Shown here piece by piece: positions 1-64,000 of a stretch of DNA of 64,000 bases; positions within the stretch are counted from its first letter, which is position 1; each line of letters starts with the position of its first letter. The DNA is from an uncultured Gammaproteobacteria bacterium (lineage in GTDB: Bacteria > Patescibacteriota > Patescibacteriia > UBA9934). The DNA lies in assembly GCA_964372415.1 (NCBI GenBank), contig CAYJQH010000003.1:24923-88922 (forward strand). Direction: 5' to 3'. The translations under genes were made by a program, and so were the position numbers. A model generated the notes under the pieces. The model had not been told where the DNA came from. It was given only the letters and a program-made list of their open reading frames with translations, and made no database searches.

Positions 1-1596
1 TCGTTGAGTGGCGAGCACGAGGTGTATGCCAGCAGCCCTAGCCATTTGGGCAATGCGTACAATAACTGCCTCAACTTCACGCTTGTTTTGAATCATCAAG
101 TCAGCCAACTCATCAATAACGATGATGATGCGCGGCATGCGTTCTTCACTTTTGGCGTTATAACTATCAATATCGCGTGCGCCAAACTTCGCAAGGTAAT
201 CCAAACGTCGATCCATTTCACGAACTGCCCACTTCAAGGCATTGATTGCTTCCTCGGCCTTAGTAATTGGTGGCACGAGAAGATGAGGGATGCCGGCATA
301 AATACCAAGCTCCACTCGCTTGGGGTCAACCATGATGAGCTTAAGATCATCTGGGCCATTTTGATACAAAAGTGAAACAATGATGCCATTCAAACAAACC
401 GATTTTCCGCTTCCCGTAGCACCGGCTACAAGCATGTGTGGCGCTTTATCGACAAACAGCATTGGCACGCCACCTGAAATGTCCTTACCAAGCGGTACGC
501 CGAATGTTCCCTTTCGCTTGGCAAACTCTTTTGACTCCAAAACTTCGCGCAGACTGACGCGAGCGACCGATTGATTAGGCACTTCAACGCCGACCAAAGC
601 CTTACCTGGAATCGGGGCTTCAATACGAATCGGGTGAGCAGCCAGAGCTAGAGCTAAATCGTTCTGTAAGGCCACAATACGCGACAGCTTAACGCCGTGG
701 GCTGGCCTGAATGAGTATTGAGTAACTGTGGGTCCAACCTTCACTTCAGCCATCTCGACGGTTATCCCAAACTGTTCGAGGGTGCGCATGATAATCTCTT
801 GACTGCGGTTAATATCGCCAGCCTTGCCTTGCGACCGACGGTTATCAAGAAGGTCTAGTGGCACCTCGATCTTACGCCGCTCGGTTGAAACCATGATTTC
901 TTCCTCGTTCTTAGCCGGCATAAAAGCGGCCGCCAGTCGACTCATGCGATTCGCCTTAATCTGACCATCTTCATCGATCGTGGTTTCTTCGATCACTTCT
1001 TCAGCTATAGCTACCGGTTCGACCTCGGCTGTCTCGGCTTCCGCATCTTCATTATTCTCCCTTCGGCCAAACAAGCGTCCCGGGAAGGCAAAAATTGAGG
1101 GCAGTGAAATATTGAAAAATAAGATAATTGATATTGCAAAAACTGCTAGAGCAATAATAAGTGCTGCCACAAAACCAACCGATTGCACAAGAAGCGCTGA
1201 GGTTAAAAGACCAACCTGGCCACCCGCTCTGCGTAAGGCTTCAAGATCGTTCGGATCACGAGCCAGAATTAGATTCAAAAGTCCATCAAGAGCCAAAATG
1301 CAAAAGAGAAGTGCAAGCCAACCGCGAAAACTCAAAATTCGCGCCTGAGGAATAACTGCACTACCACCCATCAAAATCAAAAGCACGGGCACTACTAAGC
1401 GCGAAATGCCAAGTATCGTGGCTAACTCGTTATCAAACCAATCACCAACCGAACCAGCCAAACCAAAAAACGAGAGGAGCATAATTGCCCCAAAAGCCAC
1501 TAAAAGAATGGCAAAAACACTTTTTCGTACTTCATCTGAGACCAATGCCTCGTCGTCGTCCCGCATCCCTGCCCGCCGTTTTCCTCGTTTGGCCAT
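1..1596 (-). CDS. ftsK: DNA translocase FtsK/SpoIIIE (N-terminal membrane part plus motor; C-terminus runs off the window start)
   Basis: Reverse-strand translation starts MAKRGKRRAG... at 1596 and reads in frame to position 1 (1596 nt, 532 codons) with no stop. It contains FtsK motor motifs (..LVLATQRPSVDV..) and an N-terminal hydrophobic domain. The six-frame track omits it because it is open-ended. Confidence 0.85.
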   Translation of the reverse strand, partial: MAKRGKRRAGMRDDDEALVSDEVRKSVFAILLVAFGAIMLLSFFGLAGSVGDWFDNELATILGISRLVVPVLLILMGGSAVIPQARILSFRGWLALLFCILALDGLLNLILARDPNDLEALRRAGGQVGLLTSALLVQSVGFVAALIIALAVFAISIILFFNISLPSIFAFPGRLFGRRENNEDAEAETAEVEPVAIAEEVIEETTIDEDGQIKANRMSRLAAAFMPAKNEEEIMVSTERRKIEVPLDLLDNRRSQGKAGDINRSQEIIMRTLEQFGITVEMAEVKVGPTVTQYSFRPAHGVKLSRIVALQNDLALALAAHPIRIEAPIPGKALVGVEVPNQSVARVSLREVLESKEFAKRKGTFGVPLGKDISGGVPMLFVDKAPHMLVAGATGSGKSVCLNGIIVSLLYQNGPDDLKLIMVDPKRVELGIYAGIPHLLVPPITKAEEAINALKWAVREMDRRLDYLAKFGARDIDSYNAKSEERMPRIIIVIDELADLMIQNKREVEAVIVRIAQMARAAGIHLVLATQR

Positions 1597-1653
1597 AGCA
1601 GGAGCATTGTAACAGAAAACCAGCCTGGTTAATCAATGGCTGGTTTCATTAAC

Positions 1654-2220
1654 TTATTTGGCCACTCGCTCCACGTATGCACCCGTATCTGTCGAAATCA
1701 TCACCACATCGCCTTCTTTGATAAAAATTGGCACACGAACCGCGAGCTGGTTATCAAGAATCGCTTCTTTAGTAACATTTCCTGAGGCAGTATCCCCTTT
1801 TACTGCGGGTTCTGTCTCAGCCACTGTGTAAGTAACTTTAAGGGGCAGCTCCATGGCAATTGCTCGATCGCCGTGCATAATAATCGTGACGTCGAGACCT
1901 TCCTTCAAATACTTGGCGTCATCGCCAACGACTTCTCGGCCAAGAGCAACCTGCTCATAGTTTTGGCCATCCATAAAGGTTAGCGTATTCTCATCACCAA
2001 AAATGTACTGCATCTTTTTGAACGTAACTTCCTCAAAAGTTAAGCTTTCAGCTGACTTGAAATTATTTTCAACCACCTTACCCGAAGAAAGTGATTTAAT
2101 GCGGGTGCGGACAAACGAACTGCCCTTGCCCGGCGAAACACGTTGAAAACTTACGACCACCCAGAGATCATTTTCGTAGTTGATGACCGTACCTTTGCGA
2201 ATATCATTCGGAGAAGCCAT
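1654..2220 (-). CDS. efp: Elongation factor P
   Basis: 188-aa ORF with KOW-like N-terminus and the conserved loop SPGKGSSFVRTR carrying the modifiable Lys. Full-length EF-P architecture. Confidence 0.9.
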   Translation of the reverse strand: MASPNDIRKGTVINYENDLWVVVSFQRVSPGKGSSFVRTRIKSLSSGKVVENNFKSAESLTFEEVTFKKMQYIFGDENTLTFMDGQNYEQVALGREVVGDDAKYLKEGLDVTIIMHGDRAIAMELPLKVTYTVAETEPAVKGDTASGNVTKEAILDNQLAVRVPIFIKEGDVVMISTDTGAYVERVAK

Positions 2221-2228
2221 AGCGGAAC

Positions 2229-3062
2229 CTAAGAAATAGGGTTAGAAACGAGGTGAACCTCACGAATATCGCGCACACCATACTTGAGCATGCATAGTCG
2301 GTCAATGCCAACGGAGTTACCGTAAACAGACTTGTCGATTTTACCGAGAGCTGACAAAAACTGCTCATCAATGGGATATACATGCTTTCCTTGAGCTCGG
2401 CGCGACTCAGCGTCTTTCATAAAACGTGCCCGCTGTTCGTCGGGGTTGGTCAGTTCCGCGAAGCCATTCGAGAGTTCAAGCCCATCGCCGTACGACTCAA
2501 AGCGCTCGGCATAGGTGCCGTCGGCTGAGATCTTGGACAAAGCGGCTTGCTCGACTGGAAAATGGGTCACAAAGAACCGCTTCGCTTCAACATGGGGGTC
2601 GCCAAACTCATCAACTTTGGCTTCTTGGTAGGCATACCGCGGCCAGGTGTCTGTGTTTTCAAGGACGAATTGATACAGCGCCTCTGTTTCCTTCATCAGG
2701 TCTTCGTACGAGCCCGGGGCGTACCATTCAAGCAACGTAAATTGCGGCCAGTTGTGCGGACCGAGCGCTTCGTCGTTTCGAAAAACCGGAGTAATCGTAA
2801 AAATCTTCTCCATTCCCGCCCCAAGAAGTTTTTTCATGGAGAATTCTGGCGAAGTAATGAGTCCTGCTGTAAATGAGCGAGTAGGATTATGTGTTTTAAC
2901 CGTCACTGCAAAGGGGTCGAGGTAGGGTTCCATGCCCGGCGTCGTCACGAGAAGCGGCACGTGAACCTTGATGTAGTCACGTGCTCTAAAAAATTCCTCA
3001 ACCTTGCTCGTTATCTCATTCCAACGTTCGGCGCGGAGCATCAGGTCATCTCTAGAAATCAT
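2229..3062 (-). CDS. epmA: EF-P lysyl (beta-lysine) ligase EpmA/PoxA, a truncated class II LysRS paralog
   Basis: 277-aa class-II aaRS catalytic-core-like sequence (FRNDEAL..., GLELSNGFAEL) with no anticodon-binding domain. Sits immediately upstream of efp on the same strand. Confidence 0.75.
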   Translation of the reverse strand: MISRDDLMLRAERWNEITSKVEEFFRARDYIKVHVPLLVTTPGMEPYLDPFAVTVKTHNPTRSFTAGLITSPEFSMKKLLGAGMEKIFTITPVFRNDEALGPHNWPQFTLLEWYAPGSYEDLMKETEALYQFVLENTDTWPRYAYQEAKVDEFGDPHVEAKRFFVTHFPVEQAALSKISADGTYAERFESYGDGLELSNGFAELTNPDEQRARFMKDAESRRAQGKHVYPIDEQFLSALGKIDKSVYGNSVGIDRLCMLKYGVRDIREVHLVSNPIS

Positions 3063-3101
3063 AGGGTTATCAAAAAACGGCTTGAACGCCGTTTTTTGGA
3101 C

Positions 3102-3326
3102 TTACATCGTTACGAAAGGTAGGAGTCCAATGATGCGGGCACGTTTTATTTCAGCGGCAATTTGACGCTGGTGGCTCGCACAGACACCGCTTCGCTTGCG
3201 CGGCACGATCTTACCGAACGACGAGACAAAACGGCGTAGAATGTCGGTGTTTTTGTAATCAATCGTCGTATCTTTATTGACGCAGAAATAACAGTAACGA
3301 TCTTTGGTTGATGGTTTATGTGGCAT
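3102..3326 (-). CDS. rpsR: 30S ribosomal protein S18
   Basis: 74-aa basic protein with CYFC...RRFVS...GKI.PRKRSG S18 signature. Part of the rpsF-ssb-rpsR order. Confidence 0.9.
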   Translation of the reverse strand: MPHKPSTKDRYCYFCVNKDTTIDYKNTDILRRFVSSFGKIVPRKRSGVCASHQRQIAAEIKRARIIGLLPFVTM

Positions 3327-3332
3327 AACGAA

Positions 3333-3785
3333 TTAAAAGGGAATATCTTCTAGTTTAATTTCTTCTTCAGGAGCCTGTGATGGAACATCAGCTACGGTTG
3401 GGGCACTGGTCTCGGGTTTATTAACCATTCCGCCCGGGCCCGGAGCGCCAAGCATGATCATATTTTCCGCTACGATTTCGGTGCGATACTTTTTTTGACC
3501 GTCCTGGCCCTCCCAATCACGCGTTTGAATACGGCCATCAATATACACTTTTTTGCCCTTGGTTAAGTATTGGCCGCAGATCTCAGCCAAACGTCCCCAA
3601 GCAACTACATTGTGATAATCTGCTTGCTCTTTGCGTTCGCCTGCAGCATCCTTATAAACCCGGTTGGTGGCGATAGAAAAGTTGGCCACCGATTGGCCGC
3701 TCGGCGTTTTGCGGATTTCCGGATCCCGCGTGAGGTTTCCGATGAGCATTGCTTTGTTTAATGACGCTGCCATAAATGAATTCAA
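3333..3785 (-). CDS. ssb: Single-stranded DNA-binding protein
   Basis: OB-fold SSB sequence (MLIGNLTRDPEIR...YHNVVAWGRLAE) with Gly/Pro-rich linker and acidic C-terminal tail ending DIPF. Confidence 0.9.
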   Translation of the reverse strand: MNSFMAASLNKAMLIGNLTRDPEIRKTPSGQSVANFSIATNRVYKDAAGERKEQADYHNVVAWGRLAEICGQYLTKGKKVYIDGRIQTRDWEGQDGQKKYRTEIVAENMIMLGAPGPGGMVNKPETSAPTVADVPSQAPEEEIKLEDIPF

Positions 3786-3859
3786 CTAGACGAAAGAAAT
3801 CAGCCACTAAGACCAGTTGCGGTGCGCTGGTCGCAAATGAGCCAAAGAATGAAGTCGCC

Positions 3860-4336
3860 TTATATGTTCTTCATGATATCTGAATCGAGAATTTGATCCA
3901 ACTTGTTTGCCAGCTCTTCAGTCGTTACCTTGGCGGCTGTCTCCATAGCCTGACGATGCGGCGCTGGACGCTCTTCCCGCTCTCCTGCGCGGCGACCCTC
4001 AGCTGTGAGCGGTGGGGTGTACTGCACCAAACGGAAGGCGGCAGTCGGCAGGCCTTCAGGGTGAGCAATTGTGAGGTGGCGAATTACCTCTTCACTTAAA
4101 CGCAGGTTTTGCTCAAGCTTGGGGAGGATTGCCGGCTCAGCGCTAATATAGAACAAAACATACGTGCCGTGACGTTGACGTTCAATAGGGTAAGCGATTT
4201 TGAGCTTGCCAAAATTCTGACTCTTTTCAATTTTGGCACCTGTGCTCTCAAGGAGCTTCTGCACTGTCCCGATTACGCCATCAATCTCAGTATCGGCGTA
4301 ATGCGACGGTAAAATTGTCATGATCTCGTAGATCAT
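3860..4336 (-). CDS. rpsF: 30S ribosomal protein S6, with C-terminal acidic/charged extension
   Basis: S6 core (MIYEIMTILPS...GKLKIAYPIERQRHGTYVLFY). Longest ORF starts at 4414, but the internal Met at 4336 fits the S6 N-terminus. Conserved rpsF-ssb-rpsR cluster. Confidence 0.8.
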   Translation of the reverse strand: MIYEIMTILPSHYADTEIDGVIGTVQKLLESTGAKIEKSQNFGKLKIAYPIERQRHGTYVLFYISAEPAILPKLEQNLRLSEEVIRHLTIAHPEGLPTAAFRLVQYTPPLTAEGRRAGEREERPAPHRQAMETAAKVTTEELANKLDQILDSDIMKNI

Positions 4337-4339
4337 AGG

Positions 4340-4440
4340 TGACTTGGCCCAGGCGCTAGGCCGGGCAGCCTCTGGCAAATGCCTGAAGCTATGGACAAGA
4401 ATAAGTGGCAACACTTTAATAAAAAATCATTTTTTAGTCA
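4340..4440 (-). promoter_or_regulatory. Candidate rpsF promoter (-35 TTGACT, AT-rich spacer, weak -10) just downstream of a long imperfect hairpin at 4446-4508
   Basis: Read on the minus strand: hairpin caaagcctcca...tggaggctttg, then TTGACTaaaaaatgattttttatTAAAGT upstream of rpsF. Pattern-based only. Confidence 0.35.
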
Positions 4441-4523
4441 ACTACAAAGCCTCCAACCGCTGCCCTGGTCTTCGCTTTGTTGAAAGTCAGGGTCGAGGTG
4501 GAGGCTTTGTATGGTTAAAACCA

Positions 4524-4766
4524 CTAGTAGACGTGTAGGGTAAATTGATACCTCACATGCGATTGTGTACCTATGAAGGTGTAGACGTGATCACCGGCCA
4601 CGGTTGGCGCAGTCATTCGATGGGTAAGACTACCCTGCGCATCGGTCCGTACAACAGTGAACGGATTCCCGTTTACAGCTACGGTTATCTCTTCGTTTGG
4701 CGGAAAGTCTTTACCGTAGAACGCCACCTCATTACCATGAGCCACGTACCAATTGTTCGGCATCAC
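4524..4766 (-). CDS. Small hypothetical protein (80 aa), possibly a detached C-terminal fragment of the upstream CHRD gene
   Basis: GTG-ATG start preceded by a G-rich RBS-like stretch. Different frame from the CHRD ORF. No recognisable motif. Confidence 0.3.
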   Translation of the reverse strand: MMPNNWYVAHGNEVAFYGKDFPPNEEITVAVNGNPFTVVRTDAQGSLTHRMTAPTVAGDHVYTFIGTQSHVRYQFTLHVY

Positions 4767-4789
4767 AACCGGATAATACCCCCCAACCT

Positions 4790-5617
4790 TTAATACTGCG
4801 TTTTGGATGATGCCACTTGTTTTACCAAGGCCCGTATAGTGAAAAGCGTATGCGCTTGTGAAAGCGTAACGTCGACGGCTGGTGAAACAAAGTGACCCGT
4901 GTCATCTGCTGTAACCACCATGGTTTTATTAAGTACGGTAATCTGCACTTCTTCGCGAGGTGCAAAACGATAGCCGTAAATAACAAGCTGGGCTGGCGGT
5001 AGAATAAAGTACCCCGAGAGAATCAGATGCGCGCCGCTGCCCGATCCGTCACTTGGCGCCCCGGGGGCTGGCATAATTTCTGTTACGAGACGCAATTGAC
5101 CACGAATTTCTCCGTCCGGATGCTCAAGCGAGTGAACGTTAATGTAAATTTTTCCTTCGCGCATGGCTTGAACAAGGTGCGCTGTGGTCTGAATGCCAGG
5201 ATTACATTCTGCGGTATTCGCCACAATCTCGTTCTCGGAAATAGTGCCCATGAAAGGCGCCGTAGGATCAACAGGGTTCTTTGCCTGATAAAGCGTAGCT
5301 ACGACCGGACCCACTTGGTCACTTGCTCCACAATGAAGATGGGCTGCGGTAATGTTGTCACCTTTTCTTACAATTAAGCGATAACCGAGTAGTTGTTCAT
5401 CACTACGAACCACCAAAGTTAATTTGCCTTAGGTATCTGTGAGGACTCTTGGAATCTCGTTATTGCCGGTAAGACCGGCGATGAAGACGTGCTTGATTTC
5501 TTCATTTTGCACGTCGGTGTCAGTTGCCGCGTTAGCTCGCTCCGAGATACCCAACGTGGACAACAACACGCCAACCATAACAATTGAGGCTAAACTTGAG
5601 AATGCGCGTGCCTGCAT
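4790..5617 (-). pseudogene. CHRD-domain secreted protein interrupted by one in-frame TAA (5429-5431)
   Basis: ORF 5429-5617 encodes a signal peptide and the start of a CHRD domain (..LTGNNEIPRV). ORF 4790-5416 continues in the same frame (AAHLHCG..., INVHSLEHPDGEIRGQL CHRD motifs). The two are separated only by TAA plus four sense codons. Confidence 0.55.
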
Positions 5618-5761
5618 AGCAAGTCCAGTTAAGAATAAGGCAACGAGTTGAACAATCGCCTCATAACGAGGCGCGCCGTCTCGTTACCCTTTAAACGTAA
5701 CTCGTAAACACAGGCTAAAACAATCAAAATACTCACAGTTTCTTTTAAAAAAAAGAAAACT

Positions 5762-6973
5762 TTGCTAAGATCAGATCCTTGTATGCAAGCCTTTGCCCTA
5801 CTAGGCGCCCACCCCGAACTCTCGCTCGCCGAAATTAAAGCGCTTACCAACGCTTCGCCAGCCTGGCGTCACGAACAACTGGCTATTTTTGATGATCTCG
5901 AAGGGGACTTAAAAAAACTCGGAGTTCGTCTCGGTGGTACGCAAAAATTAGGTTTAGTAATTGGCACTGTGACATCCCTCAACACGGCAGAGCTGGCAAC
6001 GTTTCTGGCCCAGGATTTGACGAGCGAGTACTCCGAAGGAAAGCTTCATTTTGGCTTAAGCGTCTACGGAAGCAATGAAGCACAGGTCGCTGAAGTTCGT
6101 GAGTCTGCCAGGCGTCTTGGCATGACTCTTAAAAGTACACTCAAAGAGGCTGGTCGTAGCGCTCGCTATGTTATTTCAAAAGAACCGACGCTCTCGGCTG
6201 TCGTCATCACTAGTAATCACCTGTTAAACAAAGGTGCCGAGTACTGTTTGCTAGTTCGCGAGAACGATATCGTCGTGATTCGAACGGTGAGTGTGCAAAA
6301 CGTCGATGACTGGGCACACCGTGACCTCAAACGCCCTCGTCGTAACGCCAAACAAGGCATGTTGCCACCCAAGCTGGCGCGCATGATGGTAAACATGACT
6401 GGTCTCACGGAGCCTGCTAACAAAACTCTCTACGATCCCTTCTGCGGGAGCGGTACGATTCTCATGGAAGGTGCCTTGGTTGGTTTTTCTAAACTCGTGG
6501 GAAGCGATATTAATGCTCAGGCGGTTACAGATACCGCTGCCAATTTGATTTGGTTAAAAACACAAGGCTATAGCGTACCAGAGCCTTTACTATTTACCGC
6601 CTCAGCCTCAGTCGCCGGAGACAATTTAGATCTTGTCGCAGAAAGTGTTGATGCCATAGTCACAGAAACGTATCTCGGCCGACCGCGTCGAGGTGATGAG
6701 AACGCAGAAGAGATCGAAGAAACCATCAACTACGTAACCAGGCTTTACGAAGAGAGCTTTACTGCCCTTAAGAAGGTGCTAAAACCATCTGGCATCATAG
6801 TTGTCGCCTCTCCGATTCATGTCCTCGACGGAAAAGAATATCTAGTTCCCGTAGATGAGATCATGAAAAAAATCGGTTATTCCCCACTACCGCTCGCACC
6901 TAAAGAATTAATTTATCGTCAAGAAAAACAATTAGTTGGCCGGAAAATTTCGCGTTTTAAATTATCGTCGTAA
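5762..6973 (+). CDS. THUMP-domain RNA methyltransferase, Trm11/TrmG10-like (tRNA guanine-N2 methyltransferase family)
   Basis: C-terminal Rossmann MTase with motif I LYDPFCGSGT preceded by PPKLARMMVNMTG (Trm11-like). The N-terminal half is THUMP-like. Likely true start at ATG 5783. Confidence 0.55.
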   Translation: MLRSDPCMQAFALLGAHPELSLAEIKALTNASPAWRHEQLAIFDDLEGDLKKLGVRLGGTQKLGLVIGTVTSLNTAELATFLAQDLTSEYSEGKLHFGLSVYGSNEAQVAEVRESARRLGMTLKSTLKEAGRSARYVISKEPTLSAVVITSNHLLNKGAEYCLLVRENDIVVIRTVSVQNVDDWAHRDLKRPRRNAKQGMLPPKLARMMVNMTGLTEPANKTLYDPFCGSGTILMEGALVGFSKLVGSDINAQAVTDTAANLIWLKTQGYSVPEPLLFTASASVAGDNLDLVAESVDAIVTETYLGRPRRGDENAEEIEETINYVTRLYEESFTALKKVLKPSGIIVVASPIHVLDGKEYLVPVDEIMKKIGYSPLPLAPKELIYRQEKQLVGRKISRFKLSS

Positions 6974-7028
6974 GCTTGACTTAGCGATTCTTTTTTTGTA
7001 CCTTTGAGACCGCTTCTCGAGGTGTCGC

Positions 7029-7892
7029 ATGGCCGCCGAAACCGAAGACGACAGAGATCTGCTGACCGTCTTCATGCGGCAGCGGGATAAACGACTGAAC
7101 GAAATCAGGAACAAGACACACACGGATCACCGGGAAAAAATTGAGGCTGAAGCACTCAAACACATTCCTTTCGTCATTCGTATAGCGAGAAAGCACAAGG
7201 AGCAGGGGCGTCAAGCGCAGCTGACCCTCATGGACCTCCTTCAGGAAGGTTACTTCGGCCTCTTGAAGGCGATCGAAAAGTTCGACGTGGGGCGAGGGGT
7301 CATTTTCATCACCTATGCTCAGTGGTGGATTAGAGCCACCATTTCACGAGCCATCGTCAACAGCCCCGGAAGACGAGGAATTAGGGTAACCGCAAGTCGC
7401 GCCGAAAAAATTCGAAACCTCGACCTTTCCATCAGGCGGATGACCGACATACTCGGCCGCCCGCCCACTGAAGATGAGGTCATTAACGAGTGGGTCAATA
7501 ATCACAACCTGACTCGTAAACAAGTAAGCGAGCTTCTAGCTGTAAGAGAGATGCATACACTGCGTCTCCACACGGGTAGTAGCGCGGACCCTGATGACGA
7601 TGGGCAGCATCTTGAAAACCTGCTCCAATCTCCGGAGCCAAATCCCGAGGAAGCAACACTCACCGTCAATTCTCAACTCTTGGTCCTCGAGGCCCTAAAT
7701 GGGATGGATGAGCGTTTGCGGGAGCTTCTCGTTCGTCGCTACGGACTTTTTGGCTACGAACCGCACTCGCTTCAGGAAATCGCAAACATCATGAACCTGT
7801 CGCGCGAACGTATTCGACAAATTCAAGACAAAGCTCTCGCCGAGCTTCGCCTGGAGCTCGGACAAAGATTCGAATCCAGAGCTGCCAAGTGA
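7029..7892 (+). CDS. RNA polymerase sigma factor, sigma-70 family (regions 2, 3, 4)
   Basis: Region 2 (LLQEGYFGLLKAIEKFD...FITYAQWWIRATISRAI) and region 4 HTH (LQEIANIMNLSRERIRQIQDKALAELR). Confidence 0.75.
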   Translation: MAAETEDDRDLLTVFMRQRDKRLNEIRNKTHTDHREKIEAEALKHIPFVIRIARKHKEQGRQAQLTLMDLLQEGYFGLLKAIEKFDVGRGVIFITYAQWWIRATISRAIVNSPGRRGIRVTASRAEKIRNLDLSIRRMTDILGRPPTEDEVINEWVNNHNLTRKQVSELLAVREMHTLRLHTGSSADPDDDGQHLENLLQSPEPNPEEATLTVNSQLLVLEALNGMDERLRELLVRRYGLFGYEPHSLQEIANIMNLSRERIRQIQDKALAELRLELGQRFESRAAK

Positions 7893-7947
7893 CCGCCTAC
7901 GCGAACTCGACATCCATAAACCACCCTGTGGCCGGAAGTCGGGTTTT

Positions 7948-9033
7948 TTAATTACCACCAATTCTAAAATGACAAACATCGCCATCTTGCATGACGTATT
8001 CCTTACCTTCAAGACGTAATTTACCCTTATCACGTACCCCAACTTCGCCGCCGTAAGCTACAAAATCATCATACGAAATGACTTCTGCTCGAATAAAATT
8101 CTTGGCAAAATCAGTATGAATCACACCTGCTGCCTCTGGCGCCTTAGTTCCCCGTTTTACAGTCCAGGCCCGAGTCTCTTTTTGACCAGTTGTAAGATAA
8201 GTGATGAGTTCCAGAAGTTCGTAACACTTTTTAATAACCTTATCGAGCCCCGATTCTTTAAGTCCAAGGGCGGTCATCATGTCATTAGCTTCATCTGTAC
8301 TAAGGCCAGCCAACTCCGCCTCAATTTTAACCGAAATTGGAATTGTTAAACGGTTGGGACCGAGTGGCGACAGCCAATTCACCTCAACTGCGGCCGTCTC
8401 ATCAACGTTGACCACATACAAAATAGGCTTGGTAGTCATTAGCTGAATGTCTTGCACCGCTTCCTGTTCTTCCTCGGTGAGTTCAACCGCCCGCGCTAAT
8501 TCACCTTTTTGTAAGGCCATCTGCCATTTTTTAAGAGCTGAAGCTTGTGGTCCAAGATCAGTGTTCTTACCACCTTTCATTTTAGACGCCACTGCTTCAG
8601 TCAACTTATCAACCGTGGCCAAATCAGCCATGGCAAGTTCAAGTTCAATGACCTCAACGTCACGCCTCGGGTCAACTGAGCCGTCAACGTGCGTAATATC
8701 TGAATTTTGAAAGTCACGCACCACATGAACGATCATGTCGACTTCACGAATATTCGCTAAAAACTTGTTACCTAAGCCCTCTCCTTTGTGCGCGCCCTTA
8801 ACGAGTCCGGCGATGTCGACAAATTCAATAGCGGTTTTTATTTTTTTCTCGCTCTTCGACATTTGCGCGAGGACATCAACACGATGATCAGGAACTTCGA
8901 CGACGCCAACATTTGGCTCAATCGTGCAAAACGGAAAATTGGCACAATCTACTTGTTTCTTAGTAAGAGCGGTAAATAAGGTTGACTTTCCAACGTTCGG
9001 AAGACCAACTATGCCGACGTTTAACATACGCAC
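7948..9033 (-). CDS. ychF: Ribosome-binding ATPase YchF
   Basis: N-terminal P-loop GIVGLPNVGKSTLF, the central alpha-helical insert, and C-terminal TGS domain (VIHTDFAKNFIRAEV). 361 aa. Confidence 0.9.
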   Translation of the reverse strand: MRMLNVGIVGLPNVGKSTLFTALTKKQVDCANFPFCTIEPNVGVVEVPDHRVDVLAQMSKSEKKIKTAIEFVDIAGLVKGAHKGEGLGNKFLANIREVDMIVHVVRDFQNSDITHVDGSVDPRRDVEVIELELAMADLATVDKLTEAVASKMKGGKNTDLGPQASALKKWQMALQKGELARAVELTEEEQEAVQDIQLMTTKPILYVVNVDETAAVEVNWLSPLGPNRLTIPISVKIEAELAGLSTDEANDMMTALGLKESGLDKVIKKCYELLELITYLTTGQKETRAWTVKRGTKAPEAAGVIHTDFAKNFIRAEVISYDDFVAYGGEVGVRDKGKLRLEGKEYVMQDGDVCHFRIGGN

Positions 9034-9120
9034 GACATTTTAGGTAAAATTCTAGCTTTTGGCCAATTATTTTGGTCTGAGAGGAGAAAACTTGAAAAAA
9101 CGTCTAATTTTGCTATATTT

Positions 9121-9741
9121 ATGAAGCTGGAGGTGATCTTGCGCGTAACTGCTTTTAAATTCGCCGTGGCTTTCCTGGTTGCCTGCGGCGGCTCCGTGCC
9201 GGAATATTATTTCGGGAAGCCAGAAACGTTCTACCCGATCAACATCTGGGTTGAAGACCATAAGGACATCGATCCTGAAACCGTGCGTCAAGGTTGCGAG
9301 ATGTGGTCTCCGGAAGGCTTAATCTGCGAGCTCGTATCGAACCGAGAAGAAACCAACCTCGAGTTTCAGGTAGACGAAAGTCCGTGCGTGGTTGAGCCCG
9401 GAGATAAGGTACCTATCATCGGTTCGAAAATCGAAATCGGTATAACTGTGCTGTACCCCCACTGCTTTCCAGCCGAATGGCAGGATGACAATACGGCCAT
9501 CCTCCGTGTAGTCTCGGCTCACGAAATTGGGCACCAGATCGGGATCGTCCTTCACGTTTGGCGTGACTGCAGGACGGTCGAAGAGCATGACTCTGAGTCA
9601 TACTCGATCTGTGGACCAGCTATCATGAACGAGCATACAGATCCGGAGCTCGTACAAATGACTGTGCCAGATCATCAGGCCTGGACCGCGAGAAGCATTT
9701 ACCACTCGGTGATCGATGAACCAATCGAGCACGAACTCTAA
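9121..9741 (+). CDS. Putative zincin-type metalloprotease lipoprotein
   Basis: Lipobox LVACGG after a hydrophobic signal. HEIGHQIGIVLH, a metzincin-like HExxHxxG(x3)H motif. Otherwise no recognisable family. Confidence 0.45.
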   Translation: MKLEVILRVTAFKFAVAFLVACGGSVPEYYFGKPETFYPINIWVEDHKDIDPETVRQGCEMWSPEGLICELVSNREETNLEFQVDESPCVVEPGDKVPIIGSKIEIGITVLYPHCFPAEWQDDNTAILRVVSAHEIGHQIGIVLHVWRDCRTVEEHDSESYSICGPAIMNEHTDPELVQMTVPDHQAWTARSIYHSVIDEPIEHEL

Positions 9742-9816
9742 CGCTTCGCCCATGAGAAGGGTGATAAACAAAAAAGGAAGAGTTCGCATCGGTCGGCCAG
9801 AAGTGGCGGGCCGATT

Positions 9817-10278
9817 TTGTTGCTTTTTTTTACTATTCGTGTAATCTTATCGGTCAACGTTCCTTCCTTCTTCGGAGAAGAAATGCGCTCGAACCTTTGC
9901 GCGATCGTCGCCTGCCTTCTCGTCGGCGTCAGATTCCCGCAGTCGGCCATGGCCGAAGACGAGTCTAAGCCAACCGCAACAAGCGTCGGCAAAGCCTTCG
10001 TCTACGCAAGTGGCGCTAGTCTACTCGGCACGCTTACCATGTATGCGCTTGCCGAAAACCATCTCGATGATCTACAGCAAGGGCGGTACAACAGTCGCGC
10101 CGAGTACGACCGGCTGAGTTCCGCCTACGCCAAGGAACGAGTCGCTGCCTATACGCTCCTTGGCACAACTCTCGCCTGCTTCGTGGTCGGTGATACTCTC
10201 ATCATCATCGATAACTTGGAACTCACCATGAGTCCAGGTAACACGACTCCTCTCCTCGGTCTTCGTGGAAACTTCTAA
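9817..10278 (+). CDS. Hypothetical secreted/membrane protein
   Basis: Internal Met (MRSNLCAIVACLLVG, about 9883) gives a signal-peptide-like N-terminus. No motif recognised. Confidence 0.35.
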   Translation: MLLFFTIRVILSVNVPSFFGEEMRSNLCAIVACLLVGVRFPQSAMAEDESKPTATSVGKAFVYASGASLLGTLTMYALAENHLDDLQQGRYNSRAEYDRLSSAYAKERVAAYTLLGTTLACFVVGDTLIIIDNLELTMSPGNTTPLLGLRGNF

Positions 10279-10284
10279 GGCCGA

Positions 10285-10320
10285 AAAAGCCCCCGACGAT
10301 TAGCCGGGGGCCTTATTATT
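10285..10320. terminator. Bidirectional intrinsic terminator between convergent genes
   Basis: aaaaaGCCCCCGacgattagCCGGGGGCcttattattt: GC stem with A-run on one side and T-run on the other. Confidence 0.65.
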
Positions 10321-12665
10321 TATGGAGTAGTTATTTCACCTACCGTCTCTTCAGGAATCTCTTCAACTGGCTCCGGGAGTTCGATTCCTCCTTGAGCTCC
10401 TGCCGTGAGACGCTCCAAGCGTTGTTTGACGGCTGTATTTTCCGGGTTTAGTTCAAGTACTTTTTGCACTTCTGAAATGGCTGCTTCTATTTCACCTTCT
10501 TCCTCGTAAATAACCGACAGATACCAATGGGCGTTTGAGAAGTTAGGTGCAATTTCAACCAGTCGCTCAAGTTCCGCCTTAGCTAAATCGTTCTTTCCTT
10601 GACGCAAGTACAAGAGCGCCAACTGGATACCAACCCCAAGATCGTTAGGCGCCGCATCACGAACCGCCGTCATGTCACGAACTGCTTCGGCGAGCTTACC
10701 TTGGCGCTCCTCAACGAATGAGTAGTAATAACGAGCAAGTACGTAATCACTCTTTAAACGAATTGCCTCCTGAAGCGCTGCTTCTGCTTTGGCCAGGGCC
10801 TCAGTTTGTAATCTACTGGCCTCTGCTGCAGCGGCCTCATCCTCAGCCTTTGTTTGTGGCGCTAGACTATCGGCCGTCACTATATAAGCACGAGCTAATT
10901 CAACTCTGAGACGTGGGTTAACTGGCCACAGGGCAATAGCTTGCTCATATGAAGCCACCGAAGCTTGGCTCGCATCTGAGGCAAGCGGTATCAATTCTCT
11001 AAATACTGTGCCACTCACTTCCCAGTTCCGAACATCGTTTGGCGAAATGGTCTTAGCGGCATTAGCTACGGCTACAGCATTACCAAGCAGTGACTGTAGA
11101 CGAGCACTGTCTGGCTCATCTTTTTGAGCTTCAACTGCGGCTTCCAAAAGAAGCGCAGCCGCGAGATTGCGGTAATAAACATCATCCTTAGGCGAAAGCG
11201 TAGCCGCCTTATTAAGTAACTCAATTGAAGCCAACGTTCCTCCGTCTTGAGTCTGCATGGCCTTGGCGTAAGCGACATTGGCCAAATATTTATTAGTCAC
11301 AACGTAGCCCACTACCGCGCTAGCTGTGATTGCGAGAACAAAGGCGGCATAGGTAGCTAGTTTAGCCCGCGGTGATTGACCAAGCGCTAAAATTTTAGCG
11401 GGCGGCAATAACTCAGCTAAAAGAATTCCTGTTAGGAGCCAAAACCAGACAACAAGAGTCATGTTAGTGGGATACACGACCGAAGCCACAACAAGCACTA
11501 ACCAAGCAATGAAAGGTGGCACGAGCGTTGCCGCAACGTTACTTGAGCGAGCCATAATCAAGCGGCGAATAGCCCCCACGAATATGACTCCAAGAAGCGC
11601 TGCAAAGGCAAGCACACCAACCAGGCCGTGAGTGGTTAATGAGGTCAGCGCCTGCCCTGCCCCACGATCAAAAATAACATCCCAAAGCGGCGATTTATTT
11701 ACGTTTTCACTAACGAACTTGCTGTACCCTAGGCCAAATGTTCCAGGACCGCTGCCCAAAAGAAAATTTCCATCCTTCCAGGTGCCCTTAGCAATCTCAA
11801 TCGTGGTCGCTTTGCCAGGTGCTGCTTCACGAGCAAAGCTCACACCCTGAAAGGGGCTTTGAAAAAGAAGAAAAGCTGCTGACAAGAAAAAAAGTGCAAC
11901 AAGGGGTACCAGTCTGCCTGGCGAAGCGTAATATTCGGCATAATAGAAAGCCAGAATACTGAGCGCAATACTAACTATTAGTCCGAGCCACCAGATCATC
12001 CGAGCATCAAGAACAACGAGGAGTAGACCGCCAACGATGAACAGACCAATCATTAAGGCAATTTGTAAGATTCGCCCTCGACTGCTTTCTGATTCTTCCC
12101 GCACGAGCCACCAGGCGCTAGCCCAAGAGAGGGCAGTCAGCAGAAAATAACCCAAACCAATCGGGGCGCCGACAGTGTTGGCAAAAATTCCGATGTTAAT
12201 TTTAAGAATTGGCAACAAAGCCAAGAGGGCCACCAGAAAGGCGCTGCCGAGCAAGGCCCAACCTAGACGTTTGCTCTCCTCCGCGCCGCGCAAGAGAAGC
12301 GGCATGACTAGGGCTAAAAGACCAAGTAAAGCGGTGGTCAAAAAACTGACATCTTCTTCGGTTTGACCCCCGAGCCAACTGATGTGGCTCTCTTGAGACA
12401 ACAATGACCCGAGCCCAACCACCCCTACCCAGACGAGTACCGCGATCATCGCGTAGCCGAATCGCGCCTCAATACGACGTTCAACTAAACTAGCCGCAAG
12501 CCAAGTAAGAACTACCACAGCCGTAGCCAAGAACAACCACAATTGTTTATTTATCTCAAGTGGTTCCCCGGTCCAAGGAAAGGCCACAAGTGGCAAGGTA
12601 ACTGCAAAGAAAATGAGCGCTCCCCGTGAGATATTGCGCAACGTTCCGTCTAAATTTTTTGACAT
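10320..12665 (-). CDS. Polytopic membrane protein with O-antigen-ligase/Wzy-like core and C-terminal TPR repeats
   Basis: About 12 predicted TM helices in the first 450 aa, a large periplasmic loop, then about 300 aa of TPR-like helical repeats (AELERLVEIAPNFSNAHWYLSVIYEEEGEIEAAI...). Confidence 0.55.
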   Translation of the reverse strand: MSKNLDGTLRNISRGALIFFAVTLPLVAFPWTGEPLEINKQLWLFLATAVVVLTWLAASLVERRIEARFGYAMIAVLVWVGVVGLGSLLSQESHISWLGGQTEEDVSFLTTALLGLLALVMPLLLRGAEESKRLGWALLGSAFLVALLALLPILKINIGIFANTVGAPIGLGYFLLTALSWASAWWLVREESESSRGRILQIALMIGLFIVGGLLLVVLDARMIWWLGLIVSIALSILAFYYAEYYASPGRLVPLVALFFLSAAFLLFQSPFQGVSFAREAAPGKATTIEIAKGTWKDGNFLLGSGPGTFGLGYSKFVSENVNKSPLWDVIFDRGAGQALTSLTTHGLVGVLAFAALLGVIFVGAIRRLIMARSSNVAATLVPPFIAWLVLVVASVVYPTNMTLVVWFWLLTGILLAELLPPAKILALGQSPRAKLATYAAFVLAITASAVVGYVVTNKYLANVAYAKAMQTQDGGTLASIELLNKAATLSPKDDVYYRNLAAALLLEAAVEAQKDEPDSARLQSLLGNAVAVANAAKTISPNDVRNWEVSGTVFRELIPLASDASQASVASYEQAIALWPVNPRLRVELARAYIVTADSLAPQTKAEDEAAAAEASRLQTEALAKAEAALQEAIRLKSDYVLARYYYSFVEERQGKLAEAVRDMTAVRDAAPNDLGVGIQLALLYLRQGKNDLAKAELERLVEIAPNFSNAHWYLSVIYEEEGEIEAAISEVQKVLELNPENTAVKQRLERLTAGAQGGIELPEPVEEIPEETVGEITTP

Positions 12666-12674
12666 AGAATGTCC

Positions 12675-15600
12675 TTATAGTGCCACAGCTGTATTTGTCT
12701 CGCTAGATTCACTCTGGATAGAATTCGTAAGTGCTTCTCCCGTCTCTAGAGGAGCTGTTAATTCGGGATCCGGAGTTGTCACGTTGGGCTCACTAGTTGC
12801 CGATTGAGATTCGGAAGTTACTAACTCTGGTTCATTTGTTGTTAATTCGGTTTCGTTCTGTACTGTCTCAGAATCTGTGGGTATTACCTCGGTTACAAGT
12901 ACGTCTTGTGCCTCTTGGACCTCTGTGGGCTCTTGAGCGAGCGGCTCGAAGTCTTTGTGGTAGGCAATAACAAGCCAGTCTACAAGAACCCCGCTCGCCC
13001 CACCTTCAGCATGAATAGTAAAGCCACCGTTTGAGCGATCGGTTACGTAAATCTGACCGGTAATACCCGAGGGGGTAACAAGGACACGATATGATGACCC
13101 GGGTGAGATGACGTCGTTAAACTTAGGATCAATTTGTTCGAACGATACGTTCACAAGTCCATTAACGAGCGTCGCGGTTCCCGACAGTTGCACCGTAGTC
13201 TCGCGGCTTGCCACAGCATACGTTTCAACCCTTTCATTTTGGAATGAATTGACTATCTGAATCAGACGCCCCTGCGTTTCAAGATCGCCATTTTCGGAAA
13301 TTTTCCAGAGCCCGTTACCGGCCACGATTGATGACACCCCAAGAATACTCCCGCCATTCATGGCAAGTGAGCCCGAGATATTCAGATTTGAAACATTACT
13401 CGATAGGTTAGAGACGATATTTTCGGCCATCGGTGTTTCAGCGATACTGCCATTTCCATCAAAGTAAGACGGACGAATGAAAGCCACAATTTTCCCTTCG
13501 TTTGAGGTCATTTCAGCCATGGCATAACCAAGAATTGGGCCGGGTTCGGTAGCTTTCATAGCATAACCGGGACGAGTTGAGGTGGTGAGTGGGTCACCAA
13601 CCGCAACCGAGCCATTTTCGTTTGTCACAAAGGTCGGCACGCGGCCAGCCAAAGCCACCGGATAATCACCAACTCGATTTTCACCGGCTAAAAATCCAGG
13701 ACGTGTCGAAATCACGCCAGCAATGCGATCGCTATATGGCTCATCGCCGGATTTTTTAACTTGTTCTTGGCCATCGCCAAAAACCACTAATTCGCCCGGT
13801 TTGAGAGTCTCCTTAGAAGGGAACATTTCAGCAAAGTCGTATGAACCCGTTCCCCAACCGGCCGCGTTCGTTCTCATGTAACCGACACCCGTTGGATCGT
13901 AGAAAATATAAGCATTAGTTTGGGTAATTCCATTTCCGGAGGGATAAAATTTGCCGCTTAAAACAAAGTCTCCAGTTTGAGTGATCGCCCCTACCTCAAC
14001 ACCGGCATTGTTGGTCACTGCCAAACGCGAATCGGCTGGTCCGATAACCTTATTTACCAGCCCCATGGTTACCGTTTGCGCCGAACTTCCATCCCAGGCC
14101 GAGCCACGGAACGTCAAAGCATTTGAATCTTGTAGTGGATTTGCGGCAGTCGCCTGAGCCACGGCCGTAAGCGCTACTTCATCCATAAGGAGTGCAACTT
14201 GACCATCGGTACTCAACACCTGTCCGGCATACCACTGGGGCGACACGTGAATCTTAATCAGACCTTGACCGGCAGATATAGACTCCAAGGCAAAACCGAT
14301 GATTGACGACGGACCATTGGCCCGTCCGGCATAACCTGGAACGAATGAGGAAGCCGTCACCGCATCACCAATATTGATTGGCCCATCAGCGGCTGAGGTG
14401 TAGGTAGAAATTTGACCCTGAAGACCAACAATCCGGTAGTTAGGATTATCTTCAAGCGATCCATCAGCGCCAGGAATATTGTTACCCACAAATCCCGGGT
14501 TCGGTGAAACTACACCGACAACGTCCCTATTCCCCGCCTCGCAACGCTTGACCGAATTAGCATTCAAACGATCACGACAAACCACATAAGAATCCTGAAG
14601 CGTTGGATCGTTGCTTCTGAAAAATTCAGCGTAGTCAGCGCCCGCGTTGTAGGTTGCACCGTCACCAAAAATGTCGCCGTCGTTTTCAAAACGGAACTCG
14701 GCATCCGGCGTGCCATCAGCATCCGAAACGATGAGTATGACTTCGTCACCATTTTGAGCCTCGTTGACGTTAATCACTAGAGCCTGCGAGGTAGCTGCCG
14801 TCGTGGCATCGGCTACGACGTCTTGAGTGATAACCAAACTCGATGACGTGGCAGCGGTGCTATCGTTACGAATCGACATCACATTGACATCGAAAGCCGT
14901 ATTATCCTGAAAGACATGAGCTATCGGTTGGTTGGCGGTCGCGCCAAGGTTGGTGTAAACCGTAAGGCCAAAGTCGATGTTCCCAGTGTTATCTATATGC
15001 ACTGCTCCACCAAGGGTTGAACTAACCGTTGACCCGGTATTACCGGAAGGATCAACAAAAATTGAGGAAGCGGTTCCGGAGTTGGCCAAATTAATAACGC
15101 TCACGCTCAAGGTACCGCTTGTGCCGCTATCTGCGAGCGATAACAGCGTGTTTGTGCCATCGGTGACGCTGAGCGTTCCCGTGCCGGCAATTTCGATGGT
15201 TGGCGAGGTATCGGCAAATACCAAATCAGAATCCCAACCAGTGCCGATTTCGATTGCATTCTCATCAGAACCGGTAGCCGTGATGTTGGCAATATTCAAC
15301 GCTCTAAACGTATCACCACCATCCCCTGAAGGCGTGAGCGAAGAGACGTTTATAGCGTTGGCAACTTGGCCAGAAACAGCTGTCCCAACTGCTTCGAGCA
15401 CAATGTCGAGACCGTCAAAACTATTGAAGCTAGCAAACCCGGAGTTGGTGATGGCTAAAAGATCATTGTTGGTTCCCGGTGACGCGGCGGCCACCACCTG
15501 GAGGTTTGAGTTAGAATCAGCATTTACTACAACGTCTCCTGAACCATTAGGAACTAAGAACAACGTTTCGTTTGTTCCAGTTGTAATATCGTTTGAAACA

Positions 15601-18600
15601 CCGCTAAGGGTAAGTGTGCCATCAGTGGTAATTGCATCTAGGCTCGCCGCGCCAGTCGCCCCGATAGACCAATCATTACCCCCGGTAATAGTAATTACCG
15701 TTCCGGCGTTTGAGTTACCAATCGTCAGTGTATCGGCCGTGGTCGAATTGGTGGCAACATTGATAGTGTTGCCCAAATCGGTGGTAACGCCACCAATATC
15801 GAGTGTCGTAGAATTTCCGGACGCATCAAGCAGGTTAAAGGTCGCTGAGGTGGAGGTAAAATCACCACCATTTAATGCCAAGTCACCGGTTGTCGTAACA
15901 TCGCCACTTGAGCCAACCACGTCAAAGTTTGTGAAATCAATGTTTGCTGTAGTACCAAGAAAAATGTTGTCACCGATATTGAGCGCATTAGTAAGCTCAG
16001 CATCAGAAACATCGATACCGTCAGTGATGCCACCAGCAGATGCCTGAACAATAATACCGTCCACCATGAGTTCGTTGGTGTCAGAATTCGTAAACACGGC
16101 CAGCGAATCAGGAACACCGGTACCTCCCCCATCATTCGCATTCTGAATAATCATGATGTTGTTACTTCCGGTATCAGCCGCCGCTGTATCGGTAAAAGCT
16201 ACAACAAACGCATTCAGGCTAACATCTGTCCCGTGCGTAACATCAATATTGAAGTTCTCCGAGGCAGCGCCATCGGTGACAAAGGTGAAATCAACGTCAT
16301 CATTTATGGCAAGCGTACCGAAAGAAGCGGCACCAGCAGCGCTGATCGACCAGTTGGCATCGGCAAGCGACACATTATCTAGGGCGTCTCCGATCGTGAT
16401 TGTATCGGCATCGGCATTTGTACCGAGTGTCAAGGTGTCGCAAGACGCTGAGTTACACAGCGAAACGCTCGTGGCGTTGGTGTCGCCAAGGGTTAAGGCT
16501 CCTCCAGCGTTTGTATCAAGACCAACACCCGCCGCCACGGTGATGGCACCGGCAGAGGAAACATCAAAATTATCAAAATTAAGTGTACCGGTGGTACCGA
16601 GAATTTCGTTTGCGCCTACAGACAAGGCAGTTCCAATCTCGTCGTCGGAAGCGTTGAAAGCGGTGGTAAGAGACGCCCCAGGATCGATGCCAAAAGTAAT
16701 ACCGTTCGCGACTATTTCGTTAGTATCTGCTGATTCAAGAATGATAAAGCCATCAGGAGTGCCGGTGGCTCCGCCATCATTAGCGTTATGCAGAGCTATA
16801 AAATAATTTGCTCCCGTGTCGGCGGCGGCGGTATCGGTCATGAGCATCGTGAGCGGCGTCATACTGACATCCGTGGCGTGCGTTACGGTAATCGCTAAAT
16901 TTTCTGACTGCGCACCATCGGTTGTAAAATTGAAGTTCACGTTGTCGTTCGCTGTGAGATCGCCACCAAAAGTGGCCAGGCCGGCACCAGTAATCGACCA
17001 ATCATCACCGCCCGTAATGGCCACAGTCGTGGCCGCATTGCTGTTACCGACAGTTAAAACATCTGCCGTAGTTGAGTTCGTGGCGATATTCACTGTGTTG
17101 CCAAGGTCAGTCGTCACGCCGCCGAAATCAAGAGTTGTCGAAGCGCCAGCTGCGTCCTGAAAGTCGAACGTGGCAACTGACGACGTAGCTATGGACCCAT
17201 CGCGGTAGCGTGTTGAAGCACCGCCGGCAGTGAATCCGACATCAGATAAAAACTCACCCGAAGCCGTAATCCGAGCCTTGGTAGTATCGGCTGCCGTGCC
17301 GGAATTGGTGGTTTCATCTGTAATAAGTGTAAAAACGTCATTGTTGGTGTTCCCGTTATCAAAATCGATGAATAAGGCTTGGGCGGTGGCCGTAGCTGAA
17401 CTTGAGAACATTTCAACGATGTTGCCGGTAGCCGCCCCAGAAGCCGTGAACTGGAACATGTTATCCGACCAAGCGCTGCTGCTTCTAATGTTGGCAATTG
17501 AACCGCTCGTCAAAGCATTAGTATCAATATCAAGCAGGTTGCCTGTTGTCAGAGCCGTTGCATCAAGCATGAAAACCTCGCCCGAGGTAGCAGTCGTATT
17601 AGTAAAATCTAGTGTCGCGTCATCTTTAAAAGTAAAGAAAGTAGCACCACCATCTTGAACCACAAAATCTCCAGTCGAAGTCAGGTTCACGACAGTATTA
17701 GCCGAAGAACCGTTAGTAACGGTAAACGTCTCGGCCCCGTCGAGAGCGATTGAGGTTGAGGCATCGAGGTCTAATGCGTCTTCAAACGAGTCGAAATCAA
17801 GACAATCCGTACACACCAAATCGCTCACCGTCGCTACACCGGCTGTAGTAATACTCCAGTCGTCACCACCTGTAATGGCGATAGTCGAGGCAGCATTGGA
17901 GTTACCGATGGTGATAACGTCAGCAGTCGTGACATTCGTCGCGATGTTTATAGTGTTGCCGAGGTCTGTAGTGACGCCGCCAATGTCGAGAGTTGTCGAG
18001 TTAGCCGCTGCGTCAAGAAAATTGAAGGTGGCAGAAGTCGAAGTAAAATCACCGCCGTTCAGTGCCAAATCGCCGGCTGAAGTAATGTTCCCACTCGCTC
18101 CTAGGACATCAAAATTGGTGTAATCAATATTACCTGTGGTACCAGCCAAATCATTCGCGCCAACCGACAGAGCGGTTACTATTTCAGCATCACTTGCGTC
18201 AATCGCCGCGGTCAAAGCGCCGGCTGCTACATCAAATAAAATACCTGTGGCCACTGCCTCATTGGTATCCAAGTGGCGCAACCCCAGGAGCGCGTCGGGT
18301 GTGCCGGTCGCTCCCCCATCGTCCTCGTTGTCGATGTTGAGCAGGATTACCGTTCCCGTATCGGCTGCGGCTGTGTTAGTCGAATTCAAACTTATGACAG
18401 AAATCGAAGAATCTACAGCGTGTGTGTGATCGATGGTTAAATTTTCAGCTCCCACGCCACTTGTTGCCAAAGTAATGTCTAAATCACCACTGAGCGATAA
18501 GTCGTCGTTGGTACCAAGTTGAACAACACCTGAAGAATCAATGGTTAACGTGCCGTCACTTGTAATGTCATCGCCGTTAATTGCCAAGTCACCGGTTGCT

Positions 18601-19304
18601 ACAATATCGCCCTCCTTGTCGACGCGGAAAATTGAGGTGCCACCATCGGCTACACCAAAAATCGTGTCGTTCGCTGCCGAATCAACAGCCGCTGGATTGA
18701 TGTAAAGGGAACCAGCCGAAACACCGGAACCTGACGGGTTACCGGTCACGACCAAGTTACCAGATGAATTGTAAGCCACGATGGCCGCTGCCGTCGCGCC
18801 GTCGTTATCGGCGTCAAGACCATCGAGGGTTTCGGAATTCAAGGCGTATGGCGCGGCGACGATTTGTTTTCGCGGACTTAAAACCTCGCCAGCAACAGTT
18901 ACCTGAAGAAACAAGGCTGCGTTATCGGCAAAAATTGCATCACTGATTGCGGCATAAGGTGTGGCAGCAGCGGTATCACCCAAATTTTCTGAAAACAAAC
19001 CGTCGGTCAAAGTCACGGTCCGTGCGGTCGCCGAAGCACACGTTGCAGATGAGTTCGACCACACACAAGAACCGCCCGACGAGGCCGTGTAGAACTCAAA
19101 GATCATGCTGACCGAAGCGCTTGAAAGCGGTATACCGTTGGCATTCAATAATCGACCTTGATAAGTAATTATGTTGGGCGCTGAGGCGGCCTGAACGATC
19201 GGCGTCACTCCGCTCACAGGACCCAAAGCAAAAATACAAAGCGTCGCCAGCAGAAATCTGGCGACTTTTGTCGCGCTGAATTTAGACTTGAGATGCGTTG
19301 TCAT
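12675..19304 (-). CDS. Giant (~2,200 aa) secreted repetitive surface protein
   Basis: Signal peptide ([28 protein letters not shown]). N-terminal module [16 protein letters not shown]...[13 protein letters not shown] resembles modules of phage-tail-fibre-like bacterial proteins. About 1,400 aa of Thr/Ser/Gly/Asp/Asn-rich beta-repeat units ([23 protein letters not shown]..Tx[14 protein letters not shown] recurs at least 3 times). Duplicated ~150-aa C-terminal domain (...[14 protein letters not shown] / ...[14 protein letters not shown]). Acidic Thr/Glu tail. The longest ORF begins at 19424. The Met before the signal peptide at 19304 is preferred. Confidence 0.7.
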
Positions 19305-21777
19305 GAAGTTCGTCGAGCGTCCGATGAAGACCCACGTTGACGGTGAGTGGTGCCGGCTCTGCTTGAGTGGTAGTGATTGGTTTGATGATCTTTTCCACAA
19401 AACCGGGTTTACTAACACTCGCATAATACTCGTTCGGACCGAGCAAGAACGAATAACGCCCGAGACGATCTGTTAAGGTCGACTCGATAAGCTTATTATA
19501 CCGCGGTTCAAAGAGCCTTATGACGGCGTTGCTCACAGGTTTATGCGTATTTTTATCGTAAACAATTCCCCAGCCTTTTGGCTTCTTCTTGTATACTAGT
19601 TTAAGCACCAGTAACAGCACTATAAATTGAATTCCGAGCATTGCTCCTGCAGCCAGGCTCGGGGCGATGATCAAGACGACTATTGAGATTCCCAGTCCCG
19701 ATAAGCCAAAAACAAGCTGGATTGTTTTTAAAAGTCGTTCGACAGCTAATTTTCGAGGTGCGTGAAATTGGGGCGCGTCAGACGGATCAAGTGGAATATT
19801 GGCTGTAACATTGGTTTTTTGCTCCGATACCTCAATATCTTCACCATGATAAACATCAAGATATTGACCGTCCGTTTTGATTTCGGCCAAATATTTACTG
19901 GGAAAGTTAAAACCTGGCTTTATTACCTCAAGGCGATACCTTCCTGGTTCAGCAAATACATAGAATCGACCTTCAGGGCTAGTAACGGTCGACTTCACAA
20001 GTCGATGTTCCGGCATACGGAACACGCGAATAGTGGCTAGACCTATCGGCACTTTAGTTACCGCGTTGTAAACTCGGCCAAAAGGGCGGCGTCGTTTTTT
20101 ACCGAAAAGTAAAGCTGGCGAAGTAAAAATGTAAAAAATAAAAGGCAGTAAATTTGAAACCGTCGCGAGGAGGGCAAGCGATACCAAGGCGATTGCGGCA
20201 GCCAATGGAAGGCCTATTCTGGCGATTGCCTGGGCAAGGGGGGCGTCAAGAATGTTACGTAGAAAAGGTGGCTCGAAGGGCGTTTCATCTGGTGTGATTA
20301 TAGGCACTAAAAGACGCTCAAGACGAACGTTAATAGTTAGAATGTTGTTTGTCACATTAACCTCAAGAGCAACATCCTCATAACCCGATTTGCTAACTAT
20401 GACTCGATAAGGACCGTTCGGCGTATACCAACCAATTAAACCATCGTCACCTGTTAAAACCGGATTTTCCTGATTAAAAACAAAGGCTTCCCAGGCTACA
20501 CCTGGCCCTTCTGAAAGATCATAAACGGTAACCACAGCTCCGGAAACAGGTACTACTTCGTCGTCAATAATCTCGTAAACAAGGCCAGAATCAGCGATAT
20601 CAATAAACACTGTGGCAGTCGCTTCTGTGTCATCAGCAAAATGCACAATGGTTCCAAGGGCGTCGTCAGAAACTGGGACGGGCACCAAACCCGAAAACAC
20701 GTTCGGCTCTTTAGTCGGTGAGAGTACGTATTGATCGTCACCTAAGACTACAACCACGCTTGTCGCCGCATCTTCAGAGTGAACAATAACTTCAACCTCA
20801 GCATAGGTTCCAGGCAGGACCTCTACCCCACCGTCGGCATCATCAAGGCGAAAGTCGTCAACTGCAATAATATCAATCTCGACCCGCGGTTCATCTATTA
20901 ATTCATTATCCGTTTCCTCATCTTTGGGCCCGTCTGGTGATGGCGTTGGGGTCGTTTCTGGAAGAGGAACTGATGGTGGCTGTGGCTCGGGAGTTGGTTC
21001 GGGTTCAGGAATCGGCTCGGGAGTTGGTTCGGGTGTAGGTTCCGGTTCAGGCTCAGGAATTGGTGTAGGCTCTGGCTCGGGAGTTGGTTCGGGTGTAGGT
21101 TCCGGTTCAGGCTCAGGCTCAGGTTCTGGTTCAGGTGACGGGGGTGTCGGATTCGACCCTCCTCCGCCTCCCCCACCGCCTCCGCCTGATGATGTTACAA
21201 CCACGCTCACCGAGTCACTACCAGCGCTCGTGTAAGGAAGGGGTATTGAGCCATCATTGCCTGAGGTTCCACCAAGCGTCAGGTAGTAAGTGCCGGGAGT
21301 TGAAGGATTCGTAATTCTATTAGCGCCAGAACCCGATGCCGCGGCGTTCGTACCAATTTCAACTGTTACCACACTACCGTTAGCCATCGCTCCCCCGTCC
21401 CCGGCACAAATGGTCAGAGTGAGGGTACCTGATGACATAGCTACCGAGGCCTGTTCAGCCCCAGCACACGTTGCTGCAGTTGTTAAATCAACCCCATCAT
21501 CAGTAATGTCGACATCATCCTCAACAATCGAGCTCGTCGTAAAACTACTTGGAAAAACTAGAGTTATTGTTTCACCCTCCGCCCAGGCGTCGACAAGCGT
21601 AAAGGTAAATTTGTGATTTGCAGTTTGTGACGTAACAAGAGAAGTTGGCTGATCAGAAAGGCTATCAACCGCAAGCGCCATCACCCACACAGGAACAATT
21701 AAAAACATGCTGACTAGCACTAAAAGTGTGGTCAGCGACTGACTAAAACAACGCTGCGCCCTCCGCCCGTCGTTCAC
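19282..21777 (-). CDS. Secreted/polytopic protein with Gly run, Pro-Glu-Thr linker and two CarboxypepD_reg-like beta-sandwich domains flanked by TM segments
   Basis: Signal peptide. G11 run followed by [18 protein letters not shown]... linker. Two TM blocks and two paralogous domains ([20 protein letters not shown]... / [21 protein letters not shown]...). Confidence 0.6.
20940..21180. repeat. Tandem ~63-nt DNA repeats encoding the Pro-Glu-Pro-Thr linker
   Basis: ggctcgggagttggttcgggtgtaggttccggttcaggctcagg... recurs in tandem at about 21016-21141 with flanking degenerate copies. Confidence 0.6.
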
Positions 21778-21788
21778 AATTGCTTACA

Positions 21789-22682
21789 CTATACGCGACG
21801 GAATTGTCGCCAAACAAATAATAAAATGACAACGATTAATCCGCCTACGAGCGCCAAAATACGCCAAGGAAATAGTACCACGTTTGTGGTCTTAAAAATT
21901 ACACTTTGGCCATCGGCTGAAAGCAATTCAAGAGTAGCCGTGTACGGACCAATGTAAATGCCTGAATTAGGTTGCCAATTAATCGTAAATACCCGACTCG
22001 TTCCGCCGGGAATTCGTCGCGGAATTTCAATCAATGGCAAGGCTGCTATATCTTTTCCCCACATGTTTGTAAGCACCACCTGTCCTACAGGCTGTGTGGT
22101 AGCTTGGCCTTGATTTGTTAGAACGGTGATGAATCTTATGGGAAAAGTGCTTGTAAACTTCGGTGTCGCCTCAAAAGACGAAATAGTTAGGTCGGCTTCC
22201 AAAACATCCCCGATGGTCATAAAAAACAAGGCTGCGACTCCTTGCCTAACCGATACGCCGCCGGTTACCTCTGCAGATTTATTTTCTTGTTGGGCAATTA
22301 AGGCCACCGTTACTACTCTGCCTGATGCTTCGCCTTCCGGGCTAATACTTAGATCAATAGCTCTAGTGCTATGTGGTGTAAGTTCAACCCGTTGAGTAGT
22401 CAGTTCAAACCAGTCTTTCATATCTTCCGGAAGTTCAGAAAATACGAGGTCGTCAGCGCTTGATCCGAATTCTACGAGTTGAAGCGATAAATTATACGTC
22501 TCTGTTTGATTGTTTTCGTTTATTAAATGCAAGGTTCTGACCAATTCCGTGCCAGGATCAATTACAACGTCAGTTGCATCTGGATCAAAACGAACTGCGC
22601 TCGCCGTAGTAGTCAAAAAGAAACTTGAGGTTATCCCAAGGATGCACAACAATACTCGAAATTTATTAGTAATTACCGACAA
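21789..22682 (-). CDS. Secreted protein with C-terminal TM anchor (two beta-rich domains), hypothetical
   Basis: N-terminal signal peptide. C-terminal hydrophobic helix plus RQFRRV stop-transfer. The architecture resembles DUF916-type surface-cluster proteins but that could not be confirmed. Confidence 0.5.
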   Translation of the reverse strand: MSVITNKFRVLLCILGITSSFFLTTTASAVRFDPDATDVVIDPGTELVRTLHLINENNQTETYNLSLQLVEFGSSADDLVFSELPEDMKDWFELTTQRVELTPHSTRAIDLSISPEGEASGRVVTVALIAQQENKSAEVTGGVSVRQGVAALFFMTIGDVLEADLTISSFEATPKFTSTFPIRFITVLTNQGQATTQPVGQVVLTNMWGKDIAALPLIEIPRRIPGGTSRVFTINWQPNSGIYIGPYTATLELLSADGQSVIFKTTNVVLFPWRILALVGGLIVVILLFVWRQFRRV

Positions 22683-23571
22683 AAATGAAGGTCAACGAAT
22701 GGGAGTATGAATTACTCTGAATGCCGGAATCAACAGCTGATTTGAGAGTTAAAAAATCACGCGACTTAAAGGATACCGCCGATCGACTGGCGATTTGCTG
22801 AAGCGAGGTGGTAAAAGCAGAGTCTTCTGTATCAAAAGTTGATGAGGCAAGCGTAGTATCTGATGATTTTGCGCCGTATTCTGTACTACCTAACGATACC
22901 GAGCCGTCTGTAACATCACTAATCACGGGTGTGCCAGCGGGTGCCCTGAGTTCGCCATCCTCAAGCACGAACATGCTGTAACCGCTAGGTACGTCAGATG
23001 TCACTTCCCAGCCGATGATTCCAGTACTAGCAGTAGTCGACGATAATGATGAGAGCGGCAGACTAGTACCCGAAAGCTCGTAGACGTAGTCGCTCACGCC
23101 ATCAATCGTTGGACTTGATGAGCCAGTTGTTAAAAAATCGACGATTAATGTTGAGCCGCCAATTGAGGTAATTTTGCCTGTGGCCGAAATTTGACTTAGT
23201 CCCTCGTCCTGGACAATTGCGATGTAATCTCCCGTCGAGTAACCGGAGGTCGAAGTTACGGTTACGGTCGTGCCGGTCAGGGCTGTGGCTCCAACCTGCG
23301 AGTTAAGATCCTGAGAAAACAAGCTGAAGAAGACAGTTGGATCATAAATACCTGAACGAAAACCAGAATCCAAACGATAAGATGCAGATGACGATATACC
23401 AGCAAGACCTGACTCAAGCGAATCTCTAAGTCTGTATGAGCTAGATGAGCTCGTATCTGAGCCGCCTGAATTAAGGGAATCCCACTGAATTTGGTAAGTC
23501 GTTGAAGTCATGCTAGCAAAACCGAAATTTGGAGCAAAAAAAAGCAAACCAACAACAAGCACCGTAGACAT
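22666..23571 (-). CDS. Ser/Thr-rich secreted protein, hypothetical
   Basis: Signal peptide MSTVLVVGLLFFAPNFGFASM. Low-complexity S/T-rich body. First gene of the minus-strand surface operon. Start chosen at Met 23571 rather than ORF start 23637. Confidence 0.45.
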   Translation of the reverse strand: MSTVLVVGLLFFAPNFGFASMTSTTYQIQWDSLNSGGSDTSSSSSYRLRDSLESGLAGISSSASYRLDSGFRSGIYDPTVFFSLFSQDLNSQVGATALTGTTVTVTSTSGYSTGDYIAIVQDEGLSQISATGKITSIGGSTLIVDFLTTGSSSPTIDGVSDYVYELSGTSLPLSSLSSTTASTGIIGWEVTSDVPSGYSMFVLEDGELRAPAGTPVISDVTDGSVSLGSTEYGAKSSDTTLASSTFDTEDSAFTTSLQQIASRSAVSFKSRDFLTLKSAVDSGIQSNSYSHSLTFIFVGNY

Positions 23572-23645
23572 CTTTTTGCCAATATTTACAGGCATAATCT
23601 GCTGAACACAATAAGTCGTCAACCGTCTGTTTAGCAAGCTTTTTT

Positions 23646-23654
23646 GTGGATAAC
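23646..23654. promoter_or_regulatory. Perfect DnaA box (TGTGGATAA) in the AT-rich region upstream of the surface operon
   Basis: Exact 9-mer match to the TTATCCACA complement. Near-matches follow (tgtccacac, taatccaca). Confidence 0.35.
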
Positions 23655-23927
23655 TTTTTAAAAATTTTTTAATTTAATTTGTCCACACTAGCGTAGACAA
23701 ATTCTTTTGCGTTCGTGAGTCGTAAAACATAAAATATTTTTCTTAAAATAGTTTGTTGCCCACATTTAATCCACAGTTTCACATAAAACGTCGCAGCTAA
23801 CGTTAGCATAATTTAAGCAATTAGCAGAAAACTATCAACAGAGTAACGTGGTCACAAACATAAACGTTATTTTTTTGACGATTTTGACGATAACAAATGA
23901 AAAAATCTCATTAAATTGATTAATACG

Positions 23928-23992
23928 AGGCGTGGGGTTGATTTTTTCGAGACGTACTTAATGGTACGCTAAGAAAAAATCGGGCCCCACAA
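23928..23992. repeat. Structured hairpin element, copy 1 of a 3-4 member family abutting tRNA genes
   Basis: Outer stem gtgggg/ccccac, a long stem gattttttc/gaaaaaatc, and inner hairpin cgagaCGTACttaatGGTACG. Related to 24221-24289 and 30478-30550 with compensatory changes. Confidence 0.4.
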
Positions 23993-24022
23993 CACAGTAG
24001 TAAGCAATTTAATCAGATTTTC

Positions 24023-24098
24023 TGGTGGACCTGAGCGGATTCGAACCGCTGACCTCCGCAATGCGAATGCGGCGCTCTACCAACTGAGCCACAGGCCC
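24023..24098 (-). tRNA. tRNA-Ala (anticodon CGC)
   Basis: 76-nt cloverleaf on the minus strand with G3:U70 Ala identity pair and anticodon loop TTCGCAT. T-loop GGTTCGAATCC. Encoded CCA. Confidence 0.85.
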
Positions 24099-24220
24099 GG
24101 GCTGGCTATTAGCTGCTAGCGATTAGCGAGCCATTAGCTTTTAGCAATTAACTAACCACACTGTTTCACATGAAGCGCGGTCCCATATAACCGTTGAAAT
24201 TGAATTAAATAACTTTTATA

Positions 24221-24289
24221 CAAGGCGCGGGAAGTCGAGGTTGAGGCGTAGTTAATACTACGGTGAGGCCGAGACAGGGACCCGCAACG
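24221..24289. repeat. Structured hairpin element, copy 2
   Basis: caaggcgcgggaagtcgaggttgaggCGTAGTtaatACTACGGTGAGGCCGAGacagggacccgc. Shares the 17-nt core ACTACGGTGAGGCCGAG with the copy at 30478-30550. Outer stem gcggg/cccgc. Confidence 0.45.
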
Positions 24290-24316
24290 AAGTATAAAAT
24301 TATTTAAATCGGTTTC

Positions 24317-24392
24317 TGGTGCCCCCACCCGGAGTTGAACCAGGATCAAGGGCTTAGGACGCCCCCGTTCTATCCAATTGAACTATGGGGAC
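24317..24392 (-). tRNA. tRNA-Arg (anticodon CCT)
   Basis: 76-nt cloverleaf on the minus strand. Anticodon loop GTCCTAA. T-arm CCTGG-TTCAACT-CCGGG. Encoded CCA. Confidence 0.75.
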
Positions 24393-24400
24393 AAAACACA

Positions 24401-24435
24401 CCCAAGTTTGGCCACCTTCGTCGTCGTTCGCTCCG
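24401..24435 (-). promoter_or_regulatory. Conserved ~35-nt leader block immediately 5' of tRNA-Arg(CCT)
   Basis: cccaagtttggccaccttcgtcgtcgttcgctccg matches ccaagtttggccatcttcgtcgtcgttcgctccg (30815-30848) 5' of tRNA-Arg(TCT). Weaker homology (cttactcg...ctag) extends about 60 nt further upstream in both copies. Confidence 0.4.
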
Positions 24436-24592
24436 CACGACATCAACGCAAATTTTTTACGCTTACTCGTGATCACTTACGCCTAGATTATGAGTCGTAA
24501 AACAATAATGTGATCTGTGTTATACTTTACAGTACGACCAGGCAGATTGTAATAAAAATTTACGAGCCGGTCAAAGAATAAAACAGTTGAAT

Positions 24593-25708
24593 ATGAGCAC
24601 GGAGCTTCTCGCGGTCATGGTGTCACTCGTTACTGCGATTCTCGTAGTACTAGTACTCATCAAAGTACGTCACACCTCTGCCCAAGTGTCGTCAAACGAT
24701 ACCATTCGTCATCTCTCAGAGCTCCGACAAGAACTTCAACGATTGCAACACGAGCATAGTCAGGAGATGCAGTCACAACTTACGCGAGTCAATGATCAGG
24801 TGTACCGGGGTTTAAGCGATTCCCAAAAGGCGATGCAGACGCAATTCGCTCACACCTCAAAAATTATTGAGGACATCACTCAAAAACTCACTACACTCGA
24901 TGCCACCAACAAACAAGTGCTGGATTTTTCCTCACAGCTTAAAAGTCTTCAAGACGTTCTCAAAAACCCAAAACAACGGGGAGTGCTAGGTGAGTATTGG
25001 CTCGAAACCCTGTTACAAAATATTTTGCCTCCAGCCTCGTACGCCATGCAGTATCGCCTTGGCAAACATGACACAACAAACAAAGATCTTATCGCTGATG
25101 CTGTAATCTTTGTTCGCGAGCTGATTGTGCCGATTGATGCCAAATTTAGTTTGGAAAATTACAATCGAGCAATCGGTGAACAGAATCCCGAAAGACGCGA
25201 AGAGCTTGAAAGGCAACTAAAAGCCGACGTAAAGATACGAATCGATGAAACATCAAAGTATATCCAACCACAACAGGGAACACTGGATTTTGCTTTCATG
25301 TTTATCCCCGCAGAAGGTGTTTATTACAATCTTTTGAACGCCGAGGTGGGCAGCGGAGTCAACAGTCAAAACTTGATTGAATACGCCTTCTCAAAAAAAG
25401 TAATGATCGTTTCTCCAACCTCACTTTTTGCATATCTACAAACCGTAATCTTGGGGTTAAATAATCTTCAAATCGAAAAAAACGCACAGGAAATTCAAAA
25501 AAATGTTGCAGAGCTTGGCAAGCATTTGCGTTCTTTTTTTGAATATCACAGTAAAGTGGGGAAGAATCTTGCAACGACAGTCAATCAATATAACGTCGCC
25601 TCAGGTGAATTTAAAAAAATCAGTAAGGACGTGGTAAGGATTACCGATGGCAATAAAGATGAAATTATCGAGATTGAGATTGTCGAAAAACCGACATTAA
25701 TTGAATAG
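24593..25708 (+). CDS. rmuC: DNA recombination protein RmuC
   Basis: N-terminal TM helix, long coiled coil, and C-terminal RmuC nuclease-like domain (DAVIFVRELIVPIDAKFSLENY...). ATG at 24593. The longest ORF begins TTG 24587. Confidence 0.8.
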   Translation: MSTELLAVMVSLVTAILVVLVLIKVRHTSAQVSSNDTIRHLSELRQELQRLQHEHSQEMQSQLTRVNDQVYRGLSDSQKAMQTQFAHTSKIIEDITQKLTTLDATNKQVLDFSSQLKSLQDVLKNPKQRGVLGEYWLETLLQNILPPASYAMQYRLGKHDTTNKDLIADAVIFVRELIVPIDAKFSLENYNRAIGEQNPERREELERQLKADVKIRIDETSKYIQPQQGTLDFAFMFIPAEGVYYNLLNAEVGSGVNSQNLIEYAFSKKVMIVSPTSLFAYLQTVILGLNNLQIEKNAQEIQKNVAELGKHLRSFFEYHSKVGKNLATTVNQYNVASGEFKKISKDVVRITDGNKDEIIEIEIVEKPTLIE

Positions 25709-25720
25709 GCGCAGAGATAA

Positions 25721-25757
25721 AAAAACGCCCCTTAGCATTTGTTCGGGGCGTTTTTTT
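25721..25757. terminator. Bidirectional intrinsic terminator between rmuC and rpsT
   Basis: aaaaaCGCCCCttagcatttgttcGGGGCGttttttt. Confidence 0.7.
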
Positions 25758-26022
25758 ACTTCGTTGCTTTGTTTAGACGAATGGCCGTGCGGCTTTTTAT
25801 ACGAGAGGCGGCATTTTTCTTAATAACTCCTTTAGTTACCGCTTTATCAAGAGTCTTGCCGAGGTCGCGGATAAGCGTTTTAGCTTCATCAAGCTTTTTA
25901 GCGTCGAGCAGTTTTCGGAAATTACGGCGCATGTAGGCAATGCTTTCATGTACCTTGATATTGCGCGCGGCTCTAACGTTACTTTGACGGAGAGCCTTTT
26001 TGGCATTTTGGAGAATTGGCAT
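25756..26022 (-). CDS. rpsT: 30S ribosomal protein S20
   Basis: 88-aa highly basic helical protein MPILQNAKKALRQSNVRAARN.. typical of S20. Confidence 0.9.
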   Translation of the reverse strand: MPILQNAKKALRQSNVRAARNIKVHESIAYMRRNFRKLLDAKKLDEAKTLIRDLGKTLDKAVTKGVIKKNAASRIKSRTAIRLNKATK

Positions 26023-26052
26023 AGCGTAATTGGCAATAAAGATAGCGCTAAC

Positions 26053-27027
26053 CTAGCGACGTGTCAAGATCGCAGCCACCAGGCGATCAACCGCCAGCTC
26101 AGGGGCCAAACCCGATTTTGCCGCTTTATCAAGGTCAAAAGCCAAGGCGTGGAGATCTAGTAGCTGCTCGCGTTGCCAACTGCGAGCCTCACCAAGAATC
26201 TTTTGCGCCACGTACGGATGCAGCCCAAGTGCCGTCGCGAGCTCGTTTTTGGTCACTCCAGCCTTACTGTCCATAACGTCCCGCGCCTCGAGAAGCAAAC
26301 GAATTTGCCTGACTAGCATACCGAATAGCTGGAACTCTCCGGTACCGGCACGCCGCTCATCAGATAATTTAGCCAGCGCTTTGGCATTACCCTTGGCGGA
26401 CAATGCATCAAGAAAAGCGAAAATGTTCTCCTCAACATCGCGTGCCACCAAGTCCTGAATCATCGCTTCATTCACTCCAGCGCCATTAGCGTAGGCGGCG
26501 AGCTTCTGCAGCTCGGCATCAAGTCGCCAAGTGTCGTAACTAACGCGTTCGGCCAGCTTGTTAAGTAGTGCTGGGGAGATAACTACTCCCTGAAGGCGCG
26601 TGCGTTCTGCCGCCCAGGAACTGAAGGCGCTTCCTTCGAGGGGAAGAAGAGGGTAAACATGAACATCTGGAGCGGCTGTGATAATTTTGTAAACTTCTTG
26701 CTTTACAAATTTTGCAGATTCGACGATTTCGACAAAAATCGCAATCGTTGAGCTTGGCACTGACAATAAAATTTCTTTCCACAGGGCGGCATCAGCCTTT
26801 TTAAGGCCCGAAAGGAGCCCCCGCACCACCACCATTCTTTTTTCCGCCAGAAATGGCGAGGACTGCAGAGCGCCAGTAACCATTCCTCGCTCGGTTTGTC
26901 CGTTTTCATAAGAAAAATCATCCAAATTCATGCCGGTTGGATCAAATTTCTCTTTAAATTTAAGCTTCATGTCGGCGACTCGTTCCTTAACCCGCAATGC
27001 ATCGCTGCCATAAATTAGAATCAACAT
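26053..27027 (-). CDS. holA: DNA polymerase III delta subunit
   Basis: 324-aa clamp-loader delta-like sequence (MLILIYGSDALRVKERV..., AAA+-like fold without a P-loop, C-terminal helical domain). Confidence 0.75.
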   Translation of the reverse strand: MLILIYGSDALRVKERVADMKLKFKEKFDPTGMNLDDFSYENGQTERGMVTGALQSSPFLAEKRMVVVRGLLSGLKKADAALWKEILLSVPSSTIAIFVEIVESAKFVKQEVYKIITAAPDVHVYPLLPLEGSAFSSWAAERTRLQGVVISPALLNKLAERVSYDTWRLDAELQKLAAYANGAGVNEAMIQDLVARDVEENIFAFLDALSAKGNAKALAKLSDERRAGTGEFQLFGMLVRQIRLLLEARDVMDSKAGVTKNELATALGLHPYVAQKILGEARSWQREQLLDLHALAFDLDKAAKSGLAPELAVDRLVAAILTRR

Positions 27028-27126
27028 AGCTTATGTATGTTACGGGGTATCGCTTGGCATAACAAGACAATATTGAGTACTGTAGTATCTGGCAATACTC
27101 GAGATTCTACCCGCCCAGGGGGCACA

Positions 27127-27690
27127 ATGAACCTCCATCCCATCATTTTGGTTCTTGGACCAACGGCCGTCGGCAAAAGAAGCATTCTCGAGCATGCTCT
27201 AGAACACAAGCCACGGCTGAAAGTGATACCAACCTTTACGACGCGTGCGCCACGCGAGGAGGAGAAAAAAGAATCGCTCTGGTACAAATTCGTCAGTCGA
27301 AAAGTCGCCAAGCGTCTCATCGAAAGCGGCCAAGCCATCAACTGGATCGAAGATGATGGAGATTGTTACGGCCAGGCGAAAGACGATATCGACCACGTGT
27401 TAAGGAACTACCTGGGAGTCCTCATCGTGAGCGAAGCGGCGATTGTAAATTTTAGGCGCGCCCACTATCGAGTGGTGACCGTAAACGTCACCGCCGAAGG
27501 GCAGCCCGAGCTCACTCGGGATCGTACCCCCTGCGAGGAGAAAGGACTTCGACAGGGAAGCGTGCGTTACGATCACAACATCATCAACGTCTTCGACCCG
27601 CAAGAACCCGGGGCCCACTTCGAGTGCGCGGTCCAAGAGTTCTGCAGCATTGTGCGCAAAAACATCATGCGCCACAGCCTCCCATCCTAG
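27127..27690 (+). CDS. Guanylate kinase-like P-loop protein (divergent)
   Basis: P-loop LGPTAVGKRS and FTTRAPREEE (compare Gmk TTRxPRxGE). The rest is divergent. Confidence 0.5.
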   Translation: MNLHPIILVLGPTAVGKRSILEHALEHKPRLKVIPTFTTRAPREEEKKESLWYKFVSRKVAKRLIESGQAINWIEDDGDCYGQAKDDIDHVLRNYLGVLIVSEAAIVNFRRAHYRVVTVNVTAEGQPELTRDRTPCEEKGLRQGSVRYDHNIINVFDPQEPGAHFECAVQEFCSIVRKNIMRHSLPS

Positions 27691-27710
27691 TGATGGGATT
27701 TAATTTTTAG

Positions 27711-30452
27711 TTATTTCATCTCTCCCCAACGTTTTGCGGAGACTATATCAACCACCAAGGGAACCGAAAGATCGATCACCGAACTCATAATCTTCGGAAC
27801 TTCTCGTTTTACCTTTGCTACATCCTTTTCCTTTACCTCAAAGACCAGCTCGTCATGTACCTGGAGAAGCATTGCGCCATCAATTTTTTCTTTCTTTATC
27901 CAATCGTCAATCAAAATCATTGCTTTTTTTAAAATATCAGCTTGTGTGCCCTGGACAGGCATATTAATAGCCATGCGTTCAGCAGCCGCAACGAGCTGGG
28001 GAACTCCAGAATTGATGTCCGGAAGGTAACGACGTCGGCCAAAGAGGGTTTCAACATATCCGTCAGTTCGAGCCTTGAGCTTCATGGCATCCATGTAAGC
28101 GCGAAGTGGTTCGTGGACCTCAAAATAACGCTCAATAAACTGTCGCGCTTCTTCAAATGGCATTTTCGTGGCACGAGCGAGTGATCGAGCACCAACGCCA
28201 TAGAGGATGCTGAAGTTAATTGCCTTAGCAGCGGCGCGTTGATCCTTTGTAACTTTGTCTTCTGGCACGCCCCAAACGTCGGCTGCCGTGCGACGGTGAA
28301 TATCGGCGCCGTCTTTAAAGGCCTGGATAAAGACCTTATCTTGAGCAATGTGAGCAGCCAAGCGCAGTTCGATTTGCGAGTAGTCGGCTGAGACAAGTTC
28401 GAATCCTTTTTCAGCCACAAAGGCATTACGAATTTCGCGCCCGAGGTCAGAACGAATGGGCAGGTTCTGCAAATTTGGATTAATTGACGACAAACGACCT
28501 GTGGCGGCAATCGTTTGATTGAAGGTTGTGTGAATGCGACCGTCAGAGGCGACAAGAGAGGGTAGAGGATCAGCGTAGGTTGACTTCAATTTAGCAATTT
28601 CTCGGTATTCTTCGATGAACTCAATGACTGGGTGCGCTTCAGCAAGCTTTTCGAGCTCAGGAGCGGCTGTCGAGAAACTATTTTTTGTCTTCTTAATGCC
28701 CTTTGTTGGGAGTCCGAGCTTCGTAAATAGAACCTCAGCCAGCTGAGAGGGAGAATTGATGTTAAATTCTTTGCCCGCAGCTTTGTAGATTTTCTTCGTC
28801 AGGATATCGAGGCTTTTGGCAAAGCTTTCCGAAAGTGTGCTGAGCTTCTTTTTATCAACGAGGATCCCTTTATGCTCCATGCTAAACAATACGGGGATGA
28901 GCGGCAGCTCAATTTTCTCGTAAAGTTCAGTCATTTTGTCTTTTTCCAGGCGCTCATTGAGCTTATCGGCCAAGCTTAAGATGAGTGGCGCCTGCTCAGC
29001 CGGGGACTCCGGGAGTGTCTGGTGAGCCCCGAGAACGTCGCTCACGACCGCCCCAAGATCGTATTCGCGATTGCCAGGTGAAATAAGGTATGAGGCAATC
29101 ATCGTGTCCTCGAACTTGATCTTACAAAGATCATCGGCACACTCCGCGTTGAGCGTGGCGAGGGCATGCATCGCTGCTTTGGCGTCGTGTGCGACAACAG
29201 AACGGCTCTTCGTGAGAAATTCGATGACGGGTTGAGCCGTTTTCTTGTCAGGGTGCTCAAGCAGGAAGGTGTTCGTGCCGTCGGAGACCGCGATGGCAGT
29301 AATATTGCCACCAAAAAGATCTCGCGACTTACTCACGACAACAAGGGAACAGCGTCGGGGGAGAATGTCGTCAAGCTTTTCAGCAAAAGCCGTCTTGGTT
29401 TTCTTCTTTTCCCTCACCTTCGTTCGGGACAAGCTTTCCTCTTTACTCTTTCCTCCTTCCTCTTCGGGCTTGGCTTCGTATTTTTTGAGCAACGCCTTAA
29501 ATTCGAGCTCTCGGAACAGGGAGACGAGATCTTTGACATGCGGCTCGCGAGTTGCCGCAAGCTTCATGTCGAACTCCTTAAGCGGAACATCACGAACAAT
29601 CGTCACGAGCTTTCGCATCTGAGCTGCATGCGCTTCCTGGCCGGTAAACTTTTTGACGAATTTTTCAGGCAACGACCCTTTTTTCAAGGCTTTAAAAATC
29701 TCCTCGACCGATCCGTAGTTAGCAAGAAGCTCAGCCGCTCCTTTTTCACCGATTCCTGGGACTCCTGGCAGGTTATCCGAGGTATCGCCAACCAGCGTTT
29801 TGAGCTCAATAAGTTGCTTTGGTGAAAGGTTGTAGCGTTCTTTGATAGCGGCTTCGTCGTAAATCTTTACTTCTGAGAGTCCGCGCACAAAAAAGACCAC
29901 CTTTGTGTCTGGACTCACAAGCTGCAGCGTATCGAGATCGCCGGTGACGATGATGGTATCGATATTGCCGTGTTTTTCATTCTTGGTAGCAACTGTACCG
30001 ATGATGTCATCAGCCTCGTATCCCTTAGCCGAGAGGGAAGGGATGCCATAGGCCGTCAAAATATTTTGGATAATTGGAATCTGAGCGTAAAGTTCATCGG
30101 CTTTTTTCTCACGCGTTGCCTTGTACTCTTTGTAATCGTCATGACGAAAGGTTGGCCCAGCTAAATCCCAGGCTACCACCATGTAGTCAGGCTTAAACGT
30201 TGCTCGCATCTTCTCGACGACGTTAGTAAAACCGTATGCCGCATTGACGACGAGCCCGCTCTTCGTGGTAAGGGGAGGGATTGCATGCCAAGCACGATGC
30301 AACAATGCATTTCCGTCTAAAACAATGTATCTTTTTTGATCAGGCATAGTTGCTGGCATTGTACTTGGACAGTTGCAATATTCCAATTTTTCTGCTACAT
30401 TACCTCGGCAAAACTTGTTGTTTTCGCTATACATGCAGGCAGTAATAAACAC
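27711..30452 (-). CDS. polA: DNA polymerase I
   Basis: 913 aa. N-terminal 5'-3' exonuclease (YIVLDGNALLHRAWHA...), central 3'-5' exo-like domain, C-terminal family A polymerase (..LLQVHDELVFEV..). Confidence 0.9.
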   Translation of the reverse strand: MFITACMYSENNKFCRGNVAEKLEYCNCPSTMPATMPDQKRYIVLDGNALLHRAWHAIPPLTTKSGLVVNAAYGFTNVVEKMRATFKPDYMVVAWDLAGPTFRHDDYKEYKATREKKADELYAQIPIIQNILTAYGIPSLSAKGYEADDIIGTVATKNEKHGNIDTIIVTGDLDTLQLVSPDTKVVFFVRGLSEVKIYDEAAIKERYNLSPKQLIELKTLVGDTSDNLPGVPGIGEKGAAELLANYGSVEEIFKALKKGSLPEKFVKKFTGQEAHAAQMRKLVTIVRDVPLKEFDMKLAATREPHVKDLVSLFRELEFKALLKKYEAKPEEEGGKSKEESLSRTKVREKKKTKTAFAEKLDDILPRRCSLVVVSKSRDLFGGNITAIAVSDGTNTFLLEHPDKKTAQPVIEFLTKSRSVVAHDAKAAMHALATLNAECADDLCKIKFEDTMIASYLISPGNREYDLGAVVSDVLGAHQTLPESPAEQAPLILSLADKLNERLEKDKMTELYEKIELPLIPVLFSMEHKGILVDKKKLSTLSESFAKSLDILTKKIYKAAGKEFNINSPSQLAEVLFTKLGLPTKGIKKTKNSFSTAAPELEKLAEAHPVIEFIEEYREIAKLKSTYADPLPSLVASDGRIHTTFNQTIAATGRLSSINPNLQNLPIRSDLGREIRNAFVAEKGFELVSADYSQIELRLAAHIAQDKVFIQAFKDGADIHRRTAADVWGVPEDKVTKDQRAAAKAINFSILYGVGARSLARATKMPFEEARQFIERYFEVHEPLRAYMDAMKLKARTDGYVETLFGRRRYLPDINSGVPQLVAAAERMAINMPVQGTQADILKKAMILIDDWIKKEKIDGAMLLQVHDELVFEVKEKDVAKVKREVPKIMSSVIDLSVPLVVDIVSAKRWGEMK

Positions 30453-30477
30453 GCGAGCGTATTAAAATGGCGAAATG

Positions 30478-30550
30478 CAAGGAATGTGGAAGACGGGGCC
30501 GAGACGTAGTAGAACTACGGTGAGGCCGAGTCGGCCCCATGACGCAGCAG
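30478..30550. repeat. Structured hairpin element, copy 3, immediately left of tRNA-His
   Basis: caaggaatgtggaagacGGGGCCGAgaCGTAGTagaACTACGGTGAGGCCGAGTCGGCCCCatgacg. Outer stem ggggccga/tcggcccc. Inner hairpin and 17-nt core identical to the copy at 24221-24289. Confidence 0.45.
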
Positions 30551-30578
30551 ATCGAAATTTTAATAGCAAGCGGTACAT

Positions 30579-30653
30579 GGCGGCTATAGCTCAATGGTAG
30601 AGCACCGGGTTGTGGTCCCGGCTACACGGGTTCGATCCCCGTTAGTCGCCCCA
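30579..30653 (+). tRNA. tRNA-His (anticodon GTG) with encoded G-1
   Basis: Extra 5' G pairing with C73 discriminator. Anticodon loop TTGTGGT. T-loop GGTTCGATCC. Encoded CCA. Confidence 0.85.
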
Positions 30654-30655
30654 GA

Positions 30656-30686
30656 AGAAACTCCCGAGCACGGGAGTTTTTTCTTT
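30656..30686. terminator. Bidirectional intrinsic terminator shared by convergent tRNA-His and tRNA-Arg(TCT)
   Basis: gaaACTCCCGagcaCGGGAGTtttttcttt. Confidence 0.65.
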
Positions 30687-30722
30687 GCAACATAAAACCC
30701 TCGCTTTCGCGAGAGTTGTATG

Positions 30723-30799
30723 TGGTACCCCGGGCAGGAATCGAACCTGCGACCTTGAGCTTAGAAGTCTCCTGCTCTATCCAACTGAGCTACCGGGGC
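30723..30799 (-). tRNA. tRNA-Arg (anticodon TCT); anticodon stem has two non-canonical pairs
   Basis: 77-nt cloverleaf on the minus strand. Good acceptor, D and T arms (GCAGG-TTCGATT-CCTGC). Anticodon loop CTTCTAA. The anticodon stem GGAGA/GCTCA forms only 3 Watson-Crick pairs. Confidence 0.65.
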
Positions 30800-30814
30800 G
30801 TACTGAAAACCTAT

Positions 30815-30848
30815 CCAAGTTTGGCCATCTTCGTCGTCGTTCGCTCCG
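30815..30848 (-). promoter_or_regulatory. Conserved leader block 5' of tRNA-Arg(TCT), paralogous to 24401-24435
   Basis: 34 of 35 nt identical to the block upstream of tRNA-Arg(CCT). Confidence 0.4.
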
Positions 30849-30913
30849 TCGGACTCACCGTACTTGTAAGTACGCCTCGTCCTTACTCGCTCACTCCTAG
30901 AATCTGACCAAAC

Positions 30914-30942
30914 TTAATAGGTTTTCTCATAAATTTGAGCAA
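30914..30942 (-). promoter_or_regulatory. Candidate sigma-70 promoter for tRNA-Arg(TCT): -35 TTGCTC, 17-nt spacer, -10 TATTAA
   Basis: Minus-strand read TTGCTCaaatttatgagaaaaccTATTAAg. Predicts a ~100-nt leader containing the conserved block. Confidence 0.4.
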
Positions 30943-30986
30943 ACAAGATACCAAATTTTTTACAAAAAATCAAGTCTAGTGTCGAA

Positions 30987-31925
30987 CTACGATCCACTAT
31001 CTACTTCCTTATTTTTATCATGAAACTCTTTGTACACCCGCTTTAGCTCTTTGTCTGTCACATGCGTGTAGACCTGGGTGGTGGTAATCGACGCATGACC
31101 AAGGAGTGACTGCACCGCTCGGATGTCGGCGCCGTTTCTTAAAAGGTCCGTCGCATAGGTGTGGCGAAGCGTATGGGGGGTGACGCGCTTGGTAATACCC
31201 GCTTCGCGAGCATAACGGTCAACAATGCGCTGCACCGAGCGAGGCGTGAGCGGCTGCGCTTCGGTTTGCGCGGCCTTTGCCCGATCGTGACGCACGAACA
31301 TAAACGGGGAAGTGTCGCGCCGCTTGTCGAGGTAAGTACGAACCGCTTTCTTCGCTCGATCTGACAAGAAAACTACCCGATGTTTTTGTCCTTTGCCCAC
31401 AACCGTGAACTCGTCCTGCTTTAAATTCACGTCCTCAACCTTGAGCGAAGCAAGTTCTGACACCCGAAGCCCAGTTGAAAACAACAATTCAAGAATTGCC
31501 TTGTCACGGATACCGACAATTGTCGGATCAGCTTCCGGAGCAGCAATCAAACGGAGGAGTTCTTCTGGTTCTAAGAAAGCCACTTGGCGCGTTCCTTGTT
31601 TGGCGAGCTCGATTTTTTCAGGCGCGAGCGTCTTAATGTCACGCTTGGAGAGATATTTAAGGAAAGTACGGAGAGCAATTAGGTGATAATTTTGGGTATT
31701 CTTTTTAATTTGACCCTCAAGGCGACCCGCGACATTGCGATTTAAAAACAGTCTGTATTTTCGAATAAGTTCTAAGTCAATTTCGGCTGGAGCAGGCAAT
31801 TTTGCCCACTTGGCAAATCGTTGAAGATAAAAATGATAATTCCGGACCGTCTTATCAGAGCGTCCGCGCTCAATTTCCAAGTATTCAAGGAATTCTTTAA
31901 TGAGTTCGTTTAAAGCTTTGGCCAT
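30987..31925 (-). CDS. Tyrosine site-specific recombinase, XerC/XerD-like integrase
   Basis: N-terminal SAM-like domain plus C-terminal catalytic domain with R...HTLRHTYATDLLRNGADIRAVQSLLGHASITTTQVYTHV (catalytic Tyr). 190 nt from tRNA-Arg(TCT). Confidence 0.8.
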   Translation of the reverse strand: MAKALNELIKEFLEYLEIERGRSDKTVRNYHFYLQRFAKWAKLPAPAEIDLELIRKYRLFLNRNVAGRLEGQIKKNTQNYHLIALRTFLKYLSKRDIKTLAPEKIELAKQGTRQVAFLEPEELLRLIAAPEADPTIVGIRDKAILELLFSTGLRVSELASLKVEDVNLKQDEFTVVGKGQKHRVVFLSDRAKKAVRTYLDKRRDTSPFMFVRHDRAKAAQTEAQPLTPRSVQRIVDRYAREAGITKRVTPHTLRHTYATDLLRNGADIRAVQSLLGHASITTTQVYTHVTDKELKRVYKEFHDKNKEVDSGS

Positions 31926-31934
31926 GTTGGATGT

Positions 31935-32213
31935 TTAAGCGACCTTGCGGCCACGGGCGATATCAGTAAAATTCTGGCGTTCGCGACCAATTTCGCGTTT
32001 AAAGTTAGCCAACTTGGTACGCAACTCACTGGCTTGATCACGTAAAGCCTGAGCCTTATCCAAATCTTCCTCGGTCGAAATTTGCTTATTTAGCTGAGCC
32101 AGCTCGACTTCGAGTTCTGCGTAGCGGGTCTCAAGCTGTAAAACACTCGGGTCACCAAAAGTATGAGCGATCTCTGTGCCGTGCATTCTGCCTTCGGATT
32201 TATGGTCCTGCAT
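31935..32213 (-). CDS. Hypothetical coiled-coil protein (92 aa)
   Basis: Heptad-rich (LQLETRYAELEVELAQLNKQ...). Co-oriented with and 10 nt upstream of the recombinase gene. Confidence 0.35.
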   Translation of the reverse strand: MQDHKSEGRMHGTEIAHTFGDPSVLQLETRYAELEVELAQLNKQISTEEDLDKAQALRDQASELRTKLANFKREIGRERQNFTDIARGRKVA

Positions 32214-32353
32214 AGATGCTTATGACTTATTCCTCCATGCGTCGTACATTATACCAAGTCTTCAGGCTCGGCGGGCGATGCTATTGTGCGTGGTCGCCGC
32301 TCCCTCCTTAGTCGGAGGCTATACCTTTAAATACCTGTGCATCGCCTAAGGGG

Positions 32354-32968
32354 TTGAAAGAACGGCAGTTGGGCAGTACTCTTGTAACCAACGAGAATCA
32401 ATTTCATTTCTACTGTATGAATAGAGAAGTCATGGGTGGGCCAGAAGGTAAAGAAATTCCTAACAAAGAACTGTCCGAGCAGCTCAAAGGCGACCTAGCG
32501 CAGGCAGAAGACAGTGTAAATAATTTTGAACAAGAATTTACCGCCATGAAGCACGTGGGAGAAGTGGCTGGCGAGAAAGGGGATCTAGCCAGTAAGGAAG
32601 TTCTCAATCGCTCTGCTGATGAAGGCAAAAAGGGATGGGATGAAGATTATCGGAAAGCCAAAGAAACGCGCAGCCGTTTGGTGGCCATGGAAAAAACTCT
32701 AGAGGCTTGGCCAGAAGTGAGCAATCAAGCAGTTGTCGAGCTTGCTAATTATGCGCTTTCACGAGGAGATACAGAATTTCTTAAAGAAAATGCTGACCTT
32801 ATCAAGAGTGCCGCCCTGGACCGCGCTGAACGTCTAGGGAAGGAGATGAGCGACGCACCTATGCCGACTTTCAAGAATAAGGAGGATATCAGTAAATATA
32901 TCGAAGATGGGCGAAACAACAGCCAATTTATGGCTAGGTTTGTAGAAATTCTCAAAGCCATAGAATAA
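32354..32968 (+). CDS. Hypothetical protein (about 180-200 aa, charged/helical)
   Basis: ORF only. Probable start at internal Met (MNREVMGG... or MGGPEGKE). No motif recognised. Confidence 0.35.
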   Translation: MKERQLGSTLVTNENQFHFYCMNREVMGGPEGKEIPNKELSEQLKGDLAQAEDSVNNFEQEFTAMKHVGEVAGEKGDLASKEVLNRSADEGKKGWDEDYRKAKETRSRLVAMEKTLEAWPEVSNQAVVELANYALSRGDTEFLKENADLIKSAALDRAERLGKEMSDAPMPTFKNKEDISKYIEDGRNNSQFMARFVEILKAIE

Positions 32969-33080
32969 ATTGACAGAGTAAGGTTTTTTCGCTATTGTCA
33001 GTCCATAAATCACTGCCGGTTCTCTTGGTTCCAGGCTTGAGCCCCTTGAACTCGGTTAACTCGGACGAAATTTTGTAACT

Positions 33081-33353
33081 ATGCTCGATAAGGGAAAGAA
33101 AGAGAAGGTTATCAAGAAATTCCGCACGCACGATAAGGACACGGGTTCACCGCAGGTTCAGATCGCGCTCCTCTCGGCTCAGATCCAAAAGCTGACCGAT
33201 CACCTAAAGACCCACCGTAATGACGTGAGCTCACGTCGCGGTCTCATTAAGATGGTCTCGGAACGTCGTGGGTTACTCAAGTACCTCGAGCGCGAAAACC
33301 CCAAGGTCTTCGCCAAGGTAGCGGAAGAACTCAAGCTCAAAATCAAGGAATAA
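33081..33353 (+). CDS. rpsO: 30S ribosomal protein S15
   Basis: 90 aa, TGSPQVQIALLSAQIQKLTDHLKTHRNDVSSRRGLIKMVSERRGLLKYL. Confidence 0.9.
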   Translation: MLDKGKKEKVIKKFRTHDKDTGSPQVQIALLSAQIQKLTDHLKTHRNDVSSRRGLIKMVSERRGLLKYLERENPKVFAKVAEELKLKIKE

Positions 33354-33431
33354 TTACCCCCGCACTTTTCCCTGGCTGTGATTGTCACAGCTAGGGGATG
33401 GTGCGGGACTTTTCAAAATTTTTAAAACCAT

Positions 33432-34109
33432 ATGCTCGATTTTAGCAATCGGCGCGTCGGTGTTTTCATCGACGTCCAAAACATGTATTACAGTGCACGA
33501 AATATTTACGGCAGTAAGGTTAATTTCGGAAAGATCGTTGAAAAAACATCAGAAAACAATAAGCTTATCCGCGCCATTGCCTATACCGTCTCCACCAAAT
33601 CCGGTGACGAGACTCCCTTTTTTGAAGCCCTCCATAACCTCGGTATTGAAGTTAACACCAAAGAACTTCTCGAATACACCTCGGGCCATAAAAAAGGTGA
33701 TTGGGATGTTGGTATCACAATTGATGTCATTCGCACGCTCGACATGCTTGATGAGGTGGTAATTGTATCTGGTGATGGCGACTTTGTGCCGCTTGGTGAG
33801 TACGTAAAAAATCGTGGCCGACTATTTCATGTTGCCTCATTCCGCGAATCGACCTCAAGCAAACTCGTTGAAGCTGCCGACATCTATACCAATCTTTCCG
33901 ACGATCTCCCCAGCTTTTTAATTCGTGATCCTAAGTATCGTTCACCACAATTCCGTCGCTCGTCCGTTGATACCTTCGAAGATGTGATCGCTGAACAAGC
34001 CCAAAGTGGGGCTATCGAAACACCGGCTCGGGAGACACCCTCCCAACCAACCTCATCTAATGGGGGAGGAACGGAGACCAAGCCGCGCCGTCGTCCTGTG
34101 AAAAAATAG
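33432..34109 (+). CDS. NYN/LabA-like (PIN-related) domain protein with C-terminal basic tail
   Basis: VGVFIDVQNMYYS...IVSGDGDF (NYN catalytic Asp cluster), followed by a low-complexity PRRRPVKK tail. Inserted between rpsO and pnp. Confidence 0.7.
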   Translation: MLDFSNRRVGVFIDVQNMYYSARNIYGSKVNFGKIVEKTSENNKLIRAIAYTVSTKSGDETPFFEALHNLGIEVNTKELLEYTSGHKKGDWDVGITIDVIRTLDMLDEVVIVSGDGDFVPLGEYVKNRGRLFHVASFRESTSSKLVEAADIYTNLSDDLPSFLIRDPKYRSPQFRRSSVDTFEDVIAEQAQSGAIETPARETPSQPTSSNGGGTETKPRRRPVKK

Positions 34110-34191
34110 AATGGGTAACGTCGAGGCTCCGAGGCAATCCAGAGATAAATTAAGGGATCTCTTCGGAACCTTCCGTCACCTATCCTTAATC

Positions 34192-34251
34192 GGTCAACCA
34201 GAGACAGCGAGGTTTTGAGCACAGCTCAAGATCTTAAGCCTCTGGTCGACC
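34192..34251 (+). promoter_or_regulatory. Long stem-loop in the pnp 5' leader (candidate RNase III / autoregulatory hairpin)
   Basis: GGTCAACCAGAG...(36-nt loop)...CTCTGGTCGACC, a 12-bp stem with one G:U, ending 6 nt before the pnp start codon. Confidence 0.45.
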
Positions 34252-34257
34252 TCTGTT

Positions 34258-36480
34258 ATGCAAGTGAAACAATATTCTATTGAATTCGGAGGCAAACCTC
34301 TGACTATTGAGGTTGGCAAGTTCGCTCCTGGAGCAAACGGTAGCTGCACTGTGCGCTATGGCGATACCGTCGTCTTGGCTACCGCCGTGCTCTCTAAAGA
34401 CAAGCGTCCTGGGCTAGATTTCTTCCCTCTCATGGTGGAGTTTGAAGAAAAACTTTACGCCGCTGGTCGTATTAAAGGCTCCCGTTTCATAAAACGAGAG
34501 GGTCGCCCAACCGACGAAGCCATTTTGGTTGCTCGGTACATTGACCGCGCCATCCGACCGCTATTTGATCATCGAATTACGAACGATGTCCAAATCATAG
34601 TCACCGTACTTGCTTTCGACGGCAAAAACGACGCTGACGTGCCCGGCCTAATTGCTGCCTCGTGCGCGCTCCATATTTCTGATATTCCCTGGGACGGTCC
34701 GATTGCCGTAGCGCGCGTTAACAAACTTGATGGCAAGTTTTTCCTAAACGGCACCTACGCTGAACGAACTCTGGCTCGTTTTGATGTGGAGGTTGCTGGG
34801 ACCTCGGAAAAAGTACTCATGCTCGAAGCTGGTTGTGATGAAGCCCCGGAAGATGAAATTATCGAGGCCATCGCCTTTGGTCGTGACAGTCTTAAGCCAG
34901 TAACTGAGCTCATTAAAAAAATTCGTGATGAGATGGGCAAGACAAAACGCGATCTAGTCACACCAAAAACCGATGAAGACAAGGTTATCGCCGATAAGAA
35001 ATCAGATCTTCACGCACTTGTTGAACCATTTGTTCAAAAACAAGTCGAAGAGTTGTTCTTTGGCGCCCCCAAGGCCAGCAAAATGGAACGTGCTTTAGCC
35101 AAAGACGAGGTCAAGGCTCGAACAGCAGCTTTTCTTAAGGAGCAGGGTCAAGATAACGAAGGGATAAAACTTGGCATGAGTCTCGTCGCCGACATCATTG
35201 AAGAAGAAATTGGGCGAAAAATCTTAAATGAAAAACGTCGAGTTGACGGTCGTGGCATTGACGATATTCGCTCACTCCATGCTGAAGTTGCACTCTTGCC
35301 GTGCGTCCACGGCAGTGGCTACTTTATGCGCGGCGAAACAAATATCCTCTCGATCTGTACCCTGGGTGCCCCTGGCGATAAACAAACCTTGGATGGCATG
35401 GAACTTGTAGGCGAACGACGCTTCATGCATCACTACAATTTTCCACCGTTTGCGGTTGGCGAAGCCAAACCGCTGCGTGGCGCTGGTCGCCGTGAGATTG
35501 GTCACGGAGCGCTCGCAGAAAAAGCAGTGCAGTACATGATTCCAGACGCTGAGACCTTCCCATATGCGATTCGCGTTGTGTCTGAAACCTTAAATTCGAA
35601 TGGTTCAAGCTCCATGGGCTCAACCTGTGGCACAAGTTTAGCGCTCATGGACGCTGGCGTACCAATTAAGGCTCCGGTTGCCGGTATTGCTATGGGCCTC
35701 GCGAGTGATGGCAAGCGTTATCAGGTTATTACCGATCTCCAGGACCTAGAAGATGGTGAGGGAGGTATGGATTTTAAGATTACAGGCACCGAAAAGGGTA
35801 TTACTGCCATTCAATTAGACACCAAAACTGACGGTCTGCCGCACGATGTAGTAGTTGAAACCGTCACCCGCGCGCGTACAGCACGTCTTAAAATCTTGGA
35901 CGTAATGAAGCAAGCTATCGCGGTGCCGCGAACTGAACTTTCACCAAACGCACCGCGCATCGTTAAGTTGCGAATTAATCCCGACAAAATTCGCGAAGTA
36001 ATTGGTCCGGGCGGTAAAATGATTAACGACATCATCGCGAAGACCGGCGTGACAACTATCGACATCGAACAGGACGGTCTCGTTCTCATTACCTCGGTAA
36101 ATGCAGAGGCGGCCAAAGCTGCGTTTGATTGGATTAATAATCTGACACGTGAAGTAGCGGTTGGCGAGGAATTCACGGGTAAAGTAGTACGACTCATGGA
36201 TTTCGGCGCTTTTGTCGAAATTTTGCCCGGCAAAGATGGTCTCGTACATATCTCAGAACTTGCTCCTTGGCGTGTTGCACAAGTCACCGACGTGGTAAAC
36301 CTCGGCGACACAGTTAACGTTAAAGTTATCGAAATTGATGAAAAGGGGAGGGTAAATTTATCAATGAAACAAGCTAGCAAAGAAAATAGTTATACTGACG
36401 AGATGAAAAGCAAGGCCATGACTGGCCCGGCCATCGGGCGCCCGCCAAGGAGCGGTGGCCGTCCCTCACGTGACCGCTAA
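34258..36480 (+). CDS. pnp: Polynucleotide phosphorylase
   Basis: 740 aa. Two RNase PH domains, KH (..IGPGGKMINDII..) and S1 (..GKVVRLMDFGAFVEILPGKDGLVHISEL..), plus a C-terminal basic tail. Confidence 0.9.
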   Translation: MQVKQYSIEFGGKPLTIEVGKFAPGANGSCTVRYGDTVVLATAVLSKDKRPGLDFFPLMVEFEEKLYAAGRIKGSRFIKREGRPTDEAILVARYIDRAIRPLFDHRITNDVQIIVTVLAFDGKNDADVPGLIAASCALHISDIPWDGPIAVARVNKLDGKFFLNGTYAERTLARFDVEVAGTSEKVLMLEAGCDEAPEDEIIEAIAFGRDSLKPVTELIKKIRDEMGKTKRDLVTPKTDEDKVIADKKSDLHALVEPFVQKQVEELFFGAPKASKMERALAKDEVKARTAAFLKEQGQDNEGIKLGMSLVADIIEEEIGRKILNEKRRVDGRGIDDIRSLHAEVALLPCVHGSGYFMRGETNILSICTLGAPGDKQTLDGMELVGERRFMHHYNFPPFAVGEAKPLRGAGRREIGHGALAEKAVQYMIPDAETFPYAIRVVSETLNSNGSSSMGSTCGTSLALMDAGVPIKAPVAGIAMGLASDGKRYQVITDLQDLEDGEGGMDFKITGTEKGITAIQLDTKTDGLPHDVVVETVTRARTARLKILDVMKQAIAVPRTELSPNAPRIVKLRINPDKIREVIGPGGKMINDIIAKTGVTTIDIEQDGLVLITSVNAEAAKAAFDWINNLTREVAVGEEFTGKVVRLMDFGAFVEILPGKDGLVHISELAPWRVAQVTDVVNLGDTVNVKVIEIDEKGRVNLSMKQASKENSYTDEMKSKAMTGPAIGRPPRSGGRPSRDR

Positions 36481-36494
36481 CAATTCGTTCGTCC

Positions 36495-37724
36495 ATGATT
36501 GACTATCGTTTGTCTATTCCGCTTCAAGATATTACCCCCGCCACGGCTCGTCTGTGGCGGGTGGTTCGTGTCACAAGTCTGATCGGGCTCGGCGTTCTTA
36601 TTGGTATCTTATGTTTTCGCCTAATCACTTTTTGGCCCCGAATAAATAACTGGCCAGAGGGAGCGACAACTGCTATCTACCTTCAAAAAACATCAGAAAA
36701 CTTAATGGTTAGCGGCGATGTCCTAGCCGATAGACTGATCAATCAAAAAATACCCTCATCGATCTTTGAAGAATTAGCTCATTCCGAGCGTGGCATAACC
36801 CTTTTCTTTGATCAACAAGGACAAGTCTTGGGCTTTGCGACTGATCGCAAGCTATCGGCCCGGGAATTGGCGGTTTATGATCTTTGGGGACTTACAATTC
36901 AAACTCACGGCCGTTTAACTATTGTGAGTCAATCGGAGACCGAAAGGTTGTCGCGTGTCTCGTTCGCTTGGTCGTCGATCTGGCCGCAGAACGACGGTTT
37001 CGTGGCTATTAAAAGCGATAAGGTACATATCAGCCCCATAAGTCTCACCCCATTTTACATAACTGTGCGCGGAGATTTTGCTGACTATCTCGCAGACTCT
37101 CACCTAGACCTTCCAGAACAAACAAGCCTTTCAGCTGCCTGGAGCACACCTAAAGTACTAGCCCCCAAGTTAATACCCATGATTCCGAGCAGTTTCCCTG
37201 GTCTTCAGGAACTGCGCCAAATTATGATTGAGCATGGCTTCTCGATGCTTTTAGGGTCAGACACGCAAGGCACAAGCTTTTCTCTCTATATTAGAACGGA
37301 GATCGATCCAGAAAACCTAGCAAAAGCCGTATCTGAACTTCTTCAAATCAGTAATTTGTCTACACAGGACTGGACATTTGACGGAAATAACTATCTCGAG
37401 CTTCGTGGGCAAGAGGTAACAGTTGAATTAGCTCATGACACCAACCTCGATCGGGTAGTGGCTGAGGCTCAAAATGGGCAGATCGTACGCGCAAGCCAAG
37501 CTAATAATACCCTAATAATCAGCAATAGAATTTTGGATATTTCGCAAACTTCAGAGAAAAAATATGGCTTATGCTCAAAACAGGCTCAAGGATTCATTCA
37601 ACCCTTGTCGCTCGCCAAGATTCTCCCTTTACAAAACGTTTACGGACCGAACGACTTCTCCAGTCTAGTTCTAGGATTAACTGAAATTTCCTGGTCAAAA
37701 ACGAAAATTTGGTTTTGTTGGTGA
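36495..37724 (+). CDS. Hypothetical membrane-anchored protein (409 aa)
   Basis: Single N-terminal TM helix. No conserved motif recognised. The stop overlaps the first DnaA box of the downstream cluster. Confidence 0.45.
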   Translation: MIDYRLSIPLQDITPATARLWRVVRVTSLIGLGVLIGILCFRLITFWPRINNWPEGATTAIYLQKTSENLMVSGDVLADRLINQKIPSSIFEELAHSERGITLFFDQQGQVLGFATDRKLSARELAVYDLWGLTIQTHGRLTIVSQSETERLSRVSFAWSSIWPQNDGFVAIKSDKVHISPISLTPFYITVRGDFADYLADSHLDLPEQTSLSAAWSTPKVLAPKLIPMIPSSFPGLQELRQIMIEHGFSMLLGSDTQGTSFSLYIRTEIDPENLAKAVSELLQISNLSTQDWTFDGNNYLELRGQEVTVELAHDTNLDRVVAEAQNGQIVRASQANNTLIISNRILDISQTSEKKYGLCSKQAQGFIQPLSLAKILPLQNVYGPNDFSSLVLGLTEISWSKTKIWFCW

Positions 37725-37726
37725 TG

Positions 37727-37798
37727 TGTGGATAAATCCTGGATAACATCATACTTATCCACAAATAACCAAATGCTTGTTCGGATGATTTATCCACA
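37727..37798. promoter_or_regulatory. DnaA-box cluster: three perfect plus one near-perfect TTATCCACA boxes in 72 nt
   Basis: TGTGGATAA (37727-37735), ccTGGATAA (37738-37746, 7/9), TTATCCACA (37755-37763), TTATCCACA (37790-37798). First two inverted, last two direct. Followed by an AT-rich stretch and a ~530-nt ORF-free gap. Confidence 0.6.
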
Positions 37799-38328
37799 TG
37801 TACTGTATTTAGATAATGTTTATAAGGGCTAGATGAGTGTTTACAAAATGTGTTCAGTCTATGGTATAGTATTTTTTGCAAACGTTCTTTACACAATCCC
37901 GTCATGCCTCAAGCGAAAGCTAGAGGTTATGACTTAGGGGAAGTTTCCCGAAGACCCCACAATCATTCTTCGGGAAATACCTCACTGCTGTACTGTCCTA
38001 GACACCACCCATAACCACGTGGGCTTACTTGCTGAGCCCTTGAACGTGTTGTGCAAGCAAGGCGCACCCCGGGATGGTAGAGCAGGTCTGTCACTCGTCT
38101 GACATGCGTCCAGAGACCCGAGAGACGTTGAGTTTTTTCGAAATTCGCAATAAATTAAAGAATTTCGCAAAAACCCAACGCCTCCCTGTGGATCTGACCT
38201 CATGTCGTCCCACAGGGGACGTTATCGCCCAGGATTTTTGCATCCGCCTGTAAGCGCTACGCCCCCTTTTCTCTTTTTCGTCCCTCTGCTACTGTCCAAC
38301 ATAACCCTGACTCACGTTCATTGATGTT

Positions 38329-38703
38329 ATGAAAGAAAAATTTTTAGAAGAAATGAAAAATTCTCTTCTTGAAGAGAAAAAACGCCTGGAAACAGAGCTG
38401 TCACGCTTTACACACCGCAATCCCAAGGCTGCTGGCACTGATTTTGATGCTGATTATCCAAATTTTGGTGAGTCGGAGGACGAAAACGCGGCCGAAGTCG
38501 CCCAGTTTGGCGACAATCTGTCCCTAGAACAAGAACTTGAATCTGCCTTAAAAGACGTTGAATCAGCCATGAAGGCGGTTGATAACGGCTCGTACGGTAC
38601 TTGTAAGTACTGTAAGCAAAAAATTTCTGAAGAGCGTCTCCGGGCTAGACCGACATCAACATCTTGCGTTGTGTGCAAAAAAACGCTTACGCAGGAGGTT
38701 TAA
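38329..38703 (+). CDS. DksA/TraR-family C4 zinc-finger protein
   Basis: Coiled-coil N-terminus and C-terminal CxxC-(17)-CxxC finger (CKYCKQKI...CVVCKK). Confidence 0.7.
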   Translation: MKEKFLEEMKNSLLEEKKRLETELSRFTHRNPKAAGTDFDADYPNFGESEDENAAEVAQFGDNLSLEQELESALKDVESAMKAVDNGSYGTCKYCKQKISEERLRARPTSTSCVVCKKTLTQEV

Positions 38704-39131
38704 CGCTGCTCGCCATTGGCCTTATTGATGCCTGGCTTAAGGTCTACGCCTTGCAACATTTCCCCGAGGAGCAGACTGCTCCACTGGCAGCTTTTTTTTC
38801 GCTAGCTGTTCATAAAAATCCTGGGATTATATTCGATATTCCGCTCCCTTTTTGGTTCACTGCACCCATTACTCTGATTCTAATAATAATTCTTTTAGCC
38901 ATGACTCGGCGGGGAATCGTTCAAAAAGAAGCGCTCCTTTTTTTAGGTGCCTGGTCGGCCATCGTTGGTGCCACAAATAATTTTTTCGACCGCTTGATCA
39001 ACGGCTTCACCACTGATTACCTCATTTTTTTCCGACTTTCTGCAATCAACTTGTCGGATGTGCTTATCTGCCTTGGCATCGCCTTACTCCTTTGTTACCG
39101 TCCAACTAACTCCCGCGCACAGCAAAACTAA
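38664..39131 (+). CDS. lspA: Lipoprotein signal peptidase II
   Basis: Four TM helices with LspA motifs (VHKNPGIIF; TNNFFDRLINGFTTDYL; AINLSDVLICLG). The true start is uncertain. TTG 38664 overlaps the upstream gene, and a CTG at 38706 follows a GGAGG. Confidence 0.7.
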   Translation: MRCVQKNAYAGGLTLLAIGLIDAWLKVYALQHFPEEQTAPLAAFFSLAVHKNPGIIFDIPLPFWFTAPITLILIIILLAMTRRGIVQKEALLFLGAWSAIVGATNNFFDRLINGFTTDYLIFFRLSAINLSDVLICLGIALLLCYRPTNSRAQQN

Positions 39132-39159
39132 TAATTCTACTCCCACAAACCATTTGGTT

Positions 39160-40683
39160 ATGGGATTTTCTTGTGTTTTTGCCTCAGCACTCATTGGCTT
39201 ACAGGCAATTCCGGTAAGGGTTGAAGCAGATATTTCTCACGGGTTACCGAGATTTCACCTGGTTGGCCTGCCAGATACAGCAGTAAGCGAAGCCAAAGAC
39301 AGAGTTCGTTCGGCAATAAAAAATTGCGAATTACCTTATCCGCGAACAATCATCACCGTTAACTTAGCCCCCGCCGATGTCAAAAAACAAGGTCCATCGT
39401 ACGATTTGGCAATCGCTGTGGCCATCCTGGCCGCTCAAGGCAACTTTCCGCCAGATAAACTAGCCACCACCCTATTTTTAGCCGAACTTGCACTCGACGG
39501 CAGTTTGCGGCCCATCCGCGGCATACTCCTAGCCGCACTAATGGCTAAAGAACAAGGCTTCAGGCGGTTAGTTGTCGCCCCTCAAAATGCCACTGAGGCG
39601 GCGCTTGTCTTGGGACTTGAAATTTATACTGCTACGAATCTCCGAGAGGTGATTATGGCTGACTGCGGTGGCCCCGCACTTAAGCTTCAAGTACCAACTA
39701 AACTGAACGCTCTAGCCAAAACGCCAGGCGATGACATGGCCAATATTCAAGGACAAGAACACGCCAAACGAGCCCTAGAAATCGCGGCCGCTGGTGGTCA
39801 CAACGTGCTCATGATTGGCCCGCCAGGAAGTGGCAAAACGCTCTTAGCTCGTAGTTTGCCCTCACTATTGCCGCCACTTTCTTTTGCCGAGATCCTAGAA
39901 ATTACAGCCGTTCATTCGGTAGCGAGAATGCTTCACTCAGAGGAAGCGCTCTTAACCACCCGGCCGTTTCGGGCGCCTCACCACACAGCAAGTGGTATCG
40001 CTTTAGTGGGTGGCGGCTCGTTTGCTAAGCCGGGTGAGATCAGTCTAGCCCACCGTGGAGTACTATTTCTTGACGAATTACCTGAGTTTTCGCGTCATGT
40101 TCTAGAAAGTCTTCGCCAGCCGCTTGAAGACGGGGTAGTAACCGTCTCGCGAGCTCATGGGAGCTACGTGTATCCAGCTCGTTTCATGCTCATTGGAGCC
40201 ATGAATCCTTGTCCTTGCGGTAAATTGACGGATCCCAAACAAAATTGCACCTGCACACCCTTTCAAATAGATAAGTATCAACATAAAATTTCTGGTCCGC
40301 TTCTTGATCGTATTGATCTTGTCCTCCAGGTGCCGCGTGTTGAGATCGAAAAATTAATCAAAGCAGCTCCGAGTGAACCGTCAACGATTATTCGTGAGCG
40401 GATTGTCGCTGCTCGAGAAATCGAAACGCGACGCGGCGTAGACCTAGGCGTCATGACCAATGCCGAACTTAAAAGTCCACATTTAAAAACGGTTTGTGAA
40501 CTCGACGAAGCAGGACGCGGACTCCTCCGCCAAGCCATCGACCGCTTGCATCTCTCAGCTCGTGCCTACACACGAATCCTCAAGGTGGCGCGCACGATCG
40601 CTGACCTCTCACTTGAGCCTAAGATACTGCCCTCACATATTGCTGAGGCTATTCAGTACAGAGGAACCCTTACCCCTACCTAA
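39160..40683 (+). CDS. comM: Mg-chelatase-like AAA+ ATPase YifB/ComM
   Basis: N-terminal Lon-like ChlI domain (IPVRVEADISHGLPRFHLVGLPDTAV). Walker A GPPGSGKT. Walker B LFLDELPEF. C-terminal helical domain. Start at internal ATG 39160. Confidence 0.85.
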   Translation: MGFSCVFASALIGLQAIPVRVEADISHGLPRFHLVGLPDTAVSEAKDRVRSAIKNCELPYPRTIITVNLAPADVKKQGPSYDLAIAVAILAAQGNFPPDKLATTLFLAELALDGSLRPIRGILLAALMAKEQGFRRLVVAPQNATEAALVLGLEIYTATNLREVIMADCGGPALKLQVPTKLNALAKTPGDDMANIQGQEHAKRALEIAAAGGHNVLMIGPPGSGKTLLARSLPSLLPPLSFAEILEITAVHSVARMLHSEEALLTTRPFRAPHHTASGIALVGGGSFAKPGEISLAHRGVLFLDELPEFSRHVLESLRQPLEDGVVTVSRAHGSYVYPARFMLIGAMNPCPCGKLTDPKQNCTCTPFQIDKYQHKISGPLLDRIDLVLQVPRVEIEKLIKAAPSEPSTIIRERIVAAREIETRRGVDLGVMTNAELKSPHLKTVCELDEAGRGLLRQAIDRLHLSARAYTRILKVARTIADLSLEPKILPSHIAEAIQYRGTLTPT

Positions 40684-40773
40684 ACCGAGACCTAAAATAG
40701 GTCTAAGATGACATTACGGCTATTAATATTTTGAAAACCTAATCACCTGACAAAGATCGCGATCTTGGAAAGC

Positions 40774-42138
40774 TTAGTACCCAAGGTACGAACCAGGATT
40801 CTGGAAACTACCATTGGCAATAACTTCAAAGTGCAGGTGTGTACCTGTTGATTTACCGGTAGAACCGCAGCGGCCAAGTGGCGTGCCGGCCGAAACCGAG
40901 TCGCCAACTCTAACGTACAGCGAATGAAAATGACCGTAACGAGTCACAAGACCATTTCCGTGATTAATTTCAACAGCAATTCCATAACCACCTTTAGAAC
41001 CAGCAAACTGCACAATGCCGTCTGTGGCGGCATAGTTGTCATTGGTTGAGGAGCCGTCAGAGTGACCATTACAGTCAATGTCCCAGCCGGTGTGGAACCA
41101 GCTTAATTTACGCACAATATATTTTAGATCGGTCGGCCAGATCATTCTTGCACCCTTGGCGAGGCTCGCGTTTGAGCCAGAAGTTGTAGGAGCGGTGGTA
41201 AAAATATCACGCACGGCAACGGTTCTCGTGGTTGGCGCTGGCGCCTTAAGTTCACCTCCGGGAATAATCAGTTCTTGGCCAATCTTTAGCGCATCGGCGC
41301 TTTCTAAATTGTTGTAAGCCAAAACCTCATCAGCGGCAACGTCATATTTACTAGCCAGTCCAGAAAGCGTGTCACCACTTTTTACCGTATGCTCTACACC
41401 ATCAACCGGTAGAATTGCGAGTTCCATGCCTGGTTTAATGAGCGAACGGACAGTAAAATTATTAGCCCAAAGAACTGTATTCAGTGATAAACCGAACTTA
41501 CGAGCGATAGTCGATAACGTATCACCCTCTTCAACCTTGTAGGTTATTGTTTCGCTTCTTGGCGTCGCAGGTTCCGGTACCGCACGTTCGCTGCCGGGAG
41601 TTGATAACGCTAGGCCTCCAGCACCTAAAGCAATTGAGGAGGTGGTGGTAATAGGCGCTATTGCTCCTGGCGACACCTTAAGAAAACCGACACCAGAAGC
41701 GATGGTAGAAGAAACGGGAGGTTCGAACGACTCGGCCGTCTCTTCGATTACCTCCACTTCTTCTTCGCTCACTATGTTGTAAAGCAAGCTTTGCTGACCA
41801 AATGAGTCAGCTGCAGCTCTGACTTCTGTTAATTGAATATTTACAACTCCAGCAGCAACCGCAATCGCAACGATGGTGGCGTGTACCGTGTAACGGTTGG
41901 TAAGCAGAAACATTAGGCGGTTTTTAGCTGGTCTATAAAACTGCCCAAGCTGTCGTTTAATACCAAAAAACAATCCGTAAATTGGCAAAACAATAAATCT
42001 AAGTAAAACTTTTCCAAACGGTAAAAAAACTCGCTCTAGGCTCTTTACTACAAACAAAAACACGGCCTTGAGAGCTACAAGTCCGCGAATCAGTGCCAAA
42101 CCGGCACGCACAATAATTGGATGTGGTTGTTTATCCAC
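40774..42138 (-). CDS. LysM-domain M23 family peptidoglycan endopeptidase
   Basis: N-terminal TM segments. Two LysM repeats (YKVEEGDTLSTIARKFG...; HTVKSGDTLSGLASKYD...). C-terminal M23 (HTGWDID...GNGLVTRYGHF...GSTGKSTGTHLHFEV). Confidence 0.8.
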   Translation of the reverse strand: MDKQPHPIIVRAGLALIRGLVALKAVFLFVVKSLERVFLPFGKVLLRFIVLPIYGLFFGIKRQLGQFYRPAKNRLMFLLTNRYTVHATIVAIAVAAGVVNIQLTEVRAAADSFGQQSLLYNIVSEEEVEVIEETAESFEPPVSSTIASGVGFLKVSPGAIAPITTTSSIALGAGGLALSTPGSERAVPEPATPRSETITYKVEEGDTLSTIARKFGLSLNTVLWANNFTVRSLIKPGMELAILPVDGVEHTVKSGDTLSGLASKYDVAADEVLAYNNLESADALKIGQELIIPGGELKAPAPTTRTVAVRDIFTTAPTTSGSNASLAKGARMIWPTDLKYIVRKLSWFHTGWDIDCNGHSDGSSTNDNYAATDGIVQFAGSKGGYGIAVEINHGNGLVTRYGHFHSLYVRVGDSVSAGTPLGRCGSTGKSTGTHLHFEVIANGSFQNPGSYLGY

Positions 42139-42316
42139 GCTATTTCAGAGTACCAGAAAATATCCTTTACGACAACTCTGTTTGGGCTAGCAAATTGACG
42201 ACTCGTCGTTTTTTCACTATCCTTGGCCTCCTTACTCAACCATTCTCATTACCCAAGACATCCGAGATGTTCAAGGCTTTACAACGAACATCTTCGAGGT
42301 CTAGATTGTCTCTAAA

Positions 42317-43612
42317 ATGTTTATGTCTCATAAACTTGAACAGGTGAGCGACACGCAAATCAAACTTACCATTACCGTGCCAGCCGAACAGGTGGCTCGT
42401 GCTATGGAGCATGCCGCTGAACACCTCTCGACAGAGGTCAACATCCCGGGCTTCCGTCCTGGCAAGGCCTCTTATGAAACCATGAAGCAACGTTTTGGCG
42501 AGATGAAAATTCTCGAAACAGCTTCTGAAGAGTTGATTCGAAGTTCATTCGTAGCCGCAATGCTTGAAGAAGATCTAGAAACCGTTGGCCAGCCTTACTT
42601 TAGTGTCCAAAAAATGGCCCCAGGTAATGATTTGGTTTTCACCGCCGAAATCGCCCTCATGCCGCACGCTATTAAGCTTGCTGATTACAATACGCTTTCT
42701 GTAGCCGCCCAGCCGACGGAACCGACGCCTGAGATAATCGATCGCGCCAAACAGGATCTCCTACGCATGCGCACCAACGAAATTCGCGCCGCCAAAGATT
42801 ACGCTCTGCAAAAAGGTGACAAGGTGGTAATAAATATGACCATGAAGAAGGACGGAGTTGTCCTTGAAGGAGGGGAAGCACAAAATCATGGTGTTTACAC
42901 AGCTGAAAATTACTATATCGAGGGTTTTGTAGAAAAAATATTAGGAGCTAAAGAAGGGGATGAGCTAAATTTTTCTCTTCCTTTCCCCAAAGAGCATTAC
43001 CAAAAGCACGTGGCTGGCAAAGACGTTGACTTCACAGTCAAAGTAAACGAAATTTTTATTCTCGAAACACCGGCTTTCGACGACAAATTCGCCTCCGGTC
43101 TCGGTTTTAAGACCTCCGCTGAACTCGAGACGCAACTCAAGAAAAATTTGGGTGACGAAAAAGCTGCCGAAGAGACTCGCCGCCAAGAAAAAGAGTTGCT
43201 GGAGCTCCTCGCGAGCAAATCAACCTTCTCTGAAATCAGTGATCTCCTCGTGAATACCGAAATCGAGAAGATGATTCACGAACTTCGTCAATGGGTGACA
43301 GAAAATGGCATGGAGTTTAACGACTACTTGAAGTCGATCAACAAAACCGTGCCACAAATCAAACTCGATTTAGCTCCGCAAGCCATGACGCGCCTCAAAG
43401 TCGCTCTCGTCCTCGATGAAGTGGCCAAGCGCGAGAACATCGCTGCTTCAAGTGATGAAATCGAGGCCGAAATCGACAAAATCGCCAAGCAAGTCGAAAA
43501 AGATCCGCAGGCCAAAGAGTTTGTCTTCAGTCCGCAATACCGCGAACGCATCGAAACCCAACTCAAAAATCGAAAAACCGTTGAGTTCCTCAAGAGTAAA
43601 ATGGTGAAGTAA
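42317..43612 (+). CDS. tig: Trigger factor
   Basis: 431 aa. N-terminal ribosome-binding domain (GFRPGKAS signature), PPIase-like middle, C-terminal arms. Confidence 0.85.
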   Translation: MFMSHKLEQVSDTQIKLTITVPAEQVARAMEHAAEHLSTEVNIPGFRPGKASYETMKQRFGEMKILETASEELIRSSFVAAMLEEDLETVGQPYFSVQKMAPGNDLVFTAEIALMPHAIKLADYNTLSVAAQPTEPTPEIIDRAKQDLLRMRTNEIRAAKDYALQKGDKVVINMTMKKDGVVLEGGEAQNHGVYTAENYYIEGFVEKILGAKEGDELNFSLPFPKEHYQKHVAGKDVDFTVKVNEIFILETPAFDDKFASGLGFKTSAELETQLKKNLGDEKAAEETRRQEKELLELLASKSTFSEISDLLVNTEIEKMIHELRQWVTENGMEFNDYLKSINKTVPQIKLDLAPQAMTRLKVALVLDEVAKRENIAASSDEIEAEIDKIAKQVEKDPQAKEFVFSPQYRERIETQLKNRKTVEFLKSKMVK

Positions 43613-43658
43613 TAAAGTGAGAGCGGCCAACCGGCCGTCTTTGCTACACTGTGTTCAT

Positions 43659-44510
43659 ATGCTTTTTGGCGCACACGTTTCGGCAGCCGGGGGAGTGTGG
43701 AATGCTCCCGCTCACGGCAAGTTTTTGGGGTGTGAAATTATCCAATTCTTTACTCGGCCACCTCATAGTTTTGCGGCCAAGCCGATTACCGACAGTGATG
43801 CGGAAAAATTCAAAACGTCGATGAAAGAAAATGGCATCAAGAGCGCCTACGTTCACGCCCCGTACCTTATTAACCTCGCCTCAGCGAACAATAAAGTTCG
43901 TTTTGGCTCGATCAAAATGCTTCGCGACGAACTTGAACGTTGCTCAAAGCTCGGCATCAAAGCCATGATGTTCCATCCGGGCTCCGCCAAGGATGTGGGG
44001 CAAGAAAAAGGTGTTGAACTTGTTGTCGACGGCCTCAACCGCATCATGGATGGTTATGACGGGAGCTGTCAGTTCTTAATTGAGATCTCCGCAGGTGCCG
44101 GGGCTGTCATGGGTGACACTTTTGAGGAGCTTGCCCTGTTCTTAGACGGCGCAGAACGGGGAAAAGAGATCGGCATTTGCTTCGATACGCAGCATGCCTT
44201 CGCTTCTGGTTACGATCTTCGTAAAAAAGAAGATGTCGAGGCGACATTTAAGGCTTTTGACCAAGCAGTCGGCCTCAAAAAGCTCGTCGCCAGCCACTGC
44301 AATGACTCTAAAGTCGAATTCAACGCCCACAAAGATCGCCACGAACACTTAGGCCAAGGCCACATTGGCCAAGATGGCTTCAAACACATCGTCAATCACA
44401 AAAAACTTTCGCACATCGATCTCATTTTAGAGACGCCGTACGAAAAAGAGGGTCAAAAAGACGACCCTCGTATTCCAGATCTCGAACTCTTGAAGTCATT
44501 CCGTAAATAA
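43659..44510 (+). CDS. nfo: Endonuclease IV (AP endonuclease family 2)
   Basis: TIM-barrel Nfo motifs (MLFGAHVSAAGG; HAPYLINLAS; FHPGS; HCNDSK...). Start at Met 43659 within the longer ORF. Confidence 0.85.
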   Translation: MLFGAHVSAAGGVWNAPAHGKFLGCEIIQFFTRPPHSFAAKPITDSDAEKFKTSMKENGIKSAYVHAPYLINLASANNKVRFGSIKMLRDELERCSKLGIKAMMFHPGSAKDVGQEKGVELVVDGLNRIMDGYDGSCQFLIEISAGAGAVMGDTFEELALFLDGAERGKEIGICFDTQHAFASGYDLRKKEDVEATFKAFDQAVGLKKLVASHCNDSKVEFNAHKDRHEHLGQGHIGQDGFKHIVNHKKLSHIDLILETPYEKEGQKDDPRIPDLELLKSFRK

Positions 44511-44600
44511 GCCCACTCCGAGTGAATACGAGGAGTTAGGTTGGTTCGGCTGTCGTAGAAACTAACCCCTCACTTTCGTTCGGGGAGGAAAACCGCAGTT

Positions 44601-44849
44601 ATGATATTGGTTTTCCACTGCAAACCGAACGCCAAAAACTCACAAATCATCTCGTCCCTGGACGGGCGGACGTTTGTCGCCACACTTCACGCTCCACCTC
44701 GTGACGGTTTGGCCAATGAGGAACTTGTAAACCTTGTGGCTGACAAACTAAATATTCCAAAAAGCTTCGTTGTCCTCGTTCGAGGGCATTCCAGCAAGGT
44801 AAAACATCTCGAAATCCCGGACGGAACCTCACTCGCACCGTTAAAATAA
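44601..44849 (+). CDS. DUF167 (YggU-like) small protein
   Basis: 82 aa. VKPNAKNSQI...GELKVAVTAPP-like pattern (ours: HCKPNAKNSQIISSLDGRTFVATLHAPPRDGLANEELV). Confidence 0.55.
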   Translation: MILVFHCKPNAKNSQIISSLDGRTFVATLHAPPRDGLANEELVNLVADKLNIPKSFVVLVRGHSSKVKHLEIPDGTSLAPLK

Positions 44850-44885
44850 ACACCTCGGTTAGAAGCGCACTTGAGGGGCGCTTAA

Positions 44886-45599
44886 TCACTCGAGGTGACG
44901 CGACCACACTTCCTGGCACTCCGGCTCCTTGTTATTAAGTAGGTCATACATGGCCTGGGCGAAGCGGGAAGGGTCGTTTTTATGCCGACAGCGTTCTGGC
45001 GGTGAGATGGATCGGTTGTTCGGCCACCACTTTTCAACGAGCAAGCACTCCTCACGATAGATCGGAAACTCACGGTTCCAGATCTCAAGGCAACTGCGCT
45101 CAAGCTCGTCCGTTGCGAACGGTTCCTGGAAAAACTCCTGCTTTTCCCATTGCAGGTAGTGCATGTACTCGTGCCAGAGCGAGCGTTCCAGAGAGCGGTA
45201 AGCGAAGCCATCGCCCTCTTGCGCGCTCTTCAGGGTGCTTTGATTAAGCACAATCGTCGGTCGCAGGCTCTTATCATGCGACGTGCCGAACCCCACCTTC
45301 TTACCTTGGCTCGTGTAAAGAACGAAGCTTCCACCTAGGCCGACCGTGAGAGGCTTAACAACCAGGTAAATGCGCCCCTGCCGTCTATTCTTGTTGAAAT
45401 CATCCGACACCCGTTTGTCAGGATGATTCTTAATGAGGCGGACCAGGAATTTACTAGCCTTCACCTCGTCAATCGTTGAGCCCGTAAGGCAAGCTTTGCG
45501 ACCCGGCGCCGTGAACAGAATGACCCCGAGAATTCCGACGATAGCAGTCACACGCAACCAAGTTGACGACCCGGAATTCCGTGACGAATTTTTTGCCAC
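44886..45599 (-). CDS. Putative membrane-anchored zinc metallopeptidase (HExxH)
   Basis: N-terminal TM helix. Single HEYMH motif (SLWHEYMHYLQW). No further family assignment possible. Confidence 0.4.
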   Translation of the reverse strand: MAKNSSRNSGSSTWLRVTAIVGILGVILFTAPGRKACLTGSTIDEVKASKFLVRLIKNHPDKRVSDDFNKNRRQGRIYLVVKPLTVGLGGSFVLYTSQGKKVGFGTSHDKSLRPTIVLNQSTLKSAQEGDGFAYRSLERSLWHEYMHYLQWEKQEFFQEPFATDELERSCLEIWNREFPIYREECLLVEKWWPNNRSISPPERCRHKNDPSRFAQAMYDLLNNKEPECQEVWSRHLE

Positions 45600-45680
45600 G
45601 AACCCTCCCAGCTTATTGGTTAGGCTGTTATTTCATACCCAAAATTATAAGAAGTACACAAATATTAAGTCCCAACGTTT

Positions 45681-46010
45681 CTATGGCTGATCAACTCCGC
45701 CCTTTGAACAAGGGTTGCAGCGGGCCACGCGCCAGGAACCCATGGCGTACCCCTTCAAAATACCGTGTTTAAGGATGGCGAGGCGGGTGTACTCGGAGCA
45801 GCTGGGGTAAAAGCGACAAAAACCGTACGGATACATGGCTTTAAACGGCCCGTGATCGGGAGAAAAGGTAATTTGATACAGAACCACCGGAATCGTCGCC
45901 AGGCGCCGGATGCATCGTCCGTAGGGACGGGTCGCCGACCCGTCCCTACCTGTGTTGGATGATCCCGGCACGCGCCAAAACCCTTTCCAGACGCTGTTTT
46001 TTTTGTTCAT
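45681..46010 (-). CDS. yidD: Membrane protein insertion efficiency factor YidD
   Basis: LYQITFSP...CRFYPSCSEYTRLAILKHGILKGYAMGSWRVARCNPCSKGGVDQP hallmark. Overlaps the 3' end of rnpA as in the canonical rpmH-rnpA-yidD cluster. Start uncertain. Confidence 0.75.
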   Translation of the reverse strand: MNKKNSVWKGFWRVPGSSNTGRDGSATRPYGRCIRRLATIPVVLYQITFSPDHGPFKAMYPYGFCRFYPSCSEYTRLAILKHGILKGYAMGSWRVARCNPCSKGGVDQP

Positions 46011-46293
46011 ACGGAAGATCGAGGGCGGGCTTGCCGATAAGCAACATAACATCAAAGCCCGGTTTAAGCTTAGGAAGTATTTTGTGCACGATTTCCCGGT
46101 ACTGACGCTTCATTTTATTGCGATCAACAGCATTTTTACTCACTTTCGTGCCCGCAATAACGGCAAAACGAGAGTGTTCAAGCCCGTTTGTGGCATATTT
46201 AACCCCACAGGCCGCATCAAACACCCCTCGCTTATGAGCAAGAACCTTCGAAATATCAGTATCTTTCTGCAAACGATGTTTGGCCGGGAGCAT
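45946..46293 (-). CDS. rnpA: Ribonuclease P protein component
   Basis: RNase P protein RNR-motif-like region (..KVSKNAVDRNKMKRQYREIV..). Start at internal Met (MLPAKHRL). Confidence 0.8.
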   Translation of the reverse strand: MLPAKHRLQKDTDISKVLAHKRGVFDAACGVKYATNGLEHSRFAVIAGTKVSKNAVDRNKMKRQYREIVHKILPKLKPGFDVMLLIGKPALDLPYEQKKQRLERVLARAGIIQHR

Positions 46294-46469
46294 ATGCATT
46301 GTTATGAGCTGACCTCCCCCTACTTCCTCCTTCAACAAGTAGGGGACGCTATGACATTGTCATTGTGCATCGCGTCTCCCCTTGTGAAAGAGGGGGAATT
46401 AAAGAGGGGGTTGGTCCCATTGTACCAATGACAATGAAAAATCCTGGATTTTACACCAGGATTTTTCAT

Positions 46470-46622
46470 CTAGCGAGGTCTCGCGGTTACCGTCAGTCGC
46501 TTGCGACCCCTGGCGCGACGACGCTTGAGAGTGCTGCGTCCGCCTTTGGAGCGCATTCGCTTCCGAAAGCCGTGAACACGGGCGCGACGACGCTTTTTTG
46601 GTTGATATGTGCGCTTGGGCAT
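46470..46622 (-). CDS. rpmH: 50S ribosomal protein L34
   Basis: Hand translation gives [50 protein letters not shown] (50 aa). Absent from the ORF track (under 60 aa). The annotated plus-strand ORF 46365-46688 is its antisense. Confidence 0.85.
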
Positions 46623-46836
46623 ACTGCGAATAGTCTACATTTTTTGCAAAAATTGGTCAAACTCAAACAATATTCACACCACTTATGAGGTTATCCACAC
46701 TTTTACCCACCTTATACACACCGTTCACCTATTTAAAGAGCATTGTTACCTGTGGACAGATCCGCTATGATGTGGCACATCTCTATATGGGGGTACGTCG
46801 ATCTCCCGAGATTGAAAATATGGTATTCGCGCGTTT
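46623..46836. promoter_or_regulatory. rpmH/dnaA divergent control region with DnaA boxes (oriC left part / dnaA promoter)
   Basis: Perfect TTATCCACA at 46691-46699, plus TGTGGACAG (46751-46759) and TGTGGCACA (46771-46779) near-matches. Confidence 0.5.
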
Positions 46837-48225
46837 ATGAACACGCATGAGCTTTGGCAGGCCGTACTTGGTCAGATCGAACTTAAAATTAGTCGGGCGC
46901 ACTTTTCTACCTGGTTCAAAAAAACCTTCATTTGCGAATACCGAACCGGCACCATTATCGTGGCTGTGCCGAATTCGATTGCCCAATCCTGGCTTGAAAA
47001 GAAGTATTATCGTGACATTCTCGAGGCCTTTCAAAATATCATTAATCAACCGGTTCGAAGTTTGACTTACCGCGTTGAAACTAAGTCAAATGGTCCGCAA
47101 CCGATTATTTTAGAGAGCCCTAAACTCACTCCGTCAACACCAGAAGACTACGGTTTTACGCCTACAAATGGGGCCGATGTAGCACCACCCTCGGGAAATA
47201 TCACCCTAAACAATACTTATAACTTTCAAACCTTCGTGGTGGGCAAACAAAACGAGCTCGCCCACGCCGCCTCGCAAGCCGTAGCCGCACAACCAGGAGG
47301 CACCTATAATCCGCTATTTATTTACGGAGGTGTCGGCCTTGGTAAAACCCACCTTTTACATGCTATAGCTAACGAAATACGCCATCGCTGGCAAAGTGTT
47401 CGTATTATGTACGTAACTTGTGAGCACTTTACGAATGATTTTATTCACTCTGTACGTACCGGAAGAGGTAAGGAATTTAAGGATCGCTACCGTAACGTTG
47501 ACCTCTTACTGATTGATGACATTCAATTTATTACCGGAAAAGAGGGTACTCAGGAAGAATTTTTCCATACTTTCAACACCCTACACCAAGACAATAAACA
47601 GATCGTTATTTCTTCAGATCGACCCCCAAAATCAATTGCTGGCCTAGAAAAACGCCTTCAATCGCGTTTGGAGTGGGGGATGTTGGTCGACGTCGGCACA
47701 CCTGACCTTGAAACCCGTATCGCCATTCTTCAAAAGAAGTGTTTAGAACGCGGTTTAGATCTTGATCGCGATTCTCTTCAGTACGTAGCCTCAACGATCG
47801 CTTCAAATATCCGTGAACTTGAGGGTGCTTTAAATAAAATAATCGCCGTTCATCAATTCAGAAATATTTTACCGTCTCTTGAAACAATCAAGCCAATTCT
47901 CGCAAGTTTCGAGGCTGAAAATGTTAAAAAAACCGTCACCCCTAAGCAAGTAATTCATATCGTGGCTGAATATTTTGATATTTCAATCGAAGAGGTGCTC
48001 GGTAAAAGCCGTGAAAAACGTTTGGCTTTCCCTCGACAGATAATTATGTATCTATTACGTGAGGAAATGAAGAGTTCATACCCCACAATCGGCACCGAAC
48101 TTGGTGGCCGTGATCACACGACCGCCATGCATGCCCACAGTAAAATTGCTTTACTTGTCGAGAGCGATGACAAGCTACAAAAAGATCTCGAACTGATCAA
48201 GCAACGTCTTTATGTAGGAGGTTAG
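46837..48225 (+). CDS. dnaA: Chromosomal replication initiator protein DnaA
   Basis: N-terminal domain I. AAA+ with Walker A GGVGLGKTHLLHA. Box VII. C-terminal DNA-binding domain IV (..IGTELGGRDHTTAMHA..). Confidence 0.95.
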   Translation: MNTHELWQAVLGQIELKISRAHFSTWFKKTFICEYRTGTIIVAVPNSIAQSWLEKKYYRDILEAFQNIINQPVRSLTYRVETKSNGPQPIILESPKLTPSTPEDYGFTPTNGADVAPPSGNITLNNTYNFQTFVVGKQNELAHAASQAVAAQPGGTYNPLFIYGGVGLGKTHLLHAIANEIRHRWQSVRIMYVTCEHFTNDFIHSVRTGRGKEFKDRYRNVDLLLIDDIQFITGKEGTQEEFFHTFNTLHQDNKQIVISSDRPPKSIAGLEKRLQSRLEWGMLVDVGTPDLETRIAILQKKCLERGLDLDRDSLQYVASTIASNIRELEGALNKIIAVHQFRNILPSLETIKPILASFEAENVKKTVTPKQVIHIVAEYFDISIEEVLGKSREKRLAFPRQIIMYLLREEMKSSYPTIGTELGGRDHTTAMHAHSKIALLVESDDKLQKDLELIKQRLYVGG

Positions 48226-48228
48226 GGA

Positions 48229-48476
48229 TAACGTGAGGACAAATCCGTGGACAAAGGGAGGTATAACTAGGAGGATAATTTAGTGGATAAGCTGCGTATA
48301 AAATCGACTAACACCATCCGTTCGTAGTTATCCCGTTTTAAGTAGACACCTGTGTCACTATTAATCCCCATGGGCGCCAGCAGAAAACCACGGTAAGATA
48401 CGGTCGCTCGTAGTTACCCCCGCGATCCATAAGCTTACTGTTACTACTATTTATTAATATTAATAATCAGTTTCCT
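48229..48476. other. Candidate oriC (dnaA-dnaN intergenic): DnaA-box-like sites plus AT-rich unwinding element
   Basis: TTATCCACT complement at 48282-48290 (8/9), CGTGGACAA (48246-48254), gttatccc, and a 35-nt stretch of more than 85% AT (ttactactatttattaatattaataatcag) just before dnaN. Confidence 0.5.
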
Positions 48477-49613
48477 GTGAAGCTCTCTTGCACCAAAGAG
48501 AACCTTAATCAAGGTCTCTCCGTTGTGAGTCACGTAAGCGCCAAAAACGCCAACCTACCTATTTTGAATAATGTATTACTTAGAGCCGATGTTGGTGGAC
48601 TAAAACTCACAGCGACAAATCTAGATATTACTGTGACCTGTCAGGTTAGGGGAAAGATCGACCAACCCGGAGAATACTCCGTACCCTCCAGGCTTCTTTC
48701 TGATTACGTAAGTTTGTTGCCTGACGAGCGAGTTGATCTAGATCTTCTAGATAACGCTCTAGCGGTCGTTTGCGCAAGTTCAAAAACAAAAATCAACGGA
48801 CTTCCAGCTGGTGAATTCCCTCTTGTTCCGCAGATTACCGGCGGAACAAAGTACGAAGTGCCGGTTGTGCACCTTGATGATGCACTGGGCCGTGTTTTAT
48901 TCGCGGTCGCGACGAGCGAGGCCCGTCAGGTGTTAACTGGAGTTCATCTAGCGTTCTCAGGCGAGAAAAAATCAGTCATTGTGGCGGCCACGGATAGTTA
49001 TCGTTTGGCTGAATCCCAAGTACCACTCGTCGGCGAGGTAGTTATGGGGGAGCGAAAAGTTATTGTGCCCTCACGAACTCTGTCTGAACTTCGTAGAATC
49101 ATTAGTGTTTTAAAAAATTCAGCTGAAATTCCAGAAAAAATTGAAATTGAAGTAGCCGAAAATCAAATTGCTTTCCGTTACGGTAACGCTGAAATCTCCT
49201 CACGCACTATTGATGGCGTTTATCCCGATTACCAACAGATCGTACCTAAAACGTCGAACACCGAGGTTGTAGTGCCACGCCAAGCCTTGGTACAGGCCAT
49301 CCGTCGAACCAGTTTGTTCTCCAAACAGGGACTTTTTGATGTTAAGCTTGAGCTTAAAGAAGGAGGTAAAGAAATTACTTTATTAGCCAACGATTTAGGC
49401 CGCGGTGAGAATACGGTGCTACTCGAAGCTGAAATTAAAGGCAAAGACAACGCGGTCATGCTTAATTATCGATATGTGCTCGACGGTTTAAACGCGATGA
49501 CGTCAGAACAGGTGGTTATAAAGCTTATCGACGGAGTAAATCCTTGTGTTATCGCCCCCAAAGAGAACGCTGAGCAAGGATACTTGTACATTGTGATGCC
49601 CATTCGGTCATAA
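48477..49613 (+). CDS. dnaN: DNA polymerase III beta sliding clamp
   Basis: GTG start. 378 aa. Three-domain clamp (MKLSCTKENLNQGLSVVSHV...). Confidence 0.9.
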   Translation: MKLSCTKENLNQGLSVVSHVSAKNANLPILNNVLLRADVGGLKLTATNLDITVTCQVRGKIDQPGEYSVPSRLLSDYVSLLPDERVDLDLLDNALAVVCASSKTKINGLPAGEFPLVPQITGGTKYEVPVVHLDDALGRVLFAVATSEARQVLTGVHLAFSGEKKSVIVAATDSYRLAESQVPLVGEVVMGERKVIVPSRTLSELRRIISVLKNSAEIPEKIEIEVAENQIAFRYGNAEISSRTIDGVYPDYQQIVPKTSNTEVVVPRQALVQAIRRTSLFSKQGLFDVKLELKEGGKEITLLANDLGRGENTVLLEAEIKGKDNAVMLNYRYVLDGLNAMTSEQVVIKLIDGVNPCVIAPKENAEQGYLYIVMPIRS

Positions 49614-49696
49614 ACCAAGAGCTAAGACTCTAGTGGCTTAGGACACAGTCCTGATTTCTTCTAGAACGTCTAGAGTTTTGAATCTTGTGTATTGTT

Positions 49697-52579
49697 TTAG
49701 TTAAGAACTGGAATTCCACCCCCAGGCGGAGGGTCCTTAACAATTATAGTTATTGGTGCACCCTCGATACTTGAACCTTCTTTCGTTGTTCCGATTGGAG
49801 TCAGAGTGTACTGCGCTACTTCAGGCAACGACCAGATGAAGGTACTAACAGCGCTTGGCTGTGTTGTTTCACCTACAATTGAACTTGCGCCAGTCCAAAG
49901 GTTTTTGGCAATGATACTCATAGCGGCAAACGAGCCAGCATTTGGAATTTCAACAACCACGGTGTAAGCAGGCGAAGTTTTTTCTATCGTTTGGTTGTTG
50001 AAGGGGTTGGTGATACGGAAATCAGCGTTATTACCCGGTTCCGTAACCTGAATTTTTACACTGTCGGTATTGCTATTATCAACATCGTCATAGACGGTAG
50101 CCGAAAGCGTGTGATCACCGACTCCGACCCACGAAGGTAGCACGATGTTTGCGCTTTTAATTGAGCCTGAGATGGCAATTGACGTGCCGTCAATGAAGTA
50201 TTCAACGCGACTGAAGCTTCGTTCAACATCGATCTCTACTTCAACTGTAAAACTTCGCCCTACGTTTTCATTGGTCGCTGGTTTTTCGATATTAATATCA
50301 GGTTCATTTCGTTTTACGTGAACATCATCTTCTTCGGTTGGGGGGGTGCAGGTTACATAAGGTACCTCGCCTTCCTTAAGGTTGGCGTTGTGGTTGGTAA
50401 TGAAATTCTGTACCCCAGTTTCCCAGGCGGTGTAGTGCGGATCGCTGGCCGGATTTGAGGGTGTTGGGCCAAGTGGGTTGGCGCGGTCAACATAATGAAG
50501 AATGTTGTGGTACTCGCCGCATTGAATAGTCTGCTTATAACGCTCTGGTGTACGCTCGGTGGCAAGTTTGCCACTCGCTGTGTCGATGGTTAGGGTGGTG
50601 GCCGGTAGAAGGCCGTCAATAACTGCTTTACCAGTGCTTTTAATCTGCGCTGAGGGGAAGTTTTCAATCGCCGTACCTTTAAGCGAACGACTCATGTATT
50701 CGTTCCAGATGGGGGCCGCAATTTTTGAGCCATCAGCGCCGCGATTCATGGCGGTGCCGTCGTGATTACCCACCCAAACCCCAGCCACGAGCGATGGCGT
50801 GTAGCCCATTGTCCAAGCATCTTTGTAGCTATTCGTGGTGCCGGTTTTGGCTGCTACGGGACGTGAACCCAAGGTTAAATAGTTGTTATTACCAAAAACA
50901 TAGGCGCGGGCGCCGTTGTCCGAGAGCACGTTAGACACCGTAGCGGCCAAGTTGGTGTCTATGGCCTGATTGCCCTTATGTTCTTCTTCTTTCCATTCCT
51001 CAAGAATATCGCCGCCCGATTTTTCAACTTTGAGGATCGCTATTGGTTCACGATAAACGCCACCCGAGGCAAAAACTCCGTAGGCCGCGGTGTGGTCAAG
51101 GAGTTCTACTTCAGCTCCGCCAAGAACCATAGAAAGTCCGACTTGCGAGGGGTCATTAAGAGTTGAGTAGCCGAGTCTTTGGGCAAACTTCAGGGCAGGT
51201 TCAATACCCACAAGATAGAGGGTTTTAACTGCCGGAATGTTGAGCGATCCCTGAAGAGCTTTACGTATACTAACAACCCCATGTTCCTGAAGATCGTAGT
51301 TATTTGGGGTGTAAGGGCCTGTGGCTGTGGGGAAAGTGGTCAACGTATCCCAAAGCAAAGTGTTAGGAGTGTAGCCGCGCTCAAAAGCTGCCGCGTAAAC
51401 AATCGGCTTAATACTTGAGCCCGGTTGGAGCGGCCGCAGAGTAACGTTAACTTGGCCTGCAATCTCGTCATTCCAGTAATCGGGTGAGCCGACCATGGCC
51501 AGAATTTGTCCAGTTTTAGGATCGATTGACACAAGGCCAGCATCATCAAACGCGTAGCTTTCGCTATAAGCCGTTACCCCATTAGTTATTGCCTCTTCGG
51601 CAATTTTTTGTTGGTCATAATCAAGGGTAGTTATGACGCGCAGACCACCGGTTTCTACCAGGCGCGGGTCATACTTTTCTTCGAGGAGCTCCTTAACCCA
51701 CAGGACAAAATGGGGCGCTTCAATATTGTTTATTGAAACGTCGAGGGTGGTGTCTTCGGTTTTTGCCACTTCGACCTCGGACTGTGTCGCGTAACCTTCT
51801 TCGATCATGCCGTCCAGAATCCAATCCCGGCGTTCCTTGAGAAGATCTGGATTGTTGATGAGCGTTGTTGGCCGGTTAGGAATTGCCGCGAGAGTTGCGG
51901 CCTCGGCGAGCGTGACGTCACGCACTGATTTATCAAAATAAGCCTGGGCCGCCGCCTCAACACCATAGTTGGTGCCGCCATAAGGAATTTCGTTCAAGTA
52001 AAGCTGAAGAATTTCGTCTTTTTCAAATTTTTTCTCTAGGGCTACAGCTATCATTATTTCCTTAACCTTACGAGCAATTGTTTGCTCGTCAGTTAGAATT
52101 GCTTTTTTTACTAACTGTTGGGTGATGGTCGAGGCGCCTTGGCCAGTTGGATCAAGATGAATTACGTTTGAGAGGAGAGCGCGCAAAATACCTTTGATAC
52201 TTATGCCGCTATGCTCATAGAATGAACGATCTTCGGCGGTGATAGCTGCTTTTTCAACTGCGTTAGGAATTTCTTCAATGGTTACCAGTGTGCGCTTTTG
52301 TTCAGGGGCGATTTCGTAAAGCAGGTGCTCGCCAGAGCGATCGTAAATTTTGGTTGATTGGGATACCTCACGGGCCAAAATTTCGTCAGGGTCTGGCAGG
52401 CTTTGTGAATACCAAGCAAAAAGTCCAAGAAGCACAATGGCACCAAGTAGTGTGGCCGCGAGGACGGCTAAAATAATGTTTTTTAGCAACCCGGTTTTTT
52501 TGAGCTTAAGAAACAAGGCGTGAAAATCAGGGAGTTTAAACGTAAAGCGCGAAAAACGCCCCTGGGAATAACGATGCAT
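49697..52579 (-). CDS. Class A penicillin-binding protein (PBP1A-type) with extra C-terminal domain
   Basis: N-terminal TM. GT51 motifs (EDRSFYEHSGISIKG; ..TITQQLVK..). Transpeptidase SxxK (SSIKP), SLN, KTGT. About 250-aa Thr/Val-rich C-terminal beta domain. Confidence 0.85.
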   Translation of the reverse strand: MHRYSQGRFSRFTFKLPDFHALFLKLKKTGLLKNIILAVLAATLLGAIVLLGLFAWYSQSLPDPDEILAREVSQSTKIYDRSGEHLLYEIAPEQKRTLVTIEEIPNAVEKAAITAEDRSFYEHSGISIKGILRALLSNVIHLDPTGQGASTITQQLVKKAILTDEQTIARKVKEIMIAVALEKKFEKDEILQLYLNEIPYGGTNYGVEAAAQAYFDKSVRDVTLAEAATLAAIPNRPTTLINNPDLLKERRDWILDGMIEEGYATQSEVEVAKTEDTTLDVSINNIEAPHFVLWVKELLEEKYDPRLVETGGLRVITTLDYDQQKIAEEAITNGVTAYSESYAFDDAGLVSIDPKTGQILAMVGSPDYWNDEIAGQVNVTLRPLQPGSSIKPIVYAAAFERGYTPNTLLWDTLTTFPTATGPYTPNNYDLQEHGVVSIRKALQGSLNIPAVKTLYLVGIEPALKFAQRLGYSTLNDPSQVGLSMVLGGAEVELLDHTAAYGVFASGGVYREPIAILKVEKSGGDILEEWKEEEHKGNQAIDTNLAATVSNVLSDNGARAYVFGNNNYLTLGSRPVAAKTGTTNSYKDAWTMGYTPSLVAGVWVGNHDGTAMNRGADGSKIAAPIWNEYMSRSLKGTAIENFPSAQIKSTGKAVIDGLLPATTLTIDTASGKLATERTPERYKQTIQCGEYHNILHYVDRANPLGPTPSNPASDPHYTAWETGVQNFITNHNANLKEGEVPYVTCTPPTEEDDVHVKRNEPDINIEKPATNENVGRSFTVEVEIDVERSFSRVEYFIDGTSIAISGSIKSANIVLPSWVGVGDHTLSATVYDDVDNSNTDSVKIQVTEPGNNADFRITNPFNNQTIEKTSPAYTVVVEIPNAGSFAAMSIIAKNLWTGASSIVGETTQPSAVSTFIWSLPEVAQYTLTPIGTTKEGSSIEGAPITIIVKDPPPGGGIPVLN

Positions 52580-52675
52580 ACTTGGCCTATGATACGGTAT
52601 TTATAGATTGACGAAAAGGGCTATGAATGCTATGCTGTTGGCCATAAATTCCAGGAGGAAACTCCTGGTTTTTGT

Positions 52676-53203
52676 ATGCCAACCCTCTTTATTCGGTTCA
52701 AAAACTTTATTCTCAAGTCACCGCTTGATAGTGCTATTTTAGCCACTTTTTTAGTGGCGATTTTTTACGTCCTCGTGCCTTTCGGGCAGGCAGCGGATGC
52801 TGAGTCGCAGACAAGTGAAGACCGAGCCGTAAAGCTTACGGTTGAGGCGATGCTCAATAATTCAGAGCCATATGGTCAGCTACCAATCGCGGGGATGCGC
52901 GAGCCGTATTCGGTTATGACTGTAACCGCCTCGGCTTACAACAGTGTGCCGTGGCAGACTGACTCAACGCCATTTATTACCGCTTCTGGAACTACGGTGC
53001 GCCATGGTGTTATCGCCGCTAACTTTTTGCCCATCGGTACCAGGTTGATGATCCCAGATATTTATGGCGATCAAATTTTTGTTGTTGAGGATCGTATGAA
53101 CAAACGCTACACCCGAAACATTGATGTTTGGATGGAGGAGATTCCTGAGGCCAAGAGCTTCGGTCGCAGGTCCGTAAAGATTTACATCTTCCCTAACGAG
53201 TAA
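52676..53203 (+). CDS. 3D-domain (MltA/YuiC-like) cell-wall protein
   Basis: Signal/TM N-terminus. 3D-domain acidic signature (TASAY..., VIAANFLPIGTRLMIPDIYG...VVEDRMNKRYTRNIDVWM). Confidence 0.6.
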   Translation: MPTLFIRFKNFILKSPLDSAILATFLVAIFYVLVPFGQAADAESQTSEDRAVKLTVEAMLNNSEPYGQLPIAGMREPYSVMTVTASAYNSVPWQTDSTPFITASGTTVRHGVIAANFLPIGTRLMIPDIYGDQIFVVEDRMNKRYTRNIDVWMEEIPEAKSFGRRSVKIYIFPNE

Positions 53204-53241
53204 AGAAGTGCTAACCTCCCAAGGCAGCACTTCTTTATTTT

Positions 53242-53832
53242 ATGAAAAAACTTTTTTTGGGCCTCGGTGCCACGCTTCTTCTCGGGGCGGGATGTTTGTC
53301 GAATATTGGTTTGGGCAGCAAGGATGTTGAAGGTTCCTGGTACTTAGCCTTTAATCTTCCGGAGGGCTGGATCATGGTTGAGCCATACAATAGTGGCGAC
53401 ATTACTGATCCTGGCTTTAAGCTCAATCAAGAGGTTACGCAGTCAATGAATGCCATTATTTTGCAGGGCACAAATAAGGCGATCTATGGTTCTACAGGTG
53501 CCTTGGGCGACGGTATCTCGGAGCTTATTGATGCCGGTAAAGTTGAAGTCAACGGACCAATTATTGAAATCACACTTCTTGACGAGCGGCGAGTAATCCC
53601 AAGTGAGGCCGAAGACATAGGCGACGGTTTTTCTCGGGTTAAACTGTGCGAAGACGGCGATGAATGCCAAATTGGTGGTCAGTTGAATTACGATTACTAT
53701 CTTGAAACCGCCAAGGCCAAATACAAATTCGATGTGAGCGGTCTTAAACGAAGTGAGGCAGAAGATATTATAACTTCAGCTAAAGAAGTGACCACTTACA
53801 CCGGTCCGCAGGCTGAAATAGAAGTTGAGTAA
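53242..53832 (+). CDS. Hypothetical lipoprotein
   Basis: Lipobox LLGAGC. Acidic mature protein. No motif. Confidence 0.45.
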   Translation: MKKLFLGLGATLLLGAGCLSNIGLGSKDVEGSWYLAFNLPEGWIMVEPYNSGDITDPGFKLNQEVTQSMNAIILQGTNKAIYGSTGALGDGISELIDAGKVEVNGPIIEITLLDERRVIPSEAEDIGDGFSRVKLCEDGDECQIGGQLNYDYYLETAKAKYKFDVSGLKRSEAEDIITSAKEVTTYTGPQAEIEVE

Positions 53833-53843
53833 GAAGTAAAAAA

Positions 53844-53872
53844 ATCGGGCCTTGAGCCCGGTTTTGTTTACA
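53844..53872. terminator. Intrinsic terminator after the lipoprotein gene
   Basis: aaaaaatCGGGCCttgaGCCCGGttttgttt. Confidence 0.65.
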
Positions 53873-53998
53873 CAAAAACCTCAGTATTCGTGACGAGTTT
53901 GGGCGAACGGGTGAATTTCTCCAAGGCGACCTATGAAGGTCGGTGAGGAGAAATTCGGGTCCCGTAAGACCAAAATCGGCCGAATAATGAGGTTTTCA

Positions 53999-54075
53999 TG
54001 GAGGCCACGACCAGGATTGAACTGGTGTATAGCGGTTTTGCAGACCGCCGCGTTAACCAACTTCGCCACGTGGCC
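53999..54075 (-). tRNA. tRNA-Cys (anticodon GCA)
   Basis: 77-nt cloverleaf on the minus strand. Anticodon arm GCGGT-CTGCAAA-ACCGC. T-arm ACCAG-TTCAATC-CTGGT. U73 discriminator. Encoded CCA. Confidence 0.8.
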
Positions 54076-54117
54076 ACGATGAGCGCAGGTTAGCAAGAAA
54101 AAACTATGCCATCAAGC

Positions 54118-54540
54118 TTACCCCTCAAGTAAAATCCTCACTATGTGCCCTACCTCCATGGAGGCTAGGTTTTTAGGAATAACCTCGTCAATCTTTTTTG
54201 CTAAATCAGAGTGCAGGTGTTCGATGAATATATTTTTGTTGACTTCTGGCACGCAAACGATAACGGTTTCAAACCGGTCGCTTTTTAAAAGCTCTTGTAA
54301 TCGTTCCTCTAGCTTGTGATACAGCTCAATTAAGCGATGGTCTTTCATGTTATCAAAACTGGGCTGACCGACAGCTCTCGCAGAGGTAACACGTTCTCGC
54401 TTGCTGTTGGCAGGTGTAGTAATCTCATCGATTTCTTCTACTTCGCGCTCGATTGCCGAGAGCAGGCGAGCACTTTCGTTGTTAGTGACGGCAATGAGCG
54501 TCTTTTTGGCGAATGGGCGATAGTGATCGGATATTCGCAT
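54118..54540 (-). CDS. Hypothetical protein (140 aa), possibly host-attachment / eRF1-like fold
   Basis: ORF only. Weak resemblance of the N-terminus (KTLIAVTNNESARLL) to the host-attachment-protein family. Confidence 0.4.
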   Translation of the reverse strand: MRISDHYRPFAKKTLIAVTNNESARLLSAIEREVEEIDEITTPANSKRERVTSARAVGQPSFDNMKDHRLIELYHKLEERLQELLKSDRFETVIVCVPEVNKNIFIEHLHSDLAKKIDEVIPKNLASMEVGHIVRILLEG

Positions 54541-54655
54541 ACGCCGAACATTGTACCCCGCGTGCTACAATTTGCCTATTGTGGCTTTCGCATTTAGTCC
54601 ATTTTGGTTTCACGGCACTGGTCACAAATGCGAAACCCTCATATAATTTTGTCCT

Positions 54656-55348
54656 ATGCGAGGAGGCAAGCTCCGTGATTTACTCACGGGGAATATTCGA
54701 GAAATCGTTTTTGGTTTTGAGGACAGTTTAGTTTCAACTTTAGGCGCGGCGAGCGGCATTGCTGTCGGGAGCGGCGACACTTTTACAGTTCTTCTTGCAG
54801 GTACAGTGCTCGTGGCGGTTGAAGCGGTTTCAATGGCCGCGGGGAGCTATCTGTCGTCAAAATCAAGTAGCGAACTTTATGAGGAAAGAGCCCGTCAGGA
54901 CGCAACTCGTATTCTTCATGCCCGGGTATCAGACGAAGAAACCTTAAAAGCTTTTTTTGCTCGAAAAAAATTCACCAAAGACGAAACTCAAGCCGCTCTT
55001 CAGGCCATCGCTCGGGAACGCAAGCTTTGGCTTACTGAGGTTCGTCGCCAGGAATATCGTTTTGCGCCAGCTGTAAGCGCATACCCGGCCATGTCAGGGT
55101 TGGTTATGGGTGTTGCTTATGTAGCCGGGGGGTCGCTTGTCATGCTGCCGTACATTTTGTTGCCTCTCAATCAGGCCCTTCCCGTGGCCGGTACTCTCGC
55201 GATCATGACTCTCTTTGGACTTGGTATTTGGAAGGCCAATCTTACGGGCAGTTCGCGCCTCCGGAGCGGTACCGAAATGGTCGTGGTGTCACTTGTCGCC
55301 GCTCTTCTTGGTATCATTATCGGACGTTATGTTTCTACATCGCTTTAA
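54656..55348 (+). CDS. VIT1/CCC1-family membrane protein (putative iron/manganese transporter)
   Basis: EIVFGFEDSLVSTLGAASG signature. Cytoplasmic helical insert. Three C-terminal TM helices. Confidence 0.65.
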   Translation: MRGGKLRDLLTGNIREIVFGFEDSLVSTLGAASGIAVGSGDTFTVLLAGTVLVAVEAVSMAAGSYLSSKSSSELYEERARQDATRILHARVSDEETLKAFFARKKFTKDETQAALQAIARERKLWLTEVRRQEYRFAPAVSAYPAMSGLVMGVAYVAGGSLVMLPYILLPLNQALPVAGTLAIMTLFGLGIWKANLTGSSRLRSGTEMVVVSLVAALLGIIIGRYVSTSL

Positions 55349-56327
55349 AAGTAAACAAGCTCCGGATTTTCCCAAGAATCTTGACTGGCTTAATAGTGAG
55401 CCTATTAATTTAAAAGCGCTTCGCGGCAAGAAAGCAGTGCTCATTGATTTTTGGACCTATTCTTGTGTTAATTGCCAACGAACTTTTCCGCAACTTTTGC
55501 GGTGGCATAAGATTTATGCCGCTAAAGGACTCGTGATAATTGGTGTTCACACTCCTGAATTTGCCTTCGAAAAAAAACTGACTAACGTCGAGCTCGCTCT
55601 TAAAGAGAACGGAATTACTTATCCTATAGTCCTCGACCCTGACTATAAGATTTGGCATTTATATAATAATCAATACTGGCCGCACCATTATTTAATAAAC
55701 CGGCAAGGTAATATAGTTTATGATCACGCGGGAGAAGGGGGGTATGCGGAAACGGAAGTTGAAATTCAAAAAGCACTCAAAGAATTGGGGGCGGAAGATC
55801 TCCCGGCTATTGGCCCGGATAACTCACTCGGAGGTAAGGTTTGTTATCGTACCTCGCCCGAGCTTTACCTTGGGTTCCTTCGTGGCAAATTAGGCAATCG
55901 CAAAGAATTTTTGCCGGACACCGAGGAATCTTTTGAAGATAGTCAGCACCACGAAGATGATTTGCCGTATTTACACGGCCACTTTAAAGTGGCGGCCGAA
56001 TTTATTGAGCACACAAGAAAGCTCTCGGCGCCAACCGAATACTTGGTGTTAAAATATTCAGCTTTCAGTGTTAATTTAGTTATGGCTACCTCGGACGATC
56101 GGTCAGCCGTTCTCGAAGTCGAGCTTGATGGTTTGCCGCTTCCGAAGGACCTAGCCGGGGACGATGTACGAATTGGCAAAGACGGCAAAGCTACGATAAC
56201 CGTCAAAGAATCCAGAATGTATCAAATAGTGAACGCCAAAGTTTATCATCGCGGAACCTTGAAACTAAAAACTGCCTCGGGCAACCTACGAATGTATGCG
56301 TTTACCTTTGGTGGCTGCGAGGAATAG
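55329..56327 (+). CDS. Thioredoxin-fold redoxin (TlpA/ResA-like, CVNC active site) with uncharacterised ~180-aa C-terminal domain
   Basis: LIDFWTYSCVNCQRTFP...GVHTPEF. Confidence 0.55.
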   Translation: MFLHRFKSKQAPDFPKNLDWLNSEPINLKALRGKKAVLIDFWTYSCVNCQRTFPQLLRWHKIYAAKGLVIIGVHTPEFAFEKKLTNVELALKENGITYPIVLDPDYKIWHLYNNQYWPHHYLINRQGNIVYDHAGEGGYAETEVEIQKALKELGAEDLPAIGPDNSLGGKVCYRTSPELYLGFLRGKLGNRKEFLPDTEESFEDSQHHEDDLPYLHGHFKVAAEFIEHTRKLSAPTEYLVLKYSAFSVNLVMATSDDRSAVLEVELDGLPLPKDLAGDDVRIGKDGKATITVKESRMYQIVNAKVYHRGTLKLKTASGNLRMYAFTFGGCEE

Positions 56328-57474
56328 AACAAAATACTACCTAGACTCGGCGTCCGCAACCCCGGTTGCGGCTAAGGTATTCCAAAAAATGGAACCTTAT
56401 TTTTCATTGCATTTTGCTAATCCTTCAAGTATTCACCGGCTAGGACTCGTCGCTCGTGAGGCTGTAAATGAGGCACGCAGGCAAGTGGCCAGGCTAATTG
56501 CGGCCCGACCCGATGAGATTGTTTTTACAAGTGGCGCCACGGAATCAGTAAATTTGGCCCTAGTTGGGGCCGCTCGAGCCCTGAAAGGGCAGGGGAACCA
56601 CATTGTGACCGTTGCCACGGAACACGCGGCTACCCTCGAAGTCTTGAAACGTGAAGGTTTTACCGTGACTTTTGTGCCAGTCGGGCCAGAAGGCGAGATC
56701 AGAGCTGAGCAAGTGCTTTCTAGAGTTCGCGCGGATACTATTTTGGTTTCTGTCATGTACGTTAATAACGAGCTAGGGGTGGTGGCGCCACTTTCAGAAA
56801 TTGGCAAAGGCCTCGCGCGCCACCGCAAAGATCATCGAACTTTATTCCCCTTATTTCACAGTGATGCTACTCAGGCGGTTGGCTTGAGATCTGTTGATGT
56901 TGAAAAACTTCATCTCGATCTTATGAGTTTTGCCGCGAGTAAAATGTACGGCCCCAAGGGAGTGGGCGCTCTTTATGTACGTCGGGGAGTCAGACTCACG
57001 TCGTTAATTGTAGGCGGTAATCAGGAGCAGAGTTTGCGAGCTGGTACAGAAAATGTTTCGGGAATTGTAGGTTTTGGTGAGGCGGCTCGTTTAGCCTGGC
57101 GTCATCGAGCGCGTAACGCCGAACACTTGGGTCGAGTAAGATCGGCATTCCTTAAAACACTTAAAAAATTTGTGCCAAATATTCGCCTAAATGGTGAGGC
57201 TCCAGAAACCGTGCCGTCAATTATTAACCTGAGTTTTCCCGGACTCGACGGCGAGGAATTACTACTTCGTTTAGATGCGCGTGGTGTCTGCGCCTCAGCC
57301 GCTTCGGCTTGTAAAACATCGGATCATCCAAGTCATGTGCTAAGAGCGATCGGTCGCACGGAAGATGAGGTCAAGGGAAGTTTGCGTTTTTCATTTTTAA
57401 CCACCATGTCAGTACCTCAGGCTAAGCGTGCCGCTAAAATTGTTGGTCGTGTAGTTCGTGCCATGAAGGGTTGA
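56296..57474 (+). CDS. Cysteine desulfurase (class V aminotransferase, NifS/IscS-like)
   Basis: YLDSASATPV N-terminus. PLP-lysine region (SFAASKMYGPKGVGALYV). Active-site Cys loop (SAASACKTS). Confidence 0.8.
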   Translation: MRLPLVAARNRTKYYLDSASATPVAAKVFQKMEPYFSLHFANPSSIHRLGLVAREAVNEARRQVARLIAARPDEIVFTSGATESVNLALVGAARALKGQGNHIVTVATEHAATLEVLKREGFTVTFVPVGPEGEIRAEQVLSRVRADTILVSVMYVNNELGVVAPLSEIGKGLARHRKDHRTLFPLFHSDATQAVGLRSVDVEKLHLDLMSFAASKMYGPKGVGALYVRRGVRLTSLIVGGNQEQSLRAGTENVSGIVGFGEAARLAWRHRARNAEHLGRVRSAFLKTLKKFVPNIRLNGEAPETVPSIINLSFPGLDGEELLLRLDARGVCASAASACKTSDHPSHVLRAIGRTEDEVKGSLRFSFLTTMSVPQAKRAAKIVGRVVRAMKG

Positions 57475-57512
57475 AATTTGAAGGGTCAAGCGGCTATACT
57501 TTTCAGGCTATG

Positions 57513-57773
57513 AAAATTCGCATCGTGGTTGACCCGGATTTGTGCATTGGGGCGGCGAGTTGTGTGACGGTGGCGTCAGAGTCTTTTGTACTAAACGTAG
57601 AAAACAAGGCCGAGGTCTTAGATCACGGCGAGGCCGAGGGCGGACCAAGCTATGATCGAGTAGTAACTGTAACTGAAGCCGAAAAAGATCAGATAATAGA
57701 AGCCGCCAAGTCTTGCCCCACGCTTGCTATTAGTATTTTTGATGAGCAAGGGAATAAGCTTTACCCGCTATGA
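57513..57773 (+). CDS. Small ferredoxin-like protein (single Cys cluster)
   Basis: CIGAASC...and a distal CP. Translationally coupled to the downstream oxidoreductase gene (4-nt overlap). Confidence 0.5.
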   Translation, partial: KIRIVVDPDLCIGAASCVTVASESFVLNVENKAEVLDHGEAEGGPSYDRVVTVTEAEKDQIIEAAKSCPTLAISIFDEQGNKLYPL

Positions 57774-58936
57774 ATATTCTGATCCTCGGGGGAGGTATTG
57801 CTGGTACCACTGCGGCGGAAGAGGTTCGTAAGCGGCTTCCGGAGGCGAGCATCACAATCCTTGAGGGCGAAGAACATCGCTTGTACTCTAGAGTTCTTTT
57901 GCCACACTATCTGAAAGGCAAGGTAACTCGTGAAAGAGTTTTTTTACGAGCCGCTGAATGGTATCAAGCGCAGCGTATCGAGCTTTTGACTGGGGTCAGA
58001 GGCTTGCATATTGATGCTCTTAATTTTTTTGTAGCGGCAACTGATGGTCGCGAGCATCCTTATGACAGGTTGCTCATAGCCTCAGGTGGCGAGCCTAATT
58101 TATTTACCCAGGATTTGCGAGGCGTATCGTATTTGCACTCCCTCGATGACGCTGATCATCTTCTAGAATTAATTCGCGAATTACTAAGTAAACCAAAAGA
58201 AGAGCAGCGGGCCGTAGTTTATGGCGGAGGTTTTATGGCTTGCGAATATGCAAATATTTTTGCTCATTACAACATTTCAACCGCCATACTCATGCGTGAA
58301 ACCGGTTTTTGGTCAAAGATTCTAAGTTGGGAAAGTCAGGAGGTGCTCAGAGCGCACGCCGAAAAAGTTGGAGTAATGGTTGTCCCAAAGGTGGTACCGG
58401 AGCTGATTGGTAATAATGAGCTTACGGGTGTCGCTTTTGACGGTCGAGAAGTCAAGGCGGGAATTCTGGGGGTCGGCATTAGCTCAGCGCGTGATGAACT
58501 TTTGGCTGCAACAGCTGGTTTGAGTGCCGCGCACGGCATCGAAGTTCAGGAGGACTTATCTACCAAGGTTAAAGGCATCTGGGCGGCAGGGGATGTGGCG
58601 ATGGTCAATGACACGGTGGTTAAGCGACATGTACGTTACGGTAATTGGTTGAATGCTCAAGTACAGGGTCGAGTGGCTGGTCAAAATATGGCCGGCGACC
58701 CGGCTGCTTTTAGGTTGGTGTCCCAATACTCCACCAATTTACTTGGTTTGAATGTGGTATTCCTTGGCGATACCAACCGCCGGGCCGCACATGAGGTACG
58801 TTTGGCTCGCCTTGAGCCCGGAGCTAGCGAAGAACATTTTATTCGTGACGGCAGGTTAGTTGGCGTGGCGCTTATTGGCGAAGTAAGCAAACGTGGTACC
58901 CTAGTTTCTAGGATCGGCCATATCTATGAACCTTGA
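57770..58936 (+). CDS. FAD-dependent pyridine nucleotide-disulfide oxidoreductase (ferredoxin/rubredoxin reductase-like)
   Basis: Dinucleotide motifs ILILGGGIAGTTAAEE (FAD) and VVYGGGFMACEYA (NAD). Confidence 0.75.
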   Translation: MNILILGGGIAGTTAAEEVRKRLPEASITILEGEEHRLYSRVLLPHYLKGKVTRERVFLRAAEWYQAQRIELLTGVRGLHIDALNFFVAATDGREHPYDRLLIASGGEPNLFTQDLRGVSYLHSLDDADHLLELIRELLSKPKEEQRAVVYGGGFMACEYANIFAHYNISTAILMRETGFWSKILSWESQEVLRAHAEKVGVMVVPKVVPELIGNNELTGVAFDGREVKAGILGVGISSARDELLAATAGLSAAHGIEVQEDLSTKVKGIWAAGDVAMVNDTVVKRHVRYGNWLNAQVQGRVAGQNMAGDPAAFRLVSQYSTNLLGLNVVFLGDTNRRAAHEVRLARLEPGASEEHFIRDGRLVGVALIGEVSKRGTLVSRIGHIYEP

Positions 58937-59996
58937 TGACGACAAGATTTACGAAAAATACGACCCAGACGACGTTGGTTTTGGTATCGCAAACCTCCCG
59001 GAACAAATCCGTTTGGCTTGGCACGATACTCGAGAGCTCGAGGTGCCTCGTTTAACCAACAAAGTGAAAAATATCGTGCTCGTTGGCATGGGGGGTTCTG
59101 GACTTGGAGCCCATCTTTTAGAAACGGTGTTCGGCTCGCGGCTTAAGGTACCGTTTGTGGCAGTGCGTGATTATGAGCTTCCCGGTTGGGTCGATAATAA
59201 ATCACTCGTTATACTCTCAAGTTTTTCTGGTAATACTGAAGAAGTTTTAGCAATTGCTCTTGAAGCCAAGCGCCGCCGAGCCACAATTTTTACGATTGCC
59301 GCGGGCGGTCAACTAGCGGCCACAAAAAACGTCGCTGCTAGTTATCAATTTGTTCCCGGTGAATTAGCTAAACAGCCACGTTTTGGCGTCGGCTTTTCTT
59401 TTGCTGGCGTGGTGGGGCTTTTGGAGCGTGCAGGACTGCTTAAAGTTTCAACCTCAGAAATGAAGGCCATGATGACCGCCATGCACGAAGTGATTGATGT
59501 CTGTGCGGCAGACATTAAAACAAGTGAAAATCCAGCCAAAACTGTGGCCGCGGAGCTCGTGGGATACTCGGTTCTTGTGCTTGCTGCTCAGCATCTAGTT
59601 GGTGTAGCCCATGTCATGGCTAATAGTTTAAACGAAACAGCTAAACAATTTGCTACCTTTTTTGCGCTTCCCGAAATGAATCATCACTTGCTTGAGGGTC
59701 TGACATACCCCAAGTTTTTTGCTCCCCAAACAAAAGCGCTGCTTCTTGGCTCTACACTCTACAACTCTCGTCTGACACGACGCTCTTCTTTGACACTCGA
59801 AATGGTTGAGCGCCAAGGGGCTTCAGTTATTGAGTACGTGGCGGCTGGTAAAACTCCACTTGAGGAAATGGGAGAAGTTTTCCAGTTTGGAAGTTATGTA
59901 AGTTGGTACCTGGCGCTTCTTAATAAAGAAAATACTTTAGCCATCCCCTTTGTTGAAGAATTTAAGGAACGTTTACAAAAATCACCAAAAAAATAA
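58926..59996 (+). CDS. Bifunctional phosphoglucose/phosphomannose isomerase (SIS-domain, archaeal-type PGI/PMI)
   Basis: IVLVGMGGSGLGAHLL and tandem SIS-domain architecture. Confidence 0.7.
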   Translation: MNLDDDKIYEKYDPDDVGFGIANLPEQIRLAWHDTRELEVPRLTNKVKNIVLVGMGGSGLGAHLLETVFGSRLKVPFVAVRDYELPGWVDNKSLVILSSFSGNTEEVLAIALEAKRRRATIFTIAAGGQLAATKNVAASYQFVPGELAKQPRFGVGFSFAGVVGLLERAGLLKVSTSEMKAMMTAMHEVIDVCAADIKTSENPAKTVAAELVGYSVLVLAAQHLVGVAHVMANSLNETAKQFATFFALPEMNHHLLEGLTYPKFFAPQTKALLLGSTLYNSRLTRRSSLTLEMVERQGASVIEYVAAGKTPLEEMGEVFQFGSYVSWYLALLNKENTLAIPFVEEFKERLQKSPKK

Positions 59997-60011
59997 ACAC
60001 GCAGCTCAGGC

Positions 60012-60821
60012 TTAATGACGTTTTTGCATAAGCTGCGTGAAGATGTAGAAAACGATCTGGCGGTAGATTTCGCTCCAGGAAGAGGCGGTAGCACTGATGC
60101 TTTCCTCATCCCCCGAAGACCAGTCGTCCGTTTCGTCGAGCCCCTCGTCTTCGTCAGACCGGAGGTGGATGAGATGAGGTACAACGCCTTTCAAGCAACG
60201 CAGCTTCCAGTGATCGTTGTCGATGAAGATGTCGATGTTCCGGTCCGCGGCGACTTCTGATTTGTCGTGGTTCATGCCGACCCCGACAAATTCGACAAAC
60301 AATCCCTTAGACTTGAGCCACTTTTCGGCGATAGGTGACGACAGCGGCGAGCGGTTGCTCACGATGAGGAGTTTAACGCCGAGGGTTTGGCGAAGGCGAC
60401 GCAGGTAGAGCGCGGCATCGCGGTAGTCAGAGGCTTGGAGCCCGACCTCCTCAACCTCATACACTTGGCGTTTGACTTCCTGGTACTGGCGCAGCCTCAG
60501 GGTTTTGACTCCTCGCTTGATGTCTTCGCGCACCAAGCGTTCGTGGAGACGTGCCTCTTCAAGGCCCTTGATGCCATAAAGCTCTTCAGCCTTTTTGCGC
60601 TTGAGCTCGTTACTCGAGTACACCGTCTTGTCGAAGTCCACGCCCACAAGCACGGTGCGCTCGCTCGTGGCGAGCCAATTCCTAACCTCCCGCTCGACCA
60701 AGTCAAAGACCTCAGTGCAAAGCGGAATAGGCTGCAACTTGGGTTGCATTAATCCTCCTTCCGCCGAGCGGTTTGTGAATGATCTTGGACTTACGGTAAG
60801 GTCTTTATCTACTTGCGTCAA
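60012..60821 (-). CDS. HAD-superfamily hydrolase, 5'(3')-deoxyribonucleotidase-like
   Basis: Motif I VGVDFDKTV (DxDxT). Motif III/IV region (..IFIDNDHW..). Acidic C-terminal extension. Confidence 0.5.
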   Translation of the reverse strand: MTQVDKDLTVSPRSFTNRSAEGGLMQPKLQPIPLCTEVFDLVEREVRNWLATSERTVLVGVDFDKTVYSSNELKRKKAEELYGIKGLEEARLHERLVREDIKRGVKTLRLRQYQEVKRQVYEVEEVGLQASDYRDAALYLRRLRQTLGVKLLIVSNRSPLSSPIAEKWLKSKGLFVEFVGVGMNHDKSEVAADRNIDIFIDNDHWKLRCLKGVVPHLIHLRSDEDEGLDETDDWSSGDEESISATASSWSEIYRQIVFYIFTQLMQKRH

Positions 60822-60852
60822 GTGGTTTTTTTAGCTACCATCTTGGCTGCTT

Positions 60853-60942
60853 TGGAAAGGTGGCAGAGTGGTCGAATGCGCATGACTCGAAATCATGTAT
60901 GTCTGTAAGGGCATCGAGGGTTCGAATCCCTCCCTTTCCGCC
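60853..60942 (+). tRNA. tRNA-Ser (anticodon CGA), class II with long variable arm
   Basis: Anticodon arm CATGA-CTCGAAA-TCATG. 18-nt variable arm. T-arm GAGGG-TTCGAAT-CCCTC. G73. Encoded CCA. Confidence 0.85.
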
Positions 60943-61081
60943 AAGTTTTACATTCAGCGAAATTAAAAGAGGTTGGCGATTTAGCGTCGTGAGCAAGTCA
61001 GTGACTTTATCCGTTGGGGCCATGGACCGTAAGCAGTTTTGGTGGTAAAAATTGCTAAGGTCCACGATGTTTTCGCTATGA

Positions 61082-61927
61082 ATGATTGAAACAAATGTGC
61101 AATTTTTAAAAACTCAGGAGTGGAAAATTTTGTTAAGTGTCATCATTGGATTGTCTATAATATTCGCTTTTAGGCTGCTTATAAGTACAACAACGAATTC
61201 AGCCCAGCAGTCTAGTTCGATAAAAAACGCTGAAGAAAAAGTTAATTGGCAGCTTCGTGAAGGCGGGTTTTGGGTTGCGCAAGAAACTCCACCACCCTGT
61301 CCAGATCCGCTCCAGCTAGTCACACCAGTTGATGTATCGCTACAAACAGCTATTTTATATCCCGGTCAGGTGCGGGGCGGAGCCTATAAACCCCATGGTG
61401 GCTTCCGTTTTCCCGAATTAGATGAAAATCGGCTTACCGTTACCATCCCAATGGATGCAGAGGTCATACGCGGATCTCGAGCGTATCGCAATGGGGAAAA
61501 TCAGTACTCCTTTGAATTTATTGCGCCATGCGGAATTTGGTACTCGTTTGGTCATTTGCTAGAGTTAACACCGAAGTTTCAGGCATTGGCCGACAGTTTG
61601 CCGCTCATCAATGATGATGCCGAGGGGTTTCACACCACCCAGATTTTTTCATTGACCGAGCCGGTTCCGGTCACTGCCGGTGAGATCATTGCCACAAAGG
61701 TTGGTTACGCTATTTCTCACAACGTCTTTTTCGATTTTGGCGTATTGGATTTACGACAAACAAACGGATTTATTATTCGGTCTGAATGGGAAGAAAAATA
61801 CAGCGACCAGTTTGATCATTATGGGGTGTGTTGGCTGGATCTATTCTCGCCAGCTGATTCGGCAAAAATTAAAGCCTTACCCGGAGGTGATTTTGAGACC
61901 GGTAAGACAAGTGATTATTGTAATTAA
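61082..61927 (+). CDS. Hypothetical membrane-anchored protein (281 aa)
   Basis: N-terminal TM helix. Cys-containing extracytoplasmic domain. No motif. Confidence 0.4.
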   Translation: MIETNVQFLKTQEWKILLSVIIGLSIIFAFRLLISTTTNSAQQSSSIKNAEEKVNWQLREGGFWVAQETPPPCPDPLQLVTPVDVSLQTAILYPGQVRGGAYKPHGGFRFPELDENRLTVTIPMDAEVIRGSRAYRNGENQYSFEFIAPCGIWYSFGHLLELTPKFQALADSLPLINDDAEGFHTTQIFSLTEPVPVTAGEIIATKVGYAISHNVFFDFGVLDLRQTNGFIIRSEWEEKYSDQFDHYGVCWLDLFSPADSAKIKALPGGDFETGKTSDYCN

Positions 61928-62023
61928 AATTTTCTAGCAACGTAAAGAATTTTTACGTTAATCAAGCTCATTTTTAATAATTAAGTTATTGCATTTAGAT
62001 CGTGAGCCGATAATTTTTTATCG

Positions 62024-62920
62024 GTGTATAATGTTCGGGTTATGCCTGAGGCAAAAATTCGTAAGGCAATTATTCCGGTGGCTGGCATGGGAACGCGTTT
62101 TCTGCCTGCTACTAAAGCGCAGCCCAAAGAAATGCTGCCAATTGTTGATAAGCCGGTCATTCAATATATTGTTGAAGAAGCGGTCGCTGCGGGTATTGAA
62201 GAGGTCATTTTCGTGACAGCCATCGGCAAGCGTGCGCTTGAAGATCATTTTGACCGAAATTTTGAGCTCGAGTACCGCTTGGCTCAGAAGAAAAAAGATA
62301 AAGAACTAGAAGCTATTGAACGCATTGGCCGATTGGCTAAATTTGCCTTTGTAAGACAAGCCAAACCCATGGGTGATGGGCACGCTATTCTAGCCGCTGC
62401 TCCGTTTGTTGGCACGGACGAACCAGTGGCTGTGCTTTTTGGCGACGACATCATTACAAGCGAAGTGCCAGCTATCGGCCAGCTTATTGCTACTTACGAA
62501 AAGTACCATGACCCAGTGGTGGCTATTCAGGCGGTGCCCAAGGCAAAAGTTGGTAGCTACGGTGTGATTGGTGGCGTAAAGCTCGATGATGACACTTGGC
62601 AAATTGATGAGTTCGTTGAAAAGCCCGCGCCAGCCAAAGCGCCATCTAGTTTGGCGGTGGTTGGCAGATATGTGATCACGCCTGAAATTTTGCGTATTTT
62701 AGAAAAACAAAAACCCGGCAAAGATGGTGAAATTCGTTTAGCGGACGCCTTCGGTACCCACCTTGATAGGGGACACACTATGTACGGCTGCAAGTTCCAC
62801 GGTTTCCGGTATGATTGTGGTAACAAGTTTCAGTTTATTGTGGCTCAAATTGAGCTTGGCCTGAGACATCCAGAAGTAAAAAAAGATTTAAAAGCCTACC
62901 TTAAGGGTTTTTGCGAGTAG
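62024..62920 (+). CDS. galU: UTP--glucose-1-phosphate uridylyltransferase
   Basis: AIIPVAGMGTRFLPATKAQPKEMLPIVDKPVIQYIVEEA. Likely ATG start at 62042, 9 nt after a TGtATAAT -10-like element (62025-62032), suggesting a very short leader. Confidence 0.85.
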   Translation: MYNVRVMPEAKIRKAIIPVAGMGTRFLPATKAQPKEMLPIVDKPVIQYIVEEAVAAGIEEVIFVTAIGKRALEDHFDRNFELEYRLAQKKKDKELEAIERIGRLAKFAFVRQAKPMGDGHAILAAAPFVGTDEPVAVLFGDDIITSEVPAIGQLIATYEKYHDPVVAIQAVPKAKVGSYGVIGGVKLDDDTWQIDEFVEKPAPAKAPSSLAVVGRYVITPEILRILEKQKPGKDGEIRLADAFGTHLDRGHTMYGCKFHGFRYDCGNKFQFIVAQIELGLRHPEVKKDLKAYLKGFCE

Positions 62921-62923
62921 CCT

Positions 62924-64000
62924 ATGTTGCCTTTGCGTTCGATTTCACGTTTCTTACCGATTGCACTACTCCTGGCTCTCGGGGCAGGTTGTTTTGGCGG
63001 TGGCTCCGCGGCCAGTGTTGAGGAGATCGAGCTTAACTACTGGCGGGTCTACGATAATGAAGAAGCCTTCGAGGAAATTATTAAAGCCTACGAAACGCTG
63101 CACCCTAATGTCAAAATTAATTATCGTCGTTTGAGATCAGATGAGTATGAAGACGAACTTATCCGGGCCATTGCTGAAGGAAAGGGGCCGGATATTTTTT
63201 CCGTTCACAACACCAAAATCGGCGAGTTTGAGTCTTTGATGTTACCACTGCCGCCGTCGGTGCGCGTTGCTTATCTTGAAACCAAAGGCACGCTTCGCAA
63301 AGAGACGGTTCTTGTGGAGCGTGTTCAGGCCACTCTAAGTCAAAAAGCTTTAAGCGAACGTTATGTTGACGTTGTTTTAAGCGACGTGCTTCGCAGCTAC
63401 CGCCCCGACCCAGAAGTTGATCCGCAATTGCGTGTTTTCGGGTTGCCTCTCTCGGTTGATACGCTCGTCATGTTGTACAACAAAGATCTGACGAATGCCG
63501 CCGGTGTATCTACGGTGCCAACTACTTGGGACGAGTTTCAAGAAGCCGTGCGCAAGCTCACCGTGTATGGTGATGACGGCACTATCAGTCAATCCGGAGG
63601 AGCGATCGGCACTACGGGTAACGTGGAGCGATCGTCGGACATCGTCTCTCTTCTCATGATGCAAAACGGGGTCCAAATGACAGATAGTCGTGGTCGAGTG
63701 TCATTCCACGAAGTGCCTCGGGGCACGCCACGAGGTATTTTTCCCGGTATTGATGCCGTGCGTTTTTACACCGATTTTGCCAACCCGGTTAAGGATGTTT
63801 ATACCTGGAATGAAACTTTCCCCAGTTCATTTGAGGCCTTCGCCAACGGTCAAACCGCATTTTTCTTTGGCTACAGCTATCATCTCCCACTCCTTAAGGC
63901 TGCTTCACCGCAATTAAATATTGCGGTCGCAAAGGTGCCCCAAATAGCCGGTGGCAAACAAGTGAATTTTGCTAATTATTGGGTCGAAGCTGTGTCGCGC
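62924..64000 (+). CDS. Extracellular solute-binding lipoprotein (ABC transporter substrate-binding, family 1), 3' end outside window
   Basis: Lipobox LALGAGC. Pattern typical of sugar-binding SBPs (..IFSVHNTKIGEF.., ..WDEFQEAVRKLT..). Open to the window end, in frame. Confidence 0.6.
   Translation, partial: MLPLRSISRFLPIALLLALGAGCFGGGSAASVEEIELNYWRVYDNEEAFEEIIKAYETLHPNVKINYRRLRSDEYEDELIRAIAEGKGPDIFSVHNTKIGEFESLMLPLPPSVRVAYLETKGTLRKETVLVERVQATLSQKALSERYVDVVLSDVLRSYRPDPEVDPQLRVFGLPLSVDTLVMLYNKDLTNAAGVSTVPTTWDEFQEAVRKLTVYGDDGTISQSGGAIGTTGNVERSSDIVSLLMMQNGVQMTDSRGRVSFHEVPRGTPRGIFPGIDAVRFYTDFANPVKDVYTWNETFPSSFEAFANGQTAFFFGYSYHLPLLKAASPQLNIAVAKVPQIAGGKQVNFANYWVEAVSR

Follow-up and report, generated by a model that had tools for sequence, protein, structure and literature searches.

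A conserved five-gene surface-protein operon of Candidatus Uhrbacteria with pilus-like and tail-fibre-like parts

Layout and boundaries of the operon

We analyzed a 64,000-nucleotide stretch of DNA (the window) that contains five tightly packed open reading frames on its minus strand, designated g1 to g5 in operon order, all of which were found at the coordinates given in an earlier note on this DNA. Going from g1 to g5, successive genes overlap by 17 nt (g1/g2), lie 11 nt apart (g2/g3), overlap by 23 nt (g3/g4) and lie 9 nt apart (g4/g5). All five products carry a Sec signal peptide or are membrane proteins. The features of the locus are as follows.

10320-23595, minus strand: operon g1-g5
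22666-23595, minus strand: g1, putative PamT-like tip-type pilin (alternative starts 23571, 23595 and 23637); in 301-aa numbering, a conserved ~55-aa N-segment with three S-x-x-Y-x-[IL] motifs (aa 21-75, nt 23347-23511), an inserted small beta-barrel (about aa 79-165) and a Pam-pilin-type Ig-like C-domain (about aa 166-301)
21789-22682, minus strand: g2, candidate member of the WxLIP / PamC-D / PamR class; signal peptide, two beta (Ig) domains and a C-terminal TM helix (aa 273-296)
19282-21777, minus strand: g3, predicted 831-aa polytopic anchor subunit; signal peptide, pilin-NTD-like domain and following beta-strand with two near-invariant Cys (aa 34-196, nt 21190-21678), G11 run and PE/PT-rich stalk (about aa 197-300), Ig/CarboxypepD_reg-like ectodomain, three Arg/Lys-flanked hydrophobic spans (aa 514-558 and 682-731) and, last, two further CarboxypepD_reg domains
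12675-19304, minus strand: g4, 2,209-aa secreted putative fibre (longest ORF reaches 19424); MAT-type N-domain (aa 38-117, nt 18954-19193), large imperfect repeats (aa about 230-1280), Peptidase_G2 intramolecular-chaperone domain with DYAEFF (aa 1557, nt about 14636), second Peptidase_G2 domain with DFAEMF (aa 1823, nt about 13838) and acidic Thr/Glu/Pro-rich C-terminal tail
10320-12665, minus strand: g5, membrane domain (aa 1-470) of about 12 hydrophobic segments with conserved loop motif LFGSGPGTF, fused to C-terminal TPR repeats (aa about 480-760; TPR Pfam matches, E 1e-11)
about 10286-10314, bidirectional: hairpin resembling an intrinsic terminator, with g5 on one side and the convergent ORF 9817-10278 on the other
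23596-24022, minus strand: upstream non-coding region holding the likely promoter
23622-23594 and 23838-23810: sigma-70-like hexamers (consensus matches only; number not above chance)
23645-23653: perfect DnaA box in operon orientation
23679-23687 and 23767-23775: DnaA boxes with one mismatch each
24023-24098, minus strand: tRNA-Ala(CGC), upstream neighbour
24317-24392, minus strand: tRNA-Arg(CCT), upstream neighbour

The hairpin at the 3' end sits in the 41-nt gap separating g5 from a convergent plus-strand ORF and has T/A tracts on either side, in agreement with the bidirectional terminator of the earlier note; folding of the minus-strand RNA gives a stem of 12 bp (-22.4 kcal/mol, z -2.76), after which comes UUUUU. 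The upstream region, previously described as AT-rich and DnaA-box-bearing, indeed has a GC content of 0.43 and three boxes. Across 73 Uhrbacteria loci, perfect DnaA boxes occur at 2.06/kb in the 500 bp upstream of g1 versus 0.014/kb elsewhere (~150-fold enrichment), and 71 of these loci have at least one box there. The conservation of these boxes suggests DnaA-dependent transcriptional control of the operon. Two tRNA genes that are absent from the earlier note lie further upstream on the operon strand, where they possibly form a separate transcription unit; tRNA-Arg(CCT) is found upstream of g1 in 30/30 relatives checked and tRNA-Ala in about half.

Conservation and genomic context

A synteny search, as proposed earlier, found the five genes conserved together. 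The order g1-g2-g3-g4-g5 is kept on one strand in every sufficiently long Uhrbacteria locus. These number 80 and represent at least 80 Candidatus Uhrbacteria species; they come from a set of 104 species-representative genomes in which g1 has a homologue. The flanks consist of syntenic housekeeping genes (rmuC, rpsT, holA, polA), a context that is identical across dozens of species. Most of 63 more distant metagenome loci also keep the order: g2 follows the PamT-like gene in 44/48, the C-terminal part of g3 is present in 21/28 and the N-terminal part of g4 in 13/21, with the gene order correct in 28/28. The five genes are a real, strongly conserved operon of ultrasmall CPR/Patescibacteria. The module belongs to Candidatus Uhrbacteria (Parcubacteria group, CPR), and modified versions occur in other CPR lineages.

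Domain content of the five products

The g1 product, which is 309 aa long as called in the public annotation and 301 aa long if translation starts at the ATG at 23571, carries a signal peptide, and 33% of its residues are Ser or Thr. It matches the NCBIfam models of the CPR Pam pilus, PamT (NF058579) and Pam_pilin_C (NF058581), in both cases short of the curated threshold; taken by itself, the window g1 reaches 32.6 bits where 240 are required. Homologues number 1,230 cluster representatives at E<=1e-3. An AF2 model (pLDDT 82.9) gave structural matches to donor-strand pilins, and the N-segment is unstructured in this model yet maximally conserved. Together, the profiles and the model point to a PamT-like pilin of the CPR Pam pilus type with a fold resembling that of donor-strand pilins.

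The g2 product evolves fast (18-41% identity between orthologues). Its family profile matched EfmWxLIP1 in the PDB (9i25/9i1y, E 1.3e-10), and 10/65 members matched Pfam WxLIP_PGBD and 26/65 fn3_5, which identifies g2 as a homologue of the peptidoglycan-binding (DUF916) domain of WxLIP; DUF3324 was not detected in g2. Foldseek searches with a low-quality AF2 model (pLDDT 57.5) returned RbmA (E 8e-5) and WxLIP 9i1y (E 2e-4). Because this poor model fits RbmA and WxLIP equally, and g2 gave no PapD-like signal, chaperone and anchor roles are both candidates.

Within g3, CarboxypepD_reg was detected in three stretches (Pfam E 2e-22). The profile of its N-domain matches, at full length, the N-domain of ~360-aa two-domain pilins encoded in related loci (E 1e-20 to 2e-31), the C-domain of which is Pam-pilin-like. 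By these profile matches, the N-domains of g3 and of two-domain Pam-type pilins are homologous; no match was obtained for the g3 N-domain among PDB sequences, nor did it show similarity to g1. An alignment of 29 orthologues showed that the post-domain strand (V-S-x-x-V) is conserved, and likewise the two Cys residues, the stalk rich in Pro and the membrane-spanning segments. Topology was deduced from hydropathy and the positive-inside rule, by which two CarboxypepD_reg domains appear cytoplasmic; the model proposed below has no explanation for them.

The g4 product is 22% Ser/Thr, with internal repeats up to 71% identical. Its N-terminus, scanned alone, matched NCBIfam Bdello_MAT_N (E 4e-10) at 39.7 bits, below the cut-off of 60, and its C-terminus passed Pfam Peptidase_G2 in two stretches (E 3.6e-11; 43 bits, the cut-off being 25); 18/28 orthologues also matched this family. 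Profile matches in the PDB were to the chaperone domain of the Dpo31 tailspike (E 6e-5) and to the autochaperone of phi29 gp12 (E 0.017). Orthologues (984-2,249 aa) are conserved at both ends and variable in the middle. These matches suggest a Bdellovibrio-MAT-like or phage-tailspike-like fibre with two Peptidase_G2 autochaperone domains.

For g5, the profile of the membrane domain aligned with two Wzy_C+TPR proteins (hhalign 93.5% and 93.1%, E about 3e-7), collinearly over about 400 columns. We compared g5 with the Wzy_C superfamily (WaaL O-antigen ligases, Wzy polymerases and PglL/PilO pilin O-oligosaccharyltransferases), with which it shares a ~470-aa polytopic domain and a conserved extracytoplasmic loop; unlike that superfamily, none of 13 g5 orthologues matched Pfam Wzy_C directly. 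The collinear alignment thus lends weak support to the ligase-like TPR membrane protein of the earlier note. Catalytic residues were not identifiable in g5, and its TPR domain may be cytoplasmic if the TM helices number 12.

All earlier descriptions of individual protein features were correct on re-check. The accompanying statement that no product has a confidently assignable family does not stand, given the Peptidase_G2 and Bdello_MAT_N matches of g4, the Pam matches of g1 and the WxLIP match of the g2 family.

Relation to known systems and proposed assembly

The Pam pilus comes from Ca. Mycosynbacter amalyticus (Troman et al., bioRxiv 10.64898/2026.03.03.709456), in which the operon encodes PamT as the tip together with chaperones and a terminator that are anchored by TM segments; a ‘tail fibre-like protein’ is encoded at the same place. 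Both systems are CPR-specific, Sec-exported and without a trans-envelope machine. In each, a tandem-beta-domain partner and a terminal subunit are TM-anchored, and a tail-fibre-like gene lies nearby. In addition to the homology of g1 to PamT and the Pam pilin C-domain, loci related to the window encode two-domain pilins (N-domain, linker strand, C-domain) as in PamA/B/E. In contrast, the window has one pilin-like gene and no ~360-aa two-domain shaft pilins, its Pam scores are all far below equivalog or domain cut-offs, and g1 has an extra ~85-aa beta-barrel and no cysteines. The anchor is the polytopic g3 (pilin N-domain, Pro-rich stalk, CarboxypepD_reg) rather than an RbmA-like PamR, and g2 resembles WxLIP/RbmA, with no PapD similarity detected. 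Here g4 and g5 are integral co-oriented members, ATP synthase genes were not found near the operon, and the host belongs to Uhrbacteria, not to Saccharimonadia or Microgenomatia. Chaperone-usher pili (Fim/Pap, CFA/I, Csu) differ from this locus: the usher and outer membrane are absent here, the chaperone-like protein is membrane-tethered and sequence similarity is nil.

The other source of shared parts is the WxL/WxLIP (Csc) clusters of Lactobacillales and Bacillales (PMC10599100; PDB 9i1y, 9i25), and an unlikely but arguable alternative is a non-filamentous wall complex of this type, in which g2 would hold a very divergent WxL-like g1 on peptidoglycan while g3 and g4 act as independent adhesins or polysaccharide binders. 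The sole solved-structure sequence match of g2 is WxLIP, and its signal peptide, tandem Ig domains and C-terminal TM helix reproduce WxLIP architecture (PMC10599100). WxL clusters likewise pair small and large secreted proteins with WxLIP, whose hairpin is predicted to insert into WxL (PMC10599100); the gene adjacent to g2 encodes a small secreted beta-protein, strand-insertion binding being proposed in both systems. The single pilin-like gene of the window also fits this alternative. However, Pfam WxL was not found in g1, g3 or g4, g1/PamT-like profiles matched no WxL chain in the PDB, DUF3324 went undetected in g2 and an LPXTG protein is absent. WxL clusters are confined to Lactobacillales and Bacillales, which belong to a different phylum, and lack the pilin homologies, the predicted giant trimeric fibre and the Wzy-like TPR protein of the window, where g1 matches Pam pilin models and g3 has a pilin N-domain. 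Polymerisation is implied because related loci carry extra two-domain pilins. The earlier note had named WxL/Csc matches beforehand as evidence against its reading: WxLIP homology of g2 was found, and strict WxL membership fails.

Since parts are shared with both the Pam pilus and WxL/WxLIP clusters, strict membership of either fails and the architecture is its own, we regard the locus as a variant and not an undescribed kind, contrary to the earlier view that it resembles no known pilus. It is related to the recently described CPR Pam pilus, distantly and in stripped-down form.

A locus for an S-layer or envelope glycoprotein, in which g4 would be the S-layer or sheath, g5 an O-oligosaccharyltransferase as in Gram-positive S-layer glycosylation clusters and g1-g3 accessory, is improbable. 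CPR cells do carry surface layers, g5 is remotely Wzy_C-like, g1 and g4 are Ser/Thr-rich, and the operon is surrounded by housekeeping genes and occurs throughout the lineage. Nevertheless, g4 shows features of trimeric fibres or tailspikes (MAT_N, two Peptidase_G2) rather than those of a lattice-forming S-layer protein, and its middle is hypervariable in length and sequence, as receptor-binding fibres typically are; neither SLH nor any other S-layer domain was detected, and this reading gives no account of the pilin homologies seen in g1 and g3. A domesticated prophage or tailocin remnant, with g4 as tail fibre and its neighbours as baseplate or assembly proteins, is very improbable despite the phage-like g4 C-terminus and a tyrosine recombinase gene 7 kb away, given that other phage genes are absent, a PHROGs search gave nothing meaningful, every product has a Sec signal peptide or TM helices, the chromosomal context is constant, and 2.9 million viral contigs contained no g1 and one weak match to the g4 C-terminus; judged by sequence, the module is not phage-borne.

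Conservation and domain content agree with the earlier proposal of a co-oriented surface-protein operon, very probably for attachment, and most likely parts resembling those of pili and of phage tail fibres are assembled by this operon into an attachment fibre on the cell surface. The following model, with g1 as tip, g2 chaperone-like, g3 as anchor, g4 as fibre and g5 as helper, has in our view a somewhat better than even chance of being correct as a whole. With its PamT-like N-segment, Pam-pilin C-domain and donor-strand-pilin fold, g1 would be an acceptor-only tip-type pilin. By analogy with the WxLIP-WxL and PamC/D-pilin pairs, g2, tethered through its C-terminal helix, may bind freshly exported g1 by beta-strand complementation. 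In g3, the pilin N-domain and next strand would be retained and the acceptor domain replaced by the ~100-residue Pro/Glu-rich stalk and membrane anchor; its strand is predicted to fill the g1 groove, ending polymerisation and anchoring the complex. Relatives encoding two-domain pilins could insert a shaft. With no shaft pilin in the window, assembly would yield a minimal ‘tip on stalk’, and with a single pilin-like gene a filament may not form at all. The g4 product would form a trimeric tailspike-like or MAT-like fibre whose two autochaperones aid folding and are probably cleaved off; its MAT-type N-domain is predicted to dock on the g1/g3 complex, presenting the fast-evolving repeats for host-cell recognition. 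Predicted roles of g5 are to glycosylate or otherwise aid assembly of the Ser/Thr-rich parts, and DnaA may govern transcription through the promoter boxes.

The closest counterparts of g4 are the Bdellovibrio mosaic adhesive trimers (MAT) and chaperone-bearing phage tailspikes (PMC10769870; Pfam PF11962 Peptidase_G2; phi29 gp12). Like MAT fibres, g4 has a signal peptide followed by a conserved MAT-type N-domain, a long variable fibre region and C-terminal chaperones of an autoproteolytic type, and both hosts must recognise and attach to other bacteria. Unlike them, the g4 chaperone is Peptidase_G2 in two copies instead of S74, the MAT_N score is under the cut-off, and g4 shares its operon with genes for a pilin-like protein and an anchor, no such partner being known in Bdellovibrio. 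The MAT N-domain is thought to bind an ‘unknown surface element’ (PMC10769870), for which the operon neighbours of g4 are a candidate.

Layout and conservation of the operon

The five genes of the operon, g1 to g5 in transcription order, are all encoded on the minus strand. g1 and g2 overlap by 17 nt and g3 and g4 by 23 nt, and gaps of 11 nt and 9 nt separate g2 from g3 and g4 from g5. The physical descriptions of all five proteins in the earlier note were correct. The genes and the hairpin that follows them are:

22666-23571, minus strand: g1, PamT-like protein (public gene call start at 23595; longest-ORF start at 23637)
21789-22682, minus strand: g2, WxLIP-like protein
19282-21777, minus strand: g3, putative anchor subunit
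12675-19304, minus strand: g4, candidate giant fibre
10320-12665, minus strand: g5, TPR and membrane-domain protein
~10286-10314: 12-bp GC-rich hairpin between g5 and the convergent ORF 9817-10278, with T/A runs on both sides

RNA folding of the hairpin gave -22.4 kcal/mol (z = -2.8 vs shuffles). Within the operon, promoter and terminator consensus counts showed no excess over chance. An 8-bp GC-rich palindromic hairpin is located at the g3/g4 junction (19243-19265), inside the signal-peptide codons of g4. It is terminator-like on both strands, in a region whose terminator-like matches are not above chance, and it could attenuate transcription of the giant g4. The public gene call for g2 has a start that differs from that of ORF 21789-22682.

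The operon is flanked by housekeeping genes, with ychF, a sigma factor and a methyltransferase on one side and rmuC, holA and polA on the other, and no paralogues of g1 to g5 were found elsewhere in the window. A tyrosine recombinase gene of the XerC/D type (30987-31925), adjoined by tRNA genes at 30580-30650 and 30726-30799, is located upstream of the operon at a distance of ~7 kb; no further mobile-element signs were seen near it. A prophage reading of the operon was rejected, given that viral contigs yielded no g1 and a single weak match to g4, and that full-length g4 had no match in PHROGs.

At least 253 word-index homologues of g1 were identified (49-70% identity), and all named ones are Patescibacteria (CPR) or Candidatus Uhrbacteria, which belong to the Parcubacteria group; this fits a restriction to CPR. 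When one genome per GTDB species was scanned, 104 genomes carried a g1 homologue, and 80 loci were fetched for comparison by tblastn and ORF chaining. The five-gene block proposed in the earlier note was upheld, as g1-g2-g3-g4-g5 occur in the same order and on the same strand wherever the contig or flank was long enough. The flanks (rmuC, tRNA-Arg(CCT), rpsT, holA, polA) are often common to these loci as well. Identity among orthologues is ~55% for g1, 18-41% for g2 and ~33% for g5. In g3 the N-domain and C-half are conserved. g4 is conserved over 250 residues at its start and 500 at its end, and is variable in length in between (orthologues of 984 to 2,249 aa). Many third-party MAG records that carry the operon and its flanks (L006, L012, L016-L019, L024 and others) are titled "uncultured Gammaproteobacteria bacterium", "Methylococcaceae" or "Kapaibacterium"; on records of a Patescibacteria-type operon, such unrelated titles are probably placeholder or wrong labels, or the contigs are mis-binned.

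A wider family of 63 metagenome loci was recruited with short PamT-like proteins that are 31-55% identical to each other. Their gene order is the PamT-like gene, an optional two-domain pilin, the g2 homologue, g3 (in some loci two separate genes) and the g4 homologue, with g5 placed after or before. All 28 loci in which two or more of g2, the g3 C-half and the g4 N-domain were detected keep a constant relative order that includes the PamT-like gene. Where enough sequence was available, g2 was present in 44/48 loci, the g3 C-half in 21/28 and the g4 N-domain in 13/21. Judged by these sequences, the module extends beyond Uhrbacteria. No account of the operon came up in a search of the literature.

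Homologies of the encoded proteins

g1 of the window matches the NCBIfam model NF058579 ("CPR-type pilus protein PamT") at 32.6 bits (E 5e-8), below the equivalog cut-off of 240 bits, and all 23 g1 orthologues tested match it as well (best E 1.3e-16). These scores amount to significant homology with PamT and not to equivalog membership. In 10 of these 23 orthologues the C-terminus also matched NF058581 ("Pam pilus system pilin subunit") along the whole model, sub-threshold in each case. The Pam pilus of Ca. Mycosynbacter amalyticus, in which PamT is an acceptor-only tip, is the source of both models (bioRxiv 10.64898/2026.03.03.709456). An AF2 model of g1, built from 88 sequences, reached pLDDT 82.9 and is confident in the core (aa 75-301). 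No part of g1 is more conserved than the mature N-terminus (aa 21-50; three S-x-x-Y-x-[IL] motifs; entropy 1.07 vs ~1.5 bits), which was modelled as disordered, as would be expected if this segment acquires its fold only within a complex. By exhaustive profile searching, 1,230 cluster representatives related to g1 were retrieved; many are 210-240 aa long, do not have the middle barrel of g1, and are PamT-like only and not PamT equivalogs. PDB sequences, WxL chains included, were not matched by the g1 and PamT-like profiles. Because these searches gave nothing, a WxL kinship of g1 is an impression from motif shape only. The Pfam WxL domain was absent from g1, g3 and g4; a WxL/WxLIP cluster requires at least two adjacent WxL-domain proteins.

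g2 of the window had no family match in Pfam on its own. Word-indexed searching gave only three homologues, and orthologues were therefore taken from the syntenic loci. The resulting family profile (65 orthologues) matched the Enterococcus faecium WxLIP protein EfmWxLIP1 in the PDB (9i25/9i1y; E 1.3e-10), and 10 of the 65 members matched Pfam WxLIP_PGBD (DUF916, PF06030). DUF3324 (HBD) was not detected in g2, and NCBIfam gave no match to the family. g2 has the same architecture as WxLIP: both start with a signal peptide, continue with two domains (beta domains in g2, Ig-like ones in WxLIP) and carry a TM helix at the C-terminus. WxLIP is predicted to insert a hairpin into a neighbouring WxL protein (PMC10599100). 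An AF2 model of g2 from three sequences was poor (pLDDT 57.5) and resembles WxLIP and RbmA, the latter being the fold assigned to the TM-anchored terminator PamR by the Pam authors, who describe PamC/D as chaperones with a C-terminal TM helix (bioRxiv 10.64898/2026.03.03.709456). No similarity of g2 to PapD-type proteins was found (the Pam chaperones are PapD/FimC-like); WxLIP and RbmA were its only matches.

g3 contains three stretches matching CarboxypepD_reg (PF13620; 79.8 bits vs a Pfam cut-off of 32.3). An alignment of 29 orthologues revealed a signal peptide and a domain of ~160 aa with two near-invariant cysteines, followed by a conserved strand (...IPLPI...GVSxxV), a Gly run and a PE/PD/PT-rich stalk. 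Past the stalk are an Ig/CarboxypepD_reg ectodomain, hydrophobic spans then RRKRK, a CarboxypepD_reg domain, a TM hairpin and a last CarboxypepD_reg domain. The N-domain had no sequence match in the PDB and no similarity to g1. In related metagenome loci, it is matched end to end by the N-domain of proteins of ~360 aa (E 1e-20 to 2e-31), the C-domain of which is of the Pam-pilin type (E down to 1e-44). By sequence, these proteins are PamA/B/E-like two-domain pilins, and they occur in 20 of the 63 loci. Since they share the g3 N-domain, g3 carries a pilin N-domain and linker-strand position, and its acceptor domain would have been replaced by a stalk and membrane anchor. No second ORF in the 64-kb window matched the g1 or g3 N-domain profile, and no PamA/PamB/PamE-type shaft pilin was found there. 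Examples of two-domain pilins and of split g3 genes in the metagenome loci (L-numbers) are:

L093, 10695-11804; L096, 10648-11748; L123, 8270-10426: two-domain pilins, ~360 aa, between the PamT-like gene and g2
L089, L096, L097 and L127: split g3, N-part ~765 aa and C-part ~880 aa

Two g3 orthologues (L065, 3177-5672; L078, 11735-14233) have Cys-rich repeats (...C-G-M-T-N-S-G...C...) instead of the Pro/Glu-rich stalk; these would form a different stalk, possibly rigidified by disulfides. In four others (L012, L039, L049, L084), g3 is ~1,140-1,250 aa long, and inspection of the alignment by eye suggested fibronectin-III-like tandem inserts between the N-domain and stalk. Stalk length and composition therefore differ between lineages.

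g4 is 2,209 aa long, with large imperfect repeats at ~aa 230-1280, and at full length it also had no match in Pfam or the PDB. Long repetitive proteins need to be scanned piecewise: when the termini were scanned alone against Pfam, NCBIfam and PHROGs, Peptidase_G2 scored above threshold and Bdello_MAT_N much better than in the full-length scan. The C-terminal 700 aa contain two copies of Peptidase_G2 (PF11962, "IMC autoproteolytic cleavage domain"; 43.3 bits, cut-off 25), a domain matched in 18/28 orthologues, and two putative cleavage sites of the form D-[YF]-A-E-x-F are present (DYAEFF at aa 1557 and DFAEMF at aa 1823). In the PDB, the family profile matches two chaperone domains, that of the Dpo31 tailspike and that of phi29 gp12. 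The N-terminal domain matches NF053851 (Bdello_MAT_N) at 39.7 bits (E 4e-10; 34.8 bits for the L004 orthologue), below the cut-off of 60, and directly follows the signal peptide, as in the mosaic adhesive trimers (MATs) of Bdellovibrio. MAT fibres are trimeric prey-recognition fibres with a signal peptide, and their conserved N-domain is thought to bind a cell-surface element not yet identified (PMC10769870).

g5 has clear TPRs (Pfam). None of 13 orthologues matched Wzy_C (PF04932), also when the membrane domain was scanned by itself with the threshold relaxed to E<=10. The membrane-domain profile reaches two proteins, P0146 and P0147, with hhalign probabilities of 93.5% and 93.1% (E ~3e-7, ~400 collinear columns); both PF04932 and TPR assignments of these proteins come from precomputed annotation. 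A remote link of g5 to the O-antigen ligase/polymerase/O-oligosaccharyltransferase superfamily is suggested.

DnaA boxes upstream of g1

Upstream of g1, GC content drops to 0.43, and three DnaA-box-like sites, one of them perfect, are located at 23645-23775. The kilobase between rmuC and g1 also contains two tRNA genes that the earlier note had overlooked:

24023-24098, minus (operon) strand: tRNA-Ala(CGC)
24317-24392, minus (operon) strand: tRNA-Arg(CCT)

In all 30 relatives that were checked, a tRNA-Arg(CCT) gene precedes g1 on the g1 strand. The consensus TTATCCACA was used to compare the 500 bp upstream of g1 with the rest of the same loci in 73 Uhrbacteria loci (L003-L085). Perfect DnaA boxes occur at 2.06/kb upstream of g1 vs 0.014/kb elsewhere (~150-fold), and boxes with at most one mismatch at 4.3/kb vs 0.20/kb. 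At least one box was present upstream of g1 in 71 of the 73 loci, often as two direct boxes ~42 bp apart. Enrichment was weaker, though still clear (~38-fold), in 47 more distant loci.

An oriC upstream of g1 was rejected, as dnaA (46837-48225; E 8e-126 against DnaA of solved structure) is located at 46-48 kb, where the cumulative GC skew also reaches its minimum. The dnaA gene has its own DnaA boxes just upstream (region from 46691), and ORF 48477-49613 is probably dnaN. The replication origin is likely at 46-48 kb, ~23 kb from the operon. The simplest reading of the boxes upstream of g1 is that DnaA would act as a transcription factor of the operon. Three perfect DnaA boxes also occur within 72 bp at 37727-37798, in the gap that separates an ORF ending at 37724 from one that starts at 38329. 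They may belong to a bipartite origin or form a second cluster with strong DnaA binding.

Proposed assembly and relation to known systems

Where it goes beyond homology and synteny, the following mechanism is one that we infer, and several of the homologies are themselves sub-threshold or based on family profiles. Overall, the operon would encode a minimal donor-strand assembly in which g1 is an acceptor-only tip, the membrane-tethered g2, a possible chaperone or co-anchor, holds g1 via strand complementation, and g3 is a donor-only base whose strand completes g1. The Pro-rich stalk and TM spans of g3 would anchor the complex through the wall. g4 would form a trimeric fibre, folded with its own G2 autochaperones and docked by its MAT-type N-domain, plausibly on the conserved g1 N-segment or the tailspike-anchor-like barrel, and g5 would glycosylate parts of the complex or aid their assembly. 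Relatives with two-domain pilins could form real filaments, whereas the operon of the window would specify a fibre on a stalk. The sole signs of donor-strand exchange are indirect: an unstructured yet conserved N-segment in g1, and in g3 a conserved strand behind the N-domain. The CarboxypepD_reg domains of g3 that are apparently on the cytoplasmic side have no explanation in this mechanism.

The locus may be likened to a Pam pilus or a WxL complex bearing a MAT-like or tailspike-like fibre, without strictly belonging to any of these systems. Compared with the Pam system, it has a tail-fibre-like gene (g4), as does the Pam neighbourhood. Its matches to PamT and Pam_pilin_C do not reach the cut-offs, and the window is without shaft pilins; F1-ATPase Walker motifs (ATP synthase genes neighbour the Pam system) were not found in the window. 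The Pam preprint makes no mention of WxL, glycosylation, TPR/ligase genes or Uhrbacteria (bioRxiv 10.64898/2026.03.03.709456). Unlike a WxL/WxLIP (Csc) cluster, the locus is without WxL and DUF3324 domains, although DUF916 at the family level and a TM helix are present. It differs from Bdellovibrio MATs in the below-cut-off MAT_N score of g4, and from the Wzy_C superfamily in that g5 has no direct Wzy_C match.

A broader proposal, which we regard as speculative and somewhat doubtful, is that of an usher-less tip-plus-anchor donor-strand module, widespread in CPR bacteria, that evolutionarily links Gram-positive WxL/WxLIP complexes and Pam pili. It would mount a phage-like, fast-evolving trimeric fibre homologous to MATs for host capture, with the PamT-like N-segment as docking partner of the MAT N-domain, and would be switched by DnaA, such that attachment is coupled to the replication state of the episymbiont.

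CPR bacteria make up a large share of bacterial diversity and apparently live attached to host cells. To our knowledge, how they attach is largely unknown except in a few Saccharibacteria. The locus would carry the Pam principle, in a minimal form, to Uhrbacteria of the Parcubacteria group, and would tie it to two further systems, WxL/WxLIP complexes in Firmicutes and the MAT fibres with which Bdellovibrio recognises prey. Of interest here are an anchor that contains a pilin N-domain, pilin-like parts physically linked with a fibre of MAT type, DnaA boxes conserved upstream of the operon, and the occurrence of the Pam principle in another CPR lineage. The fusion of a pilin N-domain to a membrane stalk in g3 suggests how an usher-less donor-strand filament of a monoderm ends and is anchored. 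Testable candidates are provided: g4 as the host-recognition fibre, with a variable middle that could predict host range, g1/g3 as the anchor of this fibre, g5 as a possible glycosylation factor and the DnaA boxes as a regulatory input.

What the first reader, a model, noticed from the sequence alone, without database searches (positions are those of the whole stretch)
12675..19304. A 2,200-aa giant protein with a phage-tail-fibre-like N-terminal module, about 1.4 kb of beta-repeat units and a duplicated C-terminal domain
After the signal peptide comes a module [16 protein letters not shown]...FEFY...GGSCVWS...[13 protein letters not shown], as found at the N-termini of phage-tail-fibre-like bacterial surface proteins. 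Next are long T/S/G/D/N-rich repeats with a recurring ~45-aa unit ([27 protein letters not shown]...ITGGDDWSI, at least 3 copies). Two paralogous ~150-aa C-terminal domains follow ([10 protein letters not shown]...[14 protein letters not shown] and [10 protein letters not shown]...[14 protein letters not shown]). The protein ends in a final beta-sandwich and an acidic T/E tail. No canonical anchor (LPxTG, PEP-CTERM, T9SS CTD) is visible. The internal DNA repeats make this gene prone to recombinational length variation.
Basis: partly seen in the sequence, partly recalled or inferred. Interest (0 to 1): 0.65.

Follow-up and report, generated by a model that had tools for sequence, protein, structure and literature searches.

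The report
Giant tail-fibre-like surface fibre (CPR)
This is a real 2,209-residue secreted protein of an ultrasmall "candidate phyla radiation" bacterium. It is built like a phage tail fibre, and is most likely a cell-surface fibre for gripping other cells, from a large family that nobody has yet characterised.

Summary
The ORF is real: window 12675-19304, minus strand, 2,209 aa. It lies in a Patescibacteria chromosome, in a lineage like Candidatus Uhrbacteria.

**Architecture**
- A Sec-type signal peptide.
- A 118-aa beta-sandwich, remotely homologous to the N-terminal domain of Bdellovibrio "mosaic adhesive trimer" (MAT) fibres.
- About 1,400 aa of T/S/G/D/N-rich shaft built from shuffled modules: 3 copies of ~170 aa and 3 copies of ~85 aa.

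Both G2 units carry the D-x-A-E motif at the position where phi29 gp12 cleaves itself.

**Context**
- At least 486 loci in reference genomes encode relatives, and the listed ones are Patescibacteria.
- No relative was found in phage collections.
- The gene sits in a conserved five-gene operon between rmuC and ychF.

**Best reading:** a homotrimeric surface fibre. Its C-terminal cassette probably nucleates folding and is then cut off. Its probable role is host or prey attachment.

largely right, with three corrections. The chaperone is G2-type, not S74. The N-module is bacterial rather than phage-like. The DNA repeats are too diverged (17 nt longest exact repeat) to make this allele recombination-prone.

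It is a new variant of a known kind.

The parts
12675..19304 (-). Complete CDS of the giant fibre protein (2,209 aa plus stop codon)
   Evidence: ORF list and translation. An identical protein, P0001, and more than 180 homologues exist.
19188..19304 (-). Sec-type signal peptide, aa 1-39. It has a K/R-rich n-region and the h-region [13 protein letters not shown]. Cleavage after VQA is inferred.
   Evidence: It is the only strongly hydrophobic 19-aa stretch of the protein. Homologues place the N-module at aa ~35-45. The cleavage site itself is inferred, not predicted by a tool.
18831..19184 (-). N-terminal beta-sandwich module (aa 41-158), MAT_N-like, with the invariant pair Cys80/Cys89. Presumed cell-proximal docking domain.
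18567..18830 (-). Conserved proximal shaft (aa 159-246)
   Evidence: It is covered by 75-91 of 120 homologues. Beta strands are predicted with pLDDT 82-88.
18045..18566 (-). Shaft module 'ab', copy 1 (aa 247-420)
   Evidence: Self-BLAST and MAFFT alignment of the three copies.
17790..18044 (-). Shaft module 'c', copy 1 (aa 421-505).
16932..17186 (-). Shaft module 'c', copy 2 (aa 707-791)
16503..17018 (-). Shaft module 'ab', copy 2 (aa 763-934)
15849..16364 (-). Shaft module 'ab', copy 3 (aa 981-1152)
15603..15857 (-). Shaft module 'c', copy 3 (aa 1150-1234)
14637..15602 (-). Variable distal shaft (aa 1235-1556). It becomes the tip of the mature fibre if cleavage occurs at Asp1557.
   Evidence: Few of the 120 homologues align over its first ~170 aa (6-18 up to aa ~1400), rising to 37-84 towards the cassette. 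There are no family hits.
14100..14636 (-). Peptidase_G2 / phi29-gp12-D4-like autochaperone unit 1 (aa 1557-1735). It starts with D1557-Y-A-E1560. The predicted autocleavage is Ala1556|Asp1557 (Asp codon 14634-14636).
13839..14099 (-). Conserved beta-rich linker domain (aa 1736-1822)
   Evidence: Conserved in about 115 of 120 homologues. AF2 predicts strands at pLDDT 55-74.
13368..13838 (-). Peptidase_G2-like unit 2 (aa 1823-1979). It starts with D1823-F-A-E1826. A second possible cleavage is Tyr1822|Asp1823 (Asp codon 13836-13838).
   Evidence: PF11962 scores 17.9 bits, below the gathering score. It is paralogous to unit 1. AF2 pLDDT is 77-89. The motif [10 protein letters not shown] occurs in about 100 of 119 homologues.
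12945..13307 (-). C-terminal beta-sandwich (aa 2000-2120)
12678..12944 (-). Acidic Thr/Glu-rich low-complexity tail (aa 2121-2209) with no sorting signal
   Evidence: Composition and motif scan. Poorly conserved among homologues.
19282..21777 (-). Upstream operon partner g831, a polytopic membrane protein. It has an extracytoplasmic N-terminal half, a Gly7 plus (PEPT)n linker and CarboxypepD_reg domains. Its stop overlaps the fibre ATG by 23 nt. Candidate membrane dock (inferred).
   Evidence: Pfam result and translation. It lies directly upstream of the fibre gene in 51 of the 55 loci where the N-module is in view.
21789..22682 (-). Operon partner g297: signal peptide, beta-rich ectodomain and a C-terminal TM helix. 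No family assigned.
   Evidence: Translation. No family or PDB hits. Syntenic in 27 loci.
22666..23637 (-). Operon partner g323: a secreted S/T-rich protein with a weak PamT-like match (CPR pilus tip pilin). The likely start is the ATG at 23595 or 23571.
   Evidence: NF058579 scores 24-33 bits against a cutoff of 240. Syntenic in 32 loci.
10320..12665 (-). Downstream operon partner TPR781: a multi-spanning membrane domain (about 12 hydrophobic segments by eye) plus C-terminal TPR repeats
   Evidence: Pfam and NCBIfam TPR hits and translation. It lies downstream of the fibre gene in 73 of 84 loci.

Best explanation
The gene encodes a secreted, most likely homotrimeric, phage-tail-fibre-like surface fibre of a Patescibacteria (Uhrbacteria-like) cell. 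It is the CPR counterpart of the Bdellovibrio MAT chimeric fibres.

**Proposed mechanism**
1. The Sec machinery exports the chain using the N-terminal signal peptide.
2. The MAT_N-like beta-sandwich (aa 41-158) stays cell-proximal and docks the fibre to an envelope component. A candidate is the translationally coupled membrane protein g831.
3. The ~1,400-aa T/S/G/D/N-rich middle forms the shaft. It is assembled from shuffled ~85-aa and ~170-aa modules and varies between lineages.
4. The conserved C-terminal cassette emerges last, trimerises and nucleates folding of the shaft from the C-terminal end. It holds two phi29-gp12-D4-type (Peptidase_G2, beta-tulip) autochaperone units, a beta linker and a beta-sandwich.
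5. The cassette is then removed by autoproteolysis N-terminal to Asp1557 and/or Asp1823. This exposes the variable distal shaft as the working tip.
6. The fibre probably mediates attachment to a host or prey cell, or to a surface, in the epibiotic lifestyle typical of this group.

**Shown:** the domain identities, motif conservation, synteny, taxonomic range and absence from phages.

**Inferred:** trimerisation, cleavage, orientation, docking partner and adhesive function.
For: **N-module**
- It is homologous to Bdello_MAT_N: E 1.9e-9 for this protein, and 28 of 28 family members match.
- The MAT paper states that all 21 MATs carry a ~130-aa beta-rich domain right after the signal peptide, and that 13 of them end in a self-cleaving S74 chaperone (PMC10769870).
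- More distant proteins with this N-module end in Peptidase_G2 or Peptidase_S74.

**C-terminal units**
- Pfam PF11962 scores above its gathering score on unit 1.
- A PDB profile hit to the released phi29 gp12 fragment 3gqh_A aligns its first residue with D1557.
- The phi29 gp12 intramolecular chaperone is absent from the mature trimeric appendage (PMC9863714). Its D4 domain is a pair of beta-tulips that drives trimerisation (bioRxiv 10.1101/216911).
- D-x-A-E is kept in 83 of 85 homologues at site 1. At site 2 the D is kept in 106 and the E in 114 of 119. At least one intact motif is present in 119 of 120 homologues.

**Extracytoplasmic location**
- There is a signal peptide, and the eight non-signal cysteines fall in four close pairs.

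**Family architecture**
- The two ends are conserved and the middle is variable. Module copy number varies among homologues.

**Cellular, not viral**
- The flanking genes are housekeeping genes.
- The same five-gene operon lies between rmuC and ychF in dozens of genomes.
- At least 486 relatives exist in reference genomes, and the best 80 are all CPR by name or synteny.
- There are no relatives in IMG/VR, and only one weak C-terminal hit and no N-module hit in 50,697 phage genomes.
Against: - No multimer prediction or experiment was possible, so trimerisation and cleavage are untested.
- The central shaft has no recognisable family or solved relative. Its fold, beta-helical or otherwise, is assumed from composition.
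- The putative disposable cassette is ~650 aa and is the best-conserved part of the family, which is odd for a chaperone alone.
- Unlike phi29 gp12, the G2 units are not at the extreme C-terminus.
- As I recall from Xiang et al. 2009 (not held in the library), release of phi29 D4 needs ATP, which is unavailable outside the cell.
- The N-module match is below NCBIfam's curated cutoff (37.5 against 60 bits).
- That the N-terminal domain is cell-proximal is itself only inferred in the MAT paper.
- No host is known for this lineage, so the adhesive role rests on analogy.
Confidence: 0.6

Rival explanations
1. Same fibre, but the C-terminal cassette is not cleaved. The two beta-tulip units act as permanent trimerisation clamps, as in capsid decoration proteins. 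The terminal beta-sandwich is a conserved distal knob that binds a conserved ligand.
For: - The cassette is the most conserved region.
- The last domain weakly resembles tailspike and fibre C-terminal domains.
- 13 of 119 homologues have lost the Asp at site 2.
Against: - The D-x-A-E motif is nearly invariant exactly where phi29 gp12 cleaves.
- At least one intact motif is retained in 119 of 120 homologues.
- Receptor-binding tips are normally the most variable part of a fibre, not the most conserved.
Confidence: 0.2
2. An envelope-structural protein of the CPR cell itself, such as an S-layer-associated spike or cell-wall-spanning strut, rather than a host adhesin.
For: - The locus is conserved in position across the lineage, next to housekeeping genes.
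- Its operon partners are membrane proteins.
- The composition is T/S/G-rich, like many surface-layer proteins.
Against: - The architecture is MAT-like: an N-module plus an intramolecular chaperone.
- The extreme length and module variability of the middle (1,219-3,487 aa) fits diversifying interaction with partners better than a lattice does.
Confidence: 0.15
3. A tailspike-like enzyme. Part of the shaft would be a catalytic beta-helix that degrades host cell-wall or capsule polymers, as phi29 gp12 degrades teichoic acid.
For: - It has the same chaperone type as the phi29 gp12 tailspike.
- There are weak C-terminal similarities to K1 capsule lyase and depolymerases.
Against: - No pectate-lyase, beta-helix, hydrolase or lyase family was detected anywhere in the protein, with either whole-protein or segment searches.
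- The similarities to lyases concern only their non-catalytic C-terminal domains.
Confidence: 0.1
4. A prophage, tailocin or other mobile-element tail-fibre gene, or an assembly artefact produced by collapsed repeats.
For: - The domains are tail-fibre-like.
- A tyrosine recombinase and tRNAs lie about 11 kb away.
- The protein contains repeats.
Against: - No phage structural genes lie nearby.
- Synteny between rmuC and ychF is conserved across many genomes.
- The protein has a signal peptide.
- There are no relatives in IMG/VR or phage genomes.
- GC content matches the flanks.
- The repeats are only 62-76% identical at DNA level, the longest exact repeat is 17 nt and there is no tandem array, so there is nothing to collapse.
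- Homologues align full-length at both ends.
Confidence: 0.03

Closest known systems
Bdellovibrio bacteriovorus MAT (mosaic adhesive trimer) chimeric fibre proteins (NCBIfam NF053851; Caulton et al. 2024, PMC10769870)
   Same: - A signal peptide followed directly by a homologous ~120-130-aa beta-rich N-domain with no PDB relative.
- A long fibre region.
- A C-terminal self-cleaving chaperone in most members.
- Mosaic evolution.
- The producer lives on other bacteria.
   Different: - The N-module scores below the Bdellovibrio subfamily cutoff (37.5 against 60 bits).
- The chaperone is Peptidase_G2-type and duplicated, not S74.
- An extra beta-sandwich and an acidic tail follow the chaperone units.
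- Here the middle varies while both ends are conserved, whereas in MATs the C-terminal tip varies.
- This genome window holds one copy, and related genomes 1-2, in a fixed operon. Bdellovibrio has 21 dispersed paralogues.
- The cell has no outer membrane.
Bacteriophage phi29 gp12 pre-neck appendage (tailspike), domain D4 autochaperone; Pfam PF11962 Peptidase_G2 / MEROPS G2; PDB 3GQH
   Same: - The D-[FY]-A-E-[FY]-F motif at the exact start of the released fragment.
- The presumed role in trimerising a beta-rich fibre.
   Different: - phi29 has one D4 at the extreme C-terminus of an 854-aa cytoplasmically folded virion protein with a catalytic beta-helix.
- Here there are two units, 650 and 385 aa from the C-terminus of a Sec-exported cellular protein.
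- No enzymatic domain was detected.
- Sequence similarity is detectable only with profiles.
Peptidase_S74 intramolecular-chaperone tail fibres and endosialidases (for example phage T5 pb1, K1F endosialidase)
   Same: The same logic: a C-terminal, self-cleaving trimerisation chaperone on a fibre.
   Different: The fold and catalytic motif differ (Ser-Lys, SDxxxK). No S74 match exists in this protein, although a more distant protein with the same N-module does carry S74.
'Tail fibre-like protein' reported next to the pam pilus operon of Saccharimonadia/Microgenomatia (Troman et al., bioRxiv 10.64898/2026.03.03.709456)
   Same: A CPR protein described as tail-fibre-like and consistently co-located with secreted pilus-type genes. 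Here the operon's first gene has a weak PamT-like match.
   Different: That paper gives no sequence detail, so identity with this family could not be tested. No PamA, B, C, D, E or R match exists in this operon. The lineage is different (Uhrbacteria-like).

Membership tests
MAT (mosaic adhesive trimer) fibre family, NF053851 Bdello_MAT_N | Conserved beta-rich ~130-aa domain immediately after the signal peptide, homologous to the MAT N-domain | tested here: met
   hmmscan gives E 1.9e-9 on aa 41-260, and 28 of 28 family members match with a best E of 1.7e-10. The AF2 beta-sandwich has pLDDT above 90. There is no close PDB fold, as reported for MATs.
MAT (mosaic adhesive trimer) fibre family, NF053851 Bdello_MAT_N | Score at or above NCBIfam's curated cutoff (60 bits) for the Bdellovibrio subfamily | tested here: not met
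   25.8 bits on the whole protein and 37.5 bits on the isolated N-region. It is a homologous domain, not a member of that subfamily.
MAT (mosaic adhesive trimer) fibre family, NF053851 Bdello_MAT_N | Homotrimeric beta-helical fibre that locates to the cell surface and binds prey | not testable with these tools
   No multimer prediction or experiment was available. The central region has no family or PDB match.
Peptidase_G2 / phi29 gp12 D4 autochaperone (PF11962, MEROPS G2) | Pfam match at or above the gathering score | tested here: met
   Unit 1 scores 28.5 bits against 25 when scanned as a segment. Unit 2 scores 17.9 bits, below the threshold. No hit appears when the whole 2,209-aa protein is scanned. 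Several homologues carry a precomputed PF11962 hit.
Peptidase_G2 / phi29 gp12 D4 autochaperone (PF11962, MEROPS G2) | D4 fold (beta-tulip) | tested here: met
   [not shown]
Peptidase_G2 / phi29 gp12 D4 autochaperone (PF11962, MEROPS G2) | Conserved Asp/Glu motif at the scissile position (the released fragment begins D-F-A-E-Y-F) | tested here: met
   The profile alignment puts residue 1 of 3gqh_A on D1557. D-x-A-E is present in 83 of 85 homologues at site 1. At site 2 the D is present in 106 and the E in 114 of 119. The catalytic roles of the D and E are from memory, not tested here.
Peptidase_G2 / phi29 gp12 D4 autochaperone (PF11962, MEROPS G2) | Actual autoproteolytic release after trimerisation | not testable with these tools
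   This needs expression with SDS-PAGE or mass spectrometry, or proteomics.
Peptidase_G2 / phi29 gp12 D4 autochaperone (PF11962, MEROPS G2) | Single unit forming the extreme C-terminus of the precursor | tested here: not met
   There are two units, starting about 650 and 385 aa before the C-terminus. A beta-sandwich and an acidic tail follow them.
Peptidase_S74 intramolecular chaperone fibres | PF13884 match with the SDxxxK motif | tested here: not met
   No S74 hit in whole-protein or segment scans.
Prophage or tailocin tail fibre | Embedded among phage structural or lysis genes, with relatives in phage genomes | tested here: not met
   The neighbours are YchF, sigma-70, RmuC, HolA, Gmk and PolA. 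Chromosomal synteny is conserved. There are no relatives in IMG/VR. INPHARED gives no N-module match and only one weak C-terminal hit.
Covalently or otherwise canonically anchored surface proteins (LPxTG/sortase, PEP-CTERM, T9SS CTD, C-terminal TM) | C-terminal sorting signal | tested here: not met
   The regex and hydropathy scan found none. The only hydrophobic segment is the signal peptide.
Diversity-generating-retroelement target protein | A template/variable repeat pair and a reverse transcriptase nearby | tested here: not met
   No repeat pair links the gene to anywhere else in the 64-kb window beyond a 50-nt, 60%-identical chance-level match. No RT appeared among the ten flanking ORFs scanned with Pfam; the rest of the window was not scanned.
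CPR Pam pilus system (PamA/B/C/D/E/T/R) | Operon encoding Pam pilins and membrane-anchored chaperones | tested here: inconclusive
   There is only a weak PamT-like match for g323, at 24-33 bits against a cutoff of 240. No other Pam model matches the operon proteins at E<=1. g297 has the gross layout of PamC/D (signal peptide, beta-rich region, C-terminal TM helix) but no detectable similarity.

The most novel reading that the evidence does not exclude
The five-gene operon could encode a previously undescribed CPR surface organelle. The operon is a PamT-like secreted protein, a membrane-tethered chaperone-like protein, the polytopic membrane protein g831, the giant fibre, and a multi-spanning membrane protein with TPR repeats. 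In this reading, a phage-fibre-like trimer made with a tandem, doubly self-cleaving G2 chaperone cassette is docked through its MAT_N-like domain to a dedicated membrane platform. That platform would be related to the Pam donor-strand pilus pathway, and the organelle would determine host range for Uhrbacteria-type epibionts.
Probability: 0.15. Interest if true: 0.8.

Novelty: new variant of a known kind. Interest (0 to 1): 0.55.

Why it matters
How CPR/Patescibacteria cells find and hold their hosts is largely unknown outside a few cultured Saccharibacteria, and hosts of Uhrbacteria-type lineages are unknown.

This family is a concrete candidate host-recognition fibre:
- It is present in hundreds of reference genomes.
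- It sits at a fixed locus.
- It has conserved assembly ends and a hypervariable shaft.

It links CPR bacteria to the fibre strategy just described for predatory Bdellovibrio. It extends the phi29-type (G2) autochaperone to Sec-exported cellular proteins. It also offers testable handles: the cleavage-site mutants, recombinant shafts as host-binding probes, and the conserved operon partners.

Tried and rejected
- **Whole-protein family and PDB scans.** Pfam, PHROGs and PDB sequence scans of the whole protein gave nothing. Only segment-wise scans and profiles revealed the G2 units.
- **PDB searches with single segments.** phmmer with single C-terminal segments found only noise. The central repeat region found nothing in PDB and only a weak giant-phage tail-fibre PHROG match, E 1.4e-3.
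- **Self-comparison.** The first self-BLAST attempts returned only the identity hit. Fragment-wise BLAST worked.
- **Phage origin.** Rejected.
- **DGR targeting.** Not found in the window.
- **Canonical anchors.** Rejected.
- **Operon partners.** The TPR membrane protein, g831, g297 and g323 gave no Pfam hits beyond TPR, CarboxypepD_reg and related weak beta-domain matches, and no informative PDB hits. The idea that TPR781 is a Wzy_C/PMT-type O-glycosyltransferase acting on the Thr/Ser-rich fibre has no support.
- **Literature.** Xiang et al. 2009, the phi29 gp12 structure paper, is not held in the library. Statements about the catalytic roles of Asp and Glu and about ATP-dependent release are therefore from memory. 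Literature searches found no description of this family.
- **Own record.** The exact-sequence contig look-up for the window's own protein found no record.

Full report
**1. Observation**

The window holds one long ORF on the minus strand, 12675-19424. The start that fits all the evidence is the ATG at 19304, which gives 2,209 aa.
- This start leaves a 39-residue Sec-type leader: K/R-rich, then [13 protein letters not shown], then VQA. It puts the conserved N-module at aa 41-158, the same position as in more than 140 relatives.
- The extra 40 codons upstream overlap the conserved 3' end of the preceding gene.
- The identical 2,209-aa protein is in the public collection (P0001).
- Composition is T 12%, A 12%, G 10.5%, S 9%, D 8%, N 8%.

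**2. Internal repeats**

Fragment-wise self-BLAST and alignment resolve two module types.
- Module 'ab' is ~170 aa, at aa 247-420, 763-934 and 981-1152.
- Module 'c' is ~85 aa, at aa 421-505, 707-791 and 1150-1234.
- Copies are 40-74% identical, with E values down to 9e-58.
- The repeat-bearing region therefore covers about 1,000 aa (~3 kb), not 1.4 kb.
- At DNA level the copies are only 62-76% identical. TRF finds no tandem array. The longest exact repeat in the gene is 17 nt.
- This allele is therefore not a good substrate for homologous recombination or for assembly collapse.
- Across homologues the modules occur in 0-8 copies ('c') and 0-7 copies ('ab'), and the listed proteins range from 1,219 to 3,487 aa. 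Modular length change is real on an evolutionary scale.

**3. Organism and locus**
- The named homologues in the search are labelled Patescibacteria or Candidatus Uhrbacteria.
- Flanking genes are housekeeping genes: YchF, a sigma-70 factor, an RNA methyltransferase, RmuC, the DNA polymerase III delta subunit, guanylate kinase and PolA. tRNAs also lie nearby.
- GC content of the gene equals that of its flanks.
- In four other genomes the same order is found: rmuC, a ~300-aa gene, a ~300-aa gene, an 800-1,130-aa membrane protein, the giant fibre, a ~780-aa TPR membrane protein, then ychF.
- A scan of one genome per species found at least 486 loci encoding relatives of the C-terminal cassette. 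The best 80 are Uhrbacteria, Patescibacteria, Parcubacteria or Falkowbacteria MAGs, including several ~1-Mb MAGs titled 'Gammaproteobacteria' that share the synteny.
- tblastn of the neighbours on 84 loci shows the TPR gene downstream in 73. The membrane protein g831 lies directly upstream in 51 of the 55 loci where the fibre's N-module is in view.
- The family is absent from IMG/VR. In 50,697 phage genomes there is no N-module hit and only one weak C-terminal hit.
- It is therefore a chromosomal, lineage-wide gene, not a prophage gene.

**4. N-terminal module**
- NCBIfam's Bdello_MAT_N model (mosaic adhesive trimer fibres of Bdellovibrio) matches aa 38-116. The score is 25.8 bits on the whole protein and 37.5 bits (E 1.9e-9) on the isolated region. 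It matches all 28 aligned family members, always below the curated cutoff of 60 bits.
- AlphaFold2 with a 28-sequence alignment gives a confident beta-sandwich for aa 41-150, with pLDDT above 90.
- A profile of the 118-aa module against 1.84 billion cluster representatives finds 18,892 proteins at E<=1e-3 and 1,760 at E<=1e-10. In nearly all of the listed hits the domain lies at residues ~15-175, directly after the leader.
- Among the more distant listed hits, two end in Peptidase_G2 and one in Peptidase_S74. The module is thus a general N-terminal cassette of chaperone-assembled bacterial fibres.
- The invariant pair Cys80/Cys89, and three more close Cys pairs elsewhere in the protein, fit an extracytoplasmic protein.

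**5. C-terminal cassette**
- Coverage across 120 homologues shows two conserved ends, aa ~40-250 and ~1450-2130, and a variable middle.
- Segment scans give Pfam PF11962 (Peptidase_G2, IMC autoproteolytic cleavage domain). Unit 1 scores 28.5 bits against a gathering score of 25, and unit 2 scores 17.9 bits.
- A profile of the cassette hits PDB 3GQH, the released C-terminal fragment of the phi29 appendage protein gp12. Residue 1 of that fragment (DFAEYFE...) aligns with Asp1557 (GA|DYAEFF).
- The AF2 model has a mean pLDDT of 65.6, but 85-93 and 77-89 for the two units.
- The gp12 chaperone domain is absent from the mature trimeric appendage.
- In the family, D-x-A-E is kept in 83 of 85 sequences at site 1. 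At site 2 the D is kept in 106 and the E in 114 of 119.
- 81 of 120 homologues keep both motifs, 38 keep exactly one (either one), and one keeps none. This suggests that at least one cleavage matters.
- Downstream lie a beta-rich linker, the second unit, a beta-sandwich (aa 2000-2120) and a poorly conserved acidic Thr/Glu tail without any sorting signal. The sandwich has weak similarity to K1-lyase_C and to a phage tail-protein PHROG.

**6. Mechanism proposed**

This part is inferred, by analogy with MATs and phi29 gp12.
- The protein is exported by Sec.
- The N-module docks it to the envelope.
- The C-terminal cassette trimerises and templates the shaft.
- Autocleavage before Asp1557 and/or Asp1823 removes 387-653 residues.
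- A mature fibre of ~1,520 residues remains, whose variable distal region contacts the target.

Points that do not fit neatly:
- The cassette is large and is the best-conserved part of the family.
- The G2 units are not terminal.
- ATP, reported from memory to be needed for D4 release in phi29, is not available outside the cell.

The main rival is that the cassette stays attached as a conserved knob. Other rivals are:
- an envelope-structural role;
- an undetected enzymatic tailspike function, for which no catalytic family was found;
- a phage origin or an assembly artefact, both disfavoured.

**7. Comparison with known systems, and novelty**
- It works like a MAT fibre and shares the N-domain, but it fails the subfamily cutoff and uses a different, duplicated chaperone.
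- Its C-terminal units are members of the Peptidase_G2/D4 fold family by sequence threshold (unit 1), fold and motif. They sit in a new context: Sec-exported, tandem and non-terminal.
- A recent preprint on CPR Pam pili mentions a 'tail fibre-like protein' co-located with pam operons. Here the first operon gene has only a weak PamT-like match, so the link is open.
- No paper found describes this family, and the few source names given for its members are 'hypothetical protein' or 'repeat protein'.

Verdict: a real feature and a new variant of a known kind. It is of moderate interest as a candidate host-recognition fibre of an uncultured CPR lineage.

Noticed in passing
window 10320-23637 (minus strand): The giant gene is the fourth gene of a five-gene cluster: g323, g297, g831, the fibre and TPR781. 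The cluster is conserved in order between rmuC and ychF in dozens of Patescibacteria genomes. None of the four partners has an informative family assignment.
   Followed up: partly
window 22666-23637 (-): g323 is a secreted Ser/Thr-rich protein with repeated S-x-Y-[QR]-[IL] motifs near its N-terminus. It has a weak match to NCBIfam CPR_pilus_PamT: 33 bits with the signal peptide and 24 bits without it, against a cutoff of 240.
   Followed up: partly
window 19282-21777 (-): g831 has a Gly7 run followed by ~90 aa of (PEPT)n repeats. It also has several TM segments and three CarboxypepD_reg-like stretches. Its stop codon overlaps the fibre's start by 23 nt, which suggests translational coupling.
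   Followed up: partly
window 10320-12665 (-): A 781-aa protein with about 12 hydrophobic segments (by eye) followed by TPR repeats. The layout recalls GT-C/O-antigen-ligase-like enzymes with TPR domains, but no such family was detected even at E<=10.
   Followed up: partly
window 22001-26000: GC content drops to 0.43-0.44, against 0.48-0.50 elsewhere. The region covers g323, g297, tRNA-Ala and tRNA-Arg (24023-24392) and rmuC.
   Followed up: no
window 30580-31925: A XerC/D-type tyrosine recombinase (30987-31925, minus strand) lies next to tRNA-His and tRNA-Arg (30580-30799). This could be a chromosome-dimer resolvase or the edge of an integrated element.
   Followed up: no
window 14977-16047 (+) and 16153-16806 (+): Long antisense ORFs of 356 and 217 aa lie inside the giant gene. 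They are most likely by-products of its biased codon composition.
   Followed up: no
L011-L013, L015, L030, L077, L081 and others: Many reference MAGs carrying this locus are titled 'uncultured Gammaproteobacteria'. Two of them are complete chromosomes of ~0.9-1.0 Mb, and several share the Uhrbacteria synteny. The record titles appear to be wrong.
   Followed up: no
L069 + L076 (JACPHX010000016.1); L053 + L073 (MGDT01); L070 + L078 (JBDRLV01): Some genomes carry two fibre loci. In JACPHX010000016.1 the two lie about 20 kb apart, and the second copy has a much more divergent N-module (26-34% identity). This hints at paralogue diversification, as in Bdellovibrio MATs.
   Followed up: no

Follow-up and report, generated by a model that had tools for sequence, protein, structure and literature searches.

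A stalk protein with a polytopic C-terminal anchor, encoded in a conserved cluster of putative surface fibre genes of Uhrbacteria

Introduction

Bacteria of the candidate phyla radiation (CPR), or Patescibacteria, presumably spend their lives on the surface of host cells. To our knowledge, little is known about how the attachment structures of these bacteria are constructed and held. [quoted passage not shown] In the Pam model, PamR is a separate membrane-tethered protein, and a tail-fibre-like gene is co-localised with the pilus genes; the system was reported mainly from Saccharimonadia and Microgenomatia (bioRxiv 10.64898/2026.03.03.709456). The Pam and WxL models are alike in that a membrane-anchored two-Ig protein complements its partner through a β-strand (bioRxiv 10.64898/2026.03.03.709456; PMC10599100).

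Here, we describe a five-gene cluster found in a 64,000-nucleotide stretch of DNA (the window). The locus probably adds Uhrbacteria to the lineages with pilins of the recently described Pam type, and would link these pilins by sequence with WxLIP/DUF916 proteins of Firmicutes. It also reveals a large unannotated C-terminal anchor, with at least 870 clusters at 50% identity, on many giant surface proteins of Patescibacteria. We establish the anatomy and conservation of the protein encoded by the third gene, its synteny, the homologies of its neighbors, and the asymmetry of its charges and cysteines.

Results

Five-gene cluster

The open reading frame at 19282-21777, proposed in an earlier note on this DNA, is a real gene, and gene callers picked the identical start on two identical public contigs (L087 and L088). 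The gene belongs to an uncultured bacterium of the Uhrbacteria type (CPR), and its product, referred to below as the stalk protein, is a surface protein. Its gene is the third of a cluster encoding pilin-like, WxLIP-like, stalk, giant fibre-like, and TPR proteins:

22666..23637, minus strand: gene 1, Pam-type pilin-like secreted protein, probable start at 23574
21789..22682, minus strand: gene 2, WxLIP/DUF916-like protein with a signal peptide, a C-terminal transmembrane (TM) helix, and a basic tail
19282..21777, minus strand: stalk gene, whole coding sequence, 831 aa, GTG start, stop codon at 19282-19284
12675..19304, minus strand: gene 4, giant (~2209 aa) secreted tail-fibre-like protein, the start of which overlaps the 3' end of the stalk gene by 23 nt
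10320..12665, minus strand: gene 5, polytopic membrane protein with roughly 10-12 hydrophobic segments and C-terminal TPR repeats

There are 154 related loci in GTDB species representatives, mostly titled Uhrbacteria, and the loci of relatives share the flanks of the window, RmuC/S20/holA and YchF. The order gene 1, gene 2, stalk gene is preserved in 62 of 67 loci, and an open reading frame of at least 900 aa directly follows the stalk gene in 55 of 61. Gene 5 is kept behind the giant gene in loci L001, L003, and L005. The near-invariant gene order and the overlapping gene ends argue for a functional complex, and the overlaps suggest translational coupling.

Orthologs of gene 1 match the NCBIfam model CPR_pilus_PamT in 22 of 23 cases, the best at 3.3e-15, with scores of at most 56 bits against a cutoff of 240. 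Ten of the 23 also match CPR_Pam_pilin_C end to end (2-148 of 148) at their C-termini, at no more than 35 bits against a cutoff of 55. The gene 1 protein of the window matches only PamT, at 33.6 bits, which is below the curated cutoff. Searches of the PDB with gene 1 returned nothing significant for the single sequence and nothing for the family profile; Pam structures are apparently missing from the PDB copy searched with the profile.

The family profile of gene 2 matches EfmWxLIP1 in the PDB (9i25_C, 9i1y_A; E 4.4e-7), and the Pfam model WxLIP_PGBD (PF06030) matches 11 of 21 gene 2 orthologs (best 2.8e-6). The C-terminal TM helix is conserved among the orthologs. It is at the family-profile level only that gene 2 can be assigned to the WxLIP proteins: the gene 2 protein of the window alone matches no Pfam or NCBIfam model, and as a single sequence it gave nothing significant against the PDB. 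Gene 2 matches no NCBIfam Pam model, and a word-indexed homolog search with it returned three proteins only. The giant protein contains a Peptidase_G2 IMC domain (43.3 bits, cutoff 25) and has a weak match to Bdello_MAT_N.

Exported part of the stalk protein

The domain layout of the stalk protein is backed by the reading frame, Pfam domains, hydropathy, and AF2 models. The part preceding the membrane anchor is composed of the following elements:

21670..21777, minus strand: signal peptide, residues 1-36 (RR n-region, hydrophobic core, ALA/VD), from hydropathy, with predicted cleavage
21223..21669, minus strand: N-terminal Ig-like β-sandwich head, residues 37-185, with a conserved cysteine pair
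20887..21222, minus strand: disordered acidic Gly/Pro/Glu/Thr stalk, residues 186-297 (pLDDT 27-50; composition)
20590..20886, minus strand: extracytoplasmic β-sandwich domain, residues 298-396 (AF2 strands, pLDDT 84-91)
20302..20589, minus strand: extracytoplasmic CarboxypepD_reg/PEGA-like sandwich, residues 397-492 (Pfam and AF2)

The A-x-A/(A)TV site of the signal peptide is kept in orthologs. The earlier note was right that the protein is secreted or surface-exposed and contains a low-complexity linker; absent from the note were the cleavable-looking signal peptide, the β-domain 298-396, and the CarboxypepD_reg/PEGA-like sandwich at ~397-492, in which Pfam CarbopepD_reg_2 and PEGA stretches lie at residues 452-488.

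The fold of the head is Ig-like, of a kind common in Gram-positive pilins, adhesins, and cohesins. The head is 47-64% identical among orthologs, whereas the remaining ectodomain diverges. In the model, the N-terminal strand packs against the rest of the head (pLDDT 96) and offers no obvious free donor strand, unlike the proposal for PamR. As a single sequence, the head gave nothing significant in a sequence search of the PDB, and a word-indexed homolog search with it returned only 7 fragments. The full-length model gave only generic multi-Ig matches in a Foldseek search of the PDB (TIE, SdrD, PrgB, BcpA, alpha-2-macroglobulins), extracellular proteins throughout.

Length changes in the stalk

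The low-complexity linker was described in the earlier note as a Pro-Glu-Thr tract with a homopolymeric G11 run and near-perfect tandem 63-nt repeats. The Pro-Glu-Thr tract is present (residues 186-297; P 33%, E 19%, G 10%, T 10%), and it contains the following elements:

21157..21186, minus strand: G10 run, residues 198-207, mixed GGN codons
21074..21117, minus strand: exact 44-nt repeat, copy 1, starting at codon 221
21014..21057, minus strand: exact 44-nt repeat, copy 2, starting at codon 241, spaced by 60 nt (20 codons) from copy 1

The glycine run is thus ten residues long, and is not a nucleotide homopolymer because its codons are mixed (GGC GGA GGC GGT GGG GGA GGC GGA GGA GGG); mononucleotide runs in the gene reach 6 at most. 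A glycine run of 4-15 residues is located at the same position in many orthologs. No 63-nt period was detected by TRF, repeat search, or autocorrelation. TRF found periods of 6 and 12 only, and the autocorrelation at lag 63 is at background (0.27), compared with 0.51 at lags 6, 12, and 60. The exact 44-nt duplicate, present in two copies only, sits inside this 6/12-nt-periodic Pro-Glu/Thr tract. In 1000 synonymous-codon resamplings of this peptide, the repeat length never came to 44 nt (mean 14, maximum 32); therefore, the identity is far beyond chance and indicates a recent in-frame duplication of 60 nt.

The length and composition of the stalk are hypervariable among orthologs. In five near-identical ortholog strains, the sole indel is G7 versus G8, so that the comparison of repeat numbers proposed in the earlier note yielded a one-codon glycine polymorphism and an invariant Pro-Glu tract. 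The exact strain is present in two Logan assemblies of independent samples, the contigs of which are 100% identical over their reach. Contig L087 stops ahead of the glycine run; L088 crosses it and ends 30 nt into repeat copy 1, probably at a k-mer assembly break. Neither carries copy-number information. The right flank had no exact match among the scanned JGI metagenome contigs. The in-frame drift of linker length is real, albeit modest. The linker does change length in frame, but to call it a classic substrate of slipped-strand variation, as was done previously, overstates a tract with two in-frame copies and no DNA homopolymer.

Anatomy of the C-terminal anchor

The C-terminal ~310 residues of the stalk protein form an anchor of three TM helices and two β-sandwiches:

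20104..20241, minus strand: TM block 1, residues 513-558, composed of helix 1a (TM) and the conserved aromatic helix 1b (FNLLPYLQYLFTSPLLLF type, probably interfacial)
20086..20103, minus strand: polybasic patch GKKRRR, residues 559-564 (mean K+R 4.7-4.9 family-wide)
19774..20085, minus strand: CarboxypepD_reg domain 1, residues 565-668, probably cytoplasmic
19594..19758, minus strand: basic amphipathic lead-in and TM hairpin, residues 674-728, with an uncharged loop of 3-6 aa
19318..19593, minus strand: polybasic KKKPK and CarboxypepD_reg domain 2, residues 729-820, probably cytoplasmic

Hydropathy delimits hydrophobic blocks at residues 514-558 and 682-730. In the AF2 models, helices span residues 513-540 and 543-557 in block 1, and 674-704 and 708-728 in block 2, and β-sandwiches are formed by residues 567-665 and 737-817. 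The alternation of two TM blocks with two paralogous CarboxypepD_reg domains, read from the sequence in the earlier note, is borne out: Pfam PF13620 matches the protein in three stretches (79.8 bits, cutoff 32.3, E 2e-22), the best of them at residues 737-814, and the two C-terminal sandwiches are 38% identical over 64 aa, basic lead-in included (E 3e-12). The protein carries no C-terminal sorting signal of the LPXTG/sortase, PEP-CTERM, GlyGly-CTERM, or similar types, since each TM/basic element is followed by a folded domain of ~90-100 aa and the protein ends in a sandwich. Invariant residues are concentrated in the two C-terminal sandwiches and the helices.

Topology

Basic residues flank the anchor helices asymmetrically. 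In 25 orthologs, the K+R counts are 4.7 after TM1, 4.5 before TM2, 3.6 after TM2, and 0 in the hairpin loop, and the segment ahead of TM1 is net acidic (K+R 1.5 versus D+E 4.8). In 134 representatives, mutually less than 50% identical, the corresponding K+R values are 4.9, 4.7, 3.0, and 0.1, with 0.8 before TM1. The cysteine density of the ectodomains is 1.69 per 100 aa, compared with 0.057 in the module after TM1, a ~30-fold depletion, and ectodomain cysteine counts are even in 78% of family proteins. The basic flanks beside both domains place them on the inner side according to the positive-inside rule. Judged from this rule and the cysteine statistics only, both C-terminal CarboxypepD_reg domains are probably cytoplasmic.

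The earlier note had instead proposed an unusual topology with extracytoplasmic CarboxypepD_reg-like modules. If both TM blocks were hairpins, all soluble domains would be extracytoplasmic, and two helical hairpins would fasten the protein to the membrane from outside. In known proteins, most CarboxypepD_reg, PEGA, and transthyretin-like domains lie outside the cytoplasm, and the structural neighbors and Pfam relatives of the sandwiches here are extracellular proteins. AF2 shows two helices per block, with a break of two residues in block 1 and three in block 2. The two anchor units resemble duplicates built of helix, helix, basic patch, and sandwich, paralogous down to the basic lead-in, and such units would suit an all-outside arrangement if block 1 were a true hairpin. 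However, about 13 conserved K/R would then be located on the outer flanks and none inside, in 25 of 25 orthologs and on average in the 134 representatives, and the Cys-poor module would be outside together with the Cys-rich ectodomains of the same proteins. With only 15-18 residues, helix 1b is short; it is amphipathic, with the highest hydrophobic moment among the membrane helices, and is the least insertion-prone of them (about +5.7 kcal/mol by a crude Hessa sum, versus 1.0-3.0 for the other segments). We therefore consider the all-outside arrangement somewhat unlikely. If unusual was meant as rare, it does not apply either, as the module is conserved in a large family.

Anchor family

The anchor is an undescribed module. 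No Pfam or NCBIfam model matches the composite, and our literature searches returned nothing relevant to it. Searches with the module gave 3856 matches at E<=1e-3 and 870 at E<=1e-30, and the latter define a family of at least 870 clusters at 50% identity. In all of the best 150 matches, the entire module is covered in one stretch, and the median distance from its end to the C-terminus is 6 aa. An HMM scan of the window found no second copy. A count of mid-domain HMM matches, considered as a boundary test, was discarded because of cross-matches to the paralogous sandwiches.

In almost all cases, the module forms the very C-terminus of a surface protein from Patescibacteria, with ectodomains that differ from protein to protein; its named carriers are Patescibacteria or Uhrbacteria. 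The ectodomains upstream of it are of adhesin types, including 25 FG-GAP repeats, cadherin-like, Big_6/9/13, fn3, and DUF11 domains. As the same anchor occurs on unrelated ectodomains, the anchor alone implies no role in a pilus. A distant CarboxypepD_reg protein (P0044 in locus L006) lies in an unrelated mobile-element context and was kept out of the inference.

Discussion

Proposed role of the stalk protein

The stalk protein is most likely the membrane base or stalk of a surface fibre apparatus. More specifically, we tentatively propose (probability of about 0.45) that it is a membrane-embedded base/stalk subunit of a fibre or pilus apparatus whose genes form the five-gene cluster, which is conserved across Candidatus Uhrbacteria (Patescibacteria/CPR). 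We infer the topology, choice of partners, and anchoring role as follows. The Sec signal peptide would export the N-terminal part, comprising the disulfide-containing Ig-like head (37-185), the acidic ~110-residue spacer, and the two membrane-proximal sandwiches (298-492). The chain would cross the membrane once in block 1, with the conserved aromatic helix 1b at the inner interface, form CarboxypepD_reg domain 1 in the cytoplasm, pass out and back in a tight TM hairpin, and end with domain 2 in the cytoplasm. This C-terminal ~310-aa unit would serve as a reusable anchor, in which hundreds of surface proteins of Patescibacteria end. The spacer, which could reach up to ~25-30 nm if extended, would hold the head past the wall, and its reach may be tuned by quick in-frame insertion, deletion, and duplication. 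The head may dock with partners encoded beside it. One candidate is the Pam-type pilin-like protein, for which the WxLIP-like, membrane-anchored Ig protein would act as a "chaperone"; the giant tail-fibre-like protein is another, and both may take part. Such docking would tether a host-attachment structure to the cell.

The protein might alternatively be a self-contained adhesin, the head of which binds a host or substrate ligand directly, with the neighbors being independent surface proteins under shared regulation. The fold of the head, shared with binding domains of MSCRAMMs, pilins, and cohesins, would agree with this, as would the succession of head, low-complexity stalk, B-like sandwiches, and anchor, which mirrors Sdr/Clf adhesins, and the clearly adhesin-type ectodomains that the anchor bears elsewhere. 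We nevertheless regard it as unlikely, because the gene order is near-invariant in very divergent species (62/67 and 55/61 loci) with overlapping gene ends, and because conservation of the head in an otherwise diverging ectodomain is unusual for a ligand-binding tip. It is even more doubtful that the protein is an outside-in transducer, passing contact at the head or fibre through the three helices to cytoplasmic sandwiches that recruit a partner in the manner of integrins. Two folded, conserved, probably cytoplasmic domains exceed the needs of a simple anchor, invariant residues cluster in the sandwiches and helices, and the family member with 25 FG-GAP repeats recalls integrin alpha chains; but the protein contains no enzymatic or signaling domain, the cluster no conserved gene for a cytoplasmic partner, and the idea is purely inferential.

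An equally improbable explanation is that of a contingency locus, with the glycine run and Pro-Glu repeats as slipped-strand hotspots that switch or vary the protein within one population. The recent exact 60-nt duplication, the G7/G8 polymorphism as the sole indel of an ortholog cluster, and the linkers hypervariable between species speak for it. However, the repeat units of 6, 12, and 60 nt are all multiples of 3, so slippage cannot produce frameshift (on/off) switching. With these in-frame units, mixed glycine codons, and no mononucleotide run above 6, the gene does not have the features of a simple-sequence, phase-variable locus; the long repeat is present in two copies only, the Pro-Glu tract is invariant in the five strains, and the two-sample contigs are identical up to the end of L088, 30 nt into copy 1.

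At minimum, the anchor module is a clean, HMM-definable marker for CPR surface adhesins. If the sandwiches are indeed cytoplasmic, they represent an unusual use of a normally extracellular fold and a candidate link from surface fibres to the cell interior. We speculate, with little expectation of being right, that the module is an unrecognised Patescibacteria-wide transmembrane coupling module that links giant adhesins and the Pam/WxL-like fibre to a cytoplasmic partner, as integrins do. In such a role, the module would run from a TM helix through the interfacial aromatic helix to a cytoplasmic transthyretin-like sandwich, and from there through a TM hairpin to a second sandwich, likewise in the cytoplasm. 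For these epibionts, it would then be no passive anchor but a connection that works outside-in or inside-out.

Comparison with known systems

Three domains of the stalk protein belong to the Pfam CarboxypepD_reg (PF13620)/PEGA/transthyretin-like fold, two of which pass the CarboxypepD_reg gathering score as a whole-protein match. In contrast to the usual CarboxypepD_reg/PEGA domains, TM helices and a polybasic patch stand ahead of each of the two C-terminal copies, and both copies are probably cytoplasmic.

The Sdr/Clf MSCRAMMs of staphylococci consist of an A domain, B repeats, a Ser-Asp stalk, and LPXTG. The stalk protein resembles them in its Ig-like head, an acidic low-complexity stalk that would project the head through the wall, CnaB/SdrD_B-like sandwiches (a weak SdrD_B match and Foldseek matches to SdrD), and a stalk repeat length that varies in frame. 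It differs in that the anchor is a polytopic membrane module instead of sortase/LPXTG, and the stalk is of Pro-Glu/Thr rather than Ser-Asp and is located between head and sandwiches.

The WxL clusters of Firmicutes (PMC10599100; 9i25/9i1y) encode WxLIP, composed of DUF916/PGBD, DUF3324, and a TM helix. Like the Uhrbacteria locus, they bring together a small secreted partner and a large surface protein with a membrane-anchored two-Ig protein, which complements its partner through a β-hairpin, and the family profile of gene 2 matches EfmWxLIP1 and WxLIP_PGBD. The locus described here, from another phylum, has no WxL domain in gene 1 orthologs (Pfam, E<=0.1), the stalk protein, or the giant protein, and hence no small or large WxL protein; the WxL clusters have no counterpart of the polytopic anchor and no described giant IMC-bearing fibre.

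The Pam system differs from this locus in its lineages and in having PamA/B/E paralogues, whereas the Uhrbacteria cluster has a single pilin-like gene. The stalk protein has no detectable similarity to NCBIfam Pam models. We considered it as PamR, an RbmA-like double FnIII protein that has a single TM helix at its C-terminus and leaves an N-terminal donor strand free, and rejected the assignment: in the stalk protein, an Ig head and a 110-aa spacer precede two sandwiches, and the anchor combines three TM helices with two further sandwiches that are probably cytoplasmic. Nevertheless, both systems are CPR-specific and Sec-exported, without a dedicated trans-envelope machine, and both have a co-localised tail-fibre-like gene, giant in this locus. 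Gene 1 matches the PamT and Pam_pilin_C models, all below curated cutoffs, and gene 2 resembles in its probable layout PamC/D, PapD/FimC-like chaperones with two β-domains: it has a signal peptide, a putative Ig tandem, and a C-terminal TM helix. Membrane-anchored, with an N-terminal β-domain and a possible tethering function, the stalk protein occupies the logical place of PamR.

Domain organization of the stalk-type protein

The stalk-type surface protein consists of 831 residues and is encoded on the minus strand (19282..21777, start codon GTG). Independent public runs contain the same strain: the Logan contigs L088 (ERR3478686) and L087 (ERR4904390) match the window with 100% identity, with 1.8 and 2.9 kb aligned. 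On both contigs, the gene callers' start coincides with that of the open reading frame in the window. The hydropathy profile contains an N-terminal signal-like segment and hydrophobic blocks at residues 514-558 and 682-730. An AF2 model was calculated from 25 full-length homologs, with the head modelled separately (pLDDT 93, pTM 0.86).

Domains of the stalk-type protein (layout from the two models)
Residues 1-36: signal peptide, A-x-A site conserved in orthologs
Residues 37-185: Ig-like sandwich, modelled with confidence; Cys pair conserved
Residues 186-297: disordered segment
Residues 298-396: confident sandwich
Residues 397-492: confident sandwich, CarboxypepD_reg/PEGA-like
Residues 513-540 and 543-557: helices of TM block 1
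Residues 567-665: sandwich, CarboxypepD_reg 1
Residues 674-704 and 708-728: helices of TM block 2
Residues 737-817: sandwich, CarboxypepD_reg 2

The Pfam CarboxypepD_reg model matches the protein in three stretches with 79.8 bits (cutoff 32.3). The two C-terminal sandwiches, including their basic lead-ins, are paralogous (38% identity, E 3e-12). The earlier note had described a surface linker protein with two TM blocks and paralogous CarboxypepD_reg-like sandwiches flanked by them, and all of this holds; taken as a whole, its observation is partly confirmed and its interpretation partly supported.

C-terminal anchor module

At a threshold of E<=1e-3, a full HMMER scan with residues 495-831 over 1.84 billion representatives identified 3856 related proteins; 870 of them remain at E<=1e-30. 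The complete unit of ~310 residues, composed of the membrane helices and both sandwiches, is covered in one stretch in 150 of the 150 best matches, whose proteins are 334-2784 residues long. The unit ends at a median distance of 6 residues from the protein C-terminus. The regions upstream of it are diverse and adhesin-type, and include 25 FG-GAP repeats with cadherin-like and Big_9 domains, Big_6/Big_13, fn3, and DUF11. Named members belong to Patescibacteria, Uhrbacteria, Magasanikbacteria, and Parcubacteria. The composite unit is covered by neither a Pfam nor an NCBIfam model, and literature searches yielded nothing on it. The polytopic topology that had been called unusual is therefore that of a conserved, reusable, and hitherto undescribed C-terminal anchor module.

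Two giant paralogues of 2784 and 2367 residues (P0159 and P0166) are encoded on one 83-kb contig, both with the anchor module at the C-terminus. Therefore, some genomes use the module on several adhesins, one of which carries the 25 FG-GAP repeats.

Membrane topology

The topology was judged from charge statistics across the family, in 25 orthologs and in 134 representatives less than 50% identical to each other.

Mean K+R content of segments flanking the TM blocks (25 orthologs; 134 representatives)
Before block 1: 1.5 (D+E 4.8); 0.8 (D+E 1.7)
After block 1: 4.7; 4.9
Before block 2: 4.5; 4.7
Hairpin loop of block 2: 0; 0.1
After block 2: 3.6; 3.0

According to the positive-inside rule, basic flanks of membrane helices are cytoplasmic. 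The rule places block 2 with its flanks on either side in the cytoplasm, as well as the flank C-terminal to block 1; hence the number of membrane crossings in block 1 must be odd. Segment 1b of block 1 is conserved and aromatic (consensus FNLLPYLQYLFTSPLLLF). It is the least insertion-prone of the membrane helices, with ~+5.7 kcal/mol in a crude Hessa sum vs 1.0-3.0 for the others, and has the highest amphipathicity. We read it as an interfacial helix at the inner face of the membrane. Cysteines occur at 1.69 per 100 residues in the family ectodomains, where their number is even for 78% of the proteins, vs 0.057 in the module after TM1.

The earlier note had assigned both C-terminal sandwiches to the extracytoplasmic side. 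Such an all-outside topology agrees with the AF2 model, which draws block 1 as two helices, with the paralogy of the two anchor units, and with the usually extracellular occurrence of the sandwich fold. The basic residues flanking the sandwiches and the depletion of cysteines indicate that this compartment is probably wrong. From the charge pattern, segment 1b, and the cysteine asymmetry, we consider it likely that both C-terminal CarboxypepD_reg domains are cytoplasmic.

Glycine run and linker

The glycine run had been described as a homopolymer of eleven residues; the run is present, as G10 (residues 198-207, window 21157-21186), and is encoded by mixed GGN codons. The longest mononucleotide run within the gene is 6. 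Past the glycine codons, the tract is periodic at 6 and 12 nt, and TRF reports periods of 6 and 12 only. Lags 6, 12, and 60 give an autocorrelation of 0.51, and lag 63 gives 0.27, which is background, so that the tandem 63-nt period proposed earlier is probably wrong. The sole long repeat is an exact 44-nt duplicate (21074-21117 and 21014-21057) with 60-nt spacing, its copies starting at codons 221 and 241. When the peptide was recoded 1000 times with synonymous codons, the longest repeat was 14 nt on average and 32 nt at most; the duplicate is therefore a recent in-frame duplication of 20 codons and no by-product of the repetitive peptide.

The linker is 83-200 residues long among the 25 orthologs and absent from one. 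Its composition varies between Pro/Glu, Pro/Asp, Ser/Thr/Asp/Gly, Asp/Glu, and Cys-rich CGDGVCE-type modules; wherever present, the linker is acidic, usually with a glycine run at its start. In four orthologs (P0003, P0030, P0036, and P0043), tandem Cys-rich modules of the CGDGVCE...C..DC type replace the acidic Pro-rich spacer. These replacements are further evidence for an extracytoplasmic, freely exchangeable linker region. For one ortholog, the differences among five near-identical strains amount to one glycine codon (G7 vs G8) and two substitutions. L087 ends short of the glycine run. L088 is identical to the window through the run and stops at window position 21088, 30 nt inside the first 44-nt copy, where we infer a k-mer break of the short-read assembly at the repeat; neither contig thus allows a comparison of copy number. 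These findings support a spacer whose length drifts rapidly in frame, and phase variation of the linker is unsupported.

Gene cluster

The gene of the stalk-type protein is the third of five co-directional genes, the ends of which overlap or abut.

Neighbouring genes of the cluster
22666-23637, minus strand: gene 1, Pam-type pilin-like protein
21789-22682, minus strand: gene 2, signal peptide, C-terminal TM helix, and basic tail
12675-19304, minus strand: gene 4, giant secreted protein of ~2200 residues, directly downstream of the stalk gene
10320-12665, minus strand: gene 5, last of the cluster, ~10-12 hydrophobic segments and C-terminal TPR repeats

A relative of the stalk-type protein is encoded at 154 loci in GTDB species representatives, most of them titled Candidatus Uhrbacteria. 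Many MAG records with the Uhrbacteria-type cluster (e.g. loci L007, L010, L011, and L014) are titled 'uncultured Gammaproteobacteria bacterium'; these titles look like placeholder mislabels and are no evidence for the family in Proteobacteria. The order gene 1, gene 2, stalk gene is preserved in 62 of the 67 loci with enough upstream DNA, and an open reading frame of at least 900 residues directly follows the stalk gene in 55 of the 61 with enough downstream DNA. The housekeeping flanks at related loci are those of the window: RmuC, S20, and holA, as well as YchF. Two tRNA genes on the strand of the cluster (24026-24098 and 24320-24392, minus) lie within a lower-GC gap of ~950 nt between the divergent rmuC and gene 1. 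A stem-loop of 8 bp, 6 of them GC, is located at 19243-19265, 17 nt past the stop codon of the stalk gene and within the part of gene 4 coding for the signal peptide. Because of its weak T-tail, the stem-loop may have a modulating effect on read-through or translation instead of acting as a terminator.

Among gene 1 orthologs, NCBIfam CPR_pilus_PamT matches 22 of 23, and for 10 of 23 the alignment of the C-terminal ~135 residues with CPR_Pam_pilin_C runs from end to end, in both cases below the curated cutoffs. The gene 2 family profile matches the solved WxLIP1 of E. faecium (PDB 9i25/9i1y) with E 4e-7, and Pfam WxLIP_PGBD (DUF916, PF06030) matches 11 of 21 orthologs; the family (orthologs in loci L001-L086) is thus detectably homologous to Firmicutes WxLIP/DUF916. 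The last 700 residues of the gene 4 product contain a Peptidase_G2 intramolecular-chaperone autoproteolysis domain (43.3 bits, cutoff 25, two stretches), and its N-terminus weakly matches the Bdellovibrio mosaic adhesive trimer fibre family. These two matches make it a tail-fibre-like protein, resembling a phage tail-fibre/spike protein that has been domesticated into a fibre for host attachment. Its tail is acidic and rich in Pro/Glu/Thr/Ser. The membrane part of gene 5 has no Pfam match; we speculate that its product may be an enzyme of the glycosyltransferase or ligase-like type, with Ser/Thr/Pro-rich surface proteins as substrates.

In the explanation that best fits anatomy and synteny, the stalk-type protein would provide a conserved Pam/WxL-like fibre cluster of Uhrbacteria with its membrane base or stalk subunit. 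This subunit would be built on the widespread, undescribed C-terminal anchor module.

Comparison with known systems

In the Pam system, CPR pilins are joined by donor-strand exchange; its other parts are PapD-like chaperones anchored in the membrane (PamC/D) and the terminator PamR, which is tethered to it, and a tail-fibre-like gene is co-localised (bioRxiv 10.64898/2026.03.03.709456). The system was reported mainly from Saccharimonadia and Microgenomatia, and the preprint mentions neither WxL, DUF916, nor Uhrbacteria (bioRxiv 10.64898/2026.03.03.709456). The WxLIP protein has the organization DUF916-DUF3324-TM, and the WxL domain of its partner is predicted to receive a β-hairpin from it (PMC10599100). 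In the Uhrbacteria cluster, a pilin-like protein of the Pam type and a WxLIP-like protein occur together; the cluster differs from Pam in its single pilin-like gene and from WxL clusters in lacking a WxL domain. Counterparts of the gene 2 type were called PapD-like chaperones in the Pam preprint, whereas the gene 2 family here is related to WxLIP/DUF916. The WxL clusters of Firmicutes and the Pam system of CPR bacteria may descend from one ancestor.

We rejected the stalk-type protein as a PamR homolog, as it has no model match, another architecture, and no free N-terminal strand. Despite this lack of homology, it holds the logical position of PamR in the cluster. Its layout parallels that of Sdr/Clf adhesins, with a head, an acidic low-complexity stalk, B-type sandwiches, and an anchor, which is an LPXTG motif in Sdr/Clf and a polytopic membrane module here.
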